This document shows positions 1 to 64,000 of a stretch of DNA of 64,000 bases, one piece after another. The stretch lies in contig OZ024741.1 in the NCBI GenBank assembly GCA_964016885.1, positions 326,678,001 through 326,742,000 on the forward strand. Reading direction: 5' to 3'. How positions within the stretch are numbered: the first letter of the stretch is position 1; each line of letters opens with the position of its first letter. This stretch comes from Eledone cirrhosa. Taxonomy: Eukaryota. The position numbers were made by a program, and so were the translations under genes. Under the pieces are notes generated by a model, which did no database searches, was not told the DNA's origin, and was given only the letters and a program-made list of their open reading frames with translations.

Positions 1-3000
1 TTGGATTTCCCGAATGTGCCAATGTGGATTTGGACAAATTGCATAGTGTTATCCAGATCATATCTAGATAGAGTATTTTGTAGGGAAATATATAGGTCTA
101 GCATAGGCTGTCCAAAGTTCAAGATAGTCAGCTACACGGACCACAAATTCGTGATCTGTGTGCTTGACTTAGATAGGCTTCATAGACGAGGACCCGGCTA
201 CTGGAAGCTAAACGCGTCCTTGCCAGCGCGCAAGGCCTACAGAGACCGGATTAGCGAACTAGTTAAGCAGGCGTTGACGGGGGCCATCGTCAACAACAAG
301 TGGTGGTTTGCTCTGAAAAGAGCGATTAGAATAGAATCGATTAGGTTTAGTAAGGCTTTAGCAATAGAGAAAAATAGAGCAGAAGGAGAACTAGTTAGAA
401 AATTAGACGAGGCGCTTAGCAAAGGCATTGCGACCGACGTGCTTGCGGCGAAATAGGCCCTTGACCAATTCTTCAATGCAAAGCACGAAGGCTGCGTTGT
501 CAGAGCAAGGGTGCGTGCTCTCAGACACGAGGGGACGAAAGCCGTTCAATGGGCCCGAGTGGCGGAGGCGCGTCGTGGCAACAAAGCCACGATCCCACCT
601 TTGGTGGACCACGACGGGCGCATGCTACTCGATCCCGGGCAAATGTGTGAAGCTTTTCAGCGATACTTCGATCAGTTGTTCGGGGGCAGCGGTGGGCCGG
701 GTCGAGGGATGAACTTTAGTGTCTACCTCGACGGACTGCCGCGGCTCTCGGCCACGGAGGCGAGGTGTTGCGAAAAGCCGATAACAGCCGCTGAAGTAAG
801 GGAGGCAATGACTGGCTGCACAAGGGGTAAATCGCCTGGTTTGGATGGTCTGCCCTATGAACTTTACGTACAGATGTCAGACTTGTTCGGAGGCCTCTTG
901 GCGGACGTCTACTGCAACTGGCAACAGAACGGGAGAATTCCCAATTCTGTGAGCCGACGAGCGGTGGCACTGCTGAGAAAGGATCCGAACAATGGGGATA
1001 ACATAGCTAATTTCCGGTCCATAACTCTGCTAAAGACAGAGTTCAAGATTTTGGCCAAGGTGCTAGCAAAGAGGGTGGCGCTTGTCGTTGGTGGTCTGGT
1101 GGGAGAGGCGCAGACATGCGCCATTCCCGACAGATCCATACACGACAACCTCCACCTCATGCGATACATCGTAGAGAGGGTAGCTAGGGAACCTGGCACG
1201 GGTGGGTCCTTGATCAATTTAGATCAGTCGAAAGCCTTCGATAGGGTCGACCATCGTTACCTAGCGGCAGTCCTGAGGGCGGCTGGCTTTGGGCCCGTCT
1301 TCAGAGGCTGGATCGCTGCCATGCACAGCGACATCTGCTCTGTGGTGCGAGCGAACGGTCACCTGTCGGAACCGTTCAACATCATGCGCTCGGTCCGCCA
1401 AGGATGACCCCTCTCGTCCCTCTTGTACGTATTGACTCTCGATCCATTACTGCACAAACTGGAGACGGTGAGGGGCGTCCCGCGCGAACTAGGATGCGGA
1501 AGATCCGTGTCAGCATATGCGGACGATGTCACCGTAGTGGTGTCGAACGCCAAACACATCGAGGTGATCGGCACTACACTAAGAGAATACGAAGTGGTGA
1601 CAGGAGCAATGATCAACCAGGAAAAGTCAGTGGGCCTGCAGCTCGGCACCTGGAGAGGCAGGTCCATGCCGTCCAACAGCGTCGTCGGACGCTGGATAGA
1701 CGGACTGGTTACATTGCTAAGGGTCTGTGTCGGTCCGGACCTCCAGACGGACAAAAACTGGGACGAGGTGATGAGCAGGGTGGCTTCTCTCACCCAGAAA
1801 TGGGCGGAGAGGAAGCTATCCCTGAAAGGTCGAGCGGAGGTGGCTAACGCGTACATCGCGTCATCATCTGCTACCGCCTGACCGTCGTACCTTTTCCTAA
1901 GCCTCGCCTGACTGCGCTGGAGCGTTTGCTCTTTCGCTTTTTGTGGAAGGGACGCGCTCCAATGGTCAGGCGGTCCATCTGTTGTCAACACCCGCTACGT
2001 GGAGGGCTGGGCATGCCGTGGCTGATGATGCGCAGGCACGCGTTCAGGCTACGACATATCCACCTCTTCCTCGACGGTGATCAGGTGTGGTCGCCGTTTG
2101 TTAGACACGTATTTCCCCAGCTCGTTTCCTTGACGGAGCTGCAGTCCTGGGTCAAGCGAAGACCGAGAAAGAGCGCCTGGAGACTGGAATGTCTTCAGGC
2201 GCTCACAGTCCTCGACCAATCGGGCAATGTGATCGGTGGAAACTCCACCTCGGCGTTCTATAGAGGATTAGTGGAGGGGAAGAGCGACGACGTACTTGGG
2301 GAAAATCTAGGCGTCGACGAAAATCAACTAGCCAATCTCTTCGGAAGAACTTTCGGGCCGGAGCCTATGGACAACTTCCAGAAATCTCTGGCCTGGCAGT
2401 GCTACCGAGGAGCCTTGCCAGTTCGGGATAAACTCTACAGCAATGGAGGTGCCGTCAGCCGGGCATGTCCGAGATGCGCGCAGGGTGACGAAACCGTCCT
2501 GCACGCACTCGTCCAGTGTCCGAAATGCTGACTTGTGGGTTTATGTCGAACACCTGCTGTCACGTGTAGGACGGATCCAGCTATCAGCTGAGTCCATCGT
2601 GAGGATTGCCCCGCCCTCTTCCTTTAGCCGGGAAGCGCAGGCAGTTTTTATCTGTCTGGTGGCCATGGCGAAAGAGATAGTATGGTGGAGACGTTTGAAA
2701 GGGCTGAAGACGAGCACTTACCTCTTCGGTGATGCCCGTATTAACTTTTTCAAATTTCATTTGAAAAGGAAAATGTGGGTAGAGAGGGAAGTGCTCTCTT
2801 CCCAGCATTTTGTTGAAAGATGGGTGAGAGAAGCAAGTATGGCCCGAATGAATGGGCCTTCTCTGAGTAGAGTATGTGTCTGTAAATTAAAGGTGGAAAA
2901 CTGGGAGAGGGCACTTGCCCTGGTGGTCAGGGTCACTGTGGCTTTTTAATGGTCTTTCTCCACCAATGTACCTCGGAAGTCTCCCCCCTATTGGGGAATT

Positions 3001-3135
3001 TTTCATTGTTCTATTATTACATCCTCTGTTTCTTGTTTTTTTACACGCATAAATGCCCATTTTTACCACCCTGTATTGTCCTGTACTGTCCTTAATGTCT
3101 ACTTTATGTAAACCCTTGTGGTTAATAAAGAAACC
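1..3135 (+). mobile_element. Tx1-type non-LTR retrotransposon, copy A (5' part outside window; ORF2 disrupted)
   Basis: ORF pieces 1-456, 511-1407, 1423-1881, 1926-2531 and 2443-2949 give the APE C-terminus (YLDR, YTDHK, GYWKLN), RT (KSPGLDG, LDQSKAFDRVDH, RQG, AYADD, GGLG) and a C-terminal CPRC..HALVQC knuckle. 3'UTR ends ccttgtggttaataaagaaacc followed by (ATT)n at 3136-3157. Confidence 0.95.
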
Positions 3136-3157
3136 ATTATTATTATTATTATTATTA

Positions 3158-3384
3158 CAGTTGCATTTATCTTGCTTTATGTTCATACGAGTTATCACCA
3201 AGTCACAACCAGTGACCTCAAGAGACAACAAGGTCCACCATGTTCAAGAAAGAACATACATACTCACACATGCATCTTTAGTGTTTAGACTTGTGATGTA
3301 CTTATATTGACAGAATCTTCCTTAGTATATGGGCAGTTCCCATTAGTACTATCTTTTGTATTTCTCCTATACGCGGGTTTCCTG

Positions 3385-3385
<1 letters not shown>
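3158..3385 (-). mobile_element. 5'-truncated R4/Dong-like (RLE) non-LTR retrotransposon 3' end
   Basis: Minus strand 3385-3302 reads PGNPRIGEIQKIVLMGTAHILRKILSI*, the typical QK..L.GTA.ILR C-terminus of R4/Dong ORFs. A short 3'UTR runs into (TAA)n, and (TAA)n flanks both sides. Confidence 0.75.
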
Positions 3386-3439
<54 letters not shown>

Positions 3440-3661
3440 TTATTATTGGCGACCTACGTAGGAAATCGTATTATCGTGAGCTCCACAAAGGTTTGTTGTT
3501 TTCAGTTGTTTAAAATTGCCATTTATGGAAAATCTTTATTGTTCATTGTTTATAAGTGCACATACATTGCTTTCTGAAAAGGACACTCAAAAAGATTGGG
3601 GCCTTGAACCGAAAATGTAAACTTTTATAATTATCAAACAAAAAATTTGTTTGAAAAAATC

Positions 3662-5382
3662 ATGGACGACTCACAGTTAGACCAAGCAGCTGAGAGCCTT
3701 CGTCACAAACTAACACCTCACACCAACATCACCATTGTAAATATTACTACGTTTGCCAACACTAAAAATATAAGCAGTAGCAATCATTTAAATTTGTCTC
3801 ATGCAGACATTCATTTTCCGCCATTACCAATGACTGCAGTTGTTGAAGCCGCCACCCCCACCACCACAACAGTGACAACAGAAACAAAAGAAAAAAATAA
3901 ATTATCTCGTGACATCGAAATGGACTGACGCCACCACCACCACAACTGAAACTAAAAATAACAATAACAAAAATAACGATAACAACAACAGCAACAATGA
4001 GAATAAGCAAACCCTGTCTTTTGCCAGAGTAGCCAAAAAGTGCGAAGCATTCCAGGTAACTCAGGAGGAATTAGAAGAAGCCAAGAAAATGGTAAAGAAA
4101 GATGGGTACAAGGTCAGCCTCACCTCCCCACCTAATACAATGGAGAATCGGCGCCTATTAACTGTGTCTTATCGGACGATTAACATAAAATCGCGCCGAG
4201 TGGAACGGGCATCCGAGTCCCAAATCCAAAAAGCTTTCGGACATGTGTGGGCGAAAAAACCCCACATCAGACGTGGGCAGAAATATGGAACCGTGGAAAT
4301 GTTCTTTGGAACACCACAGGAGGCCAGAGAACACTCCACGGCCCCATTAAGGAGTGACGACTTCACACTCGTCCCAAGCTATTGTGATCAGAGACTCGTG
4401 AAGTTCAGGGTAACCCACGTCCCACCGGCCATCGAAATTCCCTGGCTAATGGCTGCCGTCCTCGCCGGCATCGAGGCCAACACCAAGATAATCGAAATAG
4501 CAAAAGAAAAGCAGATCTGGTCCGGATCTGGGATGGAGCTCCTGATCCAAGCGGACGAAAAAAGCATTGAGGAGATCCCAGAGGTAATAGACCTCATTGA
4601 CGGTAGTCACCTCACCGTAATCGTCGAGGGCAGAAGGCCTAGGTGTGTCGTTTGTGGTGAAGGAACCCACCTAAGGGCTTTCTGCCCTCAGCCTAAAAGG
4701 TTGAGGCCACCTCTCTTACCCACCCCAGTGACTCAACCATCAACACCAGCAGCAGCAGAGATGGCAGCAAAAACAGAAGCAACTGTAACAGCAACAACCC
4801 CAGCAACAGTATCAAAACCAACACCACCACCACCCAACGCGCCAGTACTAGCAGCAGGGCCTACACCATCGACCACGCCACAACCAAAACCAACGCCTGT
4901 GGAGGATTTTCCACTCCCCTGCCTATCACAACTGGAGACATATTGTGACGACGAGGAGTGGGAAACGGTATCAGGAAAAAAGAAAAAAAAAAGAAACCAA
5001 AAAAGAAAAAAATTTCTTCCCACCCTCTCCAAAAACAAAATACAGAGGGGAAACAAATAAACTATCAAACAAAAAAGTTAGGACAGATATGCCTCCATCC
5101 ACACCAGCATCACCAACTTCATCACCACAAACACCATCACAATCACCATAATTAACCCCAACACCACCATCACCAATCCAAAAGTTCACACCACCTCCAC
5201 ACATACAAATCACTCACATCACACAGAAAACGTACACGACACTAAAACAAAAATTCCCCAAAGAAATCGGAGACTTCCGACAAGCATTCTCCAGGAGGAT
5301 TGAAAGGGACATCCTTCCGGAGGAGTCCACAAGCAGTGAAAAGGATGGACAAACCATCCTTCCTCTACGAGAAGTAAGGTAA
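3662..5382 (+). pseudogene. Tx1 copy B ORF1 (gag-like, frameshifted)
   Basis: ATG at 3662, Asn/Thr-rich linker, SFARVAK, central domain VSYRT..RVERA..RGQKYGTVE, CCHC knuckle CVVCGEGTHLRAFC, Pro/Thr-rich region, WETVSGKKKKK and C-terminal IGDFR motif; spread over several frames. Confidence 0.85.
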
Positions 5383-5416
5383 GTGGTCTTTCACATCTTT
5401 TCCATTCCATTTCAAC

Positions 5417-8288
5417 ATGACCTCACTCAGAATAGGCAGCATAAATGCGCGTGGCTTGGGATCGTCATGGAAGCAGAGCCACCTGCTCAACGACCTCAGG
5501 TCACTAAACATCACTCGCCATCAGCGAGACCAGAATCTCCGAAGCACGGGCCTTCGCACCGATCTTCGGCGGCTACGATGTGTACGCATCTCGAAGCCGT
5601 CCTGGATCGGGGGGAGGAGCTGCTGTGCTTTTTCGGAGAGGTATGGACCTCGACATACGGGCCATCTTCCTGGACCCAGAAGGTAAGTTGGTGGTGCTGG
5701 ACGTGACCAGCGAAGACGGGCAAGCTTTCAGGCTAGTGGCCGTCTATGCCCCGACAGGAGCAGGGAGGCCTGATTTCTTCCGGCGTTTGGAGACCTTTCT
5801 TGGAACGTCCAGCTCTTTAGTGTTAGTGGGAGACTGGATCGGGATCTTAGATTCACGCTGGGACTGTGTGGGATTAGCGGATAGGGGAGGAGGGTGAAAG
5901 AGCCTCACCAACCTGCTCAGGCGTTTTGAACTGTCTGACAGGTACCGATTGGATTTCCCGAATGTGCCAATGTGGATTTGGACAAATTGCATAGTGTTAT
6001 CCAGATCATATCTAGATAGAGTATTTTGTAGGGAAATATATAGGTCTAGCATAGGCTGTCCAAAGTTCAAGATAGTCAGCTACACGGACCACAAATTCGT
6101 GATCTGTGTGCTTGACTTAGATAGGCTTCATAGACGAGAACCCGTCTACTGGAAGCTAAACGCGTCTTTACCAGCGCGCAAGGCCTACAGAGACCGGATT
6201 AGCGAACTAGTTAAGTGGGCGTTGACGGGGGCCATCGTCAACAACAAGTGGTGGTTTGCTCTGAAAAGAGCGATTAGAATAAAGTCCATTAGGTTTAGTA
6301 AGGCTTTAGCAATAGAGAAAAATAGAGCAGAGGGAGAATTAGTTGAACCACGACGGGCGCATGCTACTCGATCCCGGCAAAACGTGTGAAGCTTTTCAGC
6401 GACACTTCGCCCAGCTGTTCGGGGGGCAGTGGCGGGCCGGATCGAGGGATGGACTTTAGTGTCTACCTTGACGGACTGCCGCGGCTCACGGCCAATGAGG
6501 CGGATTATTGCGAAAAGCCGATAACAGCCGCTGAAATACGGGAGGCAATGAGTGGCTGCACAAGGGGTAAATCGCCTGGTTTGGATGGTCTGCCAGACTT
6601 GTTCGGAGGCCTCTTGGCGGACGTCTACTGCAACTGGCACCAGAACGGGAGAATTCCCAGCTCTTGGAGCCGAAGAGCTGTGGCGCTGCTGAGAAATGAT
6701 CCGAACAAGGGGGATAACATACATAATTTCAGGCCCATAACTCTGCTAAACACAGAGTTCAGGATTTTGGCCAAGGTGCTAGCAAAGAGGTTGGCGCTTG
6801 TCGTTAGTGGTCTGGTGGGAGAGGGGCAGACGGGCGCCATGAAAAGCGACATCTGCTCTCTGGTGAGAGTGAACGGTCACCTTTCGGAACCGTTCAACAT
6901 CATGCGCTCAGTCCGCCAAGGATGTCCCCAATCGTCCCTCTTGTACGTATTGACTCTCAAGCCATTACTGCACAAACTGGAGACGTTGAGGGGGTCCCGC
7001 GCGAACTAGGATGCTGAAGATCCGTGTCAGCTTATGCGGACGATGTCACCGTAGTGGTGTCCAACGCCAAACACATCGAGGCGATCGGCACTACACCAAG
7101 AGAATACGAAGCGGTGACAGGAGCAATGATCAACCAGGAAAAGTCAGTGGGCCTGCAGCTCGGCACCTGGAGAGGCAGTTCCATGCCCTCCAACAGCGTC
7201 GTCGGGCGCTAGACGGACGAACCGGTTTAATTGCTAAGGGTCTGGTTAGGTCCAAATCTCCAGACGGACAAAAACTGGGACGAGGTGACGAGCAGGGTGG
7301 CTTCTCTCACCCAGAAATGGGCGGAGAGGAAGCTATCCCTGAAAGGTCGAGCGGAGGTGGCCAACGCGTACATCGCGTCCGTCATCTACTACCGCCTGAC
7401 CGTCGTACCTTCTCCTAAGCCCCGCCTGACTGCGCTGGAACGTTTGCTCTTTCGCTTTTTGTGGAAGGGACGCGCTCCGATGGTCAGGTGGTCAATCTGC
7501 CGTCAACAACCGCTACGTGGAGGGCTAGGAATGCCGTGGCTGATGATTCGCAGACACGCGCTCAGGATACGACATCTCCACATTTTCCTCGACGGTGATC
7601 AGGTGTGGTCGCCGTTTGCTAGAAGAGTCTTTCCCCAGCTCGTCTCCTTGACGGAGTTGCAGTCCTGTGTCAAGCGAAGACCGAGAGGGAGCGCTTGGAG
7701 ACTGGAATGTGTTCAGGCGCGCACAGCCCTCGACCAATCGGGAAATGTGATCGGTGGAAACTCCACCATGGCGTTCTATAGAGGATTAGTGGAGGGGAAG
7801 ACCGACGACGTACTTGGAGAAACTCTAGGCGTCGACGAAAGTCAACTAGCCAATCTCTTCGGAAGGACTTTCGGGCCGGGGCCTATGGACAACTTCCAGA
7901 AATCTCTGGCCTGGCAGTGCTACCGAGGAGCTTTGCCAGTTCGGGATAAACTCTACAGGCATGGAGGTGCCGTCAGCCGGGCATGTCCGAGATGCACTCA
8001 GAGCATCGTGAGGATTGCCCCGCCCTCTTCCTTTAGCAGGAAGGGCAGATCGTTTTTATCTGTCTGGTGGCCATGGGGAAAGAGATAGTATGGTGGACAG
8101 GTTTGAAAGGGCTGAAGACGAGCACTTACCTCTTCGGTGATGCTCTGATTAACTTTTTCAAATTTCATTTGAAAAGGAAAATCAGGGTAGAGAGGGAAGT
8201 GCTCTCTTCCCAGCATTTTGTTGAAAGATGGGTGAGAGAAGCAAGTATGGCCCGAGTGAATGGGCCTACTCTGAGTATGTGTCTGTAA
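5417..8288 (+). pseudogene. Tx1 copy B ORF2 (APE endonuclease-RT)
   Basis: MTSLRIGSINARGL start, GGGAAVL, VYAP, VGDW, RT motifs. Has stops, frameshifts and deletions relative to copy A near 6345, 6593, 6833 and 8000. Confidence 0.93.
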
Positions 8289-8521
8289 ATTAAAGGTGGA
8301 AAACTGGGAGAGGGCACTTGCGCTTGTGGTCAGGGTCACTGTGGCCTTTTAATGGTCTTTCTCCACAAATGTCCCTCGGAAGTCTCCCTCCTATTGGGGA
8401 ATTTTTCATTGTTATTTTTTGTTACATCCTCTTGTTTTTTTACACGCAGAAATCCCCATTTCTACCGTCCTACTGTCCTTAATGTCTACTTTATGTAAAC
8501 CCTTGTGGTTAATAAAGAAAG

Positions 8522-8576
<55 letters not shown>

Positions 8577-8611
8577 ATAAAGAAAACATTATTATTATTA
8601 TTACTATATAT

Positions 8612-9000
8612 ATATATCAAAATGAAAATCCGAAGGCATGGTAAAATTCAAATCATTTAATCACGACACATGTTTCAATAAGAGATAGATCGATTGTGTA
8701 GCCATGATCGATTATCACGGATCTCATCAGGGGAAAATGAATTGTCTTCAAATTCTTGATATGAGGGAGAAAAAAATAAGGATGTTCTCTCACAGACTTC
8801 ATTCCCTCAAATGAACACACACCAGTACTAGACACTGCTTTTAACTTCAGTTGAGGTCATAAAAGTGTTCAGGTTTCTATCGCTGCAAAATAATCTGGAC
8901 ATCAATCAAATCTGTAGGGATACAGTCAGTCACAGTTAATGTGAGTGTGTACACACACATTCCACACCCACATACACCGGCTCGAGGTCAAAGAAAAATA
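8612..9000 (-). mobile_element. Penelope-type terminal (pLTR-like) repeat, family H1, with hammerhead motif
   Basis: Homologous to 11985-12168, 12180-12369 and 15285-15670; abuts (TA)n. Minus strand 8661-8734 reads CTGATGA-long stem II-GAAA-CATGTG-TC. Confidence 0.75.
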
Positions 9001-9018
9001 TATACATATATATATATA

Positions 9019-9115
9019 GAGGTGTGTTATCCAACACAGAAGGTGAAGTAAAAAACACAGGATAGTAAAATCCTGTGTTTTTTTATTTCACCTTCTGTGT
9101 TGGATAACACACCTC
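9019..9115. repeat. Near-perfect hairpin (about 45-bp arms)
   Basis: gaggtgtgttatccaacacagaaggtgaagtaaaaaacacaggat / atcctgtgttttttatttcaccttctgtgttggataacacacctc, next to (TA)n. Confidence 0.85.
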
Positions 9116-9489
9116 CACCACTCAAACAACTATCTTAAAAGCTCATTGGCCTATATGACGGGAAATCGCACTTACAGACGCATTTACCCAATACCCAACC
9201 CTACAGGGAGCCCTTTGCTGGCCTACATTGCGGTTGCTTGCACGCACGGATCTGGTGACTCGGATTCTCAATGGGACAGCGGTACATACTGAGTTCGATA
9301 TGAGCTGATTGCTTACTCTTCACATGGATGTGTATATACCCGTACATACCCCCCTTTTTTTTTGGGGGGGGGGGGCGATTCGGATGTGTATATACCATAA
9401 CATACACTTGAAGATATGGATGTTACAATTCAATCTATACACTTATAGCAGAACACTGAACTGAACTTACTTGTTGTGTGTGTGTGTTG

Positions 9490-10147
9490 TGGCATCGAAT
9501 AACTCCTCTGGCTTTGTTATTTGCATGTGCCTCAGTGGACATGTGAACGCACTTTGTACTCTTCGTTTAGTAATTCATTTATCTCTTGGGGATTCTCGGT
9601 TTATGAACCGTCTGTATGGAAGAATGGCCCAAACTTGCAGTGTACCGAGGCAGTTTCTTTTGCAAATTTAAAGAAGGCCTTAGGGTTTGTTTTAATATTT
9701 TCTATGGCCCTCCTTTCTTTCTTTGCCATCTCATTTTCATGGGAAACTTTGAGTGAAATCTCGGTGTCAAGTAATGCACGTTTCTAATAGCATTCCTTAT
9801 TGTGATTGTTTTCTTGTGCATTCAACTAGTTTGAGAGCTTGGTTCTTCGTCTCATAAGGATTTTCCTATGACTGGGAATAAGATTTTTTTTTCTGTTGGC
9901 CTTTTACTCCGGGACAAACTTTTGGCATATAGTGTGTATCGTTGTCATGAAGTGTTGAAATTGTGTGTTGGTGTCTTGAGTGGCGGTGTTTTCGTTCCAT
10001 ATTTGCTTCCGGATTTCTCTCTTCATATTTTTCCAGTTAGCCTTGTAGAAGTTAAGGCTGGATAAGGTCCCGGTGCTTCTTGATGGTTGTGTCCCTGTGG
10101 GTTCTCTCGGACCACACATCATTAAAAATTAGTTGTCAGAAGTGGGA
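9490..10147 (-). mobile_element. Decayed CR1/L2/Jockey-type LINE ORF2 fragment (APE end and linker)
   Basis: PTSDN.. (SDH-like), then LNFYKANWKNMKREIRKQIWNE..QFQHFMTTIHTICQKFVPE, a typical APE-RT linker. Confidence 0.65.
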
Positions 10148-10917
10148 TATATATGTGTATATATATATATATATATGAAAACAGGGAGAAAGAGACGATT
10201 ATTAGGAACAAAAAACTATTTTTTCCTTTTTTGTTTCTCTCTCTCTTTTTACTGGGTTAGAAAATGATTAAAACGAAATGTTTTACTTTGTGTGAAGTGT
10301 TAAGGTATTAGTTAGTTGATTTATTTATTATTTAACAATGGGATTTATTTATCTATTTATATATTTAATTATTGCATTTTTATGCATTATCAAATGATAG
10401 TGAAATGTCGCACATGTTGAAGAGAAGGTGCAGAAATAATAATGTTATTTACAAACAACGTTTATGAAGTGAAAAGAAAAAGGAAAAAAAAAACGTTCAT
10501 AATGTAGAGCATATAAAGTCAACGTGGAAGAAAAAATAATGTTATTTACAAGCATATTTATTGAAGTTAAGCAGATCAAAATGTGTTAATATCGCAAGAG
10601 TGCTTAGTTGATCCATGATTCCATGATGGAGGCAAATGATGGACTGAGGTTTGATATGATTTCCCTTTTTAAAGAGTTAATATGCAGAGGGGAAGCAATT
10701 CTTTCTGGATGATATTTAATTTATTTAAGAAAAAGGATGAGGTAGGGTGTGAGGATGGTAACTGTTGTAAATGTTATATATATAGTGGTTGAACACTGGA
10801 AGGTAATATCCGTAGTGGTAGAGCACTCAGTCCATGGGACGAGTTAAGTAGAAGTGATTACACAACATTTAGTTCACCATACTGATGTAGTGCGGTGAAC
10901 TAACTGTTGTGTAACCA

Positions 10918-10993
<76 letters not shown>

Positions 10994-11076
10994 AAAGGTA
11001 AACAGAAATAACAACACAATCGGTACAGTATATGGAAGGGATATATTAGGTTAACACTTGATATACCAGGAAGTGA

Positions 11077-11113
11077 GTCTTAATGTTTCGGACTCTAGTC
11101 CTTCATCAGAAGA
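11077..11113 (-). ncRNA. Minimal type I hammerhead ribozyme motif
   Basis: tctt CTGATGA a ggac-taga-gtcc GAAA catt a aga. The downstream 100 nt (to about 10992) match 14105-14204 on +. Confidence 0.6.
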
Positions 11114-11981
11114 AAGAATGAGAAATAAGATAGATTGAGGGGGCGGGTGGGTTGGAATTGGAAAACATGTCATTAGATAAAAATAACAGGTGCAATAGCT
11201 TTGTATATTCATACGCTATGATTGTATAGCTTCAAATTGAATGGAAATTTGATGGGTGACGTATTGGTGTAAATAGTTAACACAGTGGTCATGATAGCAA
11301 AGATGTGGGCTCGTGTCCCATGTACGTCAATGCTCATCCTTTTTCAATTCAGTGGGCTAATTTACTTAGTAAAAAATACGGTGGAAGCTCTATTTCACTA
11401 TCTGATATATATATATATGTATGTATGCGTGTGTATCCAGCTGTTACGGCTACCTTTCGCTCTGAGAAAACTCCAATTTTACGAATATATATGTTACGAA
11501 TATATATGTTTATCTCGGGTTCAGTCTGGGGGTAACACTGTGAATAAGTTACTCAATACATAGCAGAGTATAATATTTAATATAGAAATGGTTACTACGT
11601 ACTAGAACTGTATCATTCAAAGGAAATCATCAGGAAAAGCCTTTCCATATATATAACTGTCGATGTGATGTGGTATTTATACATATTCCGTTGGTAGAGG
11701 AAGGTGGTGATTGGAATGGGTCATTGGTTGATGGATTTAAAGGATGGGGATTCTTTGAATCTATATTTTGGGAAATATACTGTGATAAAGATTGATACAA
11801 ATGCAGGCAATCCTAATAGTCAAGGTTCATTTATTCTAAGCCCGAAAAAGAGTTTTCATGAAGTGGCTGTTTCAACATGTTCTGTTAAAGGGTGTTTAAG
11901 TCTTCCAATGATAGGGTGTATACAATCACACACACACACATACATATACAGAAACACACACATATATATATATAAATATAT

Positions 11982-12503
11982 ATATATCAAAATGAAAATC
12001 CGAAGGCAAGGTAAAATTCCAATCATTTAATCACGACACATGTTCCAATAAGAGATAGATCGATTGTGAAGCCATGATCGATTATCACTGATCTCATCAA
12101 GTGAAAATGAATTGTCTTCAAATTCTTGACATGAGGGAGAAAAAATAACGATGTTCTCTCACAGAATATGCGGGGATGAATTCTGTGAGAGAACATCATT
12201 ATTTTTTTCTCCCTCATGTCAAGAATTTGAAGACAATTCATTTTCACCTGATGAGATTAGTGATAATAGATCATGGCTTCACAATCGATCTATCACTTAT
12301 TGAAACATGTGTCGTGATTAAATGATTGCAATTTTACCTTGGCTTCGGATTTTCATTTTGATATATATACTCCGTTTTACATCATCTAGCTGTTCCCTTG
12401 AATGGAATTGGAGATATATAAAAGCGCGGAGAACTTAATATTGCTAACATAAAGTTATTGGACCATATTCACAATCAATTATGCACCTTACTATATAACA
12501 ACT
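11982..12503. mobile_element. Fold-back PLE-type insertion (family H1): inverted arms 11982-12168 / 12180-12369 plus tail 12370-12503
   Basis: About 185-bp inverted repeat with a 12-nt spacer, (TA)n on both flanks; the tail is also seen at 16600-16722. Confidence 0.8.
12244..12317 (+). ncRNA. Type I hammerhead ribozyme (intact core)
   Basis: Stem I tcac/gtga, CTGATGA, long stem II (gattagtgata..tatcacttatt), GAAA, stem III catgtg, cleavage triplet GTC. Confidence 0.8.
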
Positions 12504-12629
12504 ATATATATACACACATAGACACATACATGTATATATACACGCATATACATATATATACACGCACATAAATATATACATACATACATATACATACATA
12601 TACATACATATAAACACACACATGTATAC

Positions 12630-12750
<121 letters not shown>

Positions 12751-13034
12751 TATATACGTACATATATATATGTGTGCGTGTATGTATATATATATATACA
12801 TACTACTGTACGTCTGTATACATATATGTATGTACGTGTACATACTTATATATATATATAAGAAGAAATTAAAAGATGGATAAAAAGTTCCATGTATATT
12901 ATTATGCGCATTTCAAAAACAAATATCATCCTGGGACGATATTTGCGTTCTTATCAGATAAAATAGGGATATGATTCTTTAAAAAAGCACTTGTTAACAA
13001 GGTAGTGTCTAATCAACATATATATATATATATA

Positions 13035-13905
13035 CGAGGTGTGTCGGAAAAGTTCCAGGACTGATGTCACAAAGGATTTATTTCAAACACAAACTTCACA
13101 CTAAGAGTTTTCTCCTTCAAAGTTAACGCACTGGAGTATGTAACTATAATCTTAGCTCTCTGCAGCGATCAAACTTTTTTCTTCATCATTTTATATACAT
13201 GTCTTCTGTTTCAGGTCGTCAAGCAATGAGCACAGAGCAACAGAGCAACGAACAAGCTTGAAGTTTCTGGTACGGTTGGGGAAAATTCCGTCAGAAGCAC
13301 TGGGATTGCTGCAGCAAATGTATGGAGATGAGACGTTGTCACGCTCACGTGTTTTTGAGTGGTGCAAGAGGTTTAAAGAAGGACGCGAGAACGTGGAAGA
13401 TGACCCCAGGAGCGGAAGGACCGCAACAACCAGGACTGTTCGACTGATGGCAAATGAGCTGGGCATGAATCGAGACAGCGTCTGGAACATTCTCACTGAA
13501 GATTTGGACATGCGGAAAGTCTGCGCGGAGATGGTGCCAAAAATGCTGAACGATGACCAGAAGGGTCGACGCATGCAAGTGTGCTGGGACAGCCTCGAGC
13601 GTCTTGTAACCGAACCAGACTTTCTAGGGACAGTCATCACCGGTGATGAGTCATGGATCTTCGAGTACGATCCGGAGGGGACCCGTTTTGAGGACGTGGA
13701 CGACATCATAAAGGCTGTGATGACGGAACTGCGGAGGATCTCGGAAGAATCCTTCCAGGAGTGCATGCAAGAGTTTCAGAAAAGGTAGGAAAAGTGCATT
13801 AGACTCCGGGGGGATTACTTTGAAGGGGAAAACTCTCAGTGTTAAGTTAGGGTTTGAAATAAACCTTTTGTGACATCAATCCTGGAACTTTTCTGACACA
13901 CCTCG
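13035..13905 (+). mobile_element. Mariner DNA transposon, internally deleted
   Basis: About 54-bp TIRs (cgaggtgtgtcggaaaagttccagg.. / ..cctggaacttttctgacacacctcg), TA on both sides. ORF 13258-13788 has an HTH (SRSRVFEWCKRFKEGR..DDPRSGR), MVPKML and VITGDESWIFEYDPE, then jumps to GTRFEDVDDI, so the rest of the DDD core is missing. Confidence 0.93.
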
Positions 13906-14692
13906 TATATATACACACATACACACAGATACACACACATATACACATACATACGTCTGTACATTTATTAAAAAATTTTACTCTAGAAGCTATTTCCAAA
14001 TTAAATATATATATATATAGGATTGAAGGAACGGCCAGGACGGAATCGGAAAACAAAATTTTAGAGAAAGATAACAGGCCCATTCATGTTACCATCTATA
14101 TTATCCGAAACGTTAAAACCCTCTTCCTGCTATTTCAAGCGTTAAACTAATATTTTCCTTTCGTATACTGTAGTTTCTGTTGTTATATCTGTTTACCTTT
14201 TACATACACACCCACACACATCACATACACACAACATACACAATCAATACACACACCACACACACATATATACCTATGCGTGTGAGAATAATGTGAGACA
14301 TAATGTACTGGATGCGTTTTTATATAAATAATTGAACATGTGTATATATAATCGTATCAATGTATAATGTTTATAGATTTATGAGGAAAGATTAAGTAAC
14401 AAAAATATAGTGTATATACATTATAACAAAGATAGTGTCTGCATTTCTATATTTATTGTGGTTTTTACTACTGTGTGTGTATTATCGATTTTTAGCTGTT
14501 GTTTTTTTTTTGTTTTACTTCAAGTCACACTCAATCGAACTTAAACTGAGGCGTTCCTACTGTGACACACCTCTTTTTTTCATTACTCTAGTGCACCAAG
14601 AACTTCATTATTCAGTATGCCCAGTGTGGTGCCTGATTTAAGCGATATTTCGTTGCTATTTCTATGAGGTATAGCAATAACTGATTTGTTTG

Positions 14693-14748
<56 letters not shown>

Positions 14749-14995
14749 GAAAAAGTAGAGAATAACATGGTCAACAGTACAAAAAAGGAGATTCATTTAC
14801 AGTCTAACAATTGTTTCACTGATAGAGTTGTCTAAAAATTGCTAAACACTGAAAGTAGCGTCACTCAATTTAAAATACATGATATCCTCATCATATCCTC
14901 AGAGACTGAGAGAAAATATAAATATATGCGTAACCGGCAAATTTACAAATTCAAATTATATATATATATATATTCAAATTCAAATTATATTCAAT

Positions 14996-15162
<167 letters not shown>

Positions 15163-15234
15163 GAAGGAGTTGTGGTAAGGAGCCAGATGATCTATAACGC
15201 ACCAGAGTACTCAATACTTAGGGTAGTAGAGGGG

Positions 15235-15284
<50 letters not shown>

Positions 15285-15291
<7 letters not shown>

Positions 15292-16725
15292 AAATAAAGA
15301 TCCGAATGCATGGTATAAATTTCCAATCAATCACGACACATGTTTCAATAAGAGATAGATCGATCGTGTAGCCATGATCGATTATCACTGATCTCGCCAG
15401 GTGAAAATGAATTGTCTTCAAATCCTTAATATGAGGGACAAAATTAACGGTGTTCATTCACAAAGTTTAGTCCCTCATATAAAGATCAAGCAGTCAGAAC
15501 ACGGCGACTGCTACCGTCCTCAGTTAGGGTCATAAACCTATCAAGTCTCCCAATAGCTGTAAAAGACGCTGGACACCAAACAAATCTGTAGAATTACAGT
15601 CGGTCATAGTTAACGTGAGTGGGTACACACACACTCACACATACATGAGGCGAGGTCAAAGAAAAAATATATATACCCATACCAACACAGCATCAAATCT
15701 GTAGAATTATAGACGGTCACAGTTAGTGCGAGTGAGTACACACACACTCACACACCCCGATACGAGGTTAAAGAAAAAAAGAAAAATATAAATATACCAA
15801 CATAGTATTCACCTAAATTTAGTTTATAAAACAACAAATTTGATATTGGTCAAATCTCAATTTGACGATGTAAATTGGAAAAATTGGGTCAACCGCAACC
15901 CTATACACAGGCAAGTAGGTTTAGTTCAATGATTGCTATACGTGTATAGATTGAATTGTAACATCAGTATCTCCAAATAGTATATGTTATGGTATATACA
16001 TCCGTATAGCCCAAACGAATTGGAAACAATTGGGTCAACCGCAACCCTATACACACGCAAGTAAGTTCAATTCAGTGTTCTGCTATACGTGTATAGATTG
16101 GATTGTAACATCAGTATCTCCAAATAGTGTATGTTATGGCATATACACATCCGTATCGTTCAAAAAAGTGTATACTTTGGTATATACACATCCCTGTGAA
16201 GAGCAAGTAGTTAGCTCATATCGAACACTACTTTCTCTTCAGAGGGATGTGTATATACCTAAACATACACTTCTTTGGACGATACGGATGTATATGCCAT
16301 AACATACACTATTTGGAGATACTGATGTTACAATCCAATCTATACACGTATAGCAGAACACTGAATTGAACTTACTTGCGTGTGTATAGAGTTGCGGTTG
16401 ACCCAATTGTTTCCAATTCGTTTGGGCTATACGGATGTATATACCATAACATATACTATTTGGAGATACTGATGTTACAATTCAATCTATACACGTATAT
16501 CATGGCTACACGATCGATCTATCTCTTATTGAAACATGTGTCGTGATTAAAATGATTGGAAATTTATACCATGCCTTCGGATCTTTATTTTAATACAAAT
16601 ACTCCGTTTTACATCATCTAGCTGTTTCCATAAATGGAATTGGAGATATACAAAAGCGTGGAGAACTTAATATTGGTAACAAAAATGTTATTGGACCGTT
16701 TGACACACCTTACTATATAACTACA
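15285..16725. mobile_element. Family H1 PLE-type insertion with nested fold-back
   Basis: Left end homologous to 8612-9000 (hammerhead core mutated to CTGGCGA). About 148-bp tandem unit from 15875, hairpin arms about 15937-16213 / 16226-16499, then inverted terminus plus tail 16500-16722. Confidence 0.75.
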
Positions 16726-16746
16726 CACATATATATATACATACAC

Positions 16747-16796
<50 letters not shown>

Positions 16797-16882
16797 CAGA
16801 GGTATATATTGTGTTAGAAACTCAAAATCGTCTCTTACACATGTATGTTTATATTTGTTTTTACCTCTCTTGTGTATTCAAT

Positions 16883-16957
<75 letters not shown>

Positions 16958-19900
16958 TTTGAAAACGGGATGATTAACATCATATCCAACATCAAATTCT
17001 CCGGAAACCCAACCAGAAGTCAGGAGTACCTCAGACACCTGAGAAACCGGATTACAGTACTTAAAGTGACAACTGGAATACTTGTCCATGCTGACAAAAC
17101 AAACAACCTCTACAACATGAACACTGAACTGTACAATACGCTAATCCTCAGGGAACTGAGGAAGTGCTACAAAAAAACACCTGGATTTACCCTGGATGAG
17201 ATCAATACCACAGCTTACAGGATTATATCCAGAATCGGCATAGAGGACAGGACGGCCCCATACAAACTAAGGGAGCCGCAGATTACCCTTAAATACCACA
17301 AGCCAAACTTTGAGTCCGACCTCCCTGTCAGACTAATAGCCCCCTCCAGATCTGACCTAGGGATCGTCAGTAAAAGAATACTGGATAGGATTTTGCCCAA
17401 GCTTCGGAAGAAAACTAAATTACAGCAATGGTCATGCACGGGAGAAGTAATAGAATGGTTTAAAATACTGCATTAGAAAAGTAGGACCAGCTTTATACAA
17501 CTGGACATCGCAAGCTACTACTCCTCAATCTCACCCATAGTACTAAATAAGGCCCTATTTTTAGCGATGTCCAATACGGACCTAACCCGAGGGGAGGTGA
17601 GCATCATCCACGCCGCAAGAAAGACCTTAATCCGCTTCGATGGAGACCTTTGGACAAGGAGTGATTGGCCAAATAACTTTGACATCACGATGGGCTCCAG
17701 CGACTCAGCGCAGGTAACGGACCTGGTTGGGCTCTACCTGCTGAAGCAGATAAAAGATGAAATCCCCTGCCTGGGCGGCGGATTATATCGTGACGATGCT
17801 CTATTCACAGTATATGACCACAGCACCAATATGTTGGAGGGTATGAGGAGGCGTATTCGCCATTTCTTTAAGAACCAGGGGCTCAGCATAGAAATAGACC
17901 CAAATAGGAAGGTAGTTAACTTCCTAGACACCTCTCTAAACCTGAACACCGAGCAATACTACCCCTACCACAAGCCAACGAGAAACTCGTATATGTTAAC
18001 GCCAAATCAAACCACCCTGGATCCATAACCAAGGCAGTGGTGAAGAGTGTCTCGGACAGGATCTCCAGCCTGTCCGCATGTAAGGAAATATTCAATAACC
18101 ACGCGGAATATTACAACGCAGCTCTAAAGAAGGCGGCACATGGCCAAAATATAACATATAGTCCGAAAAGCCGGGATGGGGATAGCCCAACAGACACCCA
18201 CAACCGGTTTGCCCGGGGGGGGGGGGCGACCCCTAACAATACAGGCAGAGCAGAATCAAATAGGCACCATGTGCCCGACACCACCAGACGGGCGGTGGAG
18301 ACTAGTGCGCTTGACCACGAGATGTAGCACAATATGAGTAGCAGTCTCAGGCGTGACGCTAACCACCCCAGGACAGACGACCCCAACCGCTGGACACGTA
18401 GGGGGGAGGGGGGAACGGGCGACCACCCCACGATGGATCTCCCGGGGCGGACAACGACCACCCCACAAATTCGGGCCGCGAAGATAACAAAAAGCATAGA
18501 GCCCAAAGAGGAAGCAACAGTGCGGTAACCACCAGCAGCCCAACAAATCTCCAACAAATCACGACGCCCCCGACCCACACATATAGGAGGAGACACCGAA
18601 AAATCACGTGGTACAACCCACCCTACTCAGTGACCCTAAAGAAAAGCTTGGCCCGATTATTCTTTGGAGCACTTGACAAATGCTTCCCGAGGGACCACAG
18701 ATACCACAGGATCTTCAACAGACACACTGTGAAGCTCTCGTATTCCACCACGATAAATTTGGCCCAACACATAGCTAGCATCAACAGAAGTAGGCTTAAA
18801 AACCACACACAACCAGAAGATGGCAATACAAACACTCAGCAGAACCATGTGAAAGGAGGAAATGGGGGACCCAGAGCCCACCCAAGAAACCCAAACAGAC
18901 CCGAGGACGCCCCACCGAGCCTGGGGGAAGACCAACATGGAACACATAACGGGAACCCTAATCTAGGCACGCAGAGACCGACCACCCTCTGCAACTGCAG
19001 AAACCCGAATCATGCCCCTTTGGTAATGAATGCCTCAAAAAGAACCTAGTATACGGTTGTAGGGTTAAAACCCCCAACTGCGAACACCTCTACATAGGAG
19101 CCACATCAACGAGCTTTAAAGACCGCTGGTACATCCATCGCCATTCATTCAAGAAGGAGGCCAAAAGGAAAAGCACAGCTCTCTCCGACCTGATCTGGAA
19201 GCTTAAGCTGGACAGGACCCCATATTATCTGGCCTGGTACATAATCAGGAAAGTACCACCCGATAAAGGGGGATCTTGCATATGCAAACTATGCCTGAAC
19301 GAGACCCTCGAGATACTAAGAGGTGGAAGCGGCCTGATAAACCTCAGAACCGACTTCTTCGGGATATGCAGACACCTTAGAGCCGGGACCTTTCTCAGGA
19401 TATATGGACAGTAGCAACACAAGAAGATGTGAACTCCCTTCAAGCTATAGGGACTTCTACAGAACATGAAAACACCTCTCGACCAGACCTCCCTCAAGCT
19501 ATATGGGCAGTCACAACACCCTAGGTTGTGAACTTCCCTCAAGCCATAGGGAACAAGCCAGGCTGAGCAGACACCATGATAGCCTAGAGATAGAACCGGA
19601 CACAGCCATTATAATTTGGCCAACATCTATATAACACAAACACATTTTAATTTACTAGATTTCTGATTTTCAAGTTCCAATTTTAAATCTTAATTTCTCT
19701 TTATTAATTTGTTATTTGTTTTCTGCCCTCTTCACTGTAACACCTTATATTTATTTTTAAGTTGAGATTGATTATAACACAAACACATTTAGTTTGATTA
19801 TCTTATCTTAACATCTTATCCTCATACCAATCTATCCAACATATTTCTGCCCTTGAGATTGGTTATAGCACACACACACTTTATCCTACACTATTTTTCA

Positions 19901-20740
19901 CTTCTCCATATTCATTTTCATTACTTTTTCACCAATTTTTCATTTATTCTTTATTCTTTATCCTCTATTTATTTATTTATTTTCAAATTATACAAATTAT
20001 ATTAATTATTTTATTATATTATTTATTTATTTTCTGTTTTCTGCATTTATTGCCTTATATTTCTTCACATACATGGAATAACCCCCCCCCCACACACACA
20101 CACACACACACCACCACTATGAGAGATGGTGGCAGGAGGGATGAAGAAAAAACACACTGGATACTTCTAAATTGTTAGCAGCAGCAAGATATAAGCTGAC
20201 CATAACACCAACAACACTATCAAAATAATGGTAGAGGTCAAATGTACTTAACAATAGCAAACAAAAACACGACAGGGAGCCTCACCCCAGACAGAATTCT
20301 ATAGACTTCTGACTGAGGAATGCTCTCAGAACTGACCAATGGGAAGTTTGACACTTTTTTTGTTATTTTGTTCCTTTAACACCTTGTCCCTTCTGCCATT
20401 TTATCAATTTTTTAAGCTAACTCCAACAATAACAACACTAAGAATGAGGAATGTTCTAATAACTGACCAATGAGAGGAGAAGAGGACCTTTGACACTGAA
20501 ATTCGTTTGTTTGAATTCATATGATTCCAGTTCCTCAGTGAAATAACAATCCAACCAGGAACTGGGCATATCAGAGTATTGACAATATTATACACCTCAA
20601 CAACATATGTACTTGTCTATACCATACTAATTCAAACTGCCTGAAGAGGTCACAGCCAAAGATGGCTGTCACTGAAATATATATAGCAGTAATAAACGAA
20701 GCTAAATTTTAATCATTTGACTTTTTATTTAACTTTATTT
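16958..20740 (+). mobile_element. Penelope-like element, Naiad-like (5'-truncated, disrupted RT + C-terminal GIY-YIG)
   Basis: HADKTNNLY, ITLKYHKPNF, RLIAPSRSDLG, QLDIASYY, FDITMGSSDSAQV, GGLYRDD, NFLD, YPYHKP, WYNPPYS, CNCR..CP, LVY..YIGAT..FKDR, CKLCLNE, CRH, stop near 19413. Long 3'UTR, hammerhead and AATAAA, then (TA)n/(TG)n. Confidence 0.92.
20636..20690 (+). ncRNA. Type I hammerhead ribozyme at PLE 3' end
   Basis: Stem I actgc/gcagt, CTGAAGA, stem II ggtcacagcca-aaga-tggctgtcact, GAAA, palindromic tatata, TA; AATAAA follows at 20691. Confidence 0.85.
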
Positions 20741-20848
<108 letters not shown>

Positions 20849-21201
20849 AATCGCTTCATCAGGACTAGAACAGTTTCATTCGAAGAAATCACGAGGAAGG
20901 CCAACTCTCATCGTAATATGTTGGTATTCATATGTTTTCTGGTTGGAAAGGTCGTGATTTTGAGTATGGGTAAAGGTCGTCGGCCAACGGATTTTTAAGA
21001 AGAGAGATTCTTTGAAAAAAGATACACACAAACACCCACACATTTTTTATGGTTTCCTTTATTTTAAGTAAACAAAAAGATTTCATTCAGTGACTAAATT
21101 GTTAGGCTCTTCCCAAATAATATTTGGTATCAATTGGTTATTGACACAGATTAAATAAATTAGTGGTGAGGGTGGTGGAATTAGCATATATATATTTCAA
21201 A

Positions 21202-21320
21202 GGCGCATGGCTTAGTGGTTATACAATTGGAGTCGCAATCGCGAGATTGCGAGTTCAGTTTCCGAATCGAGTGATGTGTTATGTCCTTGAGCAATATACC
21301 TTATTTCACGTTGCTCCTTC
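21202..21320 (+). mobile_element. tRNA-derived SINE (head and core, decayed)
   Basis: ggcgcatggcttagtggt (A box), gagttcagtttcc (B box), tccttgagcaa..ttgctcc core. Confidence 0.7.
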
Positions 21321-21849
21321 TGCAAGGAGTTGTGATTGATAGATTGTATCAGCAATGGAATGACTAATTGTTTCCTTGGTCCGATCAGATGAGATTAACC
21401 CCACTCGGTAAGCGAATGAAATCTGGGATGTTGTCGATCATGTCCGTCTCTCTCCCTCTCCATATTACAATTTTCATCGAGTCTGTCTTCGTGTTTCTGG
21501 TTGAAGTTATTATCCGCGACATCCACATCTGTACATCAGATAAAATGTACATTGTACTTCAATACACACTATGCGCTTAAAAAAAAGGAATAATGTGCGA
21601 CGTGAGAGAAATTTCATTGCTATGTCTAGCGACTCATTACTTTTCAGCATATTTCACAATCTCTATCAAAACAGATCTTGGATTTCTGATCAAAGAAATG
21701 TATAAGGGAACCGGTGGTGTATATCAGCTCAGTGACTGTTGTCGAACTGGTTTCCATATGTTGATTGTTTAAAGTAAAGACTTTGAAAGTTGTTTTTTTA
21801 AGAGGCACTAAACGTGCAAATTTCTAACCTTTCTACATTCATGTGTAAC

Positions 21850-22050
21850 TTTCAACGGAATTCTCAGGGAGATTCAGCACGGTTCAATTTGGGAAATAGC
21901 TTACCCCTTGAATTAAGTGTACATTTTTTTTGCTAGTTAGGTGAACTGGAGCAACAGGAAATAAAATGTCTTGCCCAAGGGAAAATAGACCATCCAGGAT
22001 TCGAACTCACTTCCTTTCGATCATGAGTTACACACTCTAACAATCATGTC
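21850..22050 (-). mobile_element. tRNA-derived SINE (decayed)
   Basis: Minus strand gagttcgaatcc B box followed by ccttgggcaagaca..ttgctccagttcac core, as at 21202. Confidence 0.65.
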
Positions 22051-22256
22051 AGGTACTTTCACGGGTAAAATGACACAATCAATACGAAAACATGGAAATT
22101 CTTCCTATCATCATCCACCTGTTCAAACTTCATATTTTAAACAGAATAATAACTTTTCTTTGCGTTATTATTTTCTCCCCTTTGCATGTCTAAATCAAGA
22201 AAGCTATATTAATGAATTATTAAGACGTACCGAACCACAACGGCATTATATATATA

Positions 22257-22294
<38 letters not shown>

Positions 22295-22301
<7 letters not shown>

Positions 22302-22721
22302 GACGTAAAATAAAAAATTATAAAAATTAACTTACTTAATAAAATTTCACTCCAACTAATTAGTTTCTGAAAGGGAATAAACATAGTTTCCGAAGAAACC
22401 TTTTCCATCCACTGAATTATTTTTGTATAACTTCCCTGTGTCCACGCATTGCCTGGAATCTTAGCTGAGAATAGACTTCCCTGATGACGAAAGGCTTCTC
22501 CGTACGTTTCTTCGGAAACTATGTTTATTTCCTTTCAGAAACTAATTAGTTGGAGTGAAATTTTAGTAAGTAAGTTAATTTTTATAATTTTCTTATTTTA
22601 CGTCTTTCATATTATTGTTCTGCATCGTCATGTATTGAACCACAAAGTTACTAAGACAAAACCTATATATTTGCTGGCATAGGTATGCATCTGTATATAT
22701 ATGTTAGTAGATATACTAATT

Positions 22722-22725
<4 letters not shown>
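22295..22725. mobile_element. Fold-back PLE-type insertion: arms 22295-22399 / 22506-22612, tail 22613-22725
   Basis: 105-bp inverted repeat between (TA)n tracts; degenerate hammerhead CTGATGA cgaa..ttcg GAAA ctatg tt at 22481-22525. Confidence 0.7.
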
Positions 22726-22791
<66 letters not shown>

Positions 22792-23329
22792 ATAAAAGAA
22801 TGAAGAATAACATGGTCGGCTGTGAAATGAATTTACGAAATCTCACTATCACAAAATGCTTTGCGCAACTATCCATTCATACATACACACATACATGCAT
22901 ACATGCATACATACAAGCATACAAACATACATACATACATACATACATGCATAAATAGTAGTTCCGTATATAAGGATGAAAAAACGACAAGTGCAGTGAA
23001 ATAAGATAATAGAGGTAAAAACAACGAAAATGTCAGCACTGCACTGGAAATCATATTATGCTAAACCAATTTGAATTTCTTCCAAAATAAATACATAAGC
23101 ATTTCTTTTTCTATTGCTGAAATATATTTTATTATTTTAATCTGTATGTTCTTCGTTTGACTATATTAAATATTTTCTGTTATTTCTTCTTTAAGGGAGA
23201 AGAGAAATATGTTGTTTTTTATTGAAAGAATACGTGAGAATGATTTATTTTCACTTTAATATTATTTGAATAGTTGAATAGATTGTAAAGGTCTATAGTT
23301 GAAAACTATATTACTACTACTATCAACAA

Positions 23330-23515
23330 TAATAATAATTATTATTTCTACATTAGGTACACAGCCAGCAATTTAAGGGGAGGAGGAGTCGATTAAATCG
23401 ACCCTGGTACTTGACTAGTACTTTATTTTATCGACCCCGTAACGATGAAAAGCAAAGCCAACCGCGGCGGGATTTGAACTCAAAACGTAAAGGGCCATAA
23501 CTCTATGCGGACAGT
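23330..23515 (-). mobile_element. Meta-domain-like tRNA SINE with (ATT)n tail
   Basis: gagttcaaatcccgccg..gcttttcatcgttacggggtcgataaaataaagtac..aattgctggctgtgtacctaatgtagaaat-(att)n; same family as 49660-49800. Confidence 0.75.
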
Positions 23516-23519
23516 ACGA

Positions 23520-24380
23520 TAGACAAGGACAGTGGATGGTTTACATATATAGCTAGAAAAAATATAAATAACAATAACAAAATAACAATAAAATGCAAAC
23601 AACGGATCTTCCCGAGAGAGGGGATAACTACACAGAGACGGCTCAGGTATCCCACCAATTCTCAACCAAGTCTGGCATATATACGTAGAGGTCGTAGGGC
23701 AGGCAATCCAAACCGACTAGGCATCCAGAATCTCGGTTGAAGTTATCGGGAATTCGCAGCGCTCAGCATTGGCTGGCGAGAGACGCGGTAGGCTATCGGG
23801 GTAGGGACTGAAATCAGCTATCGTCACTGGCCCTCCGCTCCCCCCGAACAGCTAGCGAAAGGCCTCACATATATGCCTGGAATCGTTCAGATTGCGTTCG
23901 TCTTGGTCCATCAATGACCAAATTGTGGTTTTGTAACCACGCTGCGCCTCAACCACACATGCCCATCGAACAGCTTTAGCTCCCTCGTTAATTAGAGCAC
24001 GCGTCTTAGCTCTGACAATGCACCCTTCATGTTTCGTATTGAAGAAATGGCCCAATGCTATTCTCCGCGCTAGCACGTCAGTTACAATGCCTCTACAAAT
24101 AGCCTCCTTTAATGTTAACTCCCAGTTCCCCTTGCTTTCTATTTTTCTCTAGCGCTATCGATTACTTTAATCTTTCTTTTGAGAGCCCCCAACCGTCTGT
24201 TTTTGCCTACCCCCTGTCAACGTTTGCTTAACTAAATTTTTGACTCTGTCTTTGTAAACTTTACGTGTTCAGCTTCCTGTAACCAGGTCCTAACCATACA
24301 GATGACAAACTTGTGATCTGAATATGCGACCGTTTGAAAGTGTGGCCAACCTATCCTATCCTTAACTGATCTACAATCCA
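23520..24380 (-). mobile_element. Old, internally deleted Tx1 relic (copy E-like)
   Basis: 23852-24076 reads HFFNTKHEGCIVRAK..; 23520-23665 resembles the copy E 3'UTR (ggacagtgg.tg.tttaca..ctcaggta..caccaat). Confidence 0.8.
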
Positions 24381-25036
24381 GTGTATATAAAGGTGAAGGT
24401 AGACAAAAAAAAAAATATATATAATAATAAATATTTCATGGTTATTACCGTTTCTTTTACGGTAAAACGAAAACTGTTCACAACAAAAATGAACGAGGAA
24501 ATGCAAGATGTATTGTTATCATCGTGCATATATCCATGTTGATTCCTTCATGGAATTAAGTTAAGGGGATATACATAAGTGTGGATTATTCAACCAAGTT
24601 ACATTATAACAACAATTCAAAGTTTAATCCTTGTTATATAATGTATAATGTTATTTCGGCTTATGATTTAAATAAATGTTACACATGCTTATAAAACACG
24701 GAAGAGCATACACGCACATGCAAGAGCTGAACATTTAGTTGTACGAATAAATTAATGTTGATCGCCGCCATCGATGGGGGCTCCCGCATGCAACTACCTA
24801 ACTTTGCATCATAACTAATGCATAGATATAACTGTGAAATTTCTGTTGTGCTATTTATGTTAAGTTTAACTTACTGATTTCTGATATAGCTCTCAGTATA
24901 TTTCACTAAGGCAAAGAAAATAATATATGTATGAAGTGTGTATGCGTATATATGCAAATGCATGTAAACCTGAGAGTGAAATAGATGTAAATATATAACT
25001 ACACTAACACACACACACATATATGCGTGCATACGT

Positions 25037-25076
<40 letters not shown>

Positions 25077-25161
25077 ACATGCACGCACAAACACACACAC
25101 ACACACAAACACATTCACACACAAACACACACACATATATATATATATATACACACACATA

Positions 25162-25214
<53 letters not shown>

Positions 25215-25657
25215 AGAGAGATGGGGAGGCGAAAGAGAGTGAGAGAGAGAGAGGGAGATAGATAGTGATAGAGAGATAGAGAGATAGAGAGAGCGAGATA
25301 GAGAGATATAGACAGAGAGAGGATGTCAATAAAGAAAGTTAGGGTTATATATGCAGATCTATTATCTCTACGTTAAGACCTGCTGTCTGTCAATTACAAG
25401 AAGTTACAGTGTAGTTTATAAAACTTTATACAAGTATGAAAGAAAGCTGATGACGAGTTCTTTTATGGAGTATTCATACATTTACATCTCGCAATTTGAC
25501 AGAAGTGTCAACCTGTCAATACTACCATGAACTGCATTCTTATATATATGTATATATATATATATGTATAAATATGTATATATATATTCTTTTATACATA
25601 CTATGTATATACCAGATACACGCATTCACGCATTACGCATTCACGCATATAAATATA

Positions 25658-25742
<85 letters not shown>

Positions 25743-25747
25743 ATTTT

Positions 25748-25805
<58 letters not shown>

Positions 25806-26527
25806 AATGTATGTTTTCGAAACTAAAGAAATATAAAACTCAAAGGAAATATTGAGAAGCAGTCGAATTAGAATGATAGAAAATGAATGAATGAGAGAGA
25901 GATGTTGAGAGAGAGAGAAATAGAGACATGAGGTGAGAGAGAGATTGGGGAGATGGAGAAATAACTATTTCCAATACACGAATATGTGATTTTGTAAATA
26001 CGTCAAACTGAATTTGAAGATATTAAGGAAGGAAATATGCAGGGAAAAAGTACCTTCATTGTATTCGGAAATTTAAGATATTTTGGTTGTTTATGTTGTT
26101 CGGTTCAAAGTGTCTCGAGTTAAATTTGAATTTCTACATTTATTTCCCTAGGAATAACAGACGAAAATATTTACCAATGATGATAAATGTTAAAGACCCA
26201 TTTTACTCTCGAATAGCCATTTGATTTGTACCAAGACAGTTTCCCTTTCGAGACACAAGTTGAGAAAATGAGGTTTGTGGAAGACCAACACTCATCTATA
26301 CATCTTTCTGACGCTAAACCCCGCCAGTTGCAGACTGCGCATTAACATCTAGTATGTATCTCTCTCCACAAAGTTCGATCACCAGTAGCAGAGTTCAAAG
26401 AGCAAAGATCAAGCCATCGTTTTGGCTGCCGGCCTCTGCTTCTCTACCAGCCAACCTTCCTTCAATATCTGCATATACAACACACGTACAATCAATGACC
26501 GCAACCCAACTCTCTCGGGACAATGAT

Positions 26528-26568
26528 CTATACATACCAGCCTCCATTCTCCACGTAACCGATGTTGT
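26528..26568 (-). CDS. Candidate terminal coding exon of an unidentified host gene (xNIGYVENGGWYV*)
   Basis: Strong acceptor ttacctttatctttcatttag at 26589-26569, phase-1 reading to TAG, in unique non-repeat sequence; no upstream exon identified. Confidence 0.35.
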
Positions 26569-26789
26569 CTAAATGAAAGATAAAGGTAAATACAATTTGG
26601 CACAAGTATTATTTTAACTCATATATATACACTACAGATTCACTTTATACACAATATATGTACACAATATATATACTGCACTGTATATGATGTTATCCAA
26701 GGGAAAGTCAACCTGGCACCAGTGAGCGATCAATTCATTTCTAGAGATAGCAAGGGCTGAAAGATCTTGTCACCAGTGACGTCGCAACT

Positions 26790-26915
26790 CATATCTACTG
26801 TTGAAAAATCTGGAGCAGCGTTAAATTAAGTCCTTTGCTCAAAGATACAACACATCACTAGGTCCGAGAATCGAAATCACAACCTCATGATTGTAAGCCC
26901 AATGCTCTCACTACT
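26790..26915 (-). mobile_element. tRNA-derived SINE (decayed)
   Basis: Minus strand agtgagagcattgggcttacaatcatgaggttgtgatttcgattctcgga..tctttgagcaaagg..gctgctccag. Confidence 0.6.
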
Positions 26916-26939
26916 ATTAACAACAATAATAATAATAAT

Positions 26940-29900
26940 GGTTTCTTTATTGGCCACAAGGGCTGACATCAATAAAAAACATCACAGACGGAACAGGACG
27001 GTACGGTGAGGGTTTTGTGCGTGTAAATATTTGTATTATTTATATAAGAAAAGAAAAAAAACATAAAACATATATAAATATAAACAATAAAATGAAAATT
27101 GAAACAATGAAAAATTCCCCAATAGGGGGGAAACCTCCGAGGGTTACTCGTGGCGAAAACCACACAAAAGACCACGGCCACCCCGACTACCAGGGCAAGC
27201 GCCCTCTCTCAATTTTTCCATCTCTCAAACTACAGACGCTCACCCCCCTTTCAACAAACTTGCTAGAAAGCAGCACTTGCCTCTCCACCCTGATAATCCT
27301 CTTGTGAAACTTGAAAAAGCTAATTAGGGATTCGCCGAAGAGGAAAGTGTTTGTCTTTAATCCTTTTAACCTTGTCCACCACACAATATCTTTCGCCATG
27401 GCCACCAGGCAGATGAAAACAACCTGCCCTTCCTCCTCGAAGGAAGACGGCGAGACCATCTGCACAATGGACTCAGTCGACAACCCGATCTGTCCCACAC
27501 GTGACAGCAACTGTTCGACATAGCTCCACAAGTCAGCAATGCTCGGGCACTGAACGAGTGCGTGCACAACGGTTTCGTCGCTATGCGCGCATCTCGGATA
27601 AGCTCGGCTGACGGCACTTCCATGCCTGTAGAGCTTATCTCGAACCGGCAGCGCCCCCGGTAGCACTGCCAGGCCAGGGATTTTTTGAAGTTATCCATAG
27701 GCCTCGGGCTGAAAGTTCTCCGGAAGAGAGCAAACATCTGATCTTCTTCGACGGCTAGGATCTCTCCGAGAATGTCGTCGCTCTTCCCCTCCACTAGTCC
27801 TCTATAGAACGCCGAGGTGGATGTTCCACCGATACTGGTGCCCAACTGGGAGAGGGCAGTGAGCGCCTGGAGACATTCCAATTTCCAAGCGCTATCCCTC
27901 GGTCCTTTTCTGACCCAGGACTGCAGCTCCGTCAAGGAGACGAGCTGTGGGAAAATGTGCCTGGCGAACGGCGACCACACCCGTTCACCATCAAGGAAGC
28001 ACCAGAGATGTCGCAGCCTCAGCGCATGTTTGCTCATCATCAGCCATGGCATGCCCAGTCCTCCACGCAACGGGTGTTGACAGCAGATGGATCGTCTGAC
28101 CATTGGAGCGCGTCCCTTCCACAAAAAGCGGAAGAGGAGGCGCTCCATTTTGGTGAGAGTTGGGCTGGAGCAAGGGACGACGGTGAGGCGGTAGCAGATG
28201 ACGGATGCGATGTACGCATTCGCCACTTCCGCCCGGCCTTTCAGGGACAGCTTCCTCTCAGCCCATTTCTGGGTGAGGGAGGCCACCCTGCTCGTCATCT
28301 CGTTCCAGTTTTTCTCCATCTGGAGGTCCGGTCCGAACCAGATCCCGAGCAATTTAACCGGTCCGTCCGTCCGACGCCCCACGACTCTGTCGGACGGCAT
28401 GGACTTGCCTCTCCAGGTGCCTAGCTGCAAGCCCACCGACTTTTCCTGGTTTATCTTTGCTCCTGTCACCGCTTCGTATTCCTTGAGAGCAGTGCCGAGC
28501 ATCTGGACGTGTCTGGTGCTCGACACCACCACAGTAACGTCGTCAGCGTAAGCCGACTCGAATTTCCCGTATCCTAGTTCGCGTGGGACGCCCCTCGTCG
28601 ACCCCAGTTTGTACAGTAACGTCTCGAGAGCCAATACGTACAAGAGGGACGAGAGAGGACAACCCTGGCGGACTCAGTGCATCATGCTGAACGGCTGCGA
28701 AAGGTGACCGTTCACCCTCACAACTGAGCAGATGTCGCTGTACATTGCTGCGATCCAACGCCTGAAAACGGGCCCGAAACCGGCTGCCTCGAGGACCGCC
28801 GCCAGGTACCGTTGGTCAACCCTATCGAATGCTTTGGATTGATCCAAGTTGATCAGGGCCCCACCTTTCCCAGGTTCCTTAACCACCCTTTCTATGATGT
28901 ATCGCATGAGGTGGAGGTTGTCGTGTATGGATCTGTCCGGAATGGCGCCTGTCTGCGCCTCTCCCACCAGACCCTTGACGACAAGCGCCAACCTCGTTGC
29001 TAACACCTTGGCCAAAATCTTGAACTCTGCGTTTAGCAGAGTTATGGGCCTGAAATTATCAATAATATCCCCCTTGTTCGGGTCTTTTCTCAGCAGCGCC
29101 ACTGCTCCCCGGCTCACAAAACTGGGAATGCTCCCGTTCTGCTGCCACTTGCAGTAGACGTCTGCCAAGAGGTCACTGAACAAGTCTGGCATAAATGCAT
29201 AAAGGTCGTAGGGCAGACCATCTAAACCTGGCGATTTACCTCTTGTGCAGTTAGCCATCGCTTCCCGTATTTCACCGGCTGTTATTGGCTTTTCGCAACA
29301 CTGTGCTGCGGTCGTCGAGAGCCGAGGCAAGCCGTCGAGGTATGCACTGAAGTCCATGCTCCTATCCGGGCCGCCCCCGCTCCCTAACAGTTCAGCAAAG
29401 TGCTGCTGAAAAGCTTCACATATCCGCTCGGGTTCGAGCATCACGCACCCGTTTTGGTCAGACAAAGACCGAATTGTGGCTTTGTTGCCACGTCACGCCT
29501 CTGCCACCCGGGCCCATTGGACGGCTTTTGTCCCCTCGTGATTCAGAGCGCGCGCTCTAGCTCTGACAACGCAGCCTTCGTGTTTTGCGTTGAAGAATTG
29601 GTCGAGTGCCAATCTCACCGCAAGCACGTCAGCTGCGATGCCTGTCCTAAACGCCTCTTCTAGCTTTCTGACTAGCTCTCCCTCTAATCTATTTTCCTCT
29701 ATCACTACTCCTTTGCTAAACCTAATCGACTCTACTTTAATTGCCCTTTTCAGGGCGAACCACCACCTGTTGTTGACGACCGCTCCCGTCAAAGCCCGCT
29801 TAACTAATACGCTAATCCGGTCTCTGTAGTTTGCCCGCCTGGAAAGACGCGTTCAGCTTCCAGTAACCAGGCCCTTGTCTATGAAGTCTGTCTATGTCGA

Positions 29901-32900
29901 TCTCACAGGTCACAAATCTGTGGTCTGTGTAGTCGACTATTTTAAATTGTGGACAACTTATACTAGCCTTATCTAGTTCCCTGCAGAATACCCTATCTAG
30001 ATACGATCTGGATGACCCCGATGCGGTTTGTCCATGTCCAGATTGGCACATTCGGGTCATCAAGTCGATACCTGTTAGACTGTTCAGAACGTCTGAGCAG
30101 GTTGGTGAGGCTCTTGCACCCTCCTCCCCTATCCACTAGCCCCACACGATCCCAGCGTGCATCCAAGATACCGTTCCAGTCGCCCACTAACACTAAAGAG
30201 CGGGACGTTCCAAGAAAGGTCTCTAGACGTCTGAAGAAATCTGGCCGTCCTTCCCCAGTTGGGGCGTAGACGGCTACTAGCCTGAAAGTATTGCCTTCGC
30301 TGCCGGTCACGTCCAGCACCACCGACTTACCTTCTGGGTCCAGGAAGATGGCCCGTATCGCGAGATCCAAGCCTCTCCGAAAAAGGACGGCAACGCCTCC
30401 CCCCGATCCTGGACGGCTGGGAGATGCGTATACATCGTAGCCGCCGAAGATTGGTGCGAAGGCCCGTGCCTCGGAGATTCTGGTTTCACTGATAGCCACC
30501 GCACCTATGTTTAGTGACCTGAGGTCATTGAGCAGGTGACCCTGCTTCCAAGATGACTCCAGGACACGTGCATTTATACTGCCTATTCTGAGTACAGCCA
30601 TGTTGGATGAGAAACGGGGCAAATGAGAGGAGTCACTTACCTTGTTCGTGTGATGAAGGGACAGTAGAACCGTCCCTTTCGCTGGTCATGGGTGTTTCCA
30701 AGAGGATGTCAGTGTATATCCTCTTGGTAACCGTCCCTCTGAAGTCTCCAACTGCGTTGGGGAATTTGTGTTTTAAAGGTTTGTACTGTTTGTACTATTG
30801 AGATTTCGATGATGCTTATGTTTGTCGGGAGAGTTCTTGGTGTTGGTGGGGTGTAGTAGTTTTTTTCCGTGATGTCTGTGTGCTGCTTTATATATTTTAT
30901 GAGTTCTTTTTTTGCTATGTTTATGGCTTTATACTTTTTTGGGGGAAGGGTGATTTTGTTGCCGTTTTCTTCTTGTTGCTGTTTGGTGTGTGTGTCTTGT
31001 TGTGTTTGTGTTGTTGGTGTTTGTGGTGGTGTTGCTGCAAGTTTCCTTGCTGCCTTTACCCCTCTTTGTATGCCTTCGCTTTTGGAGGGTGAATCTAAGG
31101 CTTTTTTTGTTTTTTGTTTTTTGTGGCAGACTGTTTGCCACGTCACTCCCGCCTCAAACACCATGTCGGATTCTGTGGCGTCTCGGAGGGGCATGTGCTC
31201 CACGGCTGCTGGTGGTGGTAGTGGAGCCCTCTTTGTCAATTTTGTTGCTGGTGTAGCTATTTCAAATGTAGCTATTGGTGTTGCCGCTACTGATGATGCT
31301 GCGTTAGTTAAACATGGCCTTGGTACGGGTGCTACGGACGTTGCCCTCCTACTCACCGTGGAAGGGGCTTCTTCGTTTGTTGCCTGTCCTGCTCTTGGTA
31401 GCATTGGACCAGGTATTGTAAGGAGAGGGGCCCTCTTCGGTGTCTTCTGCGGGCAAAAGGCCCTGAGGTGACCTTTCGACCCACAGAGATAACATTTTGG
31501 CAGTCTTCCTTCTACACTTATAGGGAGTTGGAGTCCTTCCTCAAAGTCTATGATATCGGGGATAGCCTCGATACATTCCTGGTCAGTTTGTATAAGCATT
31601 TGCATGCCTATACCTGACCAGTTCTCTCTCCCTATTTTTTCTACTTGCAGCTTGGTCGCCCTGTTCTCAATTCCAGCAAGGACAGACGTGGCCAGCCAAG
31701 GTATGGGCACGTCGTGTGATACCTGGGTCACTTTGACCCTCACAATTTTCTGCCCGCAGTAGGAGGGCACCAAGACTAACTCCTCACTCTTTAGGTTTCC
31801 AAAGAGTGGGACTTTGGGGTGTGGCTAAAAGTACGTCTACTGTGGCGTACTTTCTGCCTCGGGTGATGCGGGTTTTGCGTGCCCAGACGCACCCCAAGGC
31901 CTTTCAGATTTGAGCCTCCGTGGCTCTCTCCACTCGATGTGAGATTTTGCTTACGGTGCGATAAGTCACCGTCCGTAGCTACTGGTCCTTGAAAAAATCG
32001 GGTGGAGGTTTCAGGGAAACTCTATTTGCGCTTCTTGTCACCACGGCCCTTGCGACTGCCATCTCCTCCTCTGTGAGTAACACTGTCTCGATATTTTGGG
32101 CGACACCTGCAAAAGAAGTGGTCCCTTTTTCAACAGCACCACTATTGCTGCCGCTACTGGTCTTACTGGTGGTGCTGAGGTCGCTATTACAGCTTTCGGT
32201 GTCATTGTTGTTCTTTTCGCTGGTACAGTTGTTGGTGTTGTTTTCGTTGATACTGTTGCTGCTGTTACTGTTATTGTGGCTGTTGTTATTATTGTTGTTT
32301 TTGTTGATACTGTTCCTACTATTATTGTTGTTGTGACTGTTGTTATTGTCATTGTTATTGTCGTTCTCGACCTTACCGCTGTTATTTTTGTTATTGTCGT
32401 TCTGGACCTTACCGCTGTTATTTTTGTTATTGTCGTTCTCGACCTTACCGCTGTTATTTTTGTTATTGTCGTTCTCGACTTTACCGCTGTTATTTTTGAG
32501 TTGTTGTTGGTGATGTTGTTGGTGTTATTGTTGGTGTTATTGTTGGTGTTGTTTGTGTTAAAAATATTTGGTAATTTTAAATGTGTAACAATCTTTTTTT
32601 TCTTTGTAATATTTTCGTTTATATTTACCTCCGCTGGAAGCGTGTCTAGTTGACATGCTGATAAAGTCTCCCTCTCTCTGTGTTGTCTGACAGCGCTCTC
32701 TCTCTTTTTTGTGTTATCCATGTTGAAGTTTTTCAAAAAAAATATTTTTACACAAATACGAAAACGACACCCCGTAAAGGGCTAACGTATTATTTACTAG
32801 TGAACCCCTGTGTTAGGTGGGTCACTTCTTCTAAACTTTTATCAAATTTAAGACTTGAATAAAAGGTTTAGAACGGTTGAAATGAAGGTAAAACGTTGAA

Positions 32901-32934
32901 AAAAACTGGAGGCGAAAAGAAGCGTGGCTTCACC
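26940..32934 (-). mobile_element. Tx1-type retrotransposon, copy C (full length, disrupted)
   Basis: (AAT)n at both ends. ORF1 about 32721-30633 with CYLCGSKGHLRAFC; ORF2 from ATG 30601 (MAVLRIGSINAR, ISET, VGDWN, LDQSKAFD, AYADD, HALVQC); 3' end gcccttgtggccaataaagaaacc. Confidence 0.95.
32355..32497. repeat. 36-bp tandem repeat x4 in copy C ORF1 linker
   Basis: gttattgtcgttctcgaccttaccgctgttattttt repeated with period 36. Confidence 0.9.
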
Positions 32935-32967
32935 AACAATATTAATAATAATAATAATAATAATAAT

Positions 32968-33010
32968 TGTTTCTACTTTAGGCACAAGGCCAGCAATTAC
33001 CCAGTGCATT
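32968..33010 (-). mobile_element. 3'-terminal fragment of the Meta-like SINE embedded in (AAT)n
   Basis: Minus strand aatgcactgggtaattgctggccttgtgcctaaagtagaaaca matches 49752-49794 with 2 differences. Confidence 0.85.
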
Positions 33011-33036
33011 ATAATAATAATAATAATAATAATAAT

Positions 33037-36000
33037 GTTTTCTTTATTAACAACAAGGGTTTACATAAAGTAGACATTAAGGACAGTACAGGACAATACA
33101 GGACGGTACAAATGGGCATTTCTGCGTGTAAAAAAACAAAAACAGAGGATGTAACAAAAAAATAAACAATGAAAAATTCTCCAACAGGGGGGATACTTCC
33201 GAGGGACATTTGTGGAGAAAGCCCATTAAAAGGCCACAGTGACCCTGACCACCAGGGCAAGTGCCCTCTCCCAGTTTTCCACCTTTAATTTACAGACACA
33301 TACTCAAATATGCCCATTCACTCGGGCCATACTTGCTTCTCTCACCTATCTTTCAACAAAATGCTGGGAAGAGAGCACTTCCTTCTCTACCCTTATTTTC
33401 CTTTTCAAATAAAATTTGAAAAAGTTAATCAGGGCATCACCGAAGAGATAAGTGCTCGTCTTCAGCCCTTTCAAACGTGTCCACCATACTATCTCTTTCG
33501 CCATGGCCACCAGACAGATGAAAACTGCCTGCCCTTCCCGGCTAAAGGAAGAGGGCGGGGAAATCCTCACGATGACCTGCGCGCATCTCGGACATGCCCG
33601 GCTGACGGCACCTCCATGCCTGTAGAGTTTATCCCGAACTGGCAAAGCTCCTCGGTAGCACTGCCAGGCCAGAGATTTCTGGAAGTTGTCCATAGGCCCG
33701 GCCCGAATGTCCTTCCGAAGAGATTGGCTAGTTGATTTTCGTCTACGCCTAGAGTTTCTCCAAGTATGTCGTCGCTCTTCCCCTCCACTAATCTTCTATA
33801 GAACGCCATGGTGGAGGTTCCACCGATCACATTGCCCGATTGGTCGAGGGCTGTGAGCGACTGAAGACATTCCAGTCTCCAAGCGCTCCCTCTCGGTCTT
33901 CGGTTGACCCAGGACTGCAGCTCCGTCAAGGAGACGAGCTGGGGAAAGACGCGTCTAGCAAACGGCGACCACACCTGATCATATTCGAGTAATAGGTGGA
34001 GATGTCGTAGCCTGAGCGCCTGTCTGCGCATCATCAACCACGGCATGCCCAGCCCTCCACGTAGCGGTTGTTGACAGCAGATGGACCACCTGACCATCGG
34101 AGCGCGTCTCTTCCACAAAAAGCGAAAGAGCAAACGCTCCAGCGCAGTCAGGCGGGGCTTAGGACAAGGTACGACGGTCAGGCGGTAGTAGATGACGGAG
34201 GCGATGTAGGCGTTAGCCACCTCCGCTCGACCTTTCAGGGATAGCTTCCTCTCCGCCCATTTCTGGGTGAGAGAAGCCACCCTGCTCGTCACCTCGTCCC
34301 AGTTTTTGTCCGTCTAGAGGTTTCGACCGAACCAGACCCCTAGCAATTTAACCGGTCCGTCCGTCCAACGCCCGACGACGCTGTTGGACGGCATGGACAT
34401 GCCTCTCCAGGTGCCGAGCTGCAGGACCACTGACTTTACCTGGTTGATCATTGATCCTGTCACCGCTTCGTATTCTCTTAGTGTAGTGCCGATCGCCTCG
34501 ATGTGTTTGGCGTTGGACACCACTACGGTGACATCGTCCGCATATGCTGACACGGATCTTCCGCATCCTAGTTCGCGCGGGACCCCCTTCACCGTCTCCA
34601 GTTTGTGCAGTAATGGCTCGAGAGTCAATACGGACAAGAGGGACGAGAGCGGACATCCTTGGTGGACCGAGCGCATGATGTTGAACGGTTCCGAAAGGTG
34701 ACCGATCACTCTCACCAGAGAGCAGATGTCGCTGTGCATGGCAGCGATCCAGCCTCTCAAGACGGCCCCAAGGCTAGCCACCCTCAGGACTGCCGCTAGG
34801 TAACGATGGTCGACCCTATCGAAACTTTCAACTGATCTAAATTGATCAAGGACCCACCCGTGCTAGGTTCCCTAGCTACCCTCTCTACGATGTATCGCAT
34901 GAGGTGTAGGTTGTCGTGTATGGATCTGTGGGGAATGGCGCACGTCTACACCTCTCCCACCAGACCACCAACGACAAGCGCCAACCTCTTTGCTAGCATC
35001 TTGGCCAAAATCTTGAACTCTGTGTTTAGCGGAGTTCTGGGCCTGAAATTATCTATGATATCTCCCTTGTTCGGATCCTTTCTCGACAGCGCCACAGCTC
35101 CTCGGCTCACAGAGCTGGGAATACTCCCGTTCTGTTGCCAGTTGCAGTAGACGTCCGCCAAGAGGCCTCCGAACAAGTCTGGCGTCTGTACGTAAAGTTC
35201 ATAGGGAAGACCATCCAAACCAGGCGATTTACCCCTTGTGCAGCTAGTCATTGCCTCCCGTACTGCAGCGGCTGTTATCAGCTTTTCGCAACACTCCGCC
35301 TCAGTGGCCGATAGCCGCGACAGTCCGTTGTGGTAGACACTAGAGTCCATCCCTCGATCCGGCCCGCCGCTGCCCCCGAACAGCTGTGCGAAGTGTCGCT
35401 GAAAAGCTTCACTCACTTTCCCGGGATCGAGTAGCATGCGCCCGTCGTGTTCCACCAAAGACCGGATCGTGGCTTTTTTGCCACGACGCGCCTCCGCCAC
35501 TCGGGTCCATTGAACGGCTTTCGTCCCGTCGTGTCTCAGAGCACGATCACTAGCTCAGAGAACGCAGCCTTCGTGCTTTGCATTGAAGAATTGGTCAAGG
35601 GCCAATTTCGCCGCAAGTAAGTCGGTCGCGATGCCTTTGCAAAGCGCCTCGTCTAATTTTCTAACTAATTCCCCCTCTGCTCTATTTTTCTCTATTGCTA
35701 AAGCCTTACTAAACCTAATGGACTCTATTCTAATCGCTCTTTTCAGAGCAAACCACCACTTGTTGTTGGCGATGGCCCCTGTCAACGGCCGCTCAACTAG
35801 TTCGCTAATCCGGTCTCTGTAGGCCTTGCGCGCTGGTAAGGACGCGTTTAGCTTCCAGTAGCCGGGTCCTCGTCTATGAAGCCTATCTAAGTCAAGCACA
35901 CAGATCACGAATTTGTGGTCCGTGTAGCTGACTATTTTGAATTGTGGACAGCCTATGCTAGACCTATCTATTTCCCTACAAAATACTCTCTCTAGATATG

Positions 36001-38310
36001 ATTTGGATGACCCTATGCGATTTTTCCAAGTCCACATTGGCACATTCGCGAAATCCAATCGGTACCTGTTTGACAGTTCAAAACGCTTGAGCAGGTTGGT
36101 GAGGCTCTTGCACCCTCCTCCCCTATCCGCTAATCCCACACAGTCCCAACGTGCATCTAAGATCCCGTTCTAGTCGCCCACTAACACTAAAGCGCGGGAC
36201 GTTCCAAGAAAGGTCTCCAGACGCCGGGAGATATCAGGACGCCCTGCTCCTGTCGGCCACTAGCCTGAAAGCTTGCCCGTCTCCGCTGGTCACGTCCAGC
36301 ACTACCAACTTACCTTCTGGGTCCACGAAGATGGCCCGTATGGCGATATCCAAACCTCTCCGAAAAAGCAGGGCAACTCCACCCCCCAATTAGGACGGCT
36401 GGGAGATGCGTACACATCATAGCCGCCGAAGATCGGTGCGAAGGCCCGTGCTTCGGAGATTCTGGTCTCGCTGATGGCCACTACATCTATGTTTAGTGAC
36501 CTGAGGTCGTTGAGCAGTTGGCCCTGCTTCCATGACGACCCCAATCCACGCGCATTTATGCTGCCTATTCTGAGTGAGGTCATGTTGAAATGGAGTGGAA
36601 AAGATGGGAAAGACCACTTACCTTAGATGGTTTCTTCATCCCTTTTCACTTGATCGTCTGGTGAAGGGACCGTTGAATCGTCCCTTCGGCTGGCGTCGGC
36701 TCTTCTCTGAGTATATCCGAATATACTCTCCGGTTGAGTGTCCCTCCTAGGTCTCTGAAATCACCAACTGCGTTGGGTAATTTCATTTTAATGTTTGTGT
36801 ATTGTTTCTGTGATATTCTTACCAGTCTTATGTTCGTTGGTGTTTTGATTGGTGCTGGTATTATGTAGTTGTGCTGTGAAATGTCTGCGTGTTCAATTAT
36901 GTAAGTCATTAGTTTCTTGTTGTGTGTATTTATTGCTGTGCATTTCTTTTTCTGGCGGTGGGGTGTGGTTCTGCTATTTTCTTGTCGTTGTTGCTGGGTG
37001 TGTGTGTTTTGTTGTTGTGTTTGCGATGTTGGTGCTTGTGGTGGTGGTGTTGAAGGTGTTGTTGTTGTTGGCGGTGGGGTTGCCGCCGGTGGTTATGGTG
37101 GTGCTAGTGTGGGTGGTGATGGTGTTGGTGGTGTTGCTGCTGGAAGTCTCTTTGCAGTAACCTTTACCCTTTTTTCATTTCTTCCTGCGCTGCTTCTGCG
37201 TTTGTGCCTTCTTGCGACCTTTTGCCATCCCTCTCCCATCTCACACTCCATGTCCTATTCTGTGAGGTCGGGGAGTATACCAGCTCCAATCTTTCACTTG
37301 TTCTTGTTGGTTATGGTTGCAGTGGAGTCTTTGTTGCAGCTGCAGTTGGTATTACTGTTGTTGTTGTTAATACTTCCACTGCTGCTGTTGTTCTTGATTT
37401 TCGTGGCGTGGGTTTGGGTGCCACGGACCTATCCTTCCTGCTTGCCGCCTGTCCTGTTGCTGGCAGCAGTGGAGCCGGTTTCGGAAGGAGGGGGCTTTTC
37501 TCCTTTCTCAGGGTCTTCTCATTGCAGAAGGCCCTGAGGTGAGTCTTCGACCCACAGTGAAAGCATTTCGGGCGTTTGTCCTCAACACTTATGGGAAGTT
37601 GAGTGCCGTTATCGAAGTCCATCATATACGAGATAGCTTCGATGCACTCCTGGTTGGTTTGAATTAACATCTCAATGGAGCTGCCGACCCAATCTTCTCG
37701 TACTTTTTTCTGTACTTGCAGTAGAGTTGTTTTGTCCTCGATTCCGACGAGGAAAGACGCGGCTAGACAAGAAGGGGCCATCCGGGCATGTGTGTGTGTG
37801 TGGGGGGGGGGGGGGGGTCAGTTTGACCCTCACACTTTTTTGCCCGCAGTAAGAGGGCACCAACACCATTTCCTCGCTCGTTAGGGTCACTAAGGATTGA
37901 GTCTTTGCCTCCTGGGCTGTGGCAAAAAGCACGTCCACGGTGGCATATTTCTTGCCTCGGGTGATAAGCGTTTTCCGCTGCCACACAGACCCTAAGGCTT
38001 TTTGTATTTGAGCCTCTGTGGCCCTTTCAACCCTACGTGATTTGGTGCTTATTGTACGGTACGTGACCGTACAGTGCTGTTGGGTTTCGAAAAATGTTTC
38101 GACTGTCGTGCAGATTGCTCGGTGTCCGGTTTTCGTCACCACCTCCTTTGCTTCCTGTAATTTCTCATTTGTTTTAAGGATGGTTTCCAGGTTCTTTGCG
38201 ATACCTGCAAACGAGATTGGTTTTTCTTTCTTGTTGTTGCTGTTGTTATCGTCAGAGCTGCTGTTACTTTTGTTGTTGCTGCTGGTATTATGACCACCGC
38301 CGCCGCTGTG

Positions 38311-38344
<34 letters not shown>

Positions 38345-38947
38345 CTGTTTCTCCTGCTGCTGTTGTTGTTTATGCTGTTGCTGGTGATGTTGCGGCTGCT
38401 ACTAGTAATTTCCTTGTCACTGTTGCTGCTGTTATTACGGCTGCTGCTATTCTTCATGACGTCAGACGAATGAAATGGCTTTCCGTATTTACCGCACACA
38501 TTTTTCGTCGTTGTCGTCGTCGTGGAGAAATGTTCGACGGTATGCACGTTCTCTTGGTGAAAGCTACCAGAAGCTATCTTTTTCTTTTTCTTTAATCGCG
38601 CCGCTTGCGAAAGCGGCGACACCACATTTAGAGAAGGGAGGGAGAGAGACATTCTTCTCTCTGCTGTAATGACGATTGAGGAAGAAGAAGACGGAAAGAG
38701 TGTGAGTGACTTGTGAAAATTCTTTTTTGTAGCCATGTTTTTTTTTTTACGGTTTAAAATGAATATTGGGCACAAAACGCCAATAAGCGGTTATTTAACA
38801 CCGAAGGGCCAAATAACGGACAGAAAGACCCCTCTCATGAGGAAGGGGGTGTTTATCTACAATTTGGTTTTAAACGATTTACAATTGTTATGGCGGTTAA
38901 AAGTTACTATACCTTATAGAGCCGAGCCTCTGTCAACCATGGCATTC
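33037..38947 (-). mobile_element. Tx1-type retrotransposon, copy D (full length, disrupted)
   Basis: (AAT)n flanks. ORF1 from about 38736 with CFHCGSKTHLRAFC; ORF2 36583-33290 and 3'UTR very close to copies A and B. Confidence 0.95.
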
Positions 38948-38983
<36 letters not shown>

Positions 38984-38985
<2 letters not shown>

Positions 38986-41900
38986 TTTCATTTATTAGCC
39001 ACAAGGGCCGACATGTAGGGGACAATACAAAGACAGGGACAGTGGGTGTTTACAATAAAGTCGAGTAAAAGTGCACAATGGCAGGACTAATTTTATAATG
39101 GAGATATAAAAATATAAAATAAACTATGCATAAATATAACAAGATAAATTCCCCTCTAGGAGGTGGATGACCCAGGTGTGACTCAGGTACCTCACCAATC
39201 CTGAACCACCCTGCGCTTCTAGGGCACCCAGGGAGAGCACCCCTCTCCTCAAGTTAGCTAGCCTATAGGCGCATGGTCAGAGTGGGCCCATTCACACGAG
39301 CCATTCTCGCCACATTCATCCACCTGGGGGAGGGGGGACAGCACTTCCCTCTCCACCCTCACCTTCCTTTCCAGATGAAACTTGAAGAAGTTGATGAGAG
39401 ATTGGCCGAAGTGAAACGTCTGTCTTCAGTCCTTTTAATCTGGTCCATCATATAACCTCTTTCGCAACGGCCACCAGATAGAGGAAAATTTTCCCCTCTT
39501 CCTGACCTAAGGAAGGCGGCGGATCCATCTTCACTATGGACTCGGCGATAGCCGGATCCGTTCCACACGCGACAGTAGCTGATCGACATAACTTCGCGGG
39601 TGAGTAATGCACTGACATTGGACAAGTGCGTGCAGCACGGTTTTGTCGCTCTGTGCGTATCTTGGGCACGTCCGTCTGACAACACCTCCGTGCCTGTAGA
39701 GTTTATCCCGAACCGACAGAGCCCCCCCCCCCCGGTAGCACTGCCAAGCAATGGATTTTTGGAAATTGTCCATCGTCCCCGGCTCGAAAGTCCTCCTGTA
39801 CAGACTGGTCAGTTCGACTTCGTCGAGGCCCAAAGCTTCTCCGAGTGCGTCATCGCACTTGCCCGCCACTAATCCTCTATAGAATTCGAGAGTGGAAGTT
39901 CCACTGATCGCATTGCCCGCTTGGTAGAGGGCAGTGAGTGCCTGGCAACATTCCAGGTGCCAGTCATCCAGACTCGGTCTCTTCTTGACCCAGGATTGCA
40001 GCTCAGTCAAAGAAACGAGCTGCGGAAAGGCCCGTCTGATAAACGGCGACCACACTGTTCACCGCTTAGGCAAAATATCTTGAGATGTCACAGCCTCAGC
40101 GCATCTCTGCGCATTATTAGCCACGGCATGCCCAGCCCTCCGTGTAGAGGGTGCTGGCAGCAGATGGACCGCCTCACCAACGGAACTTGTCCTTTCCACA
40201 AGAATTTAAGAGGAGCCGTTCCAACTTGACGAGGCGCGGACCTGGGAAAAGCACGACGGTCAGGCTGTAGTATATGACGGACGCGATGTACGCATTCGCC
40301 AACTCTGCGCGACATTTCAGTGATAGCTTCCTCCCAGCCCATTTTTGGGTGAGACTGGCTACTCTGCTCGTTACCTCGTCCCAATTCTTTTCCACCTAGA
40401 GGTCTGGTCCGAATCAAACCCCGAGCAACTATACCGGTCCGTCCGTCCAGCGCCCCACGACGCTGTTTGACGGCATAGGCTTGCCTCTCCTGGTTCCGAG
40501 CTGCAAGTCCACCGACTTTTCCGGGTTAAGTTTGGCTCCTGTCAACCTTTCATATTCTTTCAATAAGGTGCCGACCACCTCGATTTCTGAGGTGTCCGAC
40601 TTTCCACGTCCCGGTCCGAGTGGGATGCCCTGCAACAGCTCCAGCTTCCGCAGTAAAGGCCCGAGAGTCAATACGTACAGAAGGGAAGATGAGGGCACCC
40701 TTGACGGACCGACCGGGAGAGCAGAAATGGTTCCGAGAGGTGGCCATTAACCCTGACCACCGAGTGTGTGCCGCTGTGCATTGCAGCGATCCAGCTTCTG
40801 AAGACAGGGCCGAAGCCAGGTGCTTTGAGGACAAACTCCAGATACCGATGGTCGACCCTATCGAATGCTTTCGATCGATCTAAATTTTTCAGTGCCCTAC
40901 CGAAGCCAGGTTTACACCCTACCTTTTCTATGATGTATCGCATGAGGTGGAGATTGTCGTGTATGGACCTGGCTGGGATTGCACAAGTTTGCGCCTCCCC
41001 AACCAAATTCTCGACGACAAGCGCCAATCTCTTTGCTAACACTTTGGCCAAAATCTTAAACTCTGTGTTGAGCAGAGTTATGGGCCTGAAGTTGTCTAAT
41101 GTATCCCTCTTGTTCTCGTCTTTCCTTATCAGCGTCACCACTCCCCTGCTCACAGAACTGGTTATACTTCCATTCTGCTGCCAGTTGCAATAGAGTGCTT
41201 CGAGGAGATCGGAAAACAAGTCTTACGTAAACATATAGGGCAGGCCATCCAAACCGGGTAACTTGCGCCTCATGCAGCCGACAAGGGCGTCCTGAATTTC
41301 GGCTGAAGTAATCGGCATTTCGCAGCCCTCAGCCTCGACCGTCGAGATGCGCGGCAAGCCGTCGAGTTAGGGACTCAAATCCGCTACTCTCTCTGACTCG
41401 CCACTCTCCCCGAACAACCGACCAAAGTGCTGGCGAAAGGTCTCACACATCCACTTGGAATCGCTTATCTCGTGTCCGTCACGGTACGCCAAAGACCGAA
41501 TTGTGGTTTTATTACCACGGTGCGTCTCCGCCACGCGGGCCCACCGATCAGCTTTGGTTCTCTCGTTTCTCAGCGCACGCGCCTTAGCTCTGACAATGCA
41601 ACCTTCGTGTTTCGCATTGAAGAAATGGTCTAACGCCATTCTCGCCGCTAGCACGTCAGTTGCAATTCCACAACAAATAGCCTCGGTTACTTATCTACCA
41701 GCTCTCCCTCTTTTCTATTTTTCTCTAACGCTAGTTCTTTGCTGAACTCTCTTTTGAGAGCCTCCTTACCATATGTGTTGGTGATCTCCCTTGTCAACTT
41801 TTGCTTAACTAGATTGTTGACTCGGTCCCTGTAAGCCTTACGTGCCGGAAAGACATGTTCAGCTTTCAGTAACCCGGTCCCAACCTACGCGTTTTATCTC

Positions 41901-44828
41901 GGTCGACCATACAGATCACAAATTTGTGATCTGAATAGGCGACCGTTTTAAAAATGGGCAGCCTACAATATTTCTATCTATTTTCCTATTGAAGATGCTG
42001 TCTATATACGATCTAGATGATCCTATGCGGTTGGTCCACGGCCACACAGGTGCATTGGGGAAATCTAATCGATGCCCTGTCAGACAGTTGGAACTGGCTG
42101 ATTAGGTGTTTGAGGCTTTTGAACCCCCGCTCCTATCAGCTACTCCCACACAATCCCAGCGTCCGTTAAGATGCCGTTCCAGTCCACCGCTAACAGTAGA
42201 GGGCGATACGTACCCAGAAAGGTTTCCAGGCGCCTAAAGAAGTCCGGTCGTCTGGCCCCAGTAAGGACGTAGACGGCCAGCAGTCTAAAGGCACCACCTT
42301 CGCTACTGCTCACATCCAGGACCACCAACTTCCCGTCAGGGTCCCGAAAGATCGACCTTACCTTGAGATCCAGACCTTTCCTAAACAGCACTGCCACCCC
42401 ACCTCCCATTCCTTGCCTGCTAACATATGCGAATATCTGATAGTCGTCGAAAATGGGGACTAGTGCGCGCGTGTCGGAAATCCTAGTCTCGCTGACGGCA
42501 ATCACATCCATTTCCAGAGACCTGAGGTCGTTGAGTAGGCGACCCTGCTTCCAGGTTGACTCCATGCCGTGAACATTTAAACTTCCTACTCTTAATATGG
42601 CCATGTTGGCAAGCTAAAAGAGAGAGGGAAGATTTACTTACCTCTCGGGGTCTTGTGAAGGTCGGGTGGTTCGACCTTCATGTTTATTGGGGTTTATTTG
42701 GGGAACCTCTTTAAAAGTCTTGATGTGGGTTTCACGTTCGGGGGTCTCACGTCTTGAAGAAAGCTCTCTCGAATTTCTTTGTAGGAATTGAGTAACATTC
42801 GCACCAGAAGAAAATCTTCTGGCACGCAAAATGTGTTCAATTCTAAGTTCTCCCCCCCTGTTTGGATGTCCTCGTTTCGTGCTAAGAGGGCCATCAATTT
42901 ATCGTTGGCCCTTCTGACAAGCACGAAGTTTTTAATGTTTTGTTTGTGTGGTTATATTTGTTTTCGTTTTGGTGACTGTGGTGGTGATGGTTTTGGTGGT
43001 GTTGTTTCGGGTATGTCTGTGTTTGTTGTAGGTGTGGTGTCTGCAATTTCAGGTGTCTGTGTGTTTATTTCTTCTTGTGATTGTTTAGGTTGTTTGCGTT
43101 TCGGGGATTCTGTGGGGTGGTGTTGATGTTGATGTTGGAGTTATTGGGGAAGTGTTTGCGTTAGTCGTGTCTGTATTTTTGTTGTGTACGTTTTTGCGTT
43201 TTGTTGGGGCTTTTTCTCGGTGATTTTTCTCTTTAGATTTTTGGCACTTTTTGGTTTTCCTTCATCTTCACTGCTGGAAGACAAAGGGTCGGTAGCTGTG
43301 AGTGTATATGTGTCTGTCTGTGCATTTATTGTTTGTCTATGTGTATAATTGGAGTGGTAGGGAGAGCTTTCCTCGTTTTTCCCTTGGATTGGTTTCGGTG
43401 CTGGTGGTGGTCCGACTGTTTTTGATGTTGGTGGGGTTACCCGTCTCATTGTTGGTGTTGTTTTGGGTGGTGGTAGTGGTGCAGCATTCCGTGCTGACAC
43501 TGGTGTTGGCAACGAAGGAGGTTTGCGACCCTGCATTTTTGAGCTGAGGGCAGAAGGCTTGCAAATTCGTTGCTTCCCCGCAGACGAAGCAGTGCGGCCG
43601 TCATCCCTCAGCGATTAATTGGATTGTTGTCCCGTCCTGCAGGCGAGCAAAATCCGGTATGTCGTTGATGTCCTCTCTGGGTTTATTTGGAGAGAAATCT
43701 CCAAATCCATTCCGGACCAGTCTTCTCTATCTTCCCTTTTGATATCCAGGAGGGTAGTGTCTGACCCTCCTGGATTACGCATCCCAGGAGCCACCATATG
43801 TTCATTCCTGGTGGGATCCTGGGAATGCGGACCTTTACTGTCCTTTTGCCCATGTAGGACGGGTGCATGATAATGCGTTCCGTTCTGCAGGGGGTCACCG
43901 AGTGCTTAATAGCAAGGGCCTCGGTTTTGAACAGTACCGAGATGGTACCAAACTGCTTGGCCCTTCCTTTATACTCTATGTCACTTCCGATGCACTTCAA
44001 AGTAGCCTCAACCTCTGCTTGGCTGGCAAGTTCCACTGTGCGTGTCTGCACTGAAATGCATCGAAAGTACACCCTCCTCCTTTACATGGCCGTTATTGCC
44101 CCGTCTGGGATGGTCAGGTTTGCTAGGACATCTCCCATTTAATTAACCTCCACGCCTGGGCCAACTGTTCGTCTTTATCGCTAATCTCAACATTCAATTA
44201 GCGCTTTGTTTTCGCTGCTGCCACTGCAAAGGTGGTGCCTCTGTTGCTCTTCTTGTTGGTGTTATCGTTCTTGCGGTTGTTGTTGGTGTTGCTGTTGTTG
44301 TTTTGTTTGTTGTTGCTGTTGCCACCGCCAACCGTGTTTATATTGAGGCTGTCGCTGTTATTGTCGTTGTTGTTCTGAGTTGTTGTTGTTGCTGTTGTGG
44401 TGGGGGTGGTGATGTCGTTTTGAGATGATACTGCTACTATCACAGAAGGGAGCGGTTGTGATGGTAACTTTTGTGTTTTGCCTTCAAATTCAGTGGAATG
44501 GTCGACAGGCATGTCTGTAGTAGTAGTAGTTGTGGTGTATCTACAGTGGCTGTTTTTGAACTTTTGACCTGAACGTTGTTTACCGTTTCAAGGTCGAAAA
44601 TTTCCATATTTCTTTTTTGGTGAGGAAGCGATTTTTCGAAGTTTTTAAAAATAAATCTGAATGTTCGGGCTTAAAGCCCGAATATTGAGAGGTCTCCCCC
44701 TAGGAGCCAAGGTGTATACCTTATGCTTCATTAACCACAAGAAAATACAAAAAAATGATACTTTAAAACAGCTTAAAGTTACGAAGCTTTCCCCCCGAAG
44801 ACTTGTACGTCTTCATACATGTGCGTCC
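38984..44828 (-). mobile_element. Tx1-type retrotransposon, copy E (divergent family, more decayed)
   Basis: (AAT)n flanks. ORF1 about 44607-42638 (TFAVAAAK, CFVCGEA..LQAFC); ORF2 from ATG 42604 MAILRVGSLNVHG; 3' end ggcccttgtggctaataaatgaaatc. Confidence 0.93.
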
Positions 44829-44832
44829 AATA

Positions 44833-44863
<31 letters not shown>

Positions 44864-44865
<2 letters not shown>

Positions 44866-45015
44866 TAGTCCAGTCCCGCTTCAAAAGGCATGCTTTCTGG
44901 GAACAGCAAAAACCCTCCGATACTTCCTGAATATTTGAGGCTGCAGGTAGCGGCTTGATATTCATTTCAACAAATTTTCCAGTTAAATAACATCAATGAC
45001 TGAGACTCAAAGAAC
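44864..45015 (+). mobile_element. 5'-truncated R4/Dong-like 3' end
   Basis: ISPVPLQKACFLGTAKTLRYFLNI* (44864-44938), short 3'UTR, (AAT)n on both sides. Confidence 0.75.
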
Positions 45016-45057
<42 letters not shown>

Positions 45058-45094
45058 CGGGGACTATTAATATTCCTAGATCAAATCTCTTATT

Positions 45095-45205
45095 TCATCA
45101 TTCCAGAGTCGATAAAATAAAGTACCTATCAATTAGCATTGATTTAATCAGCTTTGTCGTCCCCTAAAATATACTGACCTTGTGCTTAAGTCGGAAATCA
45201 ATTAT
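45095..45205 (+). mobile_element. Meta-like SINE fragment
   Basis: ttcatcattccagagtcgataaaataaagtacc..gaccttgtgcttaagtcggaaatcaatta. Confidence 0.6.
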
Positions 45206-45265
45206 AACAAACTCTTGAAAGAGAGAGATAGGGGAATGGAAAGAGGTAGAAAGTGGAAAAAAGTG

Positions 45266-45329
<64 letters not shown>

Positions 45330-45331
<2 letters not shown>

Positions 45332-48125
45332 CGTTGACAAATATATCAATATGCCTCTACATATAGATATATTGCCCTTGGTATGACAGTGTGGTTTTAG
45401 CTCAACGTAGGATAACTAATATATTACAGAGCCGTTATAATTATAGGAATAACCAAAGAGTGCTTAGAAATACATTGTTTTGTTAGCTATCAGTGTTTCA
45501 TCCTTACACAATGGCAGGAATCTTCAGAGCTTATAAACATGGTATATCAGTAGTTGCATTCTCCATCGAGCTGCGTCACCAGAACAAGGTTAAATGACCA
45601 GCAAGGGGGTCCAGATACTAGCGCTATATGGAAAAAGACATACTACATGATGCAGATAGTGTCAGAAAATTTCTTTAAAATTTCAAAAATTAAAAATTAA
45701 AAATTAAAAGTTACACCAAAACTGTATCACTTATATGGTGCAATAGATGATAAAGAGGTTGGGAAAGGGTAGCAAGGGATGATAGACTTAAGAATACTAC
45801 ATTCCTAGCGAGTTACATATCCCTCCTGAAGAACACTGATATTCAATACACGCTTGGCAGGAGAATAATCACTAAATCATCACAGTATAGACCCCCTAAC
45901 ATAATCTGTGACCTTTGTCTCTCTGAATCACACGCCATAATACAATCTAAACTGAACCTGCTAAATAGGAAGTCGGAGATATTCTCTTCTTGCCCGCACA
46001 TAAATCTTAGCTCCTTCTATTATTTTAAACCAATTAGCTAACGATGTAGGACCTGCATACATCCGTCCTGTCGGGCCACGTAAAACCACGCCGCACTGCA
46101 TCCTGGCTTTGTGATGATAACTGCCCCTCAGGTGCATATAGACTACTCTAATACATCTTCTCCTCTCCCCCTCTCTTGTTCTTCGCCCTCTCTTCCTAGA
46201 TACTCTTATTGGACCACAGGCCAAGAGCCCTGGGGTGGAATCCACGTAAGTCCTCTCGCTATACCTAGCACAGCATGACCCTATATATGCGCTTACCCAC
46301 ACTAACCATGTTGGTATGTTTTTAAACACACCCATTGTGCGTTAACTAATAGCACAGCACTATAGTCTTTCGAAAGCCCCGAAAACCCCGCCGCAGCTAT
46401 AAAGCGGGTGAATTGTGTATTCGGGTATAGTTAACCTTAACCCTAGAGTATGTAATAGATCTAACCTAGTATAGTGAACTATGGTAGCAAGTCGTGTGGG
46501 CTGGATGCCGCCAAATCGACCTAGCCCTAGGGGGAAGGGGAGGTTGATTACCGAGGGCTTCGAACCAAACAAAAAACCCGCCCCTAGCACCCCGTTGGAT
46601 ATCAAATGAATCCGTCCTTTTTGACGCGAATTGCCTCCCATACCTTTCATACGTAAACTACGACTTCCTGTGTTTATATTCAGAATACTGCCGTGTGTCA
46701 ATGGCGTGATACGAATCTTTGAAACTTGGAGTTAGTTCTACGAGAATTCTGTTCCAGCTTTGATAAACTATTGAACCACACTCAAGGCAACGTGCAGCAC
46801 TGGGTATTGAACTCCCTCTGACCAGGAGGAGTCACACCCGACTGTGAATGAATTGCACACTTCGGAATTAATAATCTAAATGAAAACCACGTGGCGGAAA
46901 TATAAATAACTTGGCTATAATAAAGGGATTTGATTGTGAGTTGTCCCTTCTATATATATATATCCTACAGAAACTTGCACTCAACATAATAAACCCGCCT
47001 ATTATTATAACAATATATGCTCATTCTGCCATATGTGATTCTGGAAGCTGAGTTTGCTGTGTGCACTTTTATCTGTGTGTGACTGGATTGGCATCACGGT
47101 TTGTATTTGCTGTGGTACAGTTCTATGCGGTGCGATACATTGGCTGAACACCAACTTGGACATACATCGAATTTCACCTGGCACGTTGGATTAAGAGACG
47201 GAATGTTTTCCATTTCCTCACACCTGTGTCGGCTGTATATGTGCCATACATTTCTTTAACTCGTCGTACCTTCTTTCTCTTATTTTATTTTTTTGTTGCA
47301 GATTTTAGGTGTATATCCCAGACCGCATATGGTGATAAGTCCCCTGCCTCTAGGTTTTGAAAAATAATGTTATGTCAATTGGAGTTCTGAACTGGAACAT
47401 ATCGATGTGGTTCGTAGGGTGCGGATATGATAAGGAGAATCGACCTATTACAGGGCGATTTACTTGGAGTACACCATCACCTATATGGACTATTATACAT
47501 GTAAGGCTGCATTACTGCTAACCAACAACTCTTTTCACAGACTCATGCTTGCAAACTCTCTTGATCTGCCTGTACATCCCCCTATGCACTGCTTGTGCTT
47601 AGATGCATCCATGCTTTTTGTTCATTAATTGTTTTGTATTTTTGTATTTATCTCTCTTCTTATCCCTGTAATTTTGTACCTTTTTATTGTCTTTTTGTTA
47701 TTTTCCTGTATTTTCTTGTATTTTCTGATTGTTTCTGATCATGCTGAGTAATACCCTCAATCATCCCTTGCTACCCTTTCCCAACCTCTTTATCATCTAT
47801 TGCACCATATAAGTGATACATTTTTGGTGTAACTTGTAATTTTTAATTTTTAATTTTTGAAATTGTGCATTGTGTGCATCATGTATTATGTCATCATGTA
47901 TTATGTGCACTATGTGCATCATGTATTATGTCTTTTTCCATATAGCGCTAGCATCTGGACCCCACTGCTGGTCATTTAACCTTGTTCTGGTGACGCAGCT
48001 CGATGGAGCATGCAACTACTGATATACTCATGTTTATAAGCTATGAAGATTCCTGCCATAGTGTAAGGATGAAACACTGTTAGCTAATAAAACTATGTAT
48101 TTAAAAGCAATCTTTGGTTATTCCT

Positions 48126-48130
<5 letters not shown>
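45330..48130 (+). mobile_element. 5'-truncated Naiad-like PLE with inverted 5' copy of its 3' terminus
   Basis: 45787-46041 (no start codon, so not in ORF track) reads ..LASYISLLK..YRPPNIICDLCLSESHAII..LLNRKSEIFSSCPH..*. About 2.1 kb 3'UTR; 45440-45783 is the inverse of 47759-48130; hammerhead motifs at 45485-45531 (-) and 48039-48085 (+); (TA)n on both flanks. Confidence 0.88.
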
Positions 48131-48212
<82 letters not shown>

Positions 48213-49659
48213 TAGTAGTAGTAGCAGAAATAAAAAAAAAGTCTGAGCGAGAAAGAAATGGACAGTATAAGAAAGTGTGTAAAAGAAAGAGAACAAAGCT
48301 GGAAGTTTTTTTTTTCAGTTTGCTACACAAGTCCGATGAGCAGATTGATGCAAGAGTCGGGTCTATAACACAAATAGGGATCTTGAGAAATCATCTGTGA
48401 ATGGTACGTTACTAGTCGATACCTAATAAAAAACACTAATGTCAAACATAGACCTGTTATATTTCATTCATACCCTGTGTCTTACTATTGAGTACGACCT
48501 ATTTTGGTACCACCTTCACTAAAACACAAAATCCATGAAAATATTGAGTAAACCAATGTATATATACACACACAATGGTATATTGTCATGGTTGATAAAT
48601 GGTTCTGGAGGAAAATATTATTTTAGAGCGTCGTGTTGTGTTAGAGTGATTAAAGCTTCAACAATTTAATATTAACTATTTTTCTGTATTTGGTTATATT
48701 GTAAAGTTGGCAAATTAGTAGAATCTTTAGCATGACGGATATATTTTATTCGTTTTAGAATCTGTACCCCGAGATGAACTTTCTACTGAAACCAATACTG
48801 TTTCTGTCATCATTTTTTTCTCTCTTATTCTTTGCTCCCCATCTTCTTCCTTCCTCCCCTTCGTCCTTCTATTCCTTCTCTTTCTTCTCTCTGCCTTTCA
48901 CTTTCTCTCTGGAAGAAATTAGTTGTGTTAAAAACTGGATTGGGAGTTATATTAGCTCTATTACGTCTAAAAATGCCGAAGACACATCGTATATTTCAAA
49001 GTCGAAAAATGTGTTGCATATTACAATACATTTCTGGAGAGCTAAGAAATTACTAATTAGTAATATACTCTATGGACACCATAAGAGCAAGTATCTGTAC
49101 AGGCACAAGTAGTTTCAATCTGTTGACCTTCTGAACGCCATACTGGCTCATGATGGTAGGCTACGCAAGTACTCATTGTAAAAATATGGCAACAGAAGAG
49201 TACAGATGGTTATATATATCTAAAGACATTCCATCATATTTTTATGTAAACCAGCTCAATAAGAAGACAGTTAGTTATATTATTCAATCCAGTAAATGTC
49301 CCGGTTGTTTTGTGAATTATGTTAAACTCCCTAGTAGTGACATTCATTAGAAGCGTTTAAATATTTATATTTCTTTAGAAAAAAATTTCAATCTTAATTT
49401 CATGTAAGAATCTGTTAAACTATATTCCAAACATCAGCTTAATAGTTTTCGATTATTTTCACACTCATTTGAAGACCTTAGGCAGCATCTTTCATTAGAA
49501 ATATGGTAACGAAAGCTGTGATAAATATTAATAGATATATTGTCGATTATGTCAAGATTCACAATGTATTTCATTAATTTATTCAAACGAAACGCAACAT
49601 ATTCAGTACTTCTATTTTCATATTATATTATCTGTCTTTGGACACCATGCTTTGAAGCA

Positions 49660-49800
49660 TAGAGTTACGTCCCTTTATGATCTGAGTTCAAATCCCGCCG
49701 AGGTTAACTTTGCCTTTCATCCTTACGGGGTCGATTAAATAAAGTACCAGTAATGTACTGGATAATTGCTGGCCTTGTGCCTAAAGTAGAAACAATTATC
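49660..49800 (+). mobile_element. Meta-domain-like tRNA SINE
   Basis: gagttcaaatcccgccgagg..gcctttcatccttacggggtcgattaaataaagtaccag..ggccttgtgcctaaagtagaaacaattat. Confidence 0.8.
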
Positions 49801-50053
49801 TGTCTTTTCATTATGAATTTTTTTCCTTAATTTCTCTTTCATCTCTCCCCCAAGACTTCCTCCATAATTATTATTTCATTTAATAAATACTACAGTATCT
49901 AACCTTATTTAACCATTCATGGTAGTTCTATGTCTATTCTTCCCTAAAAATACTTATGATATTCTTTTGGAACAACAGTAGAAAATATCTCATACTTTTA
50001 TCTACTGCATTACACACCCCAAACGACGCGCTCCATCTATTTCCCCATACTAT

Positions 50054-50210
<157 letters not shown>

Positions 50211-51134
50211 TTATTTATATATATTTTTATATAAAATATATACTAATATGTGCATATATTTCTCTATGTATCATCGTAAAAGTACAACATAAAAAAGTTG
50301 ATAATAAAGTTTGGAATTCAGCCAGCTGAATTAAGTAGTTTGTAAGAAATAGGAAGACATAAATGATTATTACAATGCATTCTCTATACCACCGAAGTCC
50401 GAACATTTTTTTATTTTGTTCTTATCAAAACTTTTCTTTGATTCTTTGTTGCTAACATTCTATTTTTATGTTGTACAATACTATGGAATATTAATAAGTT
50501 AAAGAGAAGACATGGCAAAATAGAGAATACTAAATATAATGCCTCTGGCTAAACATCTCTTAGAAAAATGTATATCACTGTTCTTTTTACTTGTTTCTTA
50601 TGTTTTCCTACACAAATACATTTATCACTATCATACAACTTTACAACGCTCCGAGACACAGGAGCTAAACACCTGTTGATGGTGTGTCAATGTTACATTT
50701 TCGATATGTGCACGAAGACTATAACATTTGTAGATAATGGTTTTTAATTTAATAACAAGAGAAGATGCTGGATAGTCAAAGTTCGTAGAACTTCGGATAA
50801 AATACCAGCCTTGTGTTTTTTCACGCTCTTTATATTACGAGTTCGAATCTATTAAACGTCACCTATGATTTTCCTCTTGCCCGATTGTGGTGTCTATCAC
50901 ACCTTTCCCCTTTTTCCTTTATTTCGTTGCTTAACAATCGTTACCCTTTCCCCTCTTTCGTCGTTTTATTTTTGTTTTTGTTTTTTATCAACTACTCCTA
51001 TCAACATTAAAACGGTTTTATCGTTAAATTAGTACAGTTTTATATTTAACTAACTTTGCGCTTCCTTAAAATTTGGTAATCTAGTGCATAACTTAGAAAT
51101 TTAATCAATACAAGAAATGTTTGATGCAATGCGA

Positions 51135-51245
51135 AAGTCAATCAAATCGACGCCACTTCTTACATGGTACTTTATTTAATTGAACTCGGAAGGATGAAAG
51201 GCAAAGTTGACATCGGAAGGATTGGAACCGAGAATGTGAAGACCC
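51135..51245 (-). mobile_element. Meta-like SINE fragment
   Basis: Minus strand ctttgcctttcatccttccgagttcaattaaataaagtacc. Confidence 0.65.
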
Positions 51246-51359
51246 AGAATAAATAGCGAAAAGTATCTAACCTTACAATTTAATGATCTTGCGATCTACA
51301 ACATTTAATTTTGAAATTATGTCTCTTGACATAAAATAAATAAAAAACTTCTGTATACT

Positions 51360-51403
<44 letters not shown>

Positions 51404-51518
51404 TATATATATATATGTGTGTGTGTATGTATATCTATATATATGTATATATCTATATATAGATGTGTATGTATATATATATATATATATTATTGGCAAC
51501 ATGACCCTCCCAAAGTAA

Positions 51519-51601
<83 letters not shown>

Positions 51602-51649
51602 CATATATATATATATTTATATACATATATATATATATTTATATACATA

Positions 51650-51683
<34 letters not shown>

Positions 51684-51684
51684 C

Positions 51685-51715
<31 letters not shown>

Positions 51716-51730
51716 CATATATATATATTC

Positions 51731-51762
<32 letters not shown>

Positions 51763-52099
51763 TTATATATATATACATATATATATAGAGAGAGAGAAAA
51801 TTGAGGTTGGTAATGGCACATGGAATATATAAGAGACAGAATACTTTTTTGTGAAAAAACATATAATTTTATAAGGTAAGGAAATAATAAAGGGTATAAA
51901 AAATGACCGGTTTCGATGGGTCTGCAAAAGCCATCTTTGCAAATGTTGATTAATATTAAGAAAATTAATAATAAGAAGAGTTAAAATTTGAGAATTGAAA
52001 ATTCAATTATAAAATTCAGTGTGGGATTTCATAGTAGTTTTCATCTTGGTAGCAGCAAGTTGACTGCTGTGTGCGTTTCTGGTAGTGAATGAGGAGTTA

Positions 52100-54058
<1,959 letters not shown>

Positions 54059-54059
54059 T

Positions 54060-55740
54060 TTATTAAAATAACAGATTAAAGTTTAAGCAAAGAATCGCTG
54101 CTTTCACCCTTAACGGGATCTTCTGAAACTAACAAAGTCAATCTGTGAACGCAGAAGTGGATATTTCAAAAAACGTTGCAACCGGAGGAAGATAGGAAGA
54201 AGATACTTTGGTTCGTGGAAACGTTCCCTGGCAAAGAACGGGAAAAAAGAAATATATACGTCATTAATAGGAGCGGTGAAAAAGAATTACACGCAAAGAC
54301 AGAACCACGTTTATGATATAAAAGAAGTCGTAGACTAATGTTCTCTTAGGTGGTTCATAGAGACTTTCTCTGGCAATGAACGGAAAAAAACGATGATAAT
54401 ACGTCATACGTGGGGCGTGGAAAAGAATTGTACTCAAAGACAAAACCACGTAAATGGTATAGCTGAAGTCGTAGACTAAAATTCTAACAAGAAAACCGAA
54501 TGAAACTCCGCTTCAGAGTTAAGAATAAAGTAAATAAAATACAATACAGAGTTAATTGATATTAAATAAATACATACCCGCATCCAAATACGTACATACA
54601 CAGGCATACGCGAAAACACTCGCCATAGGTATACAAACCACGCACATATAAATATGTGTGTGTGTGTGTGTGTGCGTGTATACAAATAAATAAGTAATTA
54701 AATAAACGTATATAAATAAATAAATACGTATATAACAAGCGCACACACATACCTAGATGTAAATACACAAATGTTCGGAGACGAACGTCAACCAAAACAT
54801 GAAGTACACATATACACACACCCAACATACGTACGAGCCCGTATAATCACACAGACGCAAAACTCCCGTATACACATAACCAAGCATATGTACCAGAATA
54901 TATAAAAATATACGCCATAACATATACAATCAAATATACGTACGAAAAAGTATACGTACCTTCACAAAACATACAGGTAATATATACTTGCCTATGCAAA
55001 TAAGTAATGGTATAAACAAAGTATATACTTAGCTACCACATCAAGACGTAAACTATGCGCGTATAGATCGTACTATCCGTTAGGGTATAATGTGGGGCTG
55101 TAATACAGGAAAGTTTTGTGCAATTTATATTTACAAGCCGAAATTGCCTCAGATTTTTTGTTTAAGATTTTGTCTGTGGCGTCGAGTATTTCCAGGGCCT
55201 CAGCGGCGCAGAGGTCACATGGTCTTTGATTTCCGTTATACGATCTAGCCCTAGCTAGGATCTCCCAGTGTAACTTATATTGGGTGGGGATGTCTTGTTG
55301 GCTCCAGATATGAGCTGAAAGTGACGTCATATTCCTTCTTAGAGGGTAACGAAAAGAATGGGTATGCATGTAAAGACGCTGCTTGAATCTATTGGCGGTT
55401 AACACTATGTAGGCCCTACGGGACGTGGGTGTTACAACCTTACATTTGTAGAAAATGTTACTAGAGAGGCATTTTCCGGATAGGGGGCAATCAACCCGAT
55501 TCCTACAATTACAGTTAGTACTAACTACAGGGTTGCACGTGTTCCTACGGCAAGGTAGTTTAGCTAGATTTGAAGCTGTGATGTTATGTGCAAGGTTAGG
55601 AGTCCTAGAGTAAGACATTTTAATAGTATTTCTATTAAAGATTTTACTATGTTTATGTGTAGGGGGAAAATGTTTCATAATAAGGGATAGAAAGATCTTA
55701 GCTAATGGTGTGGCCACCTCCATTTTATATCCGGAAAAGA
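54060..55740 (-). mobile_element. 5'-truncated Naiad-like PLE (GIY-YIG part and 3'UTR)
   Basis: ORF 55073-55723: KIFNRNTIKMSYS, CNCRNRVDCPLSGKCL, IFY..AYIVLT..FKQR, CDLCAAE, LNKKSE; about 142-bp duplication at 54229-54479 in the 3'UTR. Confidence 0.88.
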
Positions 55741-55913
55741 GATATTATCTCGAAAATTAAGGACATTTAAATAAATCTAAGGTAAAATACTAATTGTCAG
55801 CAATATCATTTGCATTTATTCTATGTCCATACCTGCAATGTTTTGGCTTTATTATACATATACAAACGTTCATACCTCATTACACAATGCTTCAAATGAA
55901 CTATAAATTCCTC

Positions 55914-56027
<114 letters not shown>

Positions 56028-56080
56028 CATATATATATATACATATATATATATATACATATATACATATATATATATAC

Positions 56081-56166
<86 letters not shown>

Positions 56167-56167
56167 T

Positions 56168-57455
56168 ACTGATTGCGGATTTGGTAAGGGTGATGGGAAA
56201 CGTGTCCCGCATATGCAATCCCAAAGAACTAGAGAGACACATATAACACTTCATCCACCGTATGCAGTTCTCTGGTTACAATCAGAGAGATAAGATCAGA
56301 GTATATAGAGGAGCCAGAACCAAATGGTCAAAAATGGTAAATAATGATACAAATGGGACCTGCCTCTTGTATTGGAGCACATTTTGGAATAGCATAGAAA
56401 GAACTAGGAATAAGGTTAATAGAATAAACTCATGGTATGATAGCAATAAATACCAGAGTGTAATGTTTATCAATACAACCCTAGAGATGAATTAGCTTAC
56501 AAATTCAGAAGGGCCCTAGATAAAAATAAACTCAATATTAAGATAGTAGAAAGACCAGGTACCTCCATAAAAAACACTTATTAGCAATACATACCCTTTT
56601 CAAAGACCTCCCTGTATAGATCAGAAATGTATAACCTGTAAATTAAGCCCCCATATTAACTGTAAAACTAGAAATGTAGTATATAGCATGAGATGTACTG
56701 AATGACAATGTGTAGATAAGAATATAGTGTACATAGGTGAGACAGCTCGTAGTATAGGAGAACGGATAAATGAACACTGGCGAGAGCTTCAAGATAGTAA
56801 AGAATCATCTGTACTCTACCAACATGCTAAAATAGAACATAAGGGTAAATTAGAGAACATAAAAATAAAAATAGAATCTACACACAGAAAAGACGCAATG
56901 TTTAGACAAATCACAGAGGCAATAAACATAAATGAACTCCAACCAAAATTAAATAGAAAGCCTGAATGGAATAGCAACATCACAACTTACAATTAAGGCC
57001 AAAATGAAAACACACACACACACATAGAACAAACAACCAACCAGTAACATGTAAATAAACAAATAAATAAACAAATATAAACACACACAGAGACCCGGAT
57101 GTAACACATGCGCAAACTAAGCACACAACACACACAACAACAAGATGGCGTAGGACAGAACAAATGAGAGGCACAAAAACAAAGAAAAGAATCACCAGTC
57201 ACTGAAGAGGTTAGGTCACATAATGTGTGACGAAAGAACTTTGACAATATATGAACAATCATCTGGTTGTGGAACCAACCAACCAACCGGAAATTATAAA
57301 TTCCTAAATTTATGAATTTAATTTATAAAAAATGGAAGTTAAGCATGTGGTGCGTGTGTTTTTTATTGGCAACATGACTCTCCCAAAGTATAACGATGTC
57401 AGTTTCAACACACGTTTTCAGATAAAGAATCTTGCTAAACAAATGCAGAAACGAA
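56168..57455 (+). mobile_element. 5'-truncated Penelope-like element of a second lineage
   Basis: [67 protein letters not shown]; degenerate hammerhead at 57197-57244; embedded in (TA)n. Confidence 0.85.
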
Positions 57456-57472
57456 ATATATATATATACACA

Positions 57473-57522
<50 letters not shown>

Positions 57523-57565
57523 ATATATATATATATATATATGTAGATAGATATATATATATATG

Positions 57566-57693
<128 letters not shown>

Positions 57694-57740
57694 TATATAT
57701 ATATGTATACATATATATATTTATATATATATATATTTAT

Positions 57741-57796
<56 letters not shown>

Positions 57797-57814
57797 TTAT
57801 ATACATATATATAT

Positions 57815-57881
<67 letters not shown>

Positions 57882-57918
57882 CATGTATATATACATATAT
57901 ATATATACATATATATAC

Positions 57919-59004
<1,086 letters not shown>

Positions 59005-59040
59005 ATACATATATGTATATATATATATACATATATATAA

Positions 59041-59365
59041 ATGAAGTAATTCCGTCGGAAAAGTCCAGGAAAAAAGAGTGCTCTATGTAGGTAACAGAGC
59101 TTAATAGTTATGAAATAAACAACATAAGGCAATTATTCTATTCACCAGTGGTTTCTTAAAAGCAAAAGATTTTGCTTTCAATCCTCAGAATGAAAAAATC
59201 CTGGTCTGTTTATTGAATTTGGATTTTTTTGTTTTTTAAAATACAAATTCAATAAACAGACCAGCATTTTTTCATTCTGAGGATTGAAAGCAAAATCTTT
59301 TGCTTTTAAGAAACCACTGGTAAATGGAATAATTGCCTTATGTTGTTTATTACATAACTACATAT
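59041..59365. mobile_element. Fold-back PLE-type insertion: tail 59041-59104, arms about 59105-59228 / 59238-59360
   Basis: About 120-bp inverted repeat between TA tracts, each arm with a hammerhead motif. Confidence 0.8.
59273..59326 (+). ncRNA. Type I hammerhead ribozyme
   Basis: Stem I catt/aatg, CTGAGGA, stem II ttgaaagcaaaa/ttttgcttttaa, GAAA, cca-c-tgg, TA. Confidence 0.8.
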
Positions 59366-59580
59366 ATATATATATAAATATATACGATATTAAACAAATG
59401 GAAACTATATTTATAAAACCATATTCATTTCATTATACATATTTCAGGGATACCATATTAAAAATATGGCATGCCTTCGTCAGATGAAATACAATATATA
59501 AACAGTTTTATAAATAATTTTGACGTACCATATTATAAGCGACCATTATATTAGGAAGCTGTCTGGATAGTGAATTGTTT

Positions 59581-60092
59581 ATAATTATTTAGTTATAGTG
59601 TTAAGCACAGTTAGAAAAAAAGACGGAGAGAAAGAAGAAACGGAGGTAAAGAAAAAAACAGAGAGAGAGAGGGGAGAGAAAGAAAAGGAGAGAGAGAAAA
59701 ATAGATAGGAAGAGGTGAAAAAGAAACAAGAAAGAAATAAGAGAGGCAAATGAAAGCAACAGATAAATAATAATTCATCATACATATAGAGAAACTCAAG
59801 AGAGAAGGAGTACTATATATAGAGAGAAGGATAATAATTATTTAGTTATAGTGTTAAGCACAGTTAGAAAAAAGACAGAGAGAAAGAAAAACGGAGATAA
59901 ATAAAAAACGGAGAGAGAGAGGGGGGAAAGAAAAGAAAGAGAGAGAGAAAATATAAATAGATAGGAGGAAGTGAAAAAGAACCAAGAGAGAAATAAGAGA
60001 GGCAAACGAAAGCGACAGATACATAATAATTCATCATACATAAAGATAAACTCAAGAGAGAGGGGAAAGTGCTATATAGAGAGAGAAGGATA
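59581..60092. repeat. About 253-bp purine-rich tandem duplication
   Basis: ataattatttagttatagtgttaagcacagttagaaaaaa at 59581 and 59834; diverged copies. Confidence 0.85.
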
Positions 60093-60693
60093 CAGTTACA
60101 TATTTACGTCATGTCATATCAATTTGAATTATCAATTCCTATGAAATGGATAATAAGAATGCAAATATCAATATTCATGAATGAGACATAGATATATAAT
60201 ATGAGAAAATAACATTGTTCAATAATGACCATATGTTTAGTTTAAAACTCTGAGATCAATATACCAAAATCTGAGATAAAACCTTAAAAAAATTACCCTA
60301 TTTATAAAAATACGGAAATATATATGTATATATATATACACGTATATGTACTTTCTGAAAAAAGAAAAAAGAGAAAATTATGTCTAACTCTAGTCAATAA
60401 TATACACATGACTTCACCTGATCAACTCTATAATTTCTTGTGTAATAAAAAAAATTCTTGTGTTATAAAAATTTCACTGTATATATACATAAATATACGA
60501 TTAATATTCATGTCCTCACATATATGATTACCGTTCATATATTTAATATTATGCATATCTGTAACATATACAGAACCATACCTATATATATATATATATA
60601 TATGTATATATAAAATATCTGCGTGAGTTTTCCAGCAACTTTACGCACATATACAGACACATGAACGCATAATACATATATATATATATATAC

Positions 60694-60836
<143 letters not shown>

Positions 60837-60998
60837 AGGATTAAAATAAGGATTAAAATACTGGAGCGTGTTGGAGTTACACACCCTCTTCTTATTATAG
60901 AAATGACAGTAAAAGGTACAGCTCAATGTAATTAAACAGAGCCGATGAATTATGAAAGTAAAACAAAGAAGCCTTCAATACATCAAAAGTCTTTATTA

Positions 60999-61036
60999 GC
61001 CAACAATGTTTCGTCCTATTAAGGACTCATCAGGGC
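60999..61036 (-). ncRNA. Minimal type I hammerhead ribozyme
   Basis: gcc CTGATGA gtcc-ttaata-ggac GAAA cattg tt ggc, then taataaa; about 160 nt from (TA)n. Confidence 0.8.
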
Positions 61037-64000
61037 AATTAAAACAACAAGAAGTATTATCGGCCAATACAAGCCGAAAACTCCGAAGAATATGGAGTGT
61101 ACATACACTAAAGTATTGCAAGATTATGGGTAGAAATATATAATAGAAATATATAATAAAAATCACTAAGGAGGTGTATAACATTTAGAACCATATTACA
61201 AATATAGTCCAAAGCAAAAAAACCCCTAGAGCTAAACAAAGGTGGTTATATAGAGCGGGAATTATATATAATACCATATAATATAATATAATATACTTGT
61301 AACAATATTAAAATTACAATAAAAATTAAAAGGTACAATATACATATGTATATATGTACGCACGCGTACGCACATATACACATACATCAATACACATATC
61401 CATCTTAAACAGCACAAATTAAACCTTATTAAGAGTTTAAATATAAATAAGCATGATAGGAATAAAAAAAAAATAATAATAATAATACGTATATCTAATA
61501 TGCATGAGGTAATAATATGATATGATTATAAGCAGCACATATAATATATAATAAACTAAACAATTATATACCATATAATATAATATAATAGATAATCACC
61601 GGTTAATTTACACAAACAATATAGATGTCACAATAATACTATAATAATAATATAATAACATATATAATACATAACATATAATGGCAAGCAAGTTAACAAA
61701 TCAATTCATATAGAGTTACAGAGTAGGTGAGAAAAAATATAAATTGTACAATACCCAAAATTATGATGGTACAAAAATATAAACCTCTTACATGATATAT
61801 AAAGTTCAACATATCATAATGGTACAATATAATCAATGGTAAGTAATAAGGATCGATAGTACAATAACAAATATAATATAAAATAATTAACATAATATAA
61901 TATATAATTACTTATAATTACAAGGTTGGTAAACATACATATATGTGGATGAGTGAGTAAGGGCCAGACAGTAAATAGAATGCACAGTAGTATTAATAAA
62001 TAAATAAATAAATAAATAAATAGAATCAACCGGAAATTAAAAAACAAGAACAAAAGTATATACTTAGGTCTCACATACAGTTAAGTAAAAACTTAGGAAA
62101 CAACCCCTGTAAATGACTCGAAAACCATATTTGATAAATTAATATTAAAAATATTTAAAATATCTAATAAGGTAATACAATATTAGCTATGGTTTAAGTA
62201 ATCAAAATTTATAAACGTTAGTATTTAACTACAAATATATATATAAGGAATGAAATTTTCTACTATCATTTACATAACGATATCCAAAAAACTGACCTAA
62301 GCAGAATTATGGTAGGCTAATAGGGACAGAAAAAAAGAAATATATGGAGGATACAAAGGAGCATAAAATCAGTCAATATACTATATTAAATAATAGAAAG
62401 GAGCGTAAAAGAGGGGGGGGGATTAAATATAATCATAATCCCCATGTACATCTACTTTTGGTATATTTGCCTTCAATTACTTAGACTACATTACACCACT
62501 ATATAATTAATGTAAACTTTAAACACTGAATTGGTTGTGCTAATGTTGTTCTGTGTATGGAGTGCCATCATTGGATAAATGGAAGATTAATTAATTTATT
62601 AACATAAAAGAGCTATATAACCTATATGCTCAGTGCAATGAATTATGTACAAGTGATGTATGAGTTATACATACATGTATGACTTGATGGTCAGATTAGT
62701 GACATTGTAAGTGAGAATTGATCTCTCGTCTACCCTAGTGATATTTAACTTTGCCATGCAATCAGACATGCACTGACCCAGAGCTTACCAGGAGTTATAT
62801 ATAGAAGGGATCCTAATAAAACCCTGCCAGGTTCTGCGGGTAGACTACACTTACAAAGATCATTGATTTGGGGATCTGACGCTTCATGTAGAATATTCAG
62901 TTGTGGCACTCTATAATAGAAGGTAATCATCCTAATATGAACACCTTTAGTACTTCTTGATAGACTACACTGTAATTTATAGATAAGATACTTAAATTTA
63001 GAAACTGTTTATAACCTTATATGATAGGGACTCATTTGAGACACCATTTAATGTACATTAGGATAATAAATTTAGTTATAGAAATCAGCTAGTTACCTCC
63101 CCTCACGCATTAACTCCCCTTAATCACACACACACTTCCAGAAAATAATACGATGTCAATTCTCGCAACAAAAACAACTTGCTCTATAAAATTGGATTAA
63201 AGAACAACAAGCTGTAACATTCTAACATAATTCATCAAGCATCCAATATTGAATCATCGTAGATGATGTGAAGGACATATAATCTATATATTACGTTTCC
63301 TGGATTGTGAAAATGGTGGTGTATACGAAAACCATAACATTGTTTTGCTTCTCATTTTTAATATTTTTAATATTTCTCTACACACAAGCTTCTATATCAT
63401 ACATATAAAAAAATACTTTACCAATACAACCCCCATAATAGTCTTGATTGCCCGCTTAAAGTGCTTGTATTACATATAACACCCTGCCGCACTATAATCT
63501 TATAGTGCATGACCCACGTGCATGCCCCACGTGTAACTATTGCATACACTAACTACTTCAAACTATCCTCTTGCTTTATCTTCGTAAACTGCCAATGTTG
63601 TATTTTAACTTTAATTTTGTTCTTTAATATGACTTTAATCTTAGAATGTAATTTGCCATGCTAAAATATTATAATGGATGTCAACCCACTGTGCATCAAT
63701 ATATACATATGTTTCTGTATGTCTCTTGTGTTGAAAAAGAGGTCATGAATGTAAACAATCATTGAAAAATTGCTCCGAAGACTCGAAATCTCGGTTTGGA
63801 AGGAACAATTGTAAGCGAATAAATGGTTTAAACAGAACTTCGATTCATGTAATTTCTATATAACTGCTCTGTAGAACAACTGATGTTATTACATTGAGCT
63901 ATTTATCTTACTGGTAATAAGGTAGTAATAAATTACTGTCTTTCACTATTTAGGGTTTAAAATATATATAACTATAAAAGGTTTTAGTATATACATAACC

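Follow-up and report, generated by a model that had tools for sequence, protein, structure and literature searches.

A U1-complementary splice-donor-like motif is conserved at the ORF1/ORF2 boundary of microsatellite-inserted LINEs in Eledone cirrhosa

The 64,000-nucleotide stretch of Eledone cirrhosa DNA analysed here (the window) contains a series of LINE copies, designated A to E. Element A (1..3133, plus strand) is the 3' part of a B/D-type copy cut at the window edge; it matches PF00078 and PF13966 and has no ORF1/ORF2 junction in view. Element B (3448..8520, plus strand) has full-length ends, internal deletions in ORF2 and (ATT)n on both flanks. Elements C (26928..32937), D (33037..38947) and E (38984..44829) are on the minus strand and are full length with broken frames. 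The ORF2 pieces of C match PF03372 and PF00078, and D combines a D-type 5' end and ORF1 with a B/D-type ORF2. No Rfam families were found within the window. The elements and their relatives are ~6-kb APE/RT LINEs with two ORFs, a poly(A) signal, a repeat tail and no LTR, inserted in microsatellites that are (ATT)n on both flanks for families B, C, D, E and G and (TCTA)n for F, H and I. ORF1 is a separate open frame of 580-715 aa with visible CCHC spacing; PF00098 was detected in family I only, at E = 0.019, and not in D. ORF2 of D, F and H contains PF03372, PF00078 and PF13966 (zf-RVT below cut-off in F and H), and the closest solved structures to its endonuclease are L1 endonucleases. Two ORFs, an APE, RT and zf-RVT layout and microsatellite targeting resemble the Tx1 group of L1-clade LINEs and fit a putative Tx1 assignment based on domain layout and targeting.

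The donor-like motif AG/GTAAGT (AGGTAAGT) is located where the original prediction had placed it, at 5377-5384 in element B on the plus strand and at 30642-30635, 36623-36616 and 42643-42636 in C, D and E on the minus strand. The GT of element B (5379-5380) runs into the ORF1 stop TAA (5380-5382) inside the motif, the ORF1 frame being taken from relatives L034, L036 and L073-L101, and the ORF1 end Gly-Lys-TGA spans the motif in C. The frames previously read at these two sites (Arg-TAA in B, Gly-Lys-TGA in C) are the same in less broken relatives. All four donors are followed by a pyrimidine-rich spacer and CAACATG, which in B occupy 5385..5419 with the ORF2 ATG at 5417-5419; the ORF2 ATGs of C, D and E are at 30601, 36583 and 42604. 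The GT-to-ATG distances of 38, 39, 38 and 37 nt are correct for the window, but the fixed 37-39 nt spacing proposed from them was rejected, as families run from 28 to 53 nt. The four motifs are present, but they represent three independent junctions and not four, because B and D are 92% identical from the donor onward and share one junction type. The D copy in the window reads AG/GTAAGT, whereas most D-family copies read CG/GTAAGT. The window holds nine AGGTAAGT matches against 2.4 expected and none of 100 shuffles reached nine, but this excess is not independent evidence because the hits are repeat copies. The remaining matches are two antisense sites and three sites inside ORF2 (5681..5688 on the plus strand in B; 30332 and 36315 on the minus strand) that encode Glu-Gly-Lys. 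The ORF2-internal sites were rejected as functional donors, being a codon by-product that varies within B/D.

Conservation of the motif extends to nine families. GGTAAGT is found 28-46 nt upstream of the ORF2 start in eight of them, and GGTAATT 53 nt upstream in the ninth; family G has lost +5G and has a perfect CAG on the exon side. Among 180 loci, taken motif-blind as the best 30 of each of six ORF2 protein searches with a few places counted twice, GGTAAGT occurs at -62..-21 in 159 and with one mismatch in a further 14. The ORF1 cores are only ~30% identical between families (30-34% for D versus E/F). Six deep families show no variation in any of the seven columns -1..+6, compared to 48 invariant columns among 200 fourfold ORF2 sites, which corresponds to a chance of 0.24^7 = 5e-5, or 3e-3 allowing 60 positions. 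At the GT, ORF1 is in phase 2 in B, D, F, H and probably G, in phase 1 in C and older E, and in phase 0 in young E and I, and in every family the ORF1 stop either overlaps the GT or follows it. Across the nine families, therefore, the motif is conserved and ORF1 codon or stop context does not explain all of it. The proposal that conservation acts at the nucleotide or RNA level stands, with the motif present in all three ORF1 frames and its conservation stopping exactly at the edges of the U1-pairing window.

Relatives outside this genome were not found in metagenome and viral contig scans, and an ORF1 word search gave no matches. The outside ORF1 homologues P0013 and P0021 (GAB1605864.1, Argonauta hians) end in Gly-Lys or Gly-Lys-Ser at the protein level, which is what a phase-1 donor predicts. 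Six other homologues (P0012, P0035, P0039, P0081, P0109 and P0126) keep the C-terminal domain and do not have the predicted end residues; the relatives of P0012 and P0039 in this genome are only 27-36% identical.

The motif is complementary at -3..+6 to the 5' end of the U1 snRNA from this genome. Pairing extends over 8-9 contiguous base pairs in eight families and over 7 contiguous plus 2 in G. Among the 223-327 GT sites of each element it ranks first for U1 strength in seven of nine families, and an equally good site occurs in just 4 of 889 other 43-nt windows. Conservation that spans nine families, is independent of frame and matches U1 points to RNA-level selection, most likely for U1 binding, with binding itself deduced from the pairing.

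The favoured explanation, which we place somewhat short of an even chance, is that splicing from this donor excises ORF2 from a share of the RNA to yield an ORF1-only mRNA. The U1-complementary donor at the end of ORF1 would be used in a fraction of transcripts and joined to an AG that coincides with the ORF2 stop or follows it, presumably not the same AG in all lineages, and a local hairpin may damp its use. The spliced RNA would serve as ORF1-only mRNA, and the unspliced RNA would make ORF2 protein and be copied into the genome. The likely gain would be a shift in the output of each transcript from endonuclease towards ORF1 protein. Because the ORF1 stop is at or behind the GT, the spliced RNA would retain nearly all of ORF1 and terminate in the last exon. 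Under the exon-junction rule a stop in the last exon avoids nonsense-mediated decay, and the spliced RNA would thus escape it. The need for splicing would be weaker than in single-ORF copia because a bicistronic LINE probably already overproduces ORF1. Bound U1 may additionally protect the full-length RNA, as in the Arabidopsis Ty1/copia element EVD, for which both splicing and protection are documented. Of the interpretation originally offered, nucleotide-level conservation fitting U1 pairing is upheld and removal of ORF2 stays putative. Neither donor-based ORF2 splicing nor U1 protection was found for Tx1 elements in the literature searched.

Candidate acceptors were scored crudely and are present in every family at different places. 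No single acceptor position is conserved across the nine families, nor is the best candidate in the 3' UTR. By this crude score, which U-rich UTRs inflate, seven of nine elements have a 3'-end AG among their five best of ~260, whereas in C and F the highest-scoring one comes only 21st and 24th, respectively. An acceptor-like TAG/G is present at the ORF2 stop in E (TAG at 39263..39265, minus strand, then G), E2, F, H and I. Families B, D and G have no TAG at the ORF2 stop and have an AG ~175 nt beyond it, a position where C and F have none. The candidate acceptor in the 3' UTR of element B (8442..8449, plus strand) consists of a U-run followed by ACACGCAG, and the same putative site is present in D (33122..33129, minus strand). 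As a universal acceptor ACACGCAG was rejected, since it belongs to a TTTACAC/TTTACTC motif that has no AG in C, E and F.

The original prediction called for copies lacking ORF2 exactly from the donor, and none was found among the genome's junction copies in the searches run. No spliced retrocopy was detected against more than 6,000 unspliced copies, with intact junctions numbering 4096 in B/D, 577 in F, 493 in C and 864 in H. The patterns used required an exact 20-22-nt exon side plus two changed positions; they would overlook about one arbitrary acceptor in five in B/D and about one in two in the other families, left out G, E2 and older E, and had no denominator for E. Hits with changed bases after the exon side numbered 9+15 in B/D, 12 in F, 6 in C, 1 each in E and H and 0 in I, and none was spliced. 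In L238 the donor is joined to ORF2 with one G missing relative to a clean splice, and in L112/L281 CG precedes the join site; both were counted as microhomology deletions. LINE proteins show cis preference for their own RNA, so missing retrocopies weigh less for an RNA without ORF2. In human L1, by contrast, spliced copies make up about 2% of young full-length elements (PMC5860796). Contigs of four runs were aligned to the D copy L031:1836-7865. Those of the single run tentatively classed as RNA (share 0.07) do not reach the donor bin, and among the 15 joints listed, with 40 more unlisted, none begins at the donor. One GT..AG joint at 2813-3063, from a run of unspecified kind and enclosing unspecified sequence, lies in ORF1. 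These alignments are evidence neither way.

The main rival proposes that U1 docks with little splicing and keeps the transcript from being cleaved and polyadenylated too early, within the A-rich 3' half of ORF1, allowing ORF2 to be transcribed. We consider it unlikely. Every U1-match observation applies to it, the unconserved acceptor and missing spliced retrocopies are accounted for, and the benefit would fall in cis on the RNA that gets copied. The 5' half of the element is 36-40% A, with AATAAA or ATTAAA at most 500 nt upstream of the donor in six of seven copies. There are two precedents: U1 bound at the major donor of HIV-1 and foamy virus suppresses a nearby poly(A) site, which in HIV-1 lies upstream of the donor (PMC12789967), and U1 at the EVD donor permits splicing and blocks premature termination (PMC5580714). 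However, hexamer numbers are near chance at 38% A and hexamer use is putative, the C copy has no upstream hexamer, and ORF2 of B, D, F and H has none, which leaves little downstream to suppress. Some splicing would also be expected from a perfect donor that is followed by many usable AGs.

It is improbable that the motif and spacer form a TURBS-like hairpin or protein site for ORF2 re-initiation and that the likeness to U1 is incidental. The motif always precedes the ORF2 start at 28-53 nt and is followed by an unstructured spacer and a strong start context; in 11 natural copies the pyrimidine content of the spacer is 74-81%. Base pairing over the donor is predicted for every family, a point that also speaks against its use in splicing. 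In C, a predicted 9-bp hairpin (30618..30641, minus strand; arms 30641-30633 and 30626-30618) covers it, its partner arm carries only wobble or Watson-Crick changes in 30 of 34 copies, and the fold has z = -3.3 to -3.9 in three C-lineage copies. Young family I has no ORF2 AUG and probably starts ORF2 at AUA, a -1 frameshift being the alternative; this points to re-initiation, which has been proposed for L1 (PMC5972666). A cis element near the stop/start and tolerance of a non-AUG start are also features of calicivirus TURBS, SART1 and L1 ORF2. However, only C outfolds shuffles, and a single conserved hairpin was rejected because stems differ between families. Unlike TURBS, the nine families have no UGGGA within 120 nt upstream of ORF2. 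Pairing with 18S rRNA was rejected: the 18S of this genome has no exact complement of GGTAAG or GTAAGT, and its 2868 nt contain three wobble-only 7-mers, a chance-level number. Start distance and stop position vary, whereas conservation ends exactly at the U1 window.

That the motif has no function and is a leftover of an ancestral Arg-stop context (AGG TAA G) still awaiting decay is quite improbable and largely refuted. Phase 2 (Arg-TAA) is the commonest and is probably ancestral on an ORF2 tree that holds families of this genome only; it fixes TAA and favours a purine after it. The nine families also descend from one ancestor in one genome, and G has lost +5G. The motif nevertheless outlasted at least three moves of the stop off TAA (C, E and I) and was kept through ~0.7 changes per fourfold site between lineages. 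Positions +5 and +6 are non-coding in phase-2 families, yet +6 is invariant and +5 is kept in eight of nine families, and the four positions outside TAA alone give 0.24^4 = 0.003. A short splice across the junction to give a fused protein is very improbable, as the in-frame AGs 52-67 nt downstream, after the pyrimidine tract, in B, D, G, C and older E are Arg/Ile-Gly codons belonging to the conserved LRIG motif, no in-frame AG is usable in young F, young E or I, and copying in cis would be expected of an ORF2-producing RNA but no intron-less copies were found with patterns that omitted one AG for B/D and one for C.

The removal of ORF2 by splicing would have its closest counterpart in Ty1/copia elements (EVD shGAG, Drosophila copia), where a conserved U1-matching donor closes the structural-protein region and the acceptor is less well defined (PMC5580714). 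The ~3.5-kb intron predicted here is similar in size to that of Drosophila copia (~3 kb). Those elements have LTRs and one gag-pol ORF that acquires its stop through splicing, in contrast to a bicistronic non-LTR LINE with putative splicing or protection. It is possible, though doubtful, that a LINE lineage independently evolved a copia-type U1 switch in which ORF2 is cut out, bound U1 shields the full-length RNA and host splicing sets the activity of thousands of young copies. Human L1, also of the L1 clade, has functional splice sites (SpORF2, SpIREs), some kept for tens of millions of years; the donors described in the available text (PMC2896524, PMC5860796) are in the 5' UTR and remove 5' UTR/ORF1 while keeping ORF2, unlike the putative donor at the ORF1/ORF2 boundary. 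Retroviral major donors are likewise strong donors within an RNA needed unspliced, but they are promoter-proximal and feed env and accessory mRNAs, whereas this one is ~2.2 kb from the start of the element, where ORF1 ends.

Only LINE RNA that has escaped splicing can be copied. The persistence of a strong donor at the same location, despite deep divergence and several frame changes, is therefore paradoxical and suggests selection for a regulatory step. If spliced, the RNA would be the LINE counterpart of spliced gag mRNA, and tissue-specific splicing would be a handle on an abundant, recently active element. If it is only protected, U1 telescripting would be built into a LINE. Octopus vulgaris is reported to have 13 recently active L1-Tx1 families (PMC13282606), and the main text of that article contains no word beginning "splic". 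Thousands of scattered strong donors could capture host splicing. Exact junction copies in the young, near-identical families number 864 in H and 621 in I.

Five copies of a non-LTR retrotransposon of ~6 kb lie in the window, all with (ATT)n at their boundaries; three of them form a tandem run. Intact natural copies encode an ORF1 of 580-715 aa and an ORF2 of ~1140 aa, the latter carrying APE, RT and zf-RVT domains; L1 enzymes are nearest to the endonuclease among solved structures. Named homologues occur in Octopus sinensis, O. bimaculoides and Argonauta hians, which makes an octopod host likely. Searches of the species' own 3.0 Gb genome with ORF2 N-termini gave ~12,000-28,000 first-look candidates. 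Divergent queries and neighbouring stretches added five families or subfamilies (E2, F, G, H and I) to those lettered after the window copies, and F, H and I are located in (TCTA)n. Layout and targeting fit Tx1. Tx1 is described as a subgroup of L1 (PMC5203782), and L1-Tx1 elements are described from O. vulgaris (PMC13282606).

The donor-like motifs at the ORF1/ORF2 boundary, their GT-ATG distances, the spacers and the CAACATG starts were confirmed in the window sequence. The motif is present in all four copies of the original prediction, but B and D have one junction type, so the window holds only three independent examples. The AG preceding GT also holds in the window, but is CG in most genomic D copies. 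The 37-39 nt spacing is not fixed: GT lies 28 (H), 35 (I), 37-40 (B, C, D, E, E2), 45-46 (F) or 53 nt (G) from the ORF2 start. The exact 7-mer GGTAAGT is found in 159 of 180 loci taken by protein search and carries one mismatch in 14; deletions, 5'-truncated insertions and double mutants account for the remaining 7. In a GT-anchored alignment the six deep families have in common GGTAAGT and one other column of 60, and G reads GGTAATT with a CAG exon side. Between deep branches, identity is 66-75% for ORF2 and 51-57% at fourfold sites, where 48 of 200 columns are invariant across the six deep families; between the ORF1 core of D and the cores of E and F it is only 30-34%.

GT falls in ORF1 phase 2 (Arg-TAA) in B, D, F, H and probably G, in phase 1 in C, older E and E2, and in phase 0 in young E and I. 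Placed on the ORF2 tree, these phases indicate that the stop moved off TAA at least three times. Codon/stop context thus fails to account for the motif, which upholds conservation at the RNA level. Evidence from beyond this genome is indirect: homologue P0013 ends Gly-Lys and P0021 (GAB1605864.1, Argonauta hians) Gly-Lys-Ser; the predicted ending is absent from six other outside homologues keeping the C-terminal domain. We regard the motif as genuine, under selection and U1-matching, placed where ORF1 meets ORF2 in an octopod Tx1-like lineage.

The genome's U1 genes were located, and the proposed complementarity holds: the U1 5' end pairs with the site of every family. Ranked by duplex energy among all sense GT sites, it comes first in seven elements (B, C, E, E2, F, H, I), second in D and fifth in G; the copies of G and E2 were partial. 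Of 889 other windows of 43 nt, just 4 contain a site with 8/9 U1 matches. All 11 copies folded give a predicted hairpin over the donor-like site; its stems differ between copies, and only in C does it fold better than shuffles. Among 34 C copies the partner arm mostly shows changes between wobble and Watson-Crick pairs, one pair is broken in 4 copies, and no two-sided (compensatory) change was seen.

Our tentative preference, somewhat short of an even chance, is for a working donor that would remove ORF2 from a fraction of RNAs. The GT lies at the place that this requires, after nearly all of ORF1 and ahead of the point where ORF2 begins; in every case the ORF1 stop is on the putative intron side. 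Candidate acceptors are a U-run plus ACACGCAG at the 3' end in B, D and G, and TAG at the ORF2 stop, followed by G in E, E2, F, H and I and by T in C. On a crude home-made score over ~260 downstream AGs, 3'-end candidates reach the top 5 in 7 of 9 copies, but rank 21st in C and 24th in F. The extra AG occurs in the same lineage that lost TAG at the ORF2 stop, a single event. Zebrafish ZfL2 LINEs have functional splice sites.

Retrocopies were sought genome-wide as an intact exon side with two changed bases behind it. Matches numbered 9 and 15 (partly identical loci) for B/D, 12 for F, 6 for C, one each for E and H and 0 for I; intact junctions numbered 4096 (B/D), 577 (F), 493 (C) and 864 (H). 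All matches were rejected as spliced copies, being point changes, small indels, microhomology deletions or rearrangements. Copies lacking ORF2 exactly from the donor, raised by the original prediction, were thus not found with these patterns in B/D, F, C, E, H or I. This weighs less against an RNA without ORF2 because such RNA would need ORF2 in trans, and LINE proteins prefer their own RNA in cis.

The main rival, compatible with a working donor and given about one chance in four, is that U1 suppresses poly(A) signals in the tail of ORF1, which is A-rich; a poly(A) hexamer lies within 500 nt upstream in 6 of 7 copies. In EVD the donor serves splicing and also prevents premature termination (PMC5580714). 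A translation element is improbable; the exact complement of the motif is absent from the genome's 18S. TURBS, SART1 and L1 re-initiation are covered in PMC5972666. Neutral retention is slightly less probable again. The absence of spliced retrocopies among the genome matches searched argues against a mini-intron fusing ORF1 to ORF2, which is very improbable.

Related systems are SpIREs, at about 2% of young full-length human L1 (PMC5860796), SpORF2 (PMC2896524), and HIV-1 and foamy virus donors (PMC12789967). As originally supposed, no account of Tx1 elements or other LINEs with a conserved donor between ORF1 and ORF2 was found in literature mostly outside subscription journals and Repbase reports. 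The boundary element may act as a control of an already known kind, in an element class for which this literature gave no description of it.

Donor-like motifs also occur in the first 70 nt of elements elsewhere in the genome: CCG before GTAAGT at +25 in F (L201; 8/9 matches), and weaker ones in H (L217), I (L215), B (L036), D (L031) and E (L103). In E, E3 and G a pyrimidine tract and TAG directly precede the ORF2 ATG; together these features could give an SpORF2-like mRNA. Residues ~43-102 of P0005 (XP_036360308.1, an O. sinensis 'tectonic-3-like' model) are a piece of this endonuclease that stops at LDPE, the place of an ORF2-internal donor-like site, possibly by exonisation or annotation artefact.

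In young family I, ORF2 has no AUG and its frame begins with an ATA in good context (L215:2397-2420 (+); L293-L312) that overlaps the TAG stop of ORF1; Met first occurs at residue 35, beyond the first endonuclease motif. ATA is present in 100 of 100 among the matches listed, from 621 genomic matches, which suggests AUA re-initiation or a -1 frameshift. In H (L217:3255-8465 (+)) and young E (L103:3820-3834 (+)) read-through would fuse ORF1 and ORF2, because they share a frame with a single stop between them (TAA and TAG, respectively).

Different families lie head to tail in one microsatellite and so build up mixed tandem arrays (window 26928-44829; L042, L200, L202, L207), and the target splits by branch, (ATT)n in one and (TCTA)n in the other. 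G joins a B/D-like ORF2 to its own ORF1 end, and L118 has a C-like spacer after a D-like ORF1 end. Copies with B, D, G, C and E2-type junctions (L118, L135, L220) thus combine ORF1 types and ORF2/junction types in different ways, pointing to recombination between families. Families share 3' UTR blocks (e.g. window 8300-8516), namely CCCCTATTG(G/A)GGA, TTTACAC/TTTACTC, TGTAAA and CCCT(T/A/C)GTGG-NN-AATAAA, which are likely 3' recognition or poly(A) elements. The window also holds very long (TA)n arrays at 52101-54063 (1.96 kb) and 57456-58108 (0.65 kb), and the 18S rRNA match L317 (G000:C25:22125279-22128146) is ~2870 nt long, compared with 1831 positions in the model.

Follow-up and report, generated by a model that had tools for sequence, protein, structure and literature searches.

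Five related, decayed LINEs of the L1/Tx1 group were found in the stretch of DNA analysed here, which is 64,000 nt long and is referred to below as the window. It is probable that these elements were inserted one at a time into (ATT)n tracts, each insertion leaving a new tract for reuse. The direct sequence evidence consists of the APE-RT-zinc-finger anatomy of the elements, ATT at both of their ends, signs of separate insertions and a 3' end that is shared with a SINE. A Tx1-like lineage with a preference for (ATT)n is likely to be a genuine feature; the case for targeting comes from one window, which was chosen for showing the pattern.

Organization of the elements

Elements A and B are located on the plus strand and C, D and E on the minus strand. 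The 5' part of A lies beyond the window edge. The sequence of the window is eukaryotic, AT-rich and rich in (TA)n. The following features were identified:

1–3135, plus: element A, L1/Tx1-group LINE; ORF2 from the endonuclease C-terminus to the 3' end, with an RVT_1 match
3136–3157, plus: (ATT)7 tract, tail of A; also on the 3' (TAA) tail side of the inverted Dong-like fragment
3158–3385, minus: 5'-truncated LINE 3' end, likely of Dong/R4 type, with (AAT)n on both flanks
3386–3447, plus: (ATT)~20 tract 5' of B
3448–8522, plus: element B, with internal deletions; ORF1 ATG 3662, GGTAAGT 5378, ORF2 ATG 5417, AATAAA 8511
8523–8602, plus: tail of B, (ATT)17, a second 12-nt element end (8576–8587) and (ATT)5
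23328–23508, minus: SINE copy joined to the 3'UTR of copy F, its ATT tail imperfect
23509–24339, minus: copy F, old, lacking the 5' part and internally deleted, 72% to E
26925–26939, minus: tail of C, (ATT)5
26940–32934, minus: element C; ORF1 ATG 32721, GGTAAGT 30641, ORF2 ATG 30601 (APE, RT, zinc finger)
32935–32967, minus: (ATT)n tract 5' of C, imperfect at the junction, doubling as the tail of the SINE fragment
32968–33010, minus: SINE 3' end, 43 bp, 95% to the copy at 49752–49794
33011–33036, minus: tail of D, (ATT)8
33037–38947, minus: element D, A/B-type ORF2 with another 5' module; ORF1 ATG 38736, GGTAAGT 36622, ORF2 ATG 36583
38948–38983, minus: (ATT)12 tract common to the 3' end of E and the 5' end of D, the sole direct head-to-tail junction
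38984–44828, minus: element E, the most decayed; ORF1 ATG 44607, GGTAAGT 42642, ORF2 ATG 42604
44829–44865, minus: (ATT)11 tract 5' of E, with neither a Tx1 nor a SINE 3' end upstream
44866–45015, plus: second Dong-like 3' end, 5'-truncated, with a peptide similar to that of the A-B fragment
45016–45057, plus: (AAT)14 tail of the second Dong-like fragment
49657–49799, plus: SINE copy, the last ~25 nt matching the Tx1 3' end, with a short ATTAT tail

Stops and frameshifts interrupt all five ORF2s, and B has internal deletions. Pieces of C match the Pfam families Exo_endo_phos, RVT_1 and zf-RVT. Protein searches returned P0001 at 73% identity, a set at 38–49%, and then mostly sequences at about 25–35%. 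The best solved relative of the window ORF2 is L1 ORF2p; a profile of 17 relatives matched the solved structures of L1 ORF2p and R2 at 1e-116 and 1e-37, human L1 ORF2p being far closer. A CCHC zinc knuckle in ORF1 is a feature of the Tx1 clade of the L1 group. The ORF1 of C gave a weak zf-CCHC match (E 0.0064) under the curated cut-off, and an intact ORF1 of the sister lineage described below gave one over it (E 5e-5).

According to the original prediction, the four copies with visible 5' ends are all full length. The 5'UTR and ORF1 are indeed present in B to E, but the ORF2s are broken, B is deleted and F is truncated. Read depth was obtained from four runs over positions 32600–45100, where runs X2 and X3 gave small-share matches on which no claim is built. 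In run X4 the summed contig depth decreased from 718,185 near the 3' end of D to 504,241 where ORF2 begins and then to 33,543–58,542 within the 5' module; these values are not copy numbers, and subfamily-specific 5' modules account for part of the drop. The decrease toward the 5' ends does not favour the view that copies are mostly full length, and that claim is a weak one.

Element ends and flanking (ATT)n tracts

All nine visible ends of A to E (the 3' end of A, and both ends of B, C, D and E) are adjoined by (ATT)n in the sense of the element, and poly(A) is absent from the DNA at every one of them. Both points had been predicted and were confirmed, as were 5' junctions of the form TT/G (ttattGGCGAC, ttgttGGTGAA, ttattGAATGC, ttattGGACGC), the tract at the 5' junction of C being imperfect (..ATTAATATTGTT/GGTG). 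At the 3' ends of A to E, AATAAA is followed by 6–7 nt and then by ATT beginning on A. Only 327 of 76,048 non-element positions (0.43%; both strands of the window) are preceded by such a tract, defined as at least four in-sense ATT units within the preceding 25 nt. The 14 tract rows listed for the window merge to 12 tracts, eight of which touch an end of A to E.

It could be argued that ATT is only a templated tail, that insertion is loose and occurs at AT-rich sites, and that the window is a local hotspot of tails, Dong insertions and deletions. Three of the four 5' tracts can be read as the tail of another element: the 5' flank of D is the tail of E, that of C is a SINE tail, and that of B is possibly the tail of A. 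The four ATT 5' flanks are thus not independent of array geometry, which counts against our main model. Copy F has no ATT at its 5' end, and as four read sets contain the family in abundance, odd clusters are expected somewhere. Against this, ATT is present at four of five visible 5' ends even when F is counted and therefore cannot be the tail alone, and the four exact abutments compare with a background of 0.43%. A tract is present at the 5' junctions of B, C, D and E alike, under any assumed order of insertion. Furthermore, the tract 5' of E is not preceded by the 3' end of either a Tx1 element or a SINE and must for that reason be more than a tail, and the (AAT)n tracts at 61472 and 61641, like the many (TA)n tracts of the window, hold no such element. 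A tail-only origin is therefore unlikely. The opposition between target and templated tail, as set up in the original prediction, is itself likely to be false, the tail doing both.

An RNA-gene target was also considered and rejected, as there was no Rfam match and no tRNA in the window, and none in the 11 loci scanned from the sister lineage.

Separate insertions and array history

The ORF2s of A, B and D are of one type, with 91–98% nt identity; in the 5'UTR and ORF1, B and D are only 35–63% alike. C and E differ throughout. Since B, C, D and E have 5' modules that are only 35–70% alike in aligned windows, the elements are not duplications of one copy, and tandem duplication of a single copy in the window is ruled out. 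The number of breaks per 100 codons, relative to P0001, was 1.81 in E, 0.96 in B, 0.69 in D, 0.45 in C and 0.44 in A. E is more decayed than C (16 versus 4 breaks, p=0.007), and the comparison of E with D gave p=0.053. No age order follows from decay for D and C (p=0.54) or B and A (p=0.24). The different 5' modules and the greater decay of E relative to C point to an array grown by separate insertions, in which E was the first.

The C-D-E and A-B arrays proposed originally hold in part. C-D-E spans 26925–44865 on the minus strand, but a single tract joins E and D only. The 43-bp SINE 3' end stands between D and C, and an inverted fragment of 228 bp between A and B. Neighbouring elements accordingly have a copy of the target between them, as one tract at E-D, and at the other two joints tracts flank the inserted fragment on both sides. 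The 3'UTR of copy F is likewise fused to a SINE.

The direct E-D junction and the extra 12-nt element end within the tail of B would also be expected if arrays arose in single events, either by unequal crossover or because the reverse transcriptase, on reaching the 5' end of one RNA, jumped to the AUU tail of a second RNA. The long, near-identical arrays of the sister lineage could stem from unequal crossover, which counts against our main model. In the window, however, neighbours belong to different subfamilies, E is more decayed than C, and neither process explains the 5' tract of E itself. We consider a single-event origin very improbable. The idea of arrays growing by serial insertion is thus upheld for the window by the 5' modules and by decay, but (ATT)n specificity on a genome-wide scale is a hypothesis.

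A sister lineage with arrays lacking ATT

An alignment search with the relatives gave 47 genome loci, 41 of which fall in a single record, G001. This record is titled as a bacterial MAG; its flanks look eukaryotic, being microsatellite-rich with 22–42% GC. It contains 88 protein matches, and most of the top ones are intact ORF2s in same-strand runs with a spacing of about 6.4–6.8 kb. This sister lineage is the nearest for which DNA is available (42–45% ORF2 identity; 24 rows plus one long branch). It shares with the window elements the head-to-tail arrays, the absence of poly(A), the terminal AATAAA, the same 3' motif, GGTAAGT ahead of ORF2, and one ORF2 combined with many 5' modules. It differs in that its copies are young and intact and are separated by unique sequences of roughly 11–18 nt.

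None of the 55 motif-found 3' ends in 35 stretches of G001 has ATT or poly(A) next to it; each is followed by a short non-ATT spacer typical of its own array (55/55), and end types outside that motif likewise lack ATT. To speak of an (ATT)n-specific group, as was done initially, is therefore too wide. The building of arrays is thus a trait of the lineage, as is an AATAAA close to the element end with no poly(A) behind it, and ATT is particular to the window's branch. In one two-copy array of G001, a near-identical 18-mer is present at both outer ends. The endonucleases of eight G001 subfamilies are 90–96% identical, yet their eight spacers are unrelated, which makes it likely that the site is chosen partly by pairing of the RNA 3' end. 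A common dispersed-repeat target at the G001 array ends was rejected, since, for four of the five queries taken from 3' flanks, all matches were to the query itself or to other element copies. One of these four queries, C18, is probably the head of another element.

In a quick RT tree of 65 rows, from which B was omitted and in which the window rows were read through with X, A, C, D and E group with P0001 at a support of 100. The window clade and the G001 group are united in a larger clade of 25 rows, one of them an unreliable long branch. This larger clade does not contain the elements with (CT)n, 5S or U2 flanks, the deep nodes being open. The anchors were picked by flank and not by name (U2, L126; 5S, L005, L120 and L121; (CT)n, L006, L008 and L009). 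The (CT)n-flanked elements have a clade of their own, with 7 rows and likewise a support of 100.

A metagenome search gave 80 loci, all of them 23–38% identical to the query and none from the window's lineage, and a search of viral contigs for related loci confirmed 0 of 43 candidates. Scans with the SINE-end and LINE-end patterns gave 31 and 1 matches in genome contigs and 1 in viral contigs; these are isolated prokaryotic or viral records and are read as chance.

Proposed mechanism of insertion

We propose that transcription would run through the AATAAA, located 6–7 nt from the element end, into the tract, producing an RNA that ends in (AUU)n. The endonuclease would nick T/A steps, AAT/AAT on the bottom strand and ATT/ATT on the top strand; T/A nicking on both strands agrees with the phase of every junction. 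Once nicked, the (AAT)n strand could pair with the AUU tail and prime reverse transcription, bypassing any poly(A). A tract would remain on both sides and be reused, giving arrays of mixed subfamilies. Re-insertion has been described to give tandems when the target is preserved (double insertion; 10.1101/158386), and pairing of read-through RNA has been reported to raise R2Ol insertion from 12% to 96–98% (PMC6530143).

A loose nickase and the pairing of the tail are likely to share in the choice of site, which would then not be made by an enzyme that strictly reads ATT. Strict nicking by an APE that reads its microsatellite has been proposed for Kibi and Koshi. For the window elements, this would mean that the APE itself reads (AAT)n and that the tail merely copies the target, a reading that agrees with the in-phase junctions and with the tracts at nine of nine ends. 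A hairpin segment of the endonuclease is 8 residues long in D and E versus 10–12 in 12 of the 13 relatives with a pattern match (15 tested), and the loop of that hairpin has been reported to alter nicking (PMC1950540). The same segment is, however, also 8 residues long in the relative P0002, and in human L1 it is two residues shorter than the profile. In the sister lineage, moreover, near-identical enzymes are found with unrelated junction sequences. Strict endonuclease specificity thus appears doubtful.

More broadly, it is possible, and we put it forward tentatively, that read-through 3' ends guide the lineage as a whole. As the poly(A) signal lies at the extreme end of the element, every RNA would include 10–30 nt of downstream flank, and these would pair with nicked DNA and direct new copies to matching sites. 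The G001 branch would then have unique spacers and self-renewing arrays, and the window branch would have captured (ATT)n, making an entire class of microsatellite its target, and would drive an abundant SINE through a shared 3' hairpin.

A SINE sharing the LINE 3' end

The last ~25 nt of the SINE align with the LINE 3' ends, GAAA(C)-ATT included. For A to D, at most 0.03% of the 24-mers sampled from the window score equally, and for E 0.7%. All three tailed SINE copies are 5'-incomplete, and ATT is located upstream of the 43-bp copy only. A 3' hairpin is proposed, with a loop of five bases. The pairs that close this loop are GGC/GCC in both the SINE and G001; in C and E they are GCC/GGC, and in A and B ACC/GGT. 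Over 15 distinct rows, 82.7% of cells pair, with double changes in three of five pairs, the structure having been derived from the same related sequences on which it was tested. On three measures 0 of 500 shuffles reached the observed value, and on the other two 88 and 270 of 500 did so. The hairpin is the lowest-energy fold in two of five sequences only, and the window copies are no better than shuffles. It may therefore be taken as a lead and not as proof. Judged from the shared 3' sequence, it is likely that the SINE uses the enzyme of the LINE.

LINE1-1_ZM and ZmSINE2/3 have been described as a stringent L1-clade LINE/SINE pair with a small covarying hairpin, and no more than three SINEs were found to have an L1-clade tail, the pairs that the excerpts of that paper name being from plants or algae (PMC3472496). 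The window pair resembles these in that the SINE has the last nucleotides of the LINE, and differs in being animal and Tx1-like and in having an ATT tail.

Dong-like fragments in the same tracts

The fragment between A and B (228 bp) and the fragment upstream of E (150 bp) have peptides that are alike, with 0 of 5000 shuffles scoring as high; the former encodes a 27-aa C-terminal peptide. We take both to be probable 5'-truncated Dong/R4 LINE ends, going by a motif. The peptides match G001 fragments close to RT pieces (E 0.003–0.005); the fragments had no Pfam match, and the G001 relative had no match among solved structures. Dong belongs to the R4 clade and has a restriction-like endonuclease. 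It has been reported to target (TAA)n, its hosts including silkworm, mosquito and a snail (DongBg), and the excerpted review places it among APE types and gives a TAA target for Dong only (PMC3812793).

Dong and the window elements have the duplex repeat in common, and the two Dong-like fragments lie within the same tracts. The tail of Dong is TAA in its own sense, whereas A to E have in-sense ATT and an N-terminal APE; the orientation of Dong fits the two spacer fragments only. On the basis of these fragments, we propose that Dong-like LINEs may use the same tracts from the opposite strand.

Relation to known target-specific elements

Tx1 elements are known to target U2, Tx1D, (TC)n, (TTC)n, (TTCC)n, (TTTC)n, and Mariner and Harbinger elements, and a preference has been defined as one sequence type in >20% of flanks genome-wide (PMC4494074). 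Telomeres have been described as a further Tx1 target (PMC10088271). The microsatellite families among them are Kibi in (TC)n, Koshi in (TTC)n and crocodilian families in (TTCC)n/(TTTC)n (PMC4494074, PMC3812793). As far as they are described there, these are, like the window elements, APE-RT LINEs of the L1/Tx1 group with microsatellite at both ends. The tracts in the window are in contrast all (ATT)n and not (TC)n or (TTC)n, and the window elements fall outside the RT clade of the (CT)n-flanked L006, L008 and L009. From this separation, (ATT)n would be an independent acquisition.

In tandem arrays of R1, insertion likewise keeps or copies the target and later copies land head to tail (10.1101/158386). 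In the window, by contrast, neighbours are joined by a simple repeat that varies in length, and different subfamilies occur in the array together with a SINE and a further LINE clade.

In Octopus vulgaris, 13 recently active L1-Tx1 families have been annotated, and the excerpts of that paper do not use the word "target" (PMC13282606). Among the papers covered by our literature search there was no (ATT)n-targeting Tx1 element and no cephalopod SINE partnered with Tx1; a prior annotation in a repeat database such as Repbase is possible. Microsatellite-targeting Tx1 elements and arrays formed by re-insertion are thus already known, and the comparison suggests that an (ATT)n target is new for this kind of element.

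Implications

If the main model is correct, (ATT)n would join the targets of APE-type Tx1 elements, as a gain separate from those of Kibi and Koshi. One microsatellite would then be shared, from opposite strands, by a SINE and two LINE clades. If the link to the SINE is true, the engine of an abundant SINE would be named, and the L1 group would have an animal case of stringent 3' recognition. Comparing the window elements with the sister lineage makes it testable how endonuclease and RNA-DNA pairing share in the choice of site by a LINE. Should guidance by the read-through 3' end apply to the whole lineage, the choice of target would be inherited through the RNA and could be altered without any change in the enzyme.

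5' modules and the GGTAAGT motif

Among the L1/Tx1-group LINEs of the window, B (3448-5400) and D (36600-38947) have unrelated 5'UTR/ORF1 modules joined to a common type of ORF2. Many different 5' modules are likewise found in G001, the record that contains a sister Tx1-like lineage in head-to-tail arrays, the nearest lineage among those with DNA available. Taken together, these sequence comparisons suggest that 5' modules have been exchanged repeatedly.

A perfect GGTAAGT lies 31-33 nt 5' of the ORF2 start codon in 4 of 4 window elements (B, C, D and E), at the following positions:

5378, + strand, GGTAAGT
30641, - strand, GGTAAGT
36622, - strand, GGTAAGT
42642, - strand, GGTAAGT

The same motif is located 6 nt ahead of the ORF2 ATG in G001 (loci L128-L162), at 15 of the 15 starts found by motif. 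GGTAAGT as such was missing from all 12 of the more distant elements examined. The motif resembles a splice donor, and could allow an ORF1-only mRNA to be produced or could be bound by U1.

LINE arrays in G001

The LINE arrays of G001 are young and intact, with about a dozen consecutive copies on contig C9. The title of G001 describes it as a bacterial MAG. Its contigs C3-C15 and C17-C19 (L128-L162) contain hundreds of kilobases of animal-like DNA, which is likely to be host contamination of the bin.

Irregularities within the window copies

The C-terminal zinc finger is short by about 110 bp in both B (at about 8000) and D (at 33574), and the segment is present in element A. At the break in D, 23,079 reads of run X7 go on with different letters. 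The shared gap may reflect a common defective source or gene conversion. The ATT tail of B contains an extra 12-nt element end with D-type letters (8576-8587), possibly left by a restart of reverse transcription or by a tiny later insertion. The old, 5'-lacking copy F is joined to the local SINE (23328-24339, - strand) at a short CCCTT stretch common to both; this fusion is perhaps the post-deletion remnant of another LINE-tract-SINE array.

Other repeats in the window

13156-13788, + strand, Mariner-type transposase fragment (HTH_48, E 2.8e-6)
8608-9000, 11978-12369, 15280-15778 and 16499-16601, another repeat in several copies

Two copies of the latter repeat form a back-to-back inverted pair, and one starts directly after the tail of B. 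Broken RT-like frames were observed at 16960-19400 (+ strand); a Pfam search of these frames gave no match, and their motifs resemble those of a Penelope-type element. A long inverted repeat pair, spotted by eye (45580-45830 and 47750-48120), encloses a 2-kb stretch and is possibly a DNA transposon.

Possible targets of other Tx1-like elements

In another MAG (L126, 4952-6541), the DNA downstream of a Tx1-like element carries a U2 gene without its 5' part, an arrangement resembling Keno, and U1 and 5S genes adjoin. Other Tx1-like elements with a U2-derived stretch located directly ahead of ORF1 (L002, 701-817; L003, 554-716) resemble the U2-headed families noted in PMC4758252. Two further Tx1-like elements (L014, 4174-4214; L011, 5882-5897) lie on contigs that terminate in (ATTG)9 or in a repeat rich in TTG, possibly representing further microsatellite targets of such elements.

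What the first reader, a model, noticed from the sequence alone, without database searches (positions are those of the whole stretch)
33037..38947. 5'UTR/ORF1 module swap: D has a B-type ORF2 but a C-like ORF1, with the breakpoint at the donor motif
Seen: B and D are near-identical from taaggtaagtggtcttt through ORF2 and the 3'UTR, but are not alignable by eye as DNA immediately upstream. D ORF1 (SFAGIAKNLET, TVTYRT, RVERATEAQIQKALG, ITRGKKYATVDVL, VPSYCGQK, PNAVGDFR) is much closer to C ORF1 (SFAGVAQNIET, TVTYRT, RVERATEAQI, ITRGRKYATVDVL, VPSYCGQK, PNAVGDFR) than to B ORF1, while C ORF2 is the more distant one. All four 5'UTRs differ. Inference: one enzymatic ORF2 cassette is combined with interchangeable promoter+ORF1 cassettes, switching at a defined site. 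5' replacement is known for mammalian L1, but a breakpoint at a splice-donor motif is notable.
Basis: partly seen in the sequence, partly recalled or inferred. Interest (0 to 1): 0.75.

Follow-up and report, generated by a model that had tools for sequence, protein, structure and literature searches.

The report
Hybrid LINE joined at splice donor
An octopus jumping gene (a LINE) carries the front half of one family and the enzyme half of another, and the join falls where the first family has a splice-donor motif, so RNA splicing likely made the hybrid.

Summary
Observation confirmed with corrections. The window (octopod) holds five L1/Tx1-type LINEs in (ATT)n tracts. D's ORF2 groups with B (93% DNA); its ORF1 core groups with C (67% DNA, 61% protein), a cousin of C rather than C itself. 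D is the recombinant. The join is 27 nt upstream of D's donor motif: a C-type ORF1 end stops on the base where C's donor would cut, then a 23-nt B-type piece begins that follows a CAG in B. A 1.4-kb contig from a public run crosses the join at 7% divergence, so it is probably a family, not a misassembly. The same AG|GTAAGT sits at the ORF1 stop in all four octopus copies and in a distant relative family (ORF2 about 37% identical). That family also swaps ORF1s, but in register, 74-136 nt upstream of the donor. ORF1 exchange between LINE families is known. I found no paper on a conserved donor at the ORF1 stop. Splicing is not shown: no RNA run was available. Splice-made join about 45%, microhomology join about 40%.

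The parts
33037..38947 (-). Element D, full-length decayed L1/Tx1-type LINE, recombinant
38737..38947 (-). D 5'UTR (about 210 nt), not alignable to B or C beyond chance
36623..38736 (-). D ORF1 (N/S-rich head, two RRM-like domains, CCHC knuckle at about 37565, low-complexity linker, conserved C-terminal block); broken by frameshifts and stops; C-related
   Evidence: fold from B's core; knuckle
36649..36700 (-). C-type ORF1 end in D; its last 45 nt match C 30685-30641 and stop on the last base before C's GT
   Evidence: local score 58, 0 of 2000 shuffles; no match to B above chance
36626..36648 (-). B-type 23-nt piece in D; matches B 5337-5358, which follows CAG at B 5334-5336
   Evidence: 20 of 23, 0 of 2000 shuffles; no match to C, E or D's own upstream DNA
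36616..36623 (-). D donor motif AG|GTAAGT, directly after a TAA
33290..36583 (-). D ORF2 (APE endonuclease, RT, zf-RVT region), broken; B-type
33122..33145 (-). Pyrimidine tract plus CAG in D's 3'UTR, candidate acceptor (also in B at 8449; A has CAT, C has CAC)
33037..33048 (-). AATAAA and 3' end of D
33013..33036 (-). (ATT)n tail of D
38948..38983 (-). (ATT)n tract: tail of E and 5' flank of D (head-to-tail tandem)
3448..8522 (+). Element B; donor motif 5377-5384; sister of D's ORF2
26940..32935 (-). Element C; donor motif 30635-30642 inside the last ORF1 codons; cousin of D's ORF1
38984..44832 (-). Element E; donor motif 42636-42643; outgroup in the trees
1..3135 (+). Element A, 3' part only (cut by the window edge), B/D-type ORF2

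Best explanation
D is a hybrid L1/Tx1-type LINE with a C-related promoter and ORF1 on a B-type ORF2, and the join was likely made by splicing from the conserved donor motif at the end of a C-type ORF1 into a cryptic AG near the end of a B-type ORF1, followed by retrotransposition. Shown: the hybrid anatomy, the position of the join, and the donor motif at the ORF1 stop in all four copies and in a distant family. Inferred: the motif is a working 5' splice site whose normal job would be to skip ORF2 and give an ORF1-only mRNA through a 3'UTR acceptor; a read-through RNA from head-to-tail copies in one (ATT)n tract, or a second RNA in trans, supplied the B-type acceptor; the spliced RNA kept B's own donor, ORF2 and 3' end and so founded a family.
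For: The C-type segment ends on the last base before C's GT and the B-type piece starts right after a CAG in B, so one event gives the observed letters. The join is out of register and duplicates a homologous stretch. ORF1/ORF2 distance ratios: B-C 2.7, x-E 2.4-2.7, C-D 1.8, B-D 10, so D is the odd one. One 1412-nt contig of run X5 (depth 77.7, 101 other letters, 65 gap letters) spans 36557-37950; depth falls from 605,808 to 121,588 (X1) and 711,003 to 117,360 (X4) in the bin of the join. AGGTAAGT is invariant in 4 of 4 octopus copies, after the stop in B/D and inside the last codons in C/E, so the constraint is on the nucleotides. It follows 70 of 70 ORF1 ends read in overlapping loci of the relative family in G001 and 0 of 29 distant L1-like loci with a located ORF2 start. 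That family also has GTRAGT 17 nt after the ORF2 stop and a pyrimidine tract with TAG about 250 nt further on in 42 of 42 ends read. E, D, a stub and C lie head to tail. Splice-made L1 chimeras with exons ending at donors are reported in human (bioRxiv 10.1101/2025.02.02.635956).
Against: B's AG has no pyrimidine tract, so it is a weak acceptor. C and B share short words around the join (ACAAG and AGTGA), so a microhomology join plus one 3- or 5-nt deletion gives the same letters. The true ORF1 parent is not in hand; C is 33% away, so the end point is inferred. All four swaps in the relative family are in-register crossovers 74-136 nt upstream of the donor. A second perfect AAG|GTAAGT lies inside the endonuclease of B, C and D but not at that place in E, so such words also arise from Gly-Lys codons. 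The candidate 3'UTR acceptor is intact in B and D only, 2 of 5 copies. The L093 lineage of the same clade lacks the ORF1 donor. No spliced copy was found in G001, and none of the 15 joints shown of 1668 uses the donor.
Confidence: 0.45

Rival explanations
1. The hybrid is real but was made without splicing: a reverse-transcriptase template jump, a B-type copy 5'-truncated 42 nt before its donor and inserted at the end of a C-type ORF1, or a deletion between tandem copies, joined on short microhomology. The donor is a kept cis element that only marks the edge of the conserved block.
For: Short shared words at the join. Nested 5'-truncated insertion is the route proposed for ORF1 shuffling in PMC4120745. 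The relative family swaps without a splice signature. Tandem arrays give a DNA substrate.
Against: Needs either a landing on the exact donor base or a further exact small deletion. The site is not an (ATT)n tract, where the four full-length copies sit.
Confidence: 0.4
2. In-register homologous crossover near the donor, with the 23-nt piece a later local duplication or conversion patch from a B-type copy.
For: In-register crossover is the rule in the relative family. D lacks 16 nt that B has before the donor, so the region was remodelled.
Against: The piece matches B and not D's own upstream copy; two events are needed.
Confidence: 0.1
3. Single-locus chimera or misassembly.
For: No long read and no whole genome could be checked. 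Only one bridging contig is among the 24 pieces shown of 99,528.
Against: That contig bridges the join with 92 nt on the B-type side and differs from D by 7%; D-type ORF1 has depth in all four runs, in two organism labels.
Confidence: 0.03
4. No recombination; ORF1 just evolves much faster than ORF2.
For: ORF1 does diverge about 2.5 times faster than ORF2 here.
Against: B-D would need a ratio of 10, a one-window jump from 54% to 96%, and the ORF1 tree rejects (B,D).
Confidence: 0.02

Closest known systems
Tx1-clade LINEs that target microsatellites (Kibi, Koshi, crocodilian Tx1; PMC4494074, passages and Introduction read)
   Same: Two ORFs, APE endonuclease plus RT, copies sitting in a simple repeat.
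   Different: The repeat here is (ATT)n, not (TC)n, (TTC)n or (TTCC)n. The passages read mention no splice donor. No tree with named Tx1 families could be built.
Octopus vulgaris L1-Tx1 families (PMC13282606, first third of the text and a supplement search)
   Same: 80 families, 13 recently active with 421 insertions of 5.4 kb mean length; the elements here are probably among such families.
   Different: In what I read the paper gives counts only; 'ORF1' has 0 hits in the supplement.
ORF1 shuffling in CR1/L2 LINEs (PMC4120745, passages and section 13)
   Same: Tree-like ORF2, reticulate ORF1; type I ORF1 (RRM plus CCHC).
   Different: Those are old transfers between lineages with no mapped join; 'splic' has 0 hits in the text. 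Here the join is mapped to the base.
5'UTR replacement and inter-family recombination in mammalian L1 (PMC5381506, PMC5872511; passages)
   Same: New 5' ends on a conserved ORF2; recombinant families.
   Different: Mostly the 5'UTR is replaced, or breakpoints fall inside ORFs; 'splic' has 0 hits in PMC5381506; mammalian ORF1 is type II.
Spliced mRNA/L1 chimeras and SpIREs (bioRxiv 10.1101/2025.02.02.635956; abstract, passages, section 34)
   Same: 5' part ends at a donor, L1 part starts after an acceptor, product retrotransposed.
   Different: There the donor is a host exon and the products are mostly single copies. Here donor and acceptor would both be LINEs and the product a coding family.
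Spliced gag-only mRNAs of Ty1/copia elements and ORF1-only HAL1 elements (recalled, no call)
   Same: A subgenomic RNA that makes the structural protein in excess.
   Different: LTR elements, or genomic deletion derivatives; not a donor kept at the ORF1 stop of an autonomous LINE.

Membership tests
L1 group non-LTR retrotransposon (L1/Tx1) | ORF2 with N-terminal APE endonuclease, RT and C-terminal zf-RVT | tested here: met
   PF03372 and PF00078 on window ORFs; close homologues carry PF13966
L1 group non-LTR retrotransposon (L1/Tx1) | ORF2 closest to L1 among solved retroelement proteins | tested here: met
   Profile of 22 relatives: human L1 ORF2p E 6e-135, R2 1e-43
L1 group non-LTR retrotransposon (L1/Tx1) | Separate ORF1, short spacer, AATAAA and simple-repeat tail, no LTRs | tested here: met
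Tx1 clade proper | RT groups with named Tx1 families | not testable with these tools
   No named Tx1 sequence was returned; the tree has unnamed relatives only
Tx1 clade proper | Target-sequence preference | tested here: inconclusive
   4 of 4 full-length copies have (ATT)n directly 5'; one of these tracts is another element's tail and one a stub's; one window only
Type I ORF1 | RRM(s) directly upstream of a CCHC knuckle | tested here: met
   Model of B's core pLDDT 91.5; best fold matches are tandem-RRM proteins (E 2e-4, TM 0.25-0.38); knuckle matches
Mammalian-type L1 (type II ORF1) | Coiled coil-RRM-CTD (Transposase_22) | tested here: not met
   No such Pfam hit; no L1 ORF1p among sequence or listed fold matches
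Splice-made retrotransposed chimera | 5' part ends at the parent's donor | tested here: met
   against cousin C rather than the true parent
Splice-made retrotransposed chimera | 3' part starts after an acceptor with pyrimidine tract | tested here: inconclusive
   CAG present in B at 5334-5336, no pyrimidine tract
Splice-made retrotransposed chimera | Donor is used in RNA | not testable with these tools
   No run on record as RNA was listed

The most novel reading that the evidence does not exclude
A deep L1/Tx1 lineage keeps a working 5' splice site at the ORF1 stop, uses it to cut out ORF2 and make an ORF1-only mRNA, and the same site lets one family's promoter and ORF1 be spliced onto another family's ORF2 to found new families.
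Probability: 0.3. Interest if true: 0.8.

Novelty: new variant of a known kind. Interest (0 to 1): 0.56.

Why it matters
How LINEs gain new 5' ends, and how they make far more ORF1 than ORF2 protein from one bicistronic RNA, are both open questions. A donor fixed at the ORF1 stop gives a directly testable answer to the second, and D gives a base-resolved join for the first. If splicing is not found, it remains a well-mapped case of repeated ORF1 exchange in an invertebrate LINE lineage.

Tried and rejected
No whole genome is held for the window, so no genome-wide trees or locus counts. No RNA holder listed; this says nothing on expression. Word-index protein searches with B's ORF1 and D's ORF1 end found nothing; the HMMER search found 288 relatives. 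C's endonuclease found no locus in JGI metagenomes; the ORF2 alignment found none in viral contigs. Rfam on 5 relative loci gave no match near a gathering score, so no snRNA, tRNA or SL target was seen. No ORF2-less or intron-less copy in G001 (incomplete record). Earlier findings: none. Rejected: B as the recombinant (its ORF1/ORF2 ratio to C equals the baseline); a mini-intron in the spacer (only E has an AG there, 28 nt); a second donor after the ORF2 stop in octopus (only weak words). The RT tree is the quick tree; the careful search did not finish. Papers: searches listed nothing on a conserved donor at a LINE ORF1 stop; subscription journals and Repbase entries are outside the library, and bioRxiv supplements could not be seen.
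Full report
What the window holds. Five related non-LTR elements lie in the first 45 kb: A (1-3135, +, cut by the edge), B (3448-8522, +), C (32935-26940, -), D (38947-33037, -) and E (44832-38984, -). ORF2 has an APE endonuclease and an RT; close homologues add zf-RVT, and a profile of 22 relatives matches human L1 ORF2p far better than R2. ORF1 has two RRM-like domains and a CCHC knuckle, type I in the scheme given in PMC4120745 (passages). Of ten ORF1 homologues looked up, seven are named as Octopus or Argonauta proteins and none as another taxon, so the host is an octopod. All five elements end in (ATT)n, and the four full-length ones have (ATT)n directly upstream; E, D, a short stub and C are head to tail. 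All copies are broken by stops and frameshifts.

The observation. B and D are 93.4% identical from the motif to the 3' end, against 80% for either with C and 70% with E. In the ORF1 core C-D is 66.6%, B-C 57.3%, B-D 55.8%; at protein level 61.4, 48.8 and 46.1%. With E as outgroup ORF2 gives (B,D), alternatives p<1e-60, and the ORF1 core gives (C,D), alternatives p=0.021; the last 330 nt of ORF1 do not resolve. The incongruence is real. ORF1/ORF2 distance ratios are 2.4-2.7 against E and 2.7 for B-C, but 1.8 for C-D and 10 for B-D. B and C are therefore congruent, and D took its ORF1 from a sister lineage of C.

The join. D holds two versions of one homologous stretch. Positions 36700-36649 match C's ORF1 end and stop on the last base before C's GT (score 58, 0 of 2000 shuffles). 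Positions 36648-36626 match B 5337-5358 (20 of 23, 0 of 2000) and nothing in C, E or D's own upstream DNA. In B that piece follows CAG. D then lacks 16 nt that B has and continues with B's TAAG|GTAAGT. So the switch is 27 nt upstream of D's donor, out of register, at the donor position of the C-type parent. These are the letters a splice would leave. C and B also share short words around this point, and a microhomology join plus one small deletion gives the same result.

Family or artefact. Laid on D at 85% likeness, one contig of run X5 (1412 nt, depth 77.7, 101 other letters, 65 gap letters) spans 36557-37950 and bridges the join; it is the only bridging piece among the 24 shown of 99,528. 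Summed depth is roughly flat along ORF2 and falls five- to six-fold in the bin of the join in X1 and X4, which carry different organism labels. The tool warns that this depth is no copy number; I read it only as showing that D-type ORF1 exists in many copies and that most B/D-type ORF2s carry another 5' part. None of the 15 joints shown of 1668 uses the donor, and no run is on record as RNA.

The donor motif. AGGTAAGT is invariant in B, C, D and E while its neighbours diverge. It follows a TAA in B and D and lies inside the last codons in C and E. Two database ORF1s, one from Argonauta, end in Gly-Lys(-Ser), which fits the motif but does not prove it. A bacterial MAG record (loci L057-L094, handle G001) contains tandem arrays of intact relatives, evidently host DNA; ORF2 is about 37% identical to the octopus copies overall and 47% in the RT piece, and the quick RT tree puts both in one long-branch clade apart from 15 other L1-like rows. 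There the ORF1 stop is followed by GGTAAGT in 70 of 70 ends read with a pattern that excludes the motif (overlapping loci, so copies are counted more than once). None of 29 distant loci with a located ORF2 start, of 56 fetched, has it. The same family has GTRAGT 17 nt after the ORF2 stop, varying A/G at +3, and a pyrimidine tract with TAG about 250 nt further on, in 42 of 42 ends read. Both donors lie within 50 nt of a stop, where an exon junction escapes nonsense-mediated decay (recalled rule). Against a universal role: the L093 lineage lacks the ORF1 donor, though it has one 43 nt after the ORF2 stop; the octopus 3'UTR acceptor is intact in B and D only; and a second perfect donor word lies in the endonuclease of B, C and D.

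Swaps in the relative family. Of 55 distinct copies, 52 had enough flank to type. Four of eight ORF2 types (98.5% cut-off) carry two ORF1 types: 14+10, 4+3, 5+1 and 1+1 copies. The ORF1 pairs are 75, 76, 74 and 93% identical, the last marginal. The last ORF1-type difference lies 124, 74, 74 and 136 nt upstream of the donor, and diagnostic sites nearer the donor travel with ORF2. These are in-register crossovers in the conserved C-terminal block, not splice products. Tandem arrays in a MAG may be misassembled, but the two larger pairs lie on several contigs. ORF1 exchange is thus recurrent in this lineage, and the donor is always kept.

How it most likely works. Shown: hybrid anatomy, position of the join, conserved motif, recurrent swaps. 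Inferred: the motif is a working donor, normally skipping ORF2 for an ORF1-only mRNA; once, a C-type donor was joined to a cryptic AG 42 nt before a B-type donor, on a read-through RNA of tandem copies or in trans, and the product, with B's ORF2 and 3' end, retrotransposed. I put this at 0.45 against 0.40 for a microhomology join by template jump, truncated nested insertion or deletion. That D is a real recombinant I put at about 0.95.

What is known. ORF1 shuffling is described for CR1/L2, with nested truncated insertion as the proposed route (PMC4120745, section 13). 5'UTR replacement and recombinant families are described for mammalian L1 (PMC5381506 and PMC5872511, passages). Host-exon/L1 chimeras ending at donors are described in human, and the authors speculate that such chimeras drive 5' exchange (bioRxiv 10.1101/2025.02.02.635956, abstract, passages, section 34). 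Tx1 families targeting microsatellites are known (PMC4494074, passages and Introduction). O. vulgaris has 80 L1-Tx1 families, 13 recently active (PMC13282606, first third of text and supplement search). TART has spliced antisense and putative subgenomic RNAs (PMC1636488, passages). Ten searches listed no report of a conserved donor at a LINE ORF1 stop; Repbase and most subscription journals were not searchable.

Verdict. A new variant of a known kind. The swap is ordinary in kind; the base-resolved join and the deeply conserved donor are not, but splicing is untested. Interest 0.56.

Noticed in passing
L057-L094 (G001): A GTDB bacterial MAG record contains long head-to-tail arrays (period about 6.4-6.8 kb, neighbours 99.8% identical in L065) of intact eukaryotic L1/Tx1 elements, with no poly(A) and no Rfam target between units; host contamination, and the target of these arrays is unexplained.
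   Followed up: partly
L065 9466-9720 and equivalents: Conserved donor 17 nt after the ORF2 stop and conserved acceptor about 250 nt after it: a candidate 3'UTR intron kept in all genomic copies read.
   Followed up: partly
L065 about 3810-3835: An acceptor-like word followed by AAA|GTAAGT upstream of ORF1; the donor word is in 3 of 5 loci checked.
   Followed up: no
window 33171-33182, 8396 and L065 9834: A GGGGAATTTT-like 3'UTR motif is shared by the octopus elements and the distant relatives; possibly the RT recognition site.
   Followed up: no
window 8574-8587, 32968-33012, 44866-45015: Short pieces between (ATT)n runs; the first two look like 3' stubs of truncated family members, pointing to repeated insertion into the same tract.
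   Followed up: partly
window 36308-36315, 30325-30332, 5681-5688: Second perfect AAG|GTAAGT inside the endonuclease of B, C and D, about 305 nt after the first.
   Followed up: no
window 5414-5421 and 36580-36587: In B and D one upstream frame reads through the spacer and stops in ACATGA, overlapping the ORF2 ATG; a possible stop-start coupling, undecidable in broken copies.
   Followed up: no
window 33045-33438: Run X5 has 5- to 15-fold more depth over the last 400 nt than over ORF2, unlike X1 and X4: 3' bias, truncated copies or a SINE sharing the tail.
   Followed up: no
P0024, P0010, P0043, P0082: Database proteins (P0024 an O. sinensis RefSeq isoform) fuse unrelated exons to pieces of this ORF1; exonisation or annotation error.
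   Followed up: no
window 23777-24157: A sixth, more decayed ORF2 fragment, closest to E (72%).
   Followed up: no
window 13191-13788, 16970-18028, 55073-55723: Other transposon-like ORFs: one mariner-like, the others Penelope/GIY-YIG-like by eye (labels recalled, not tested).
   Followed up: no
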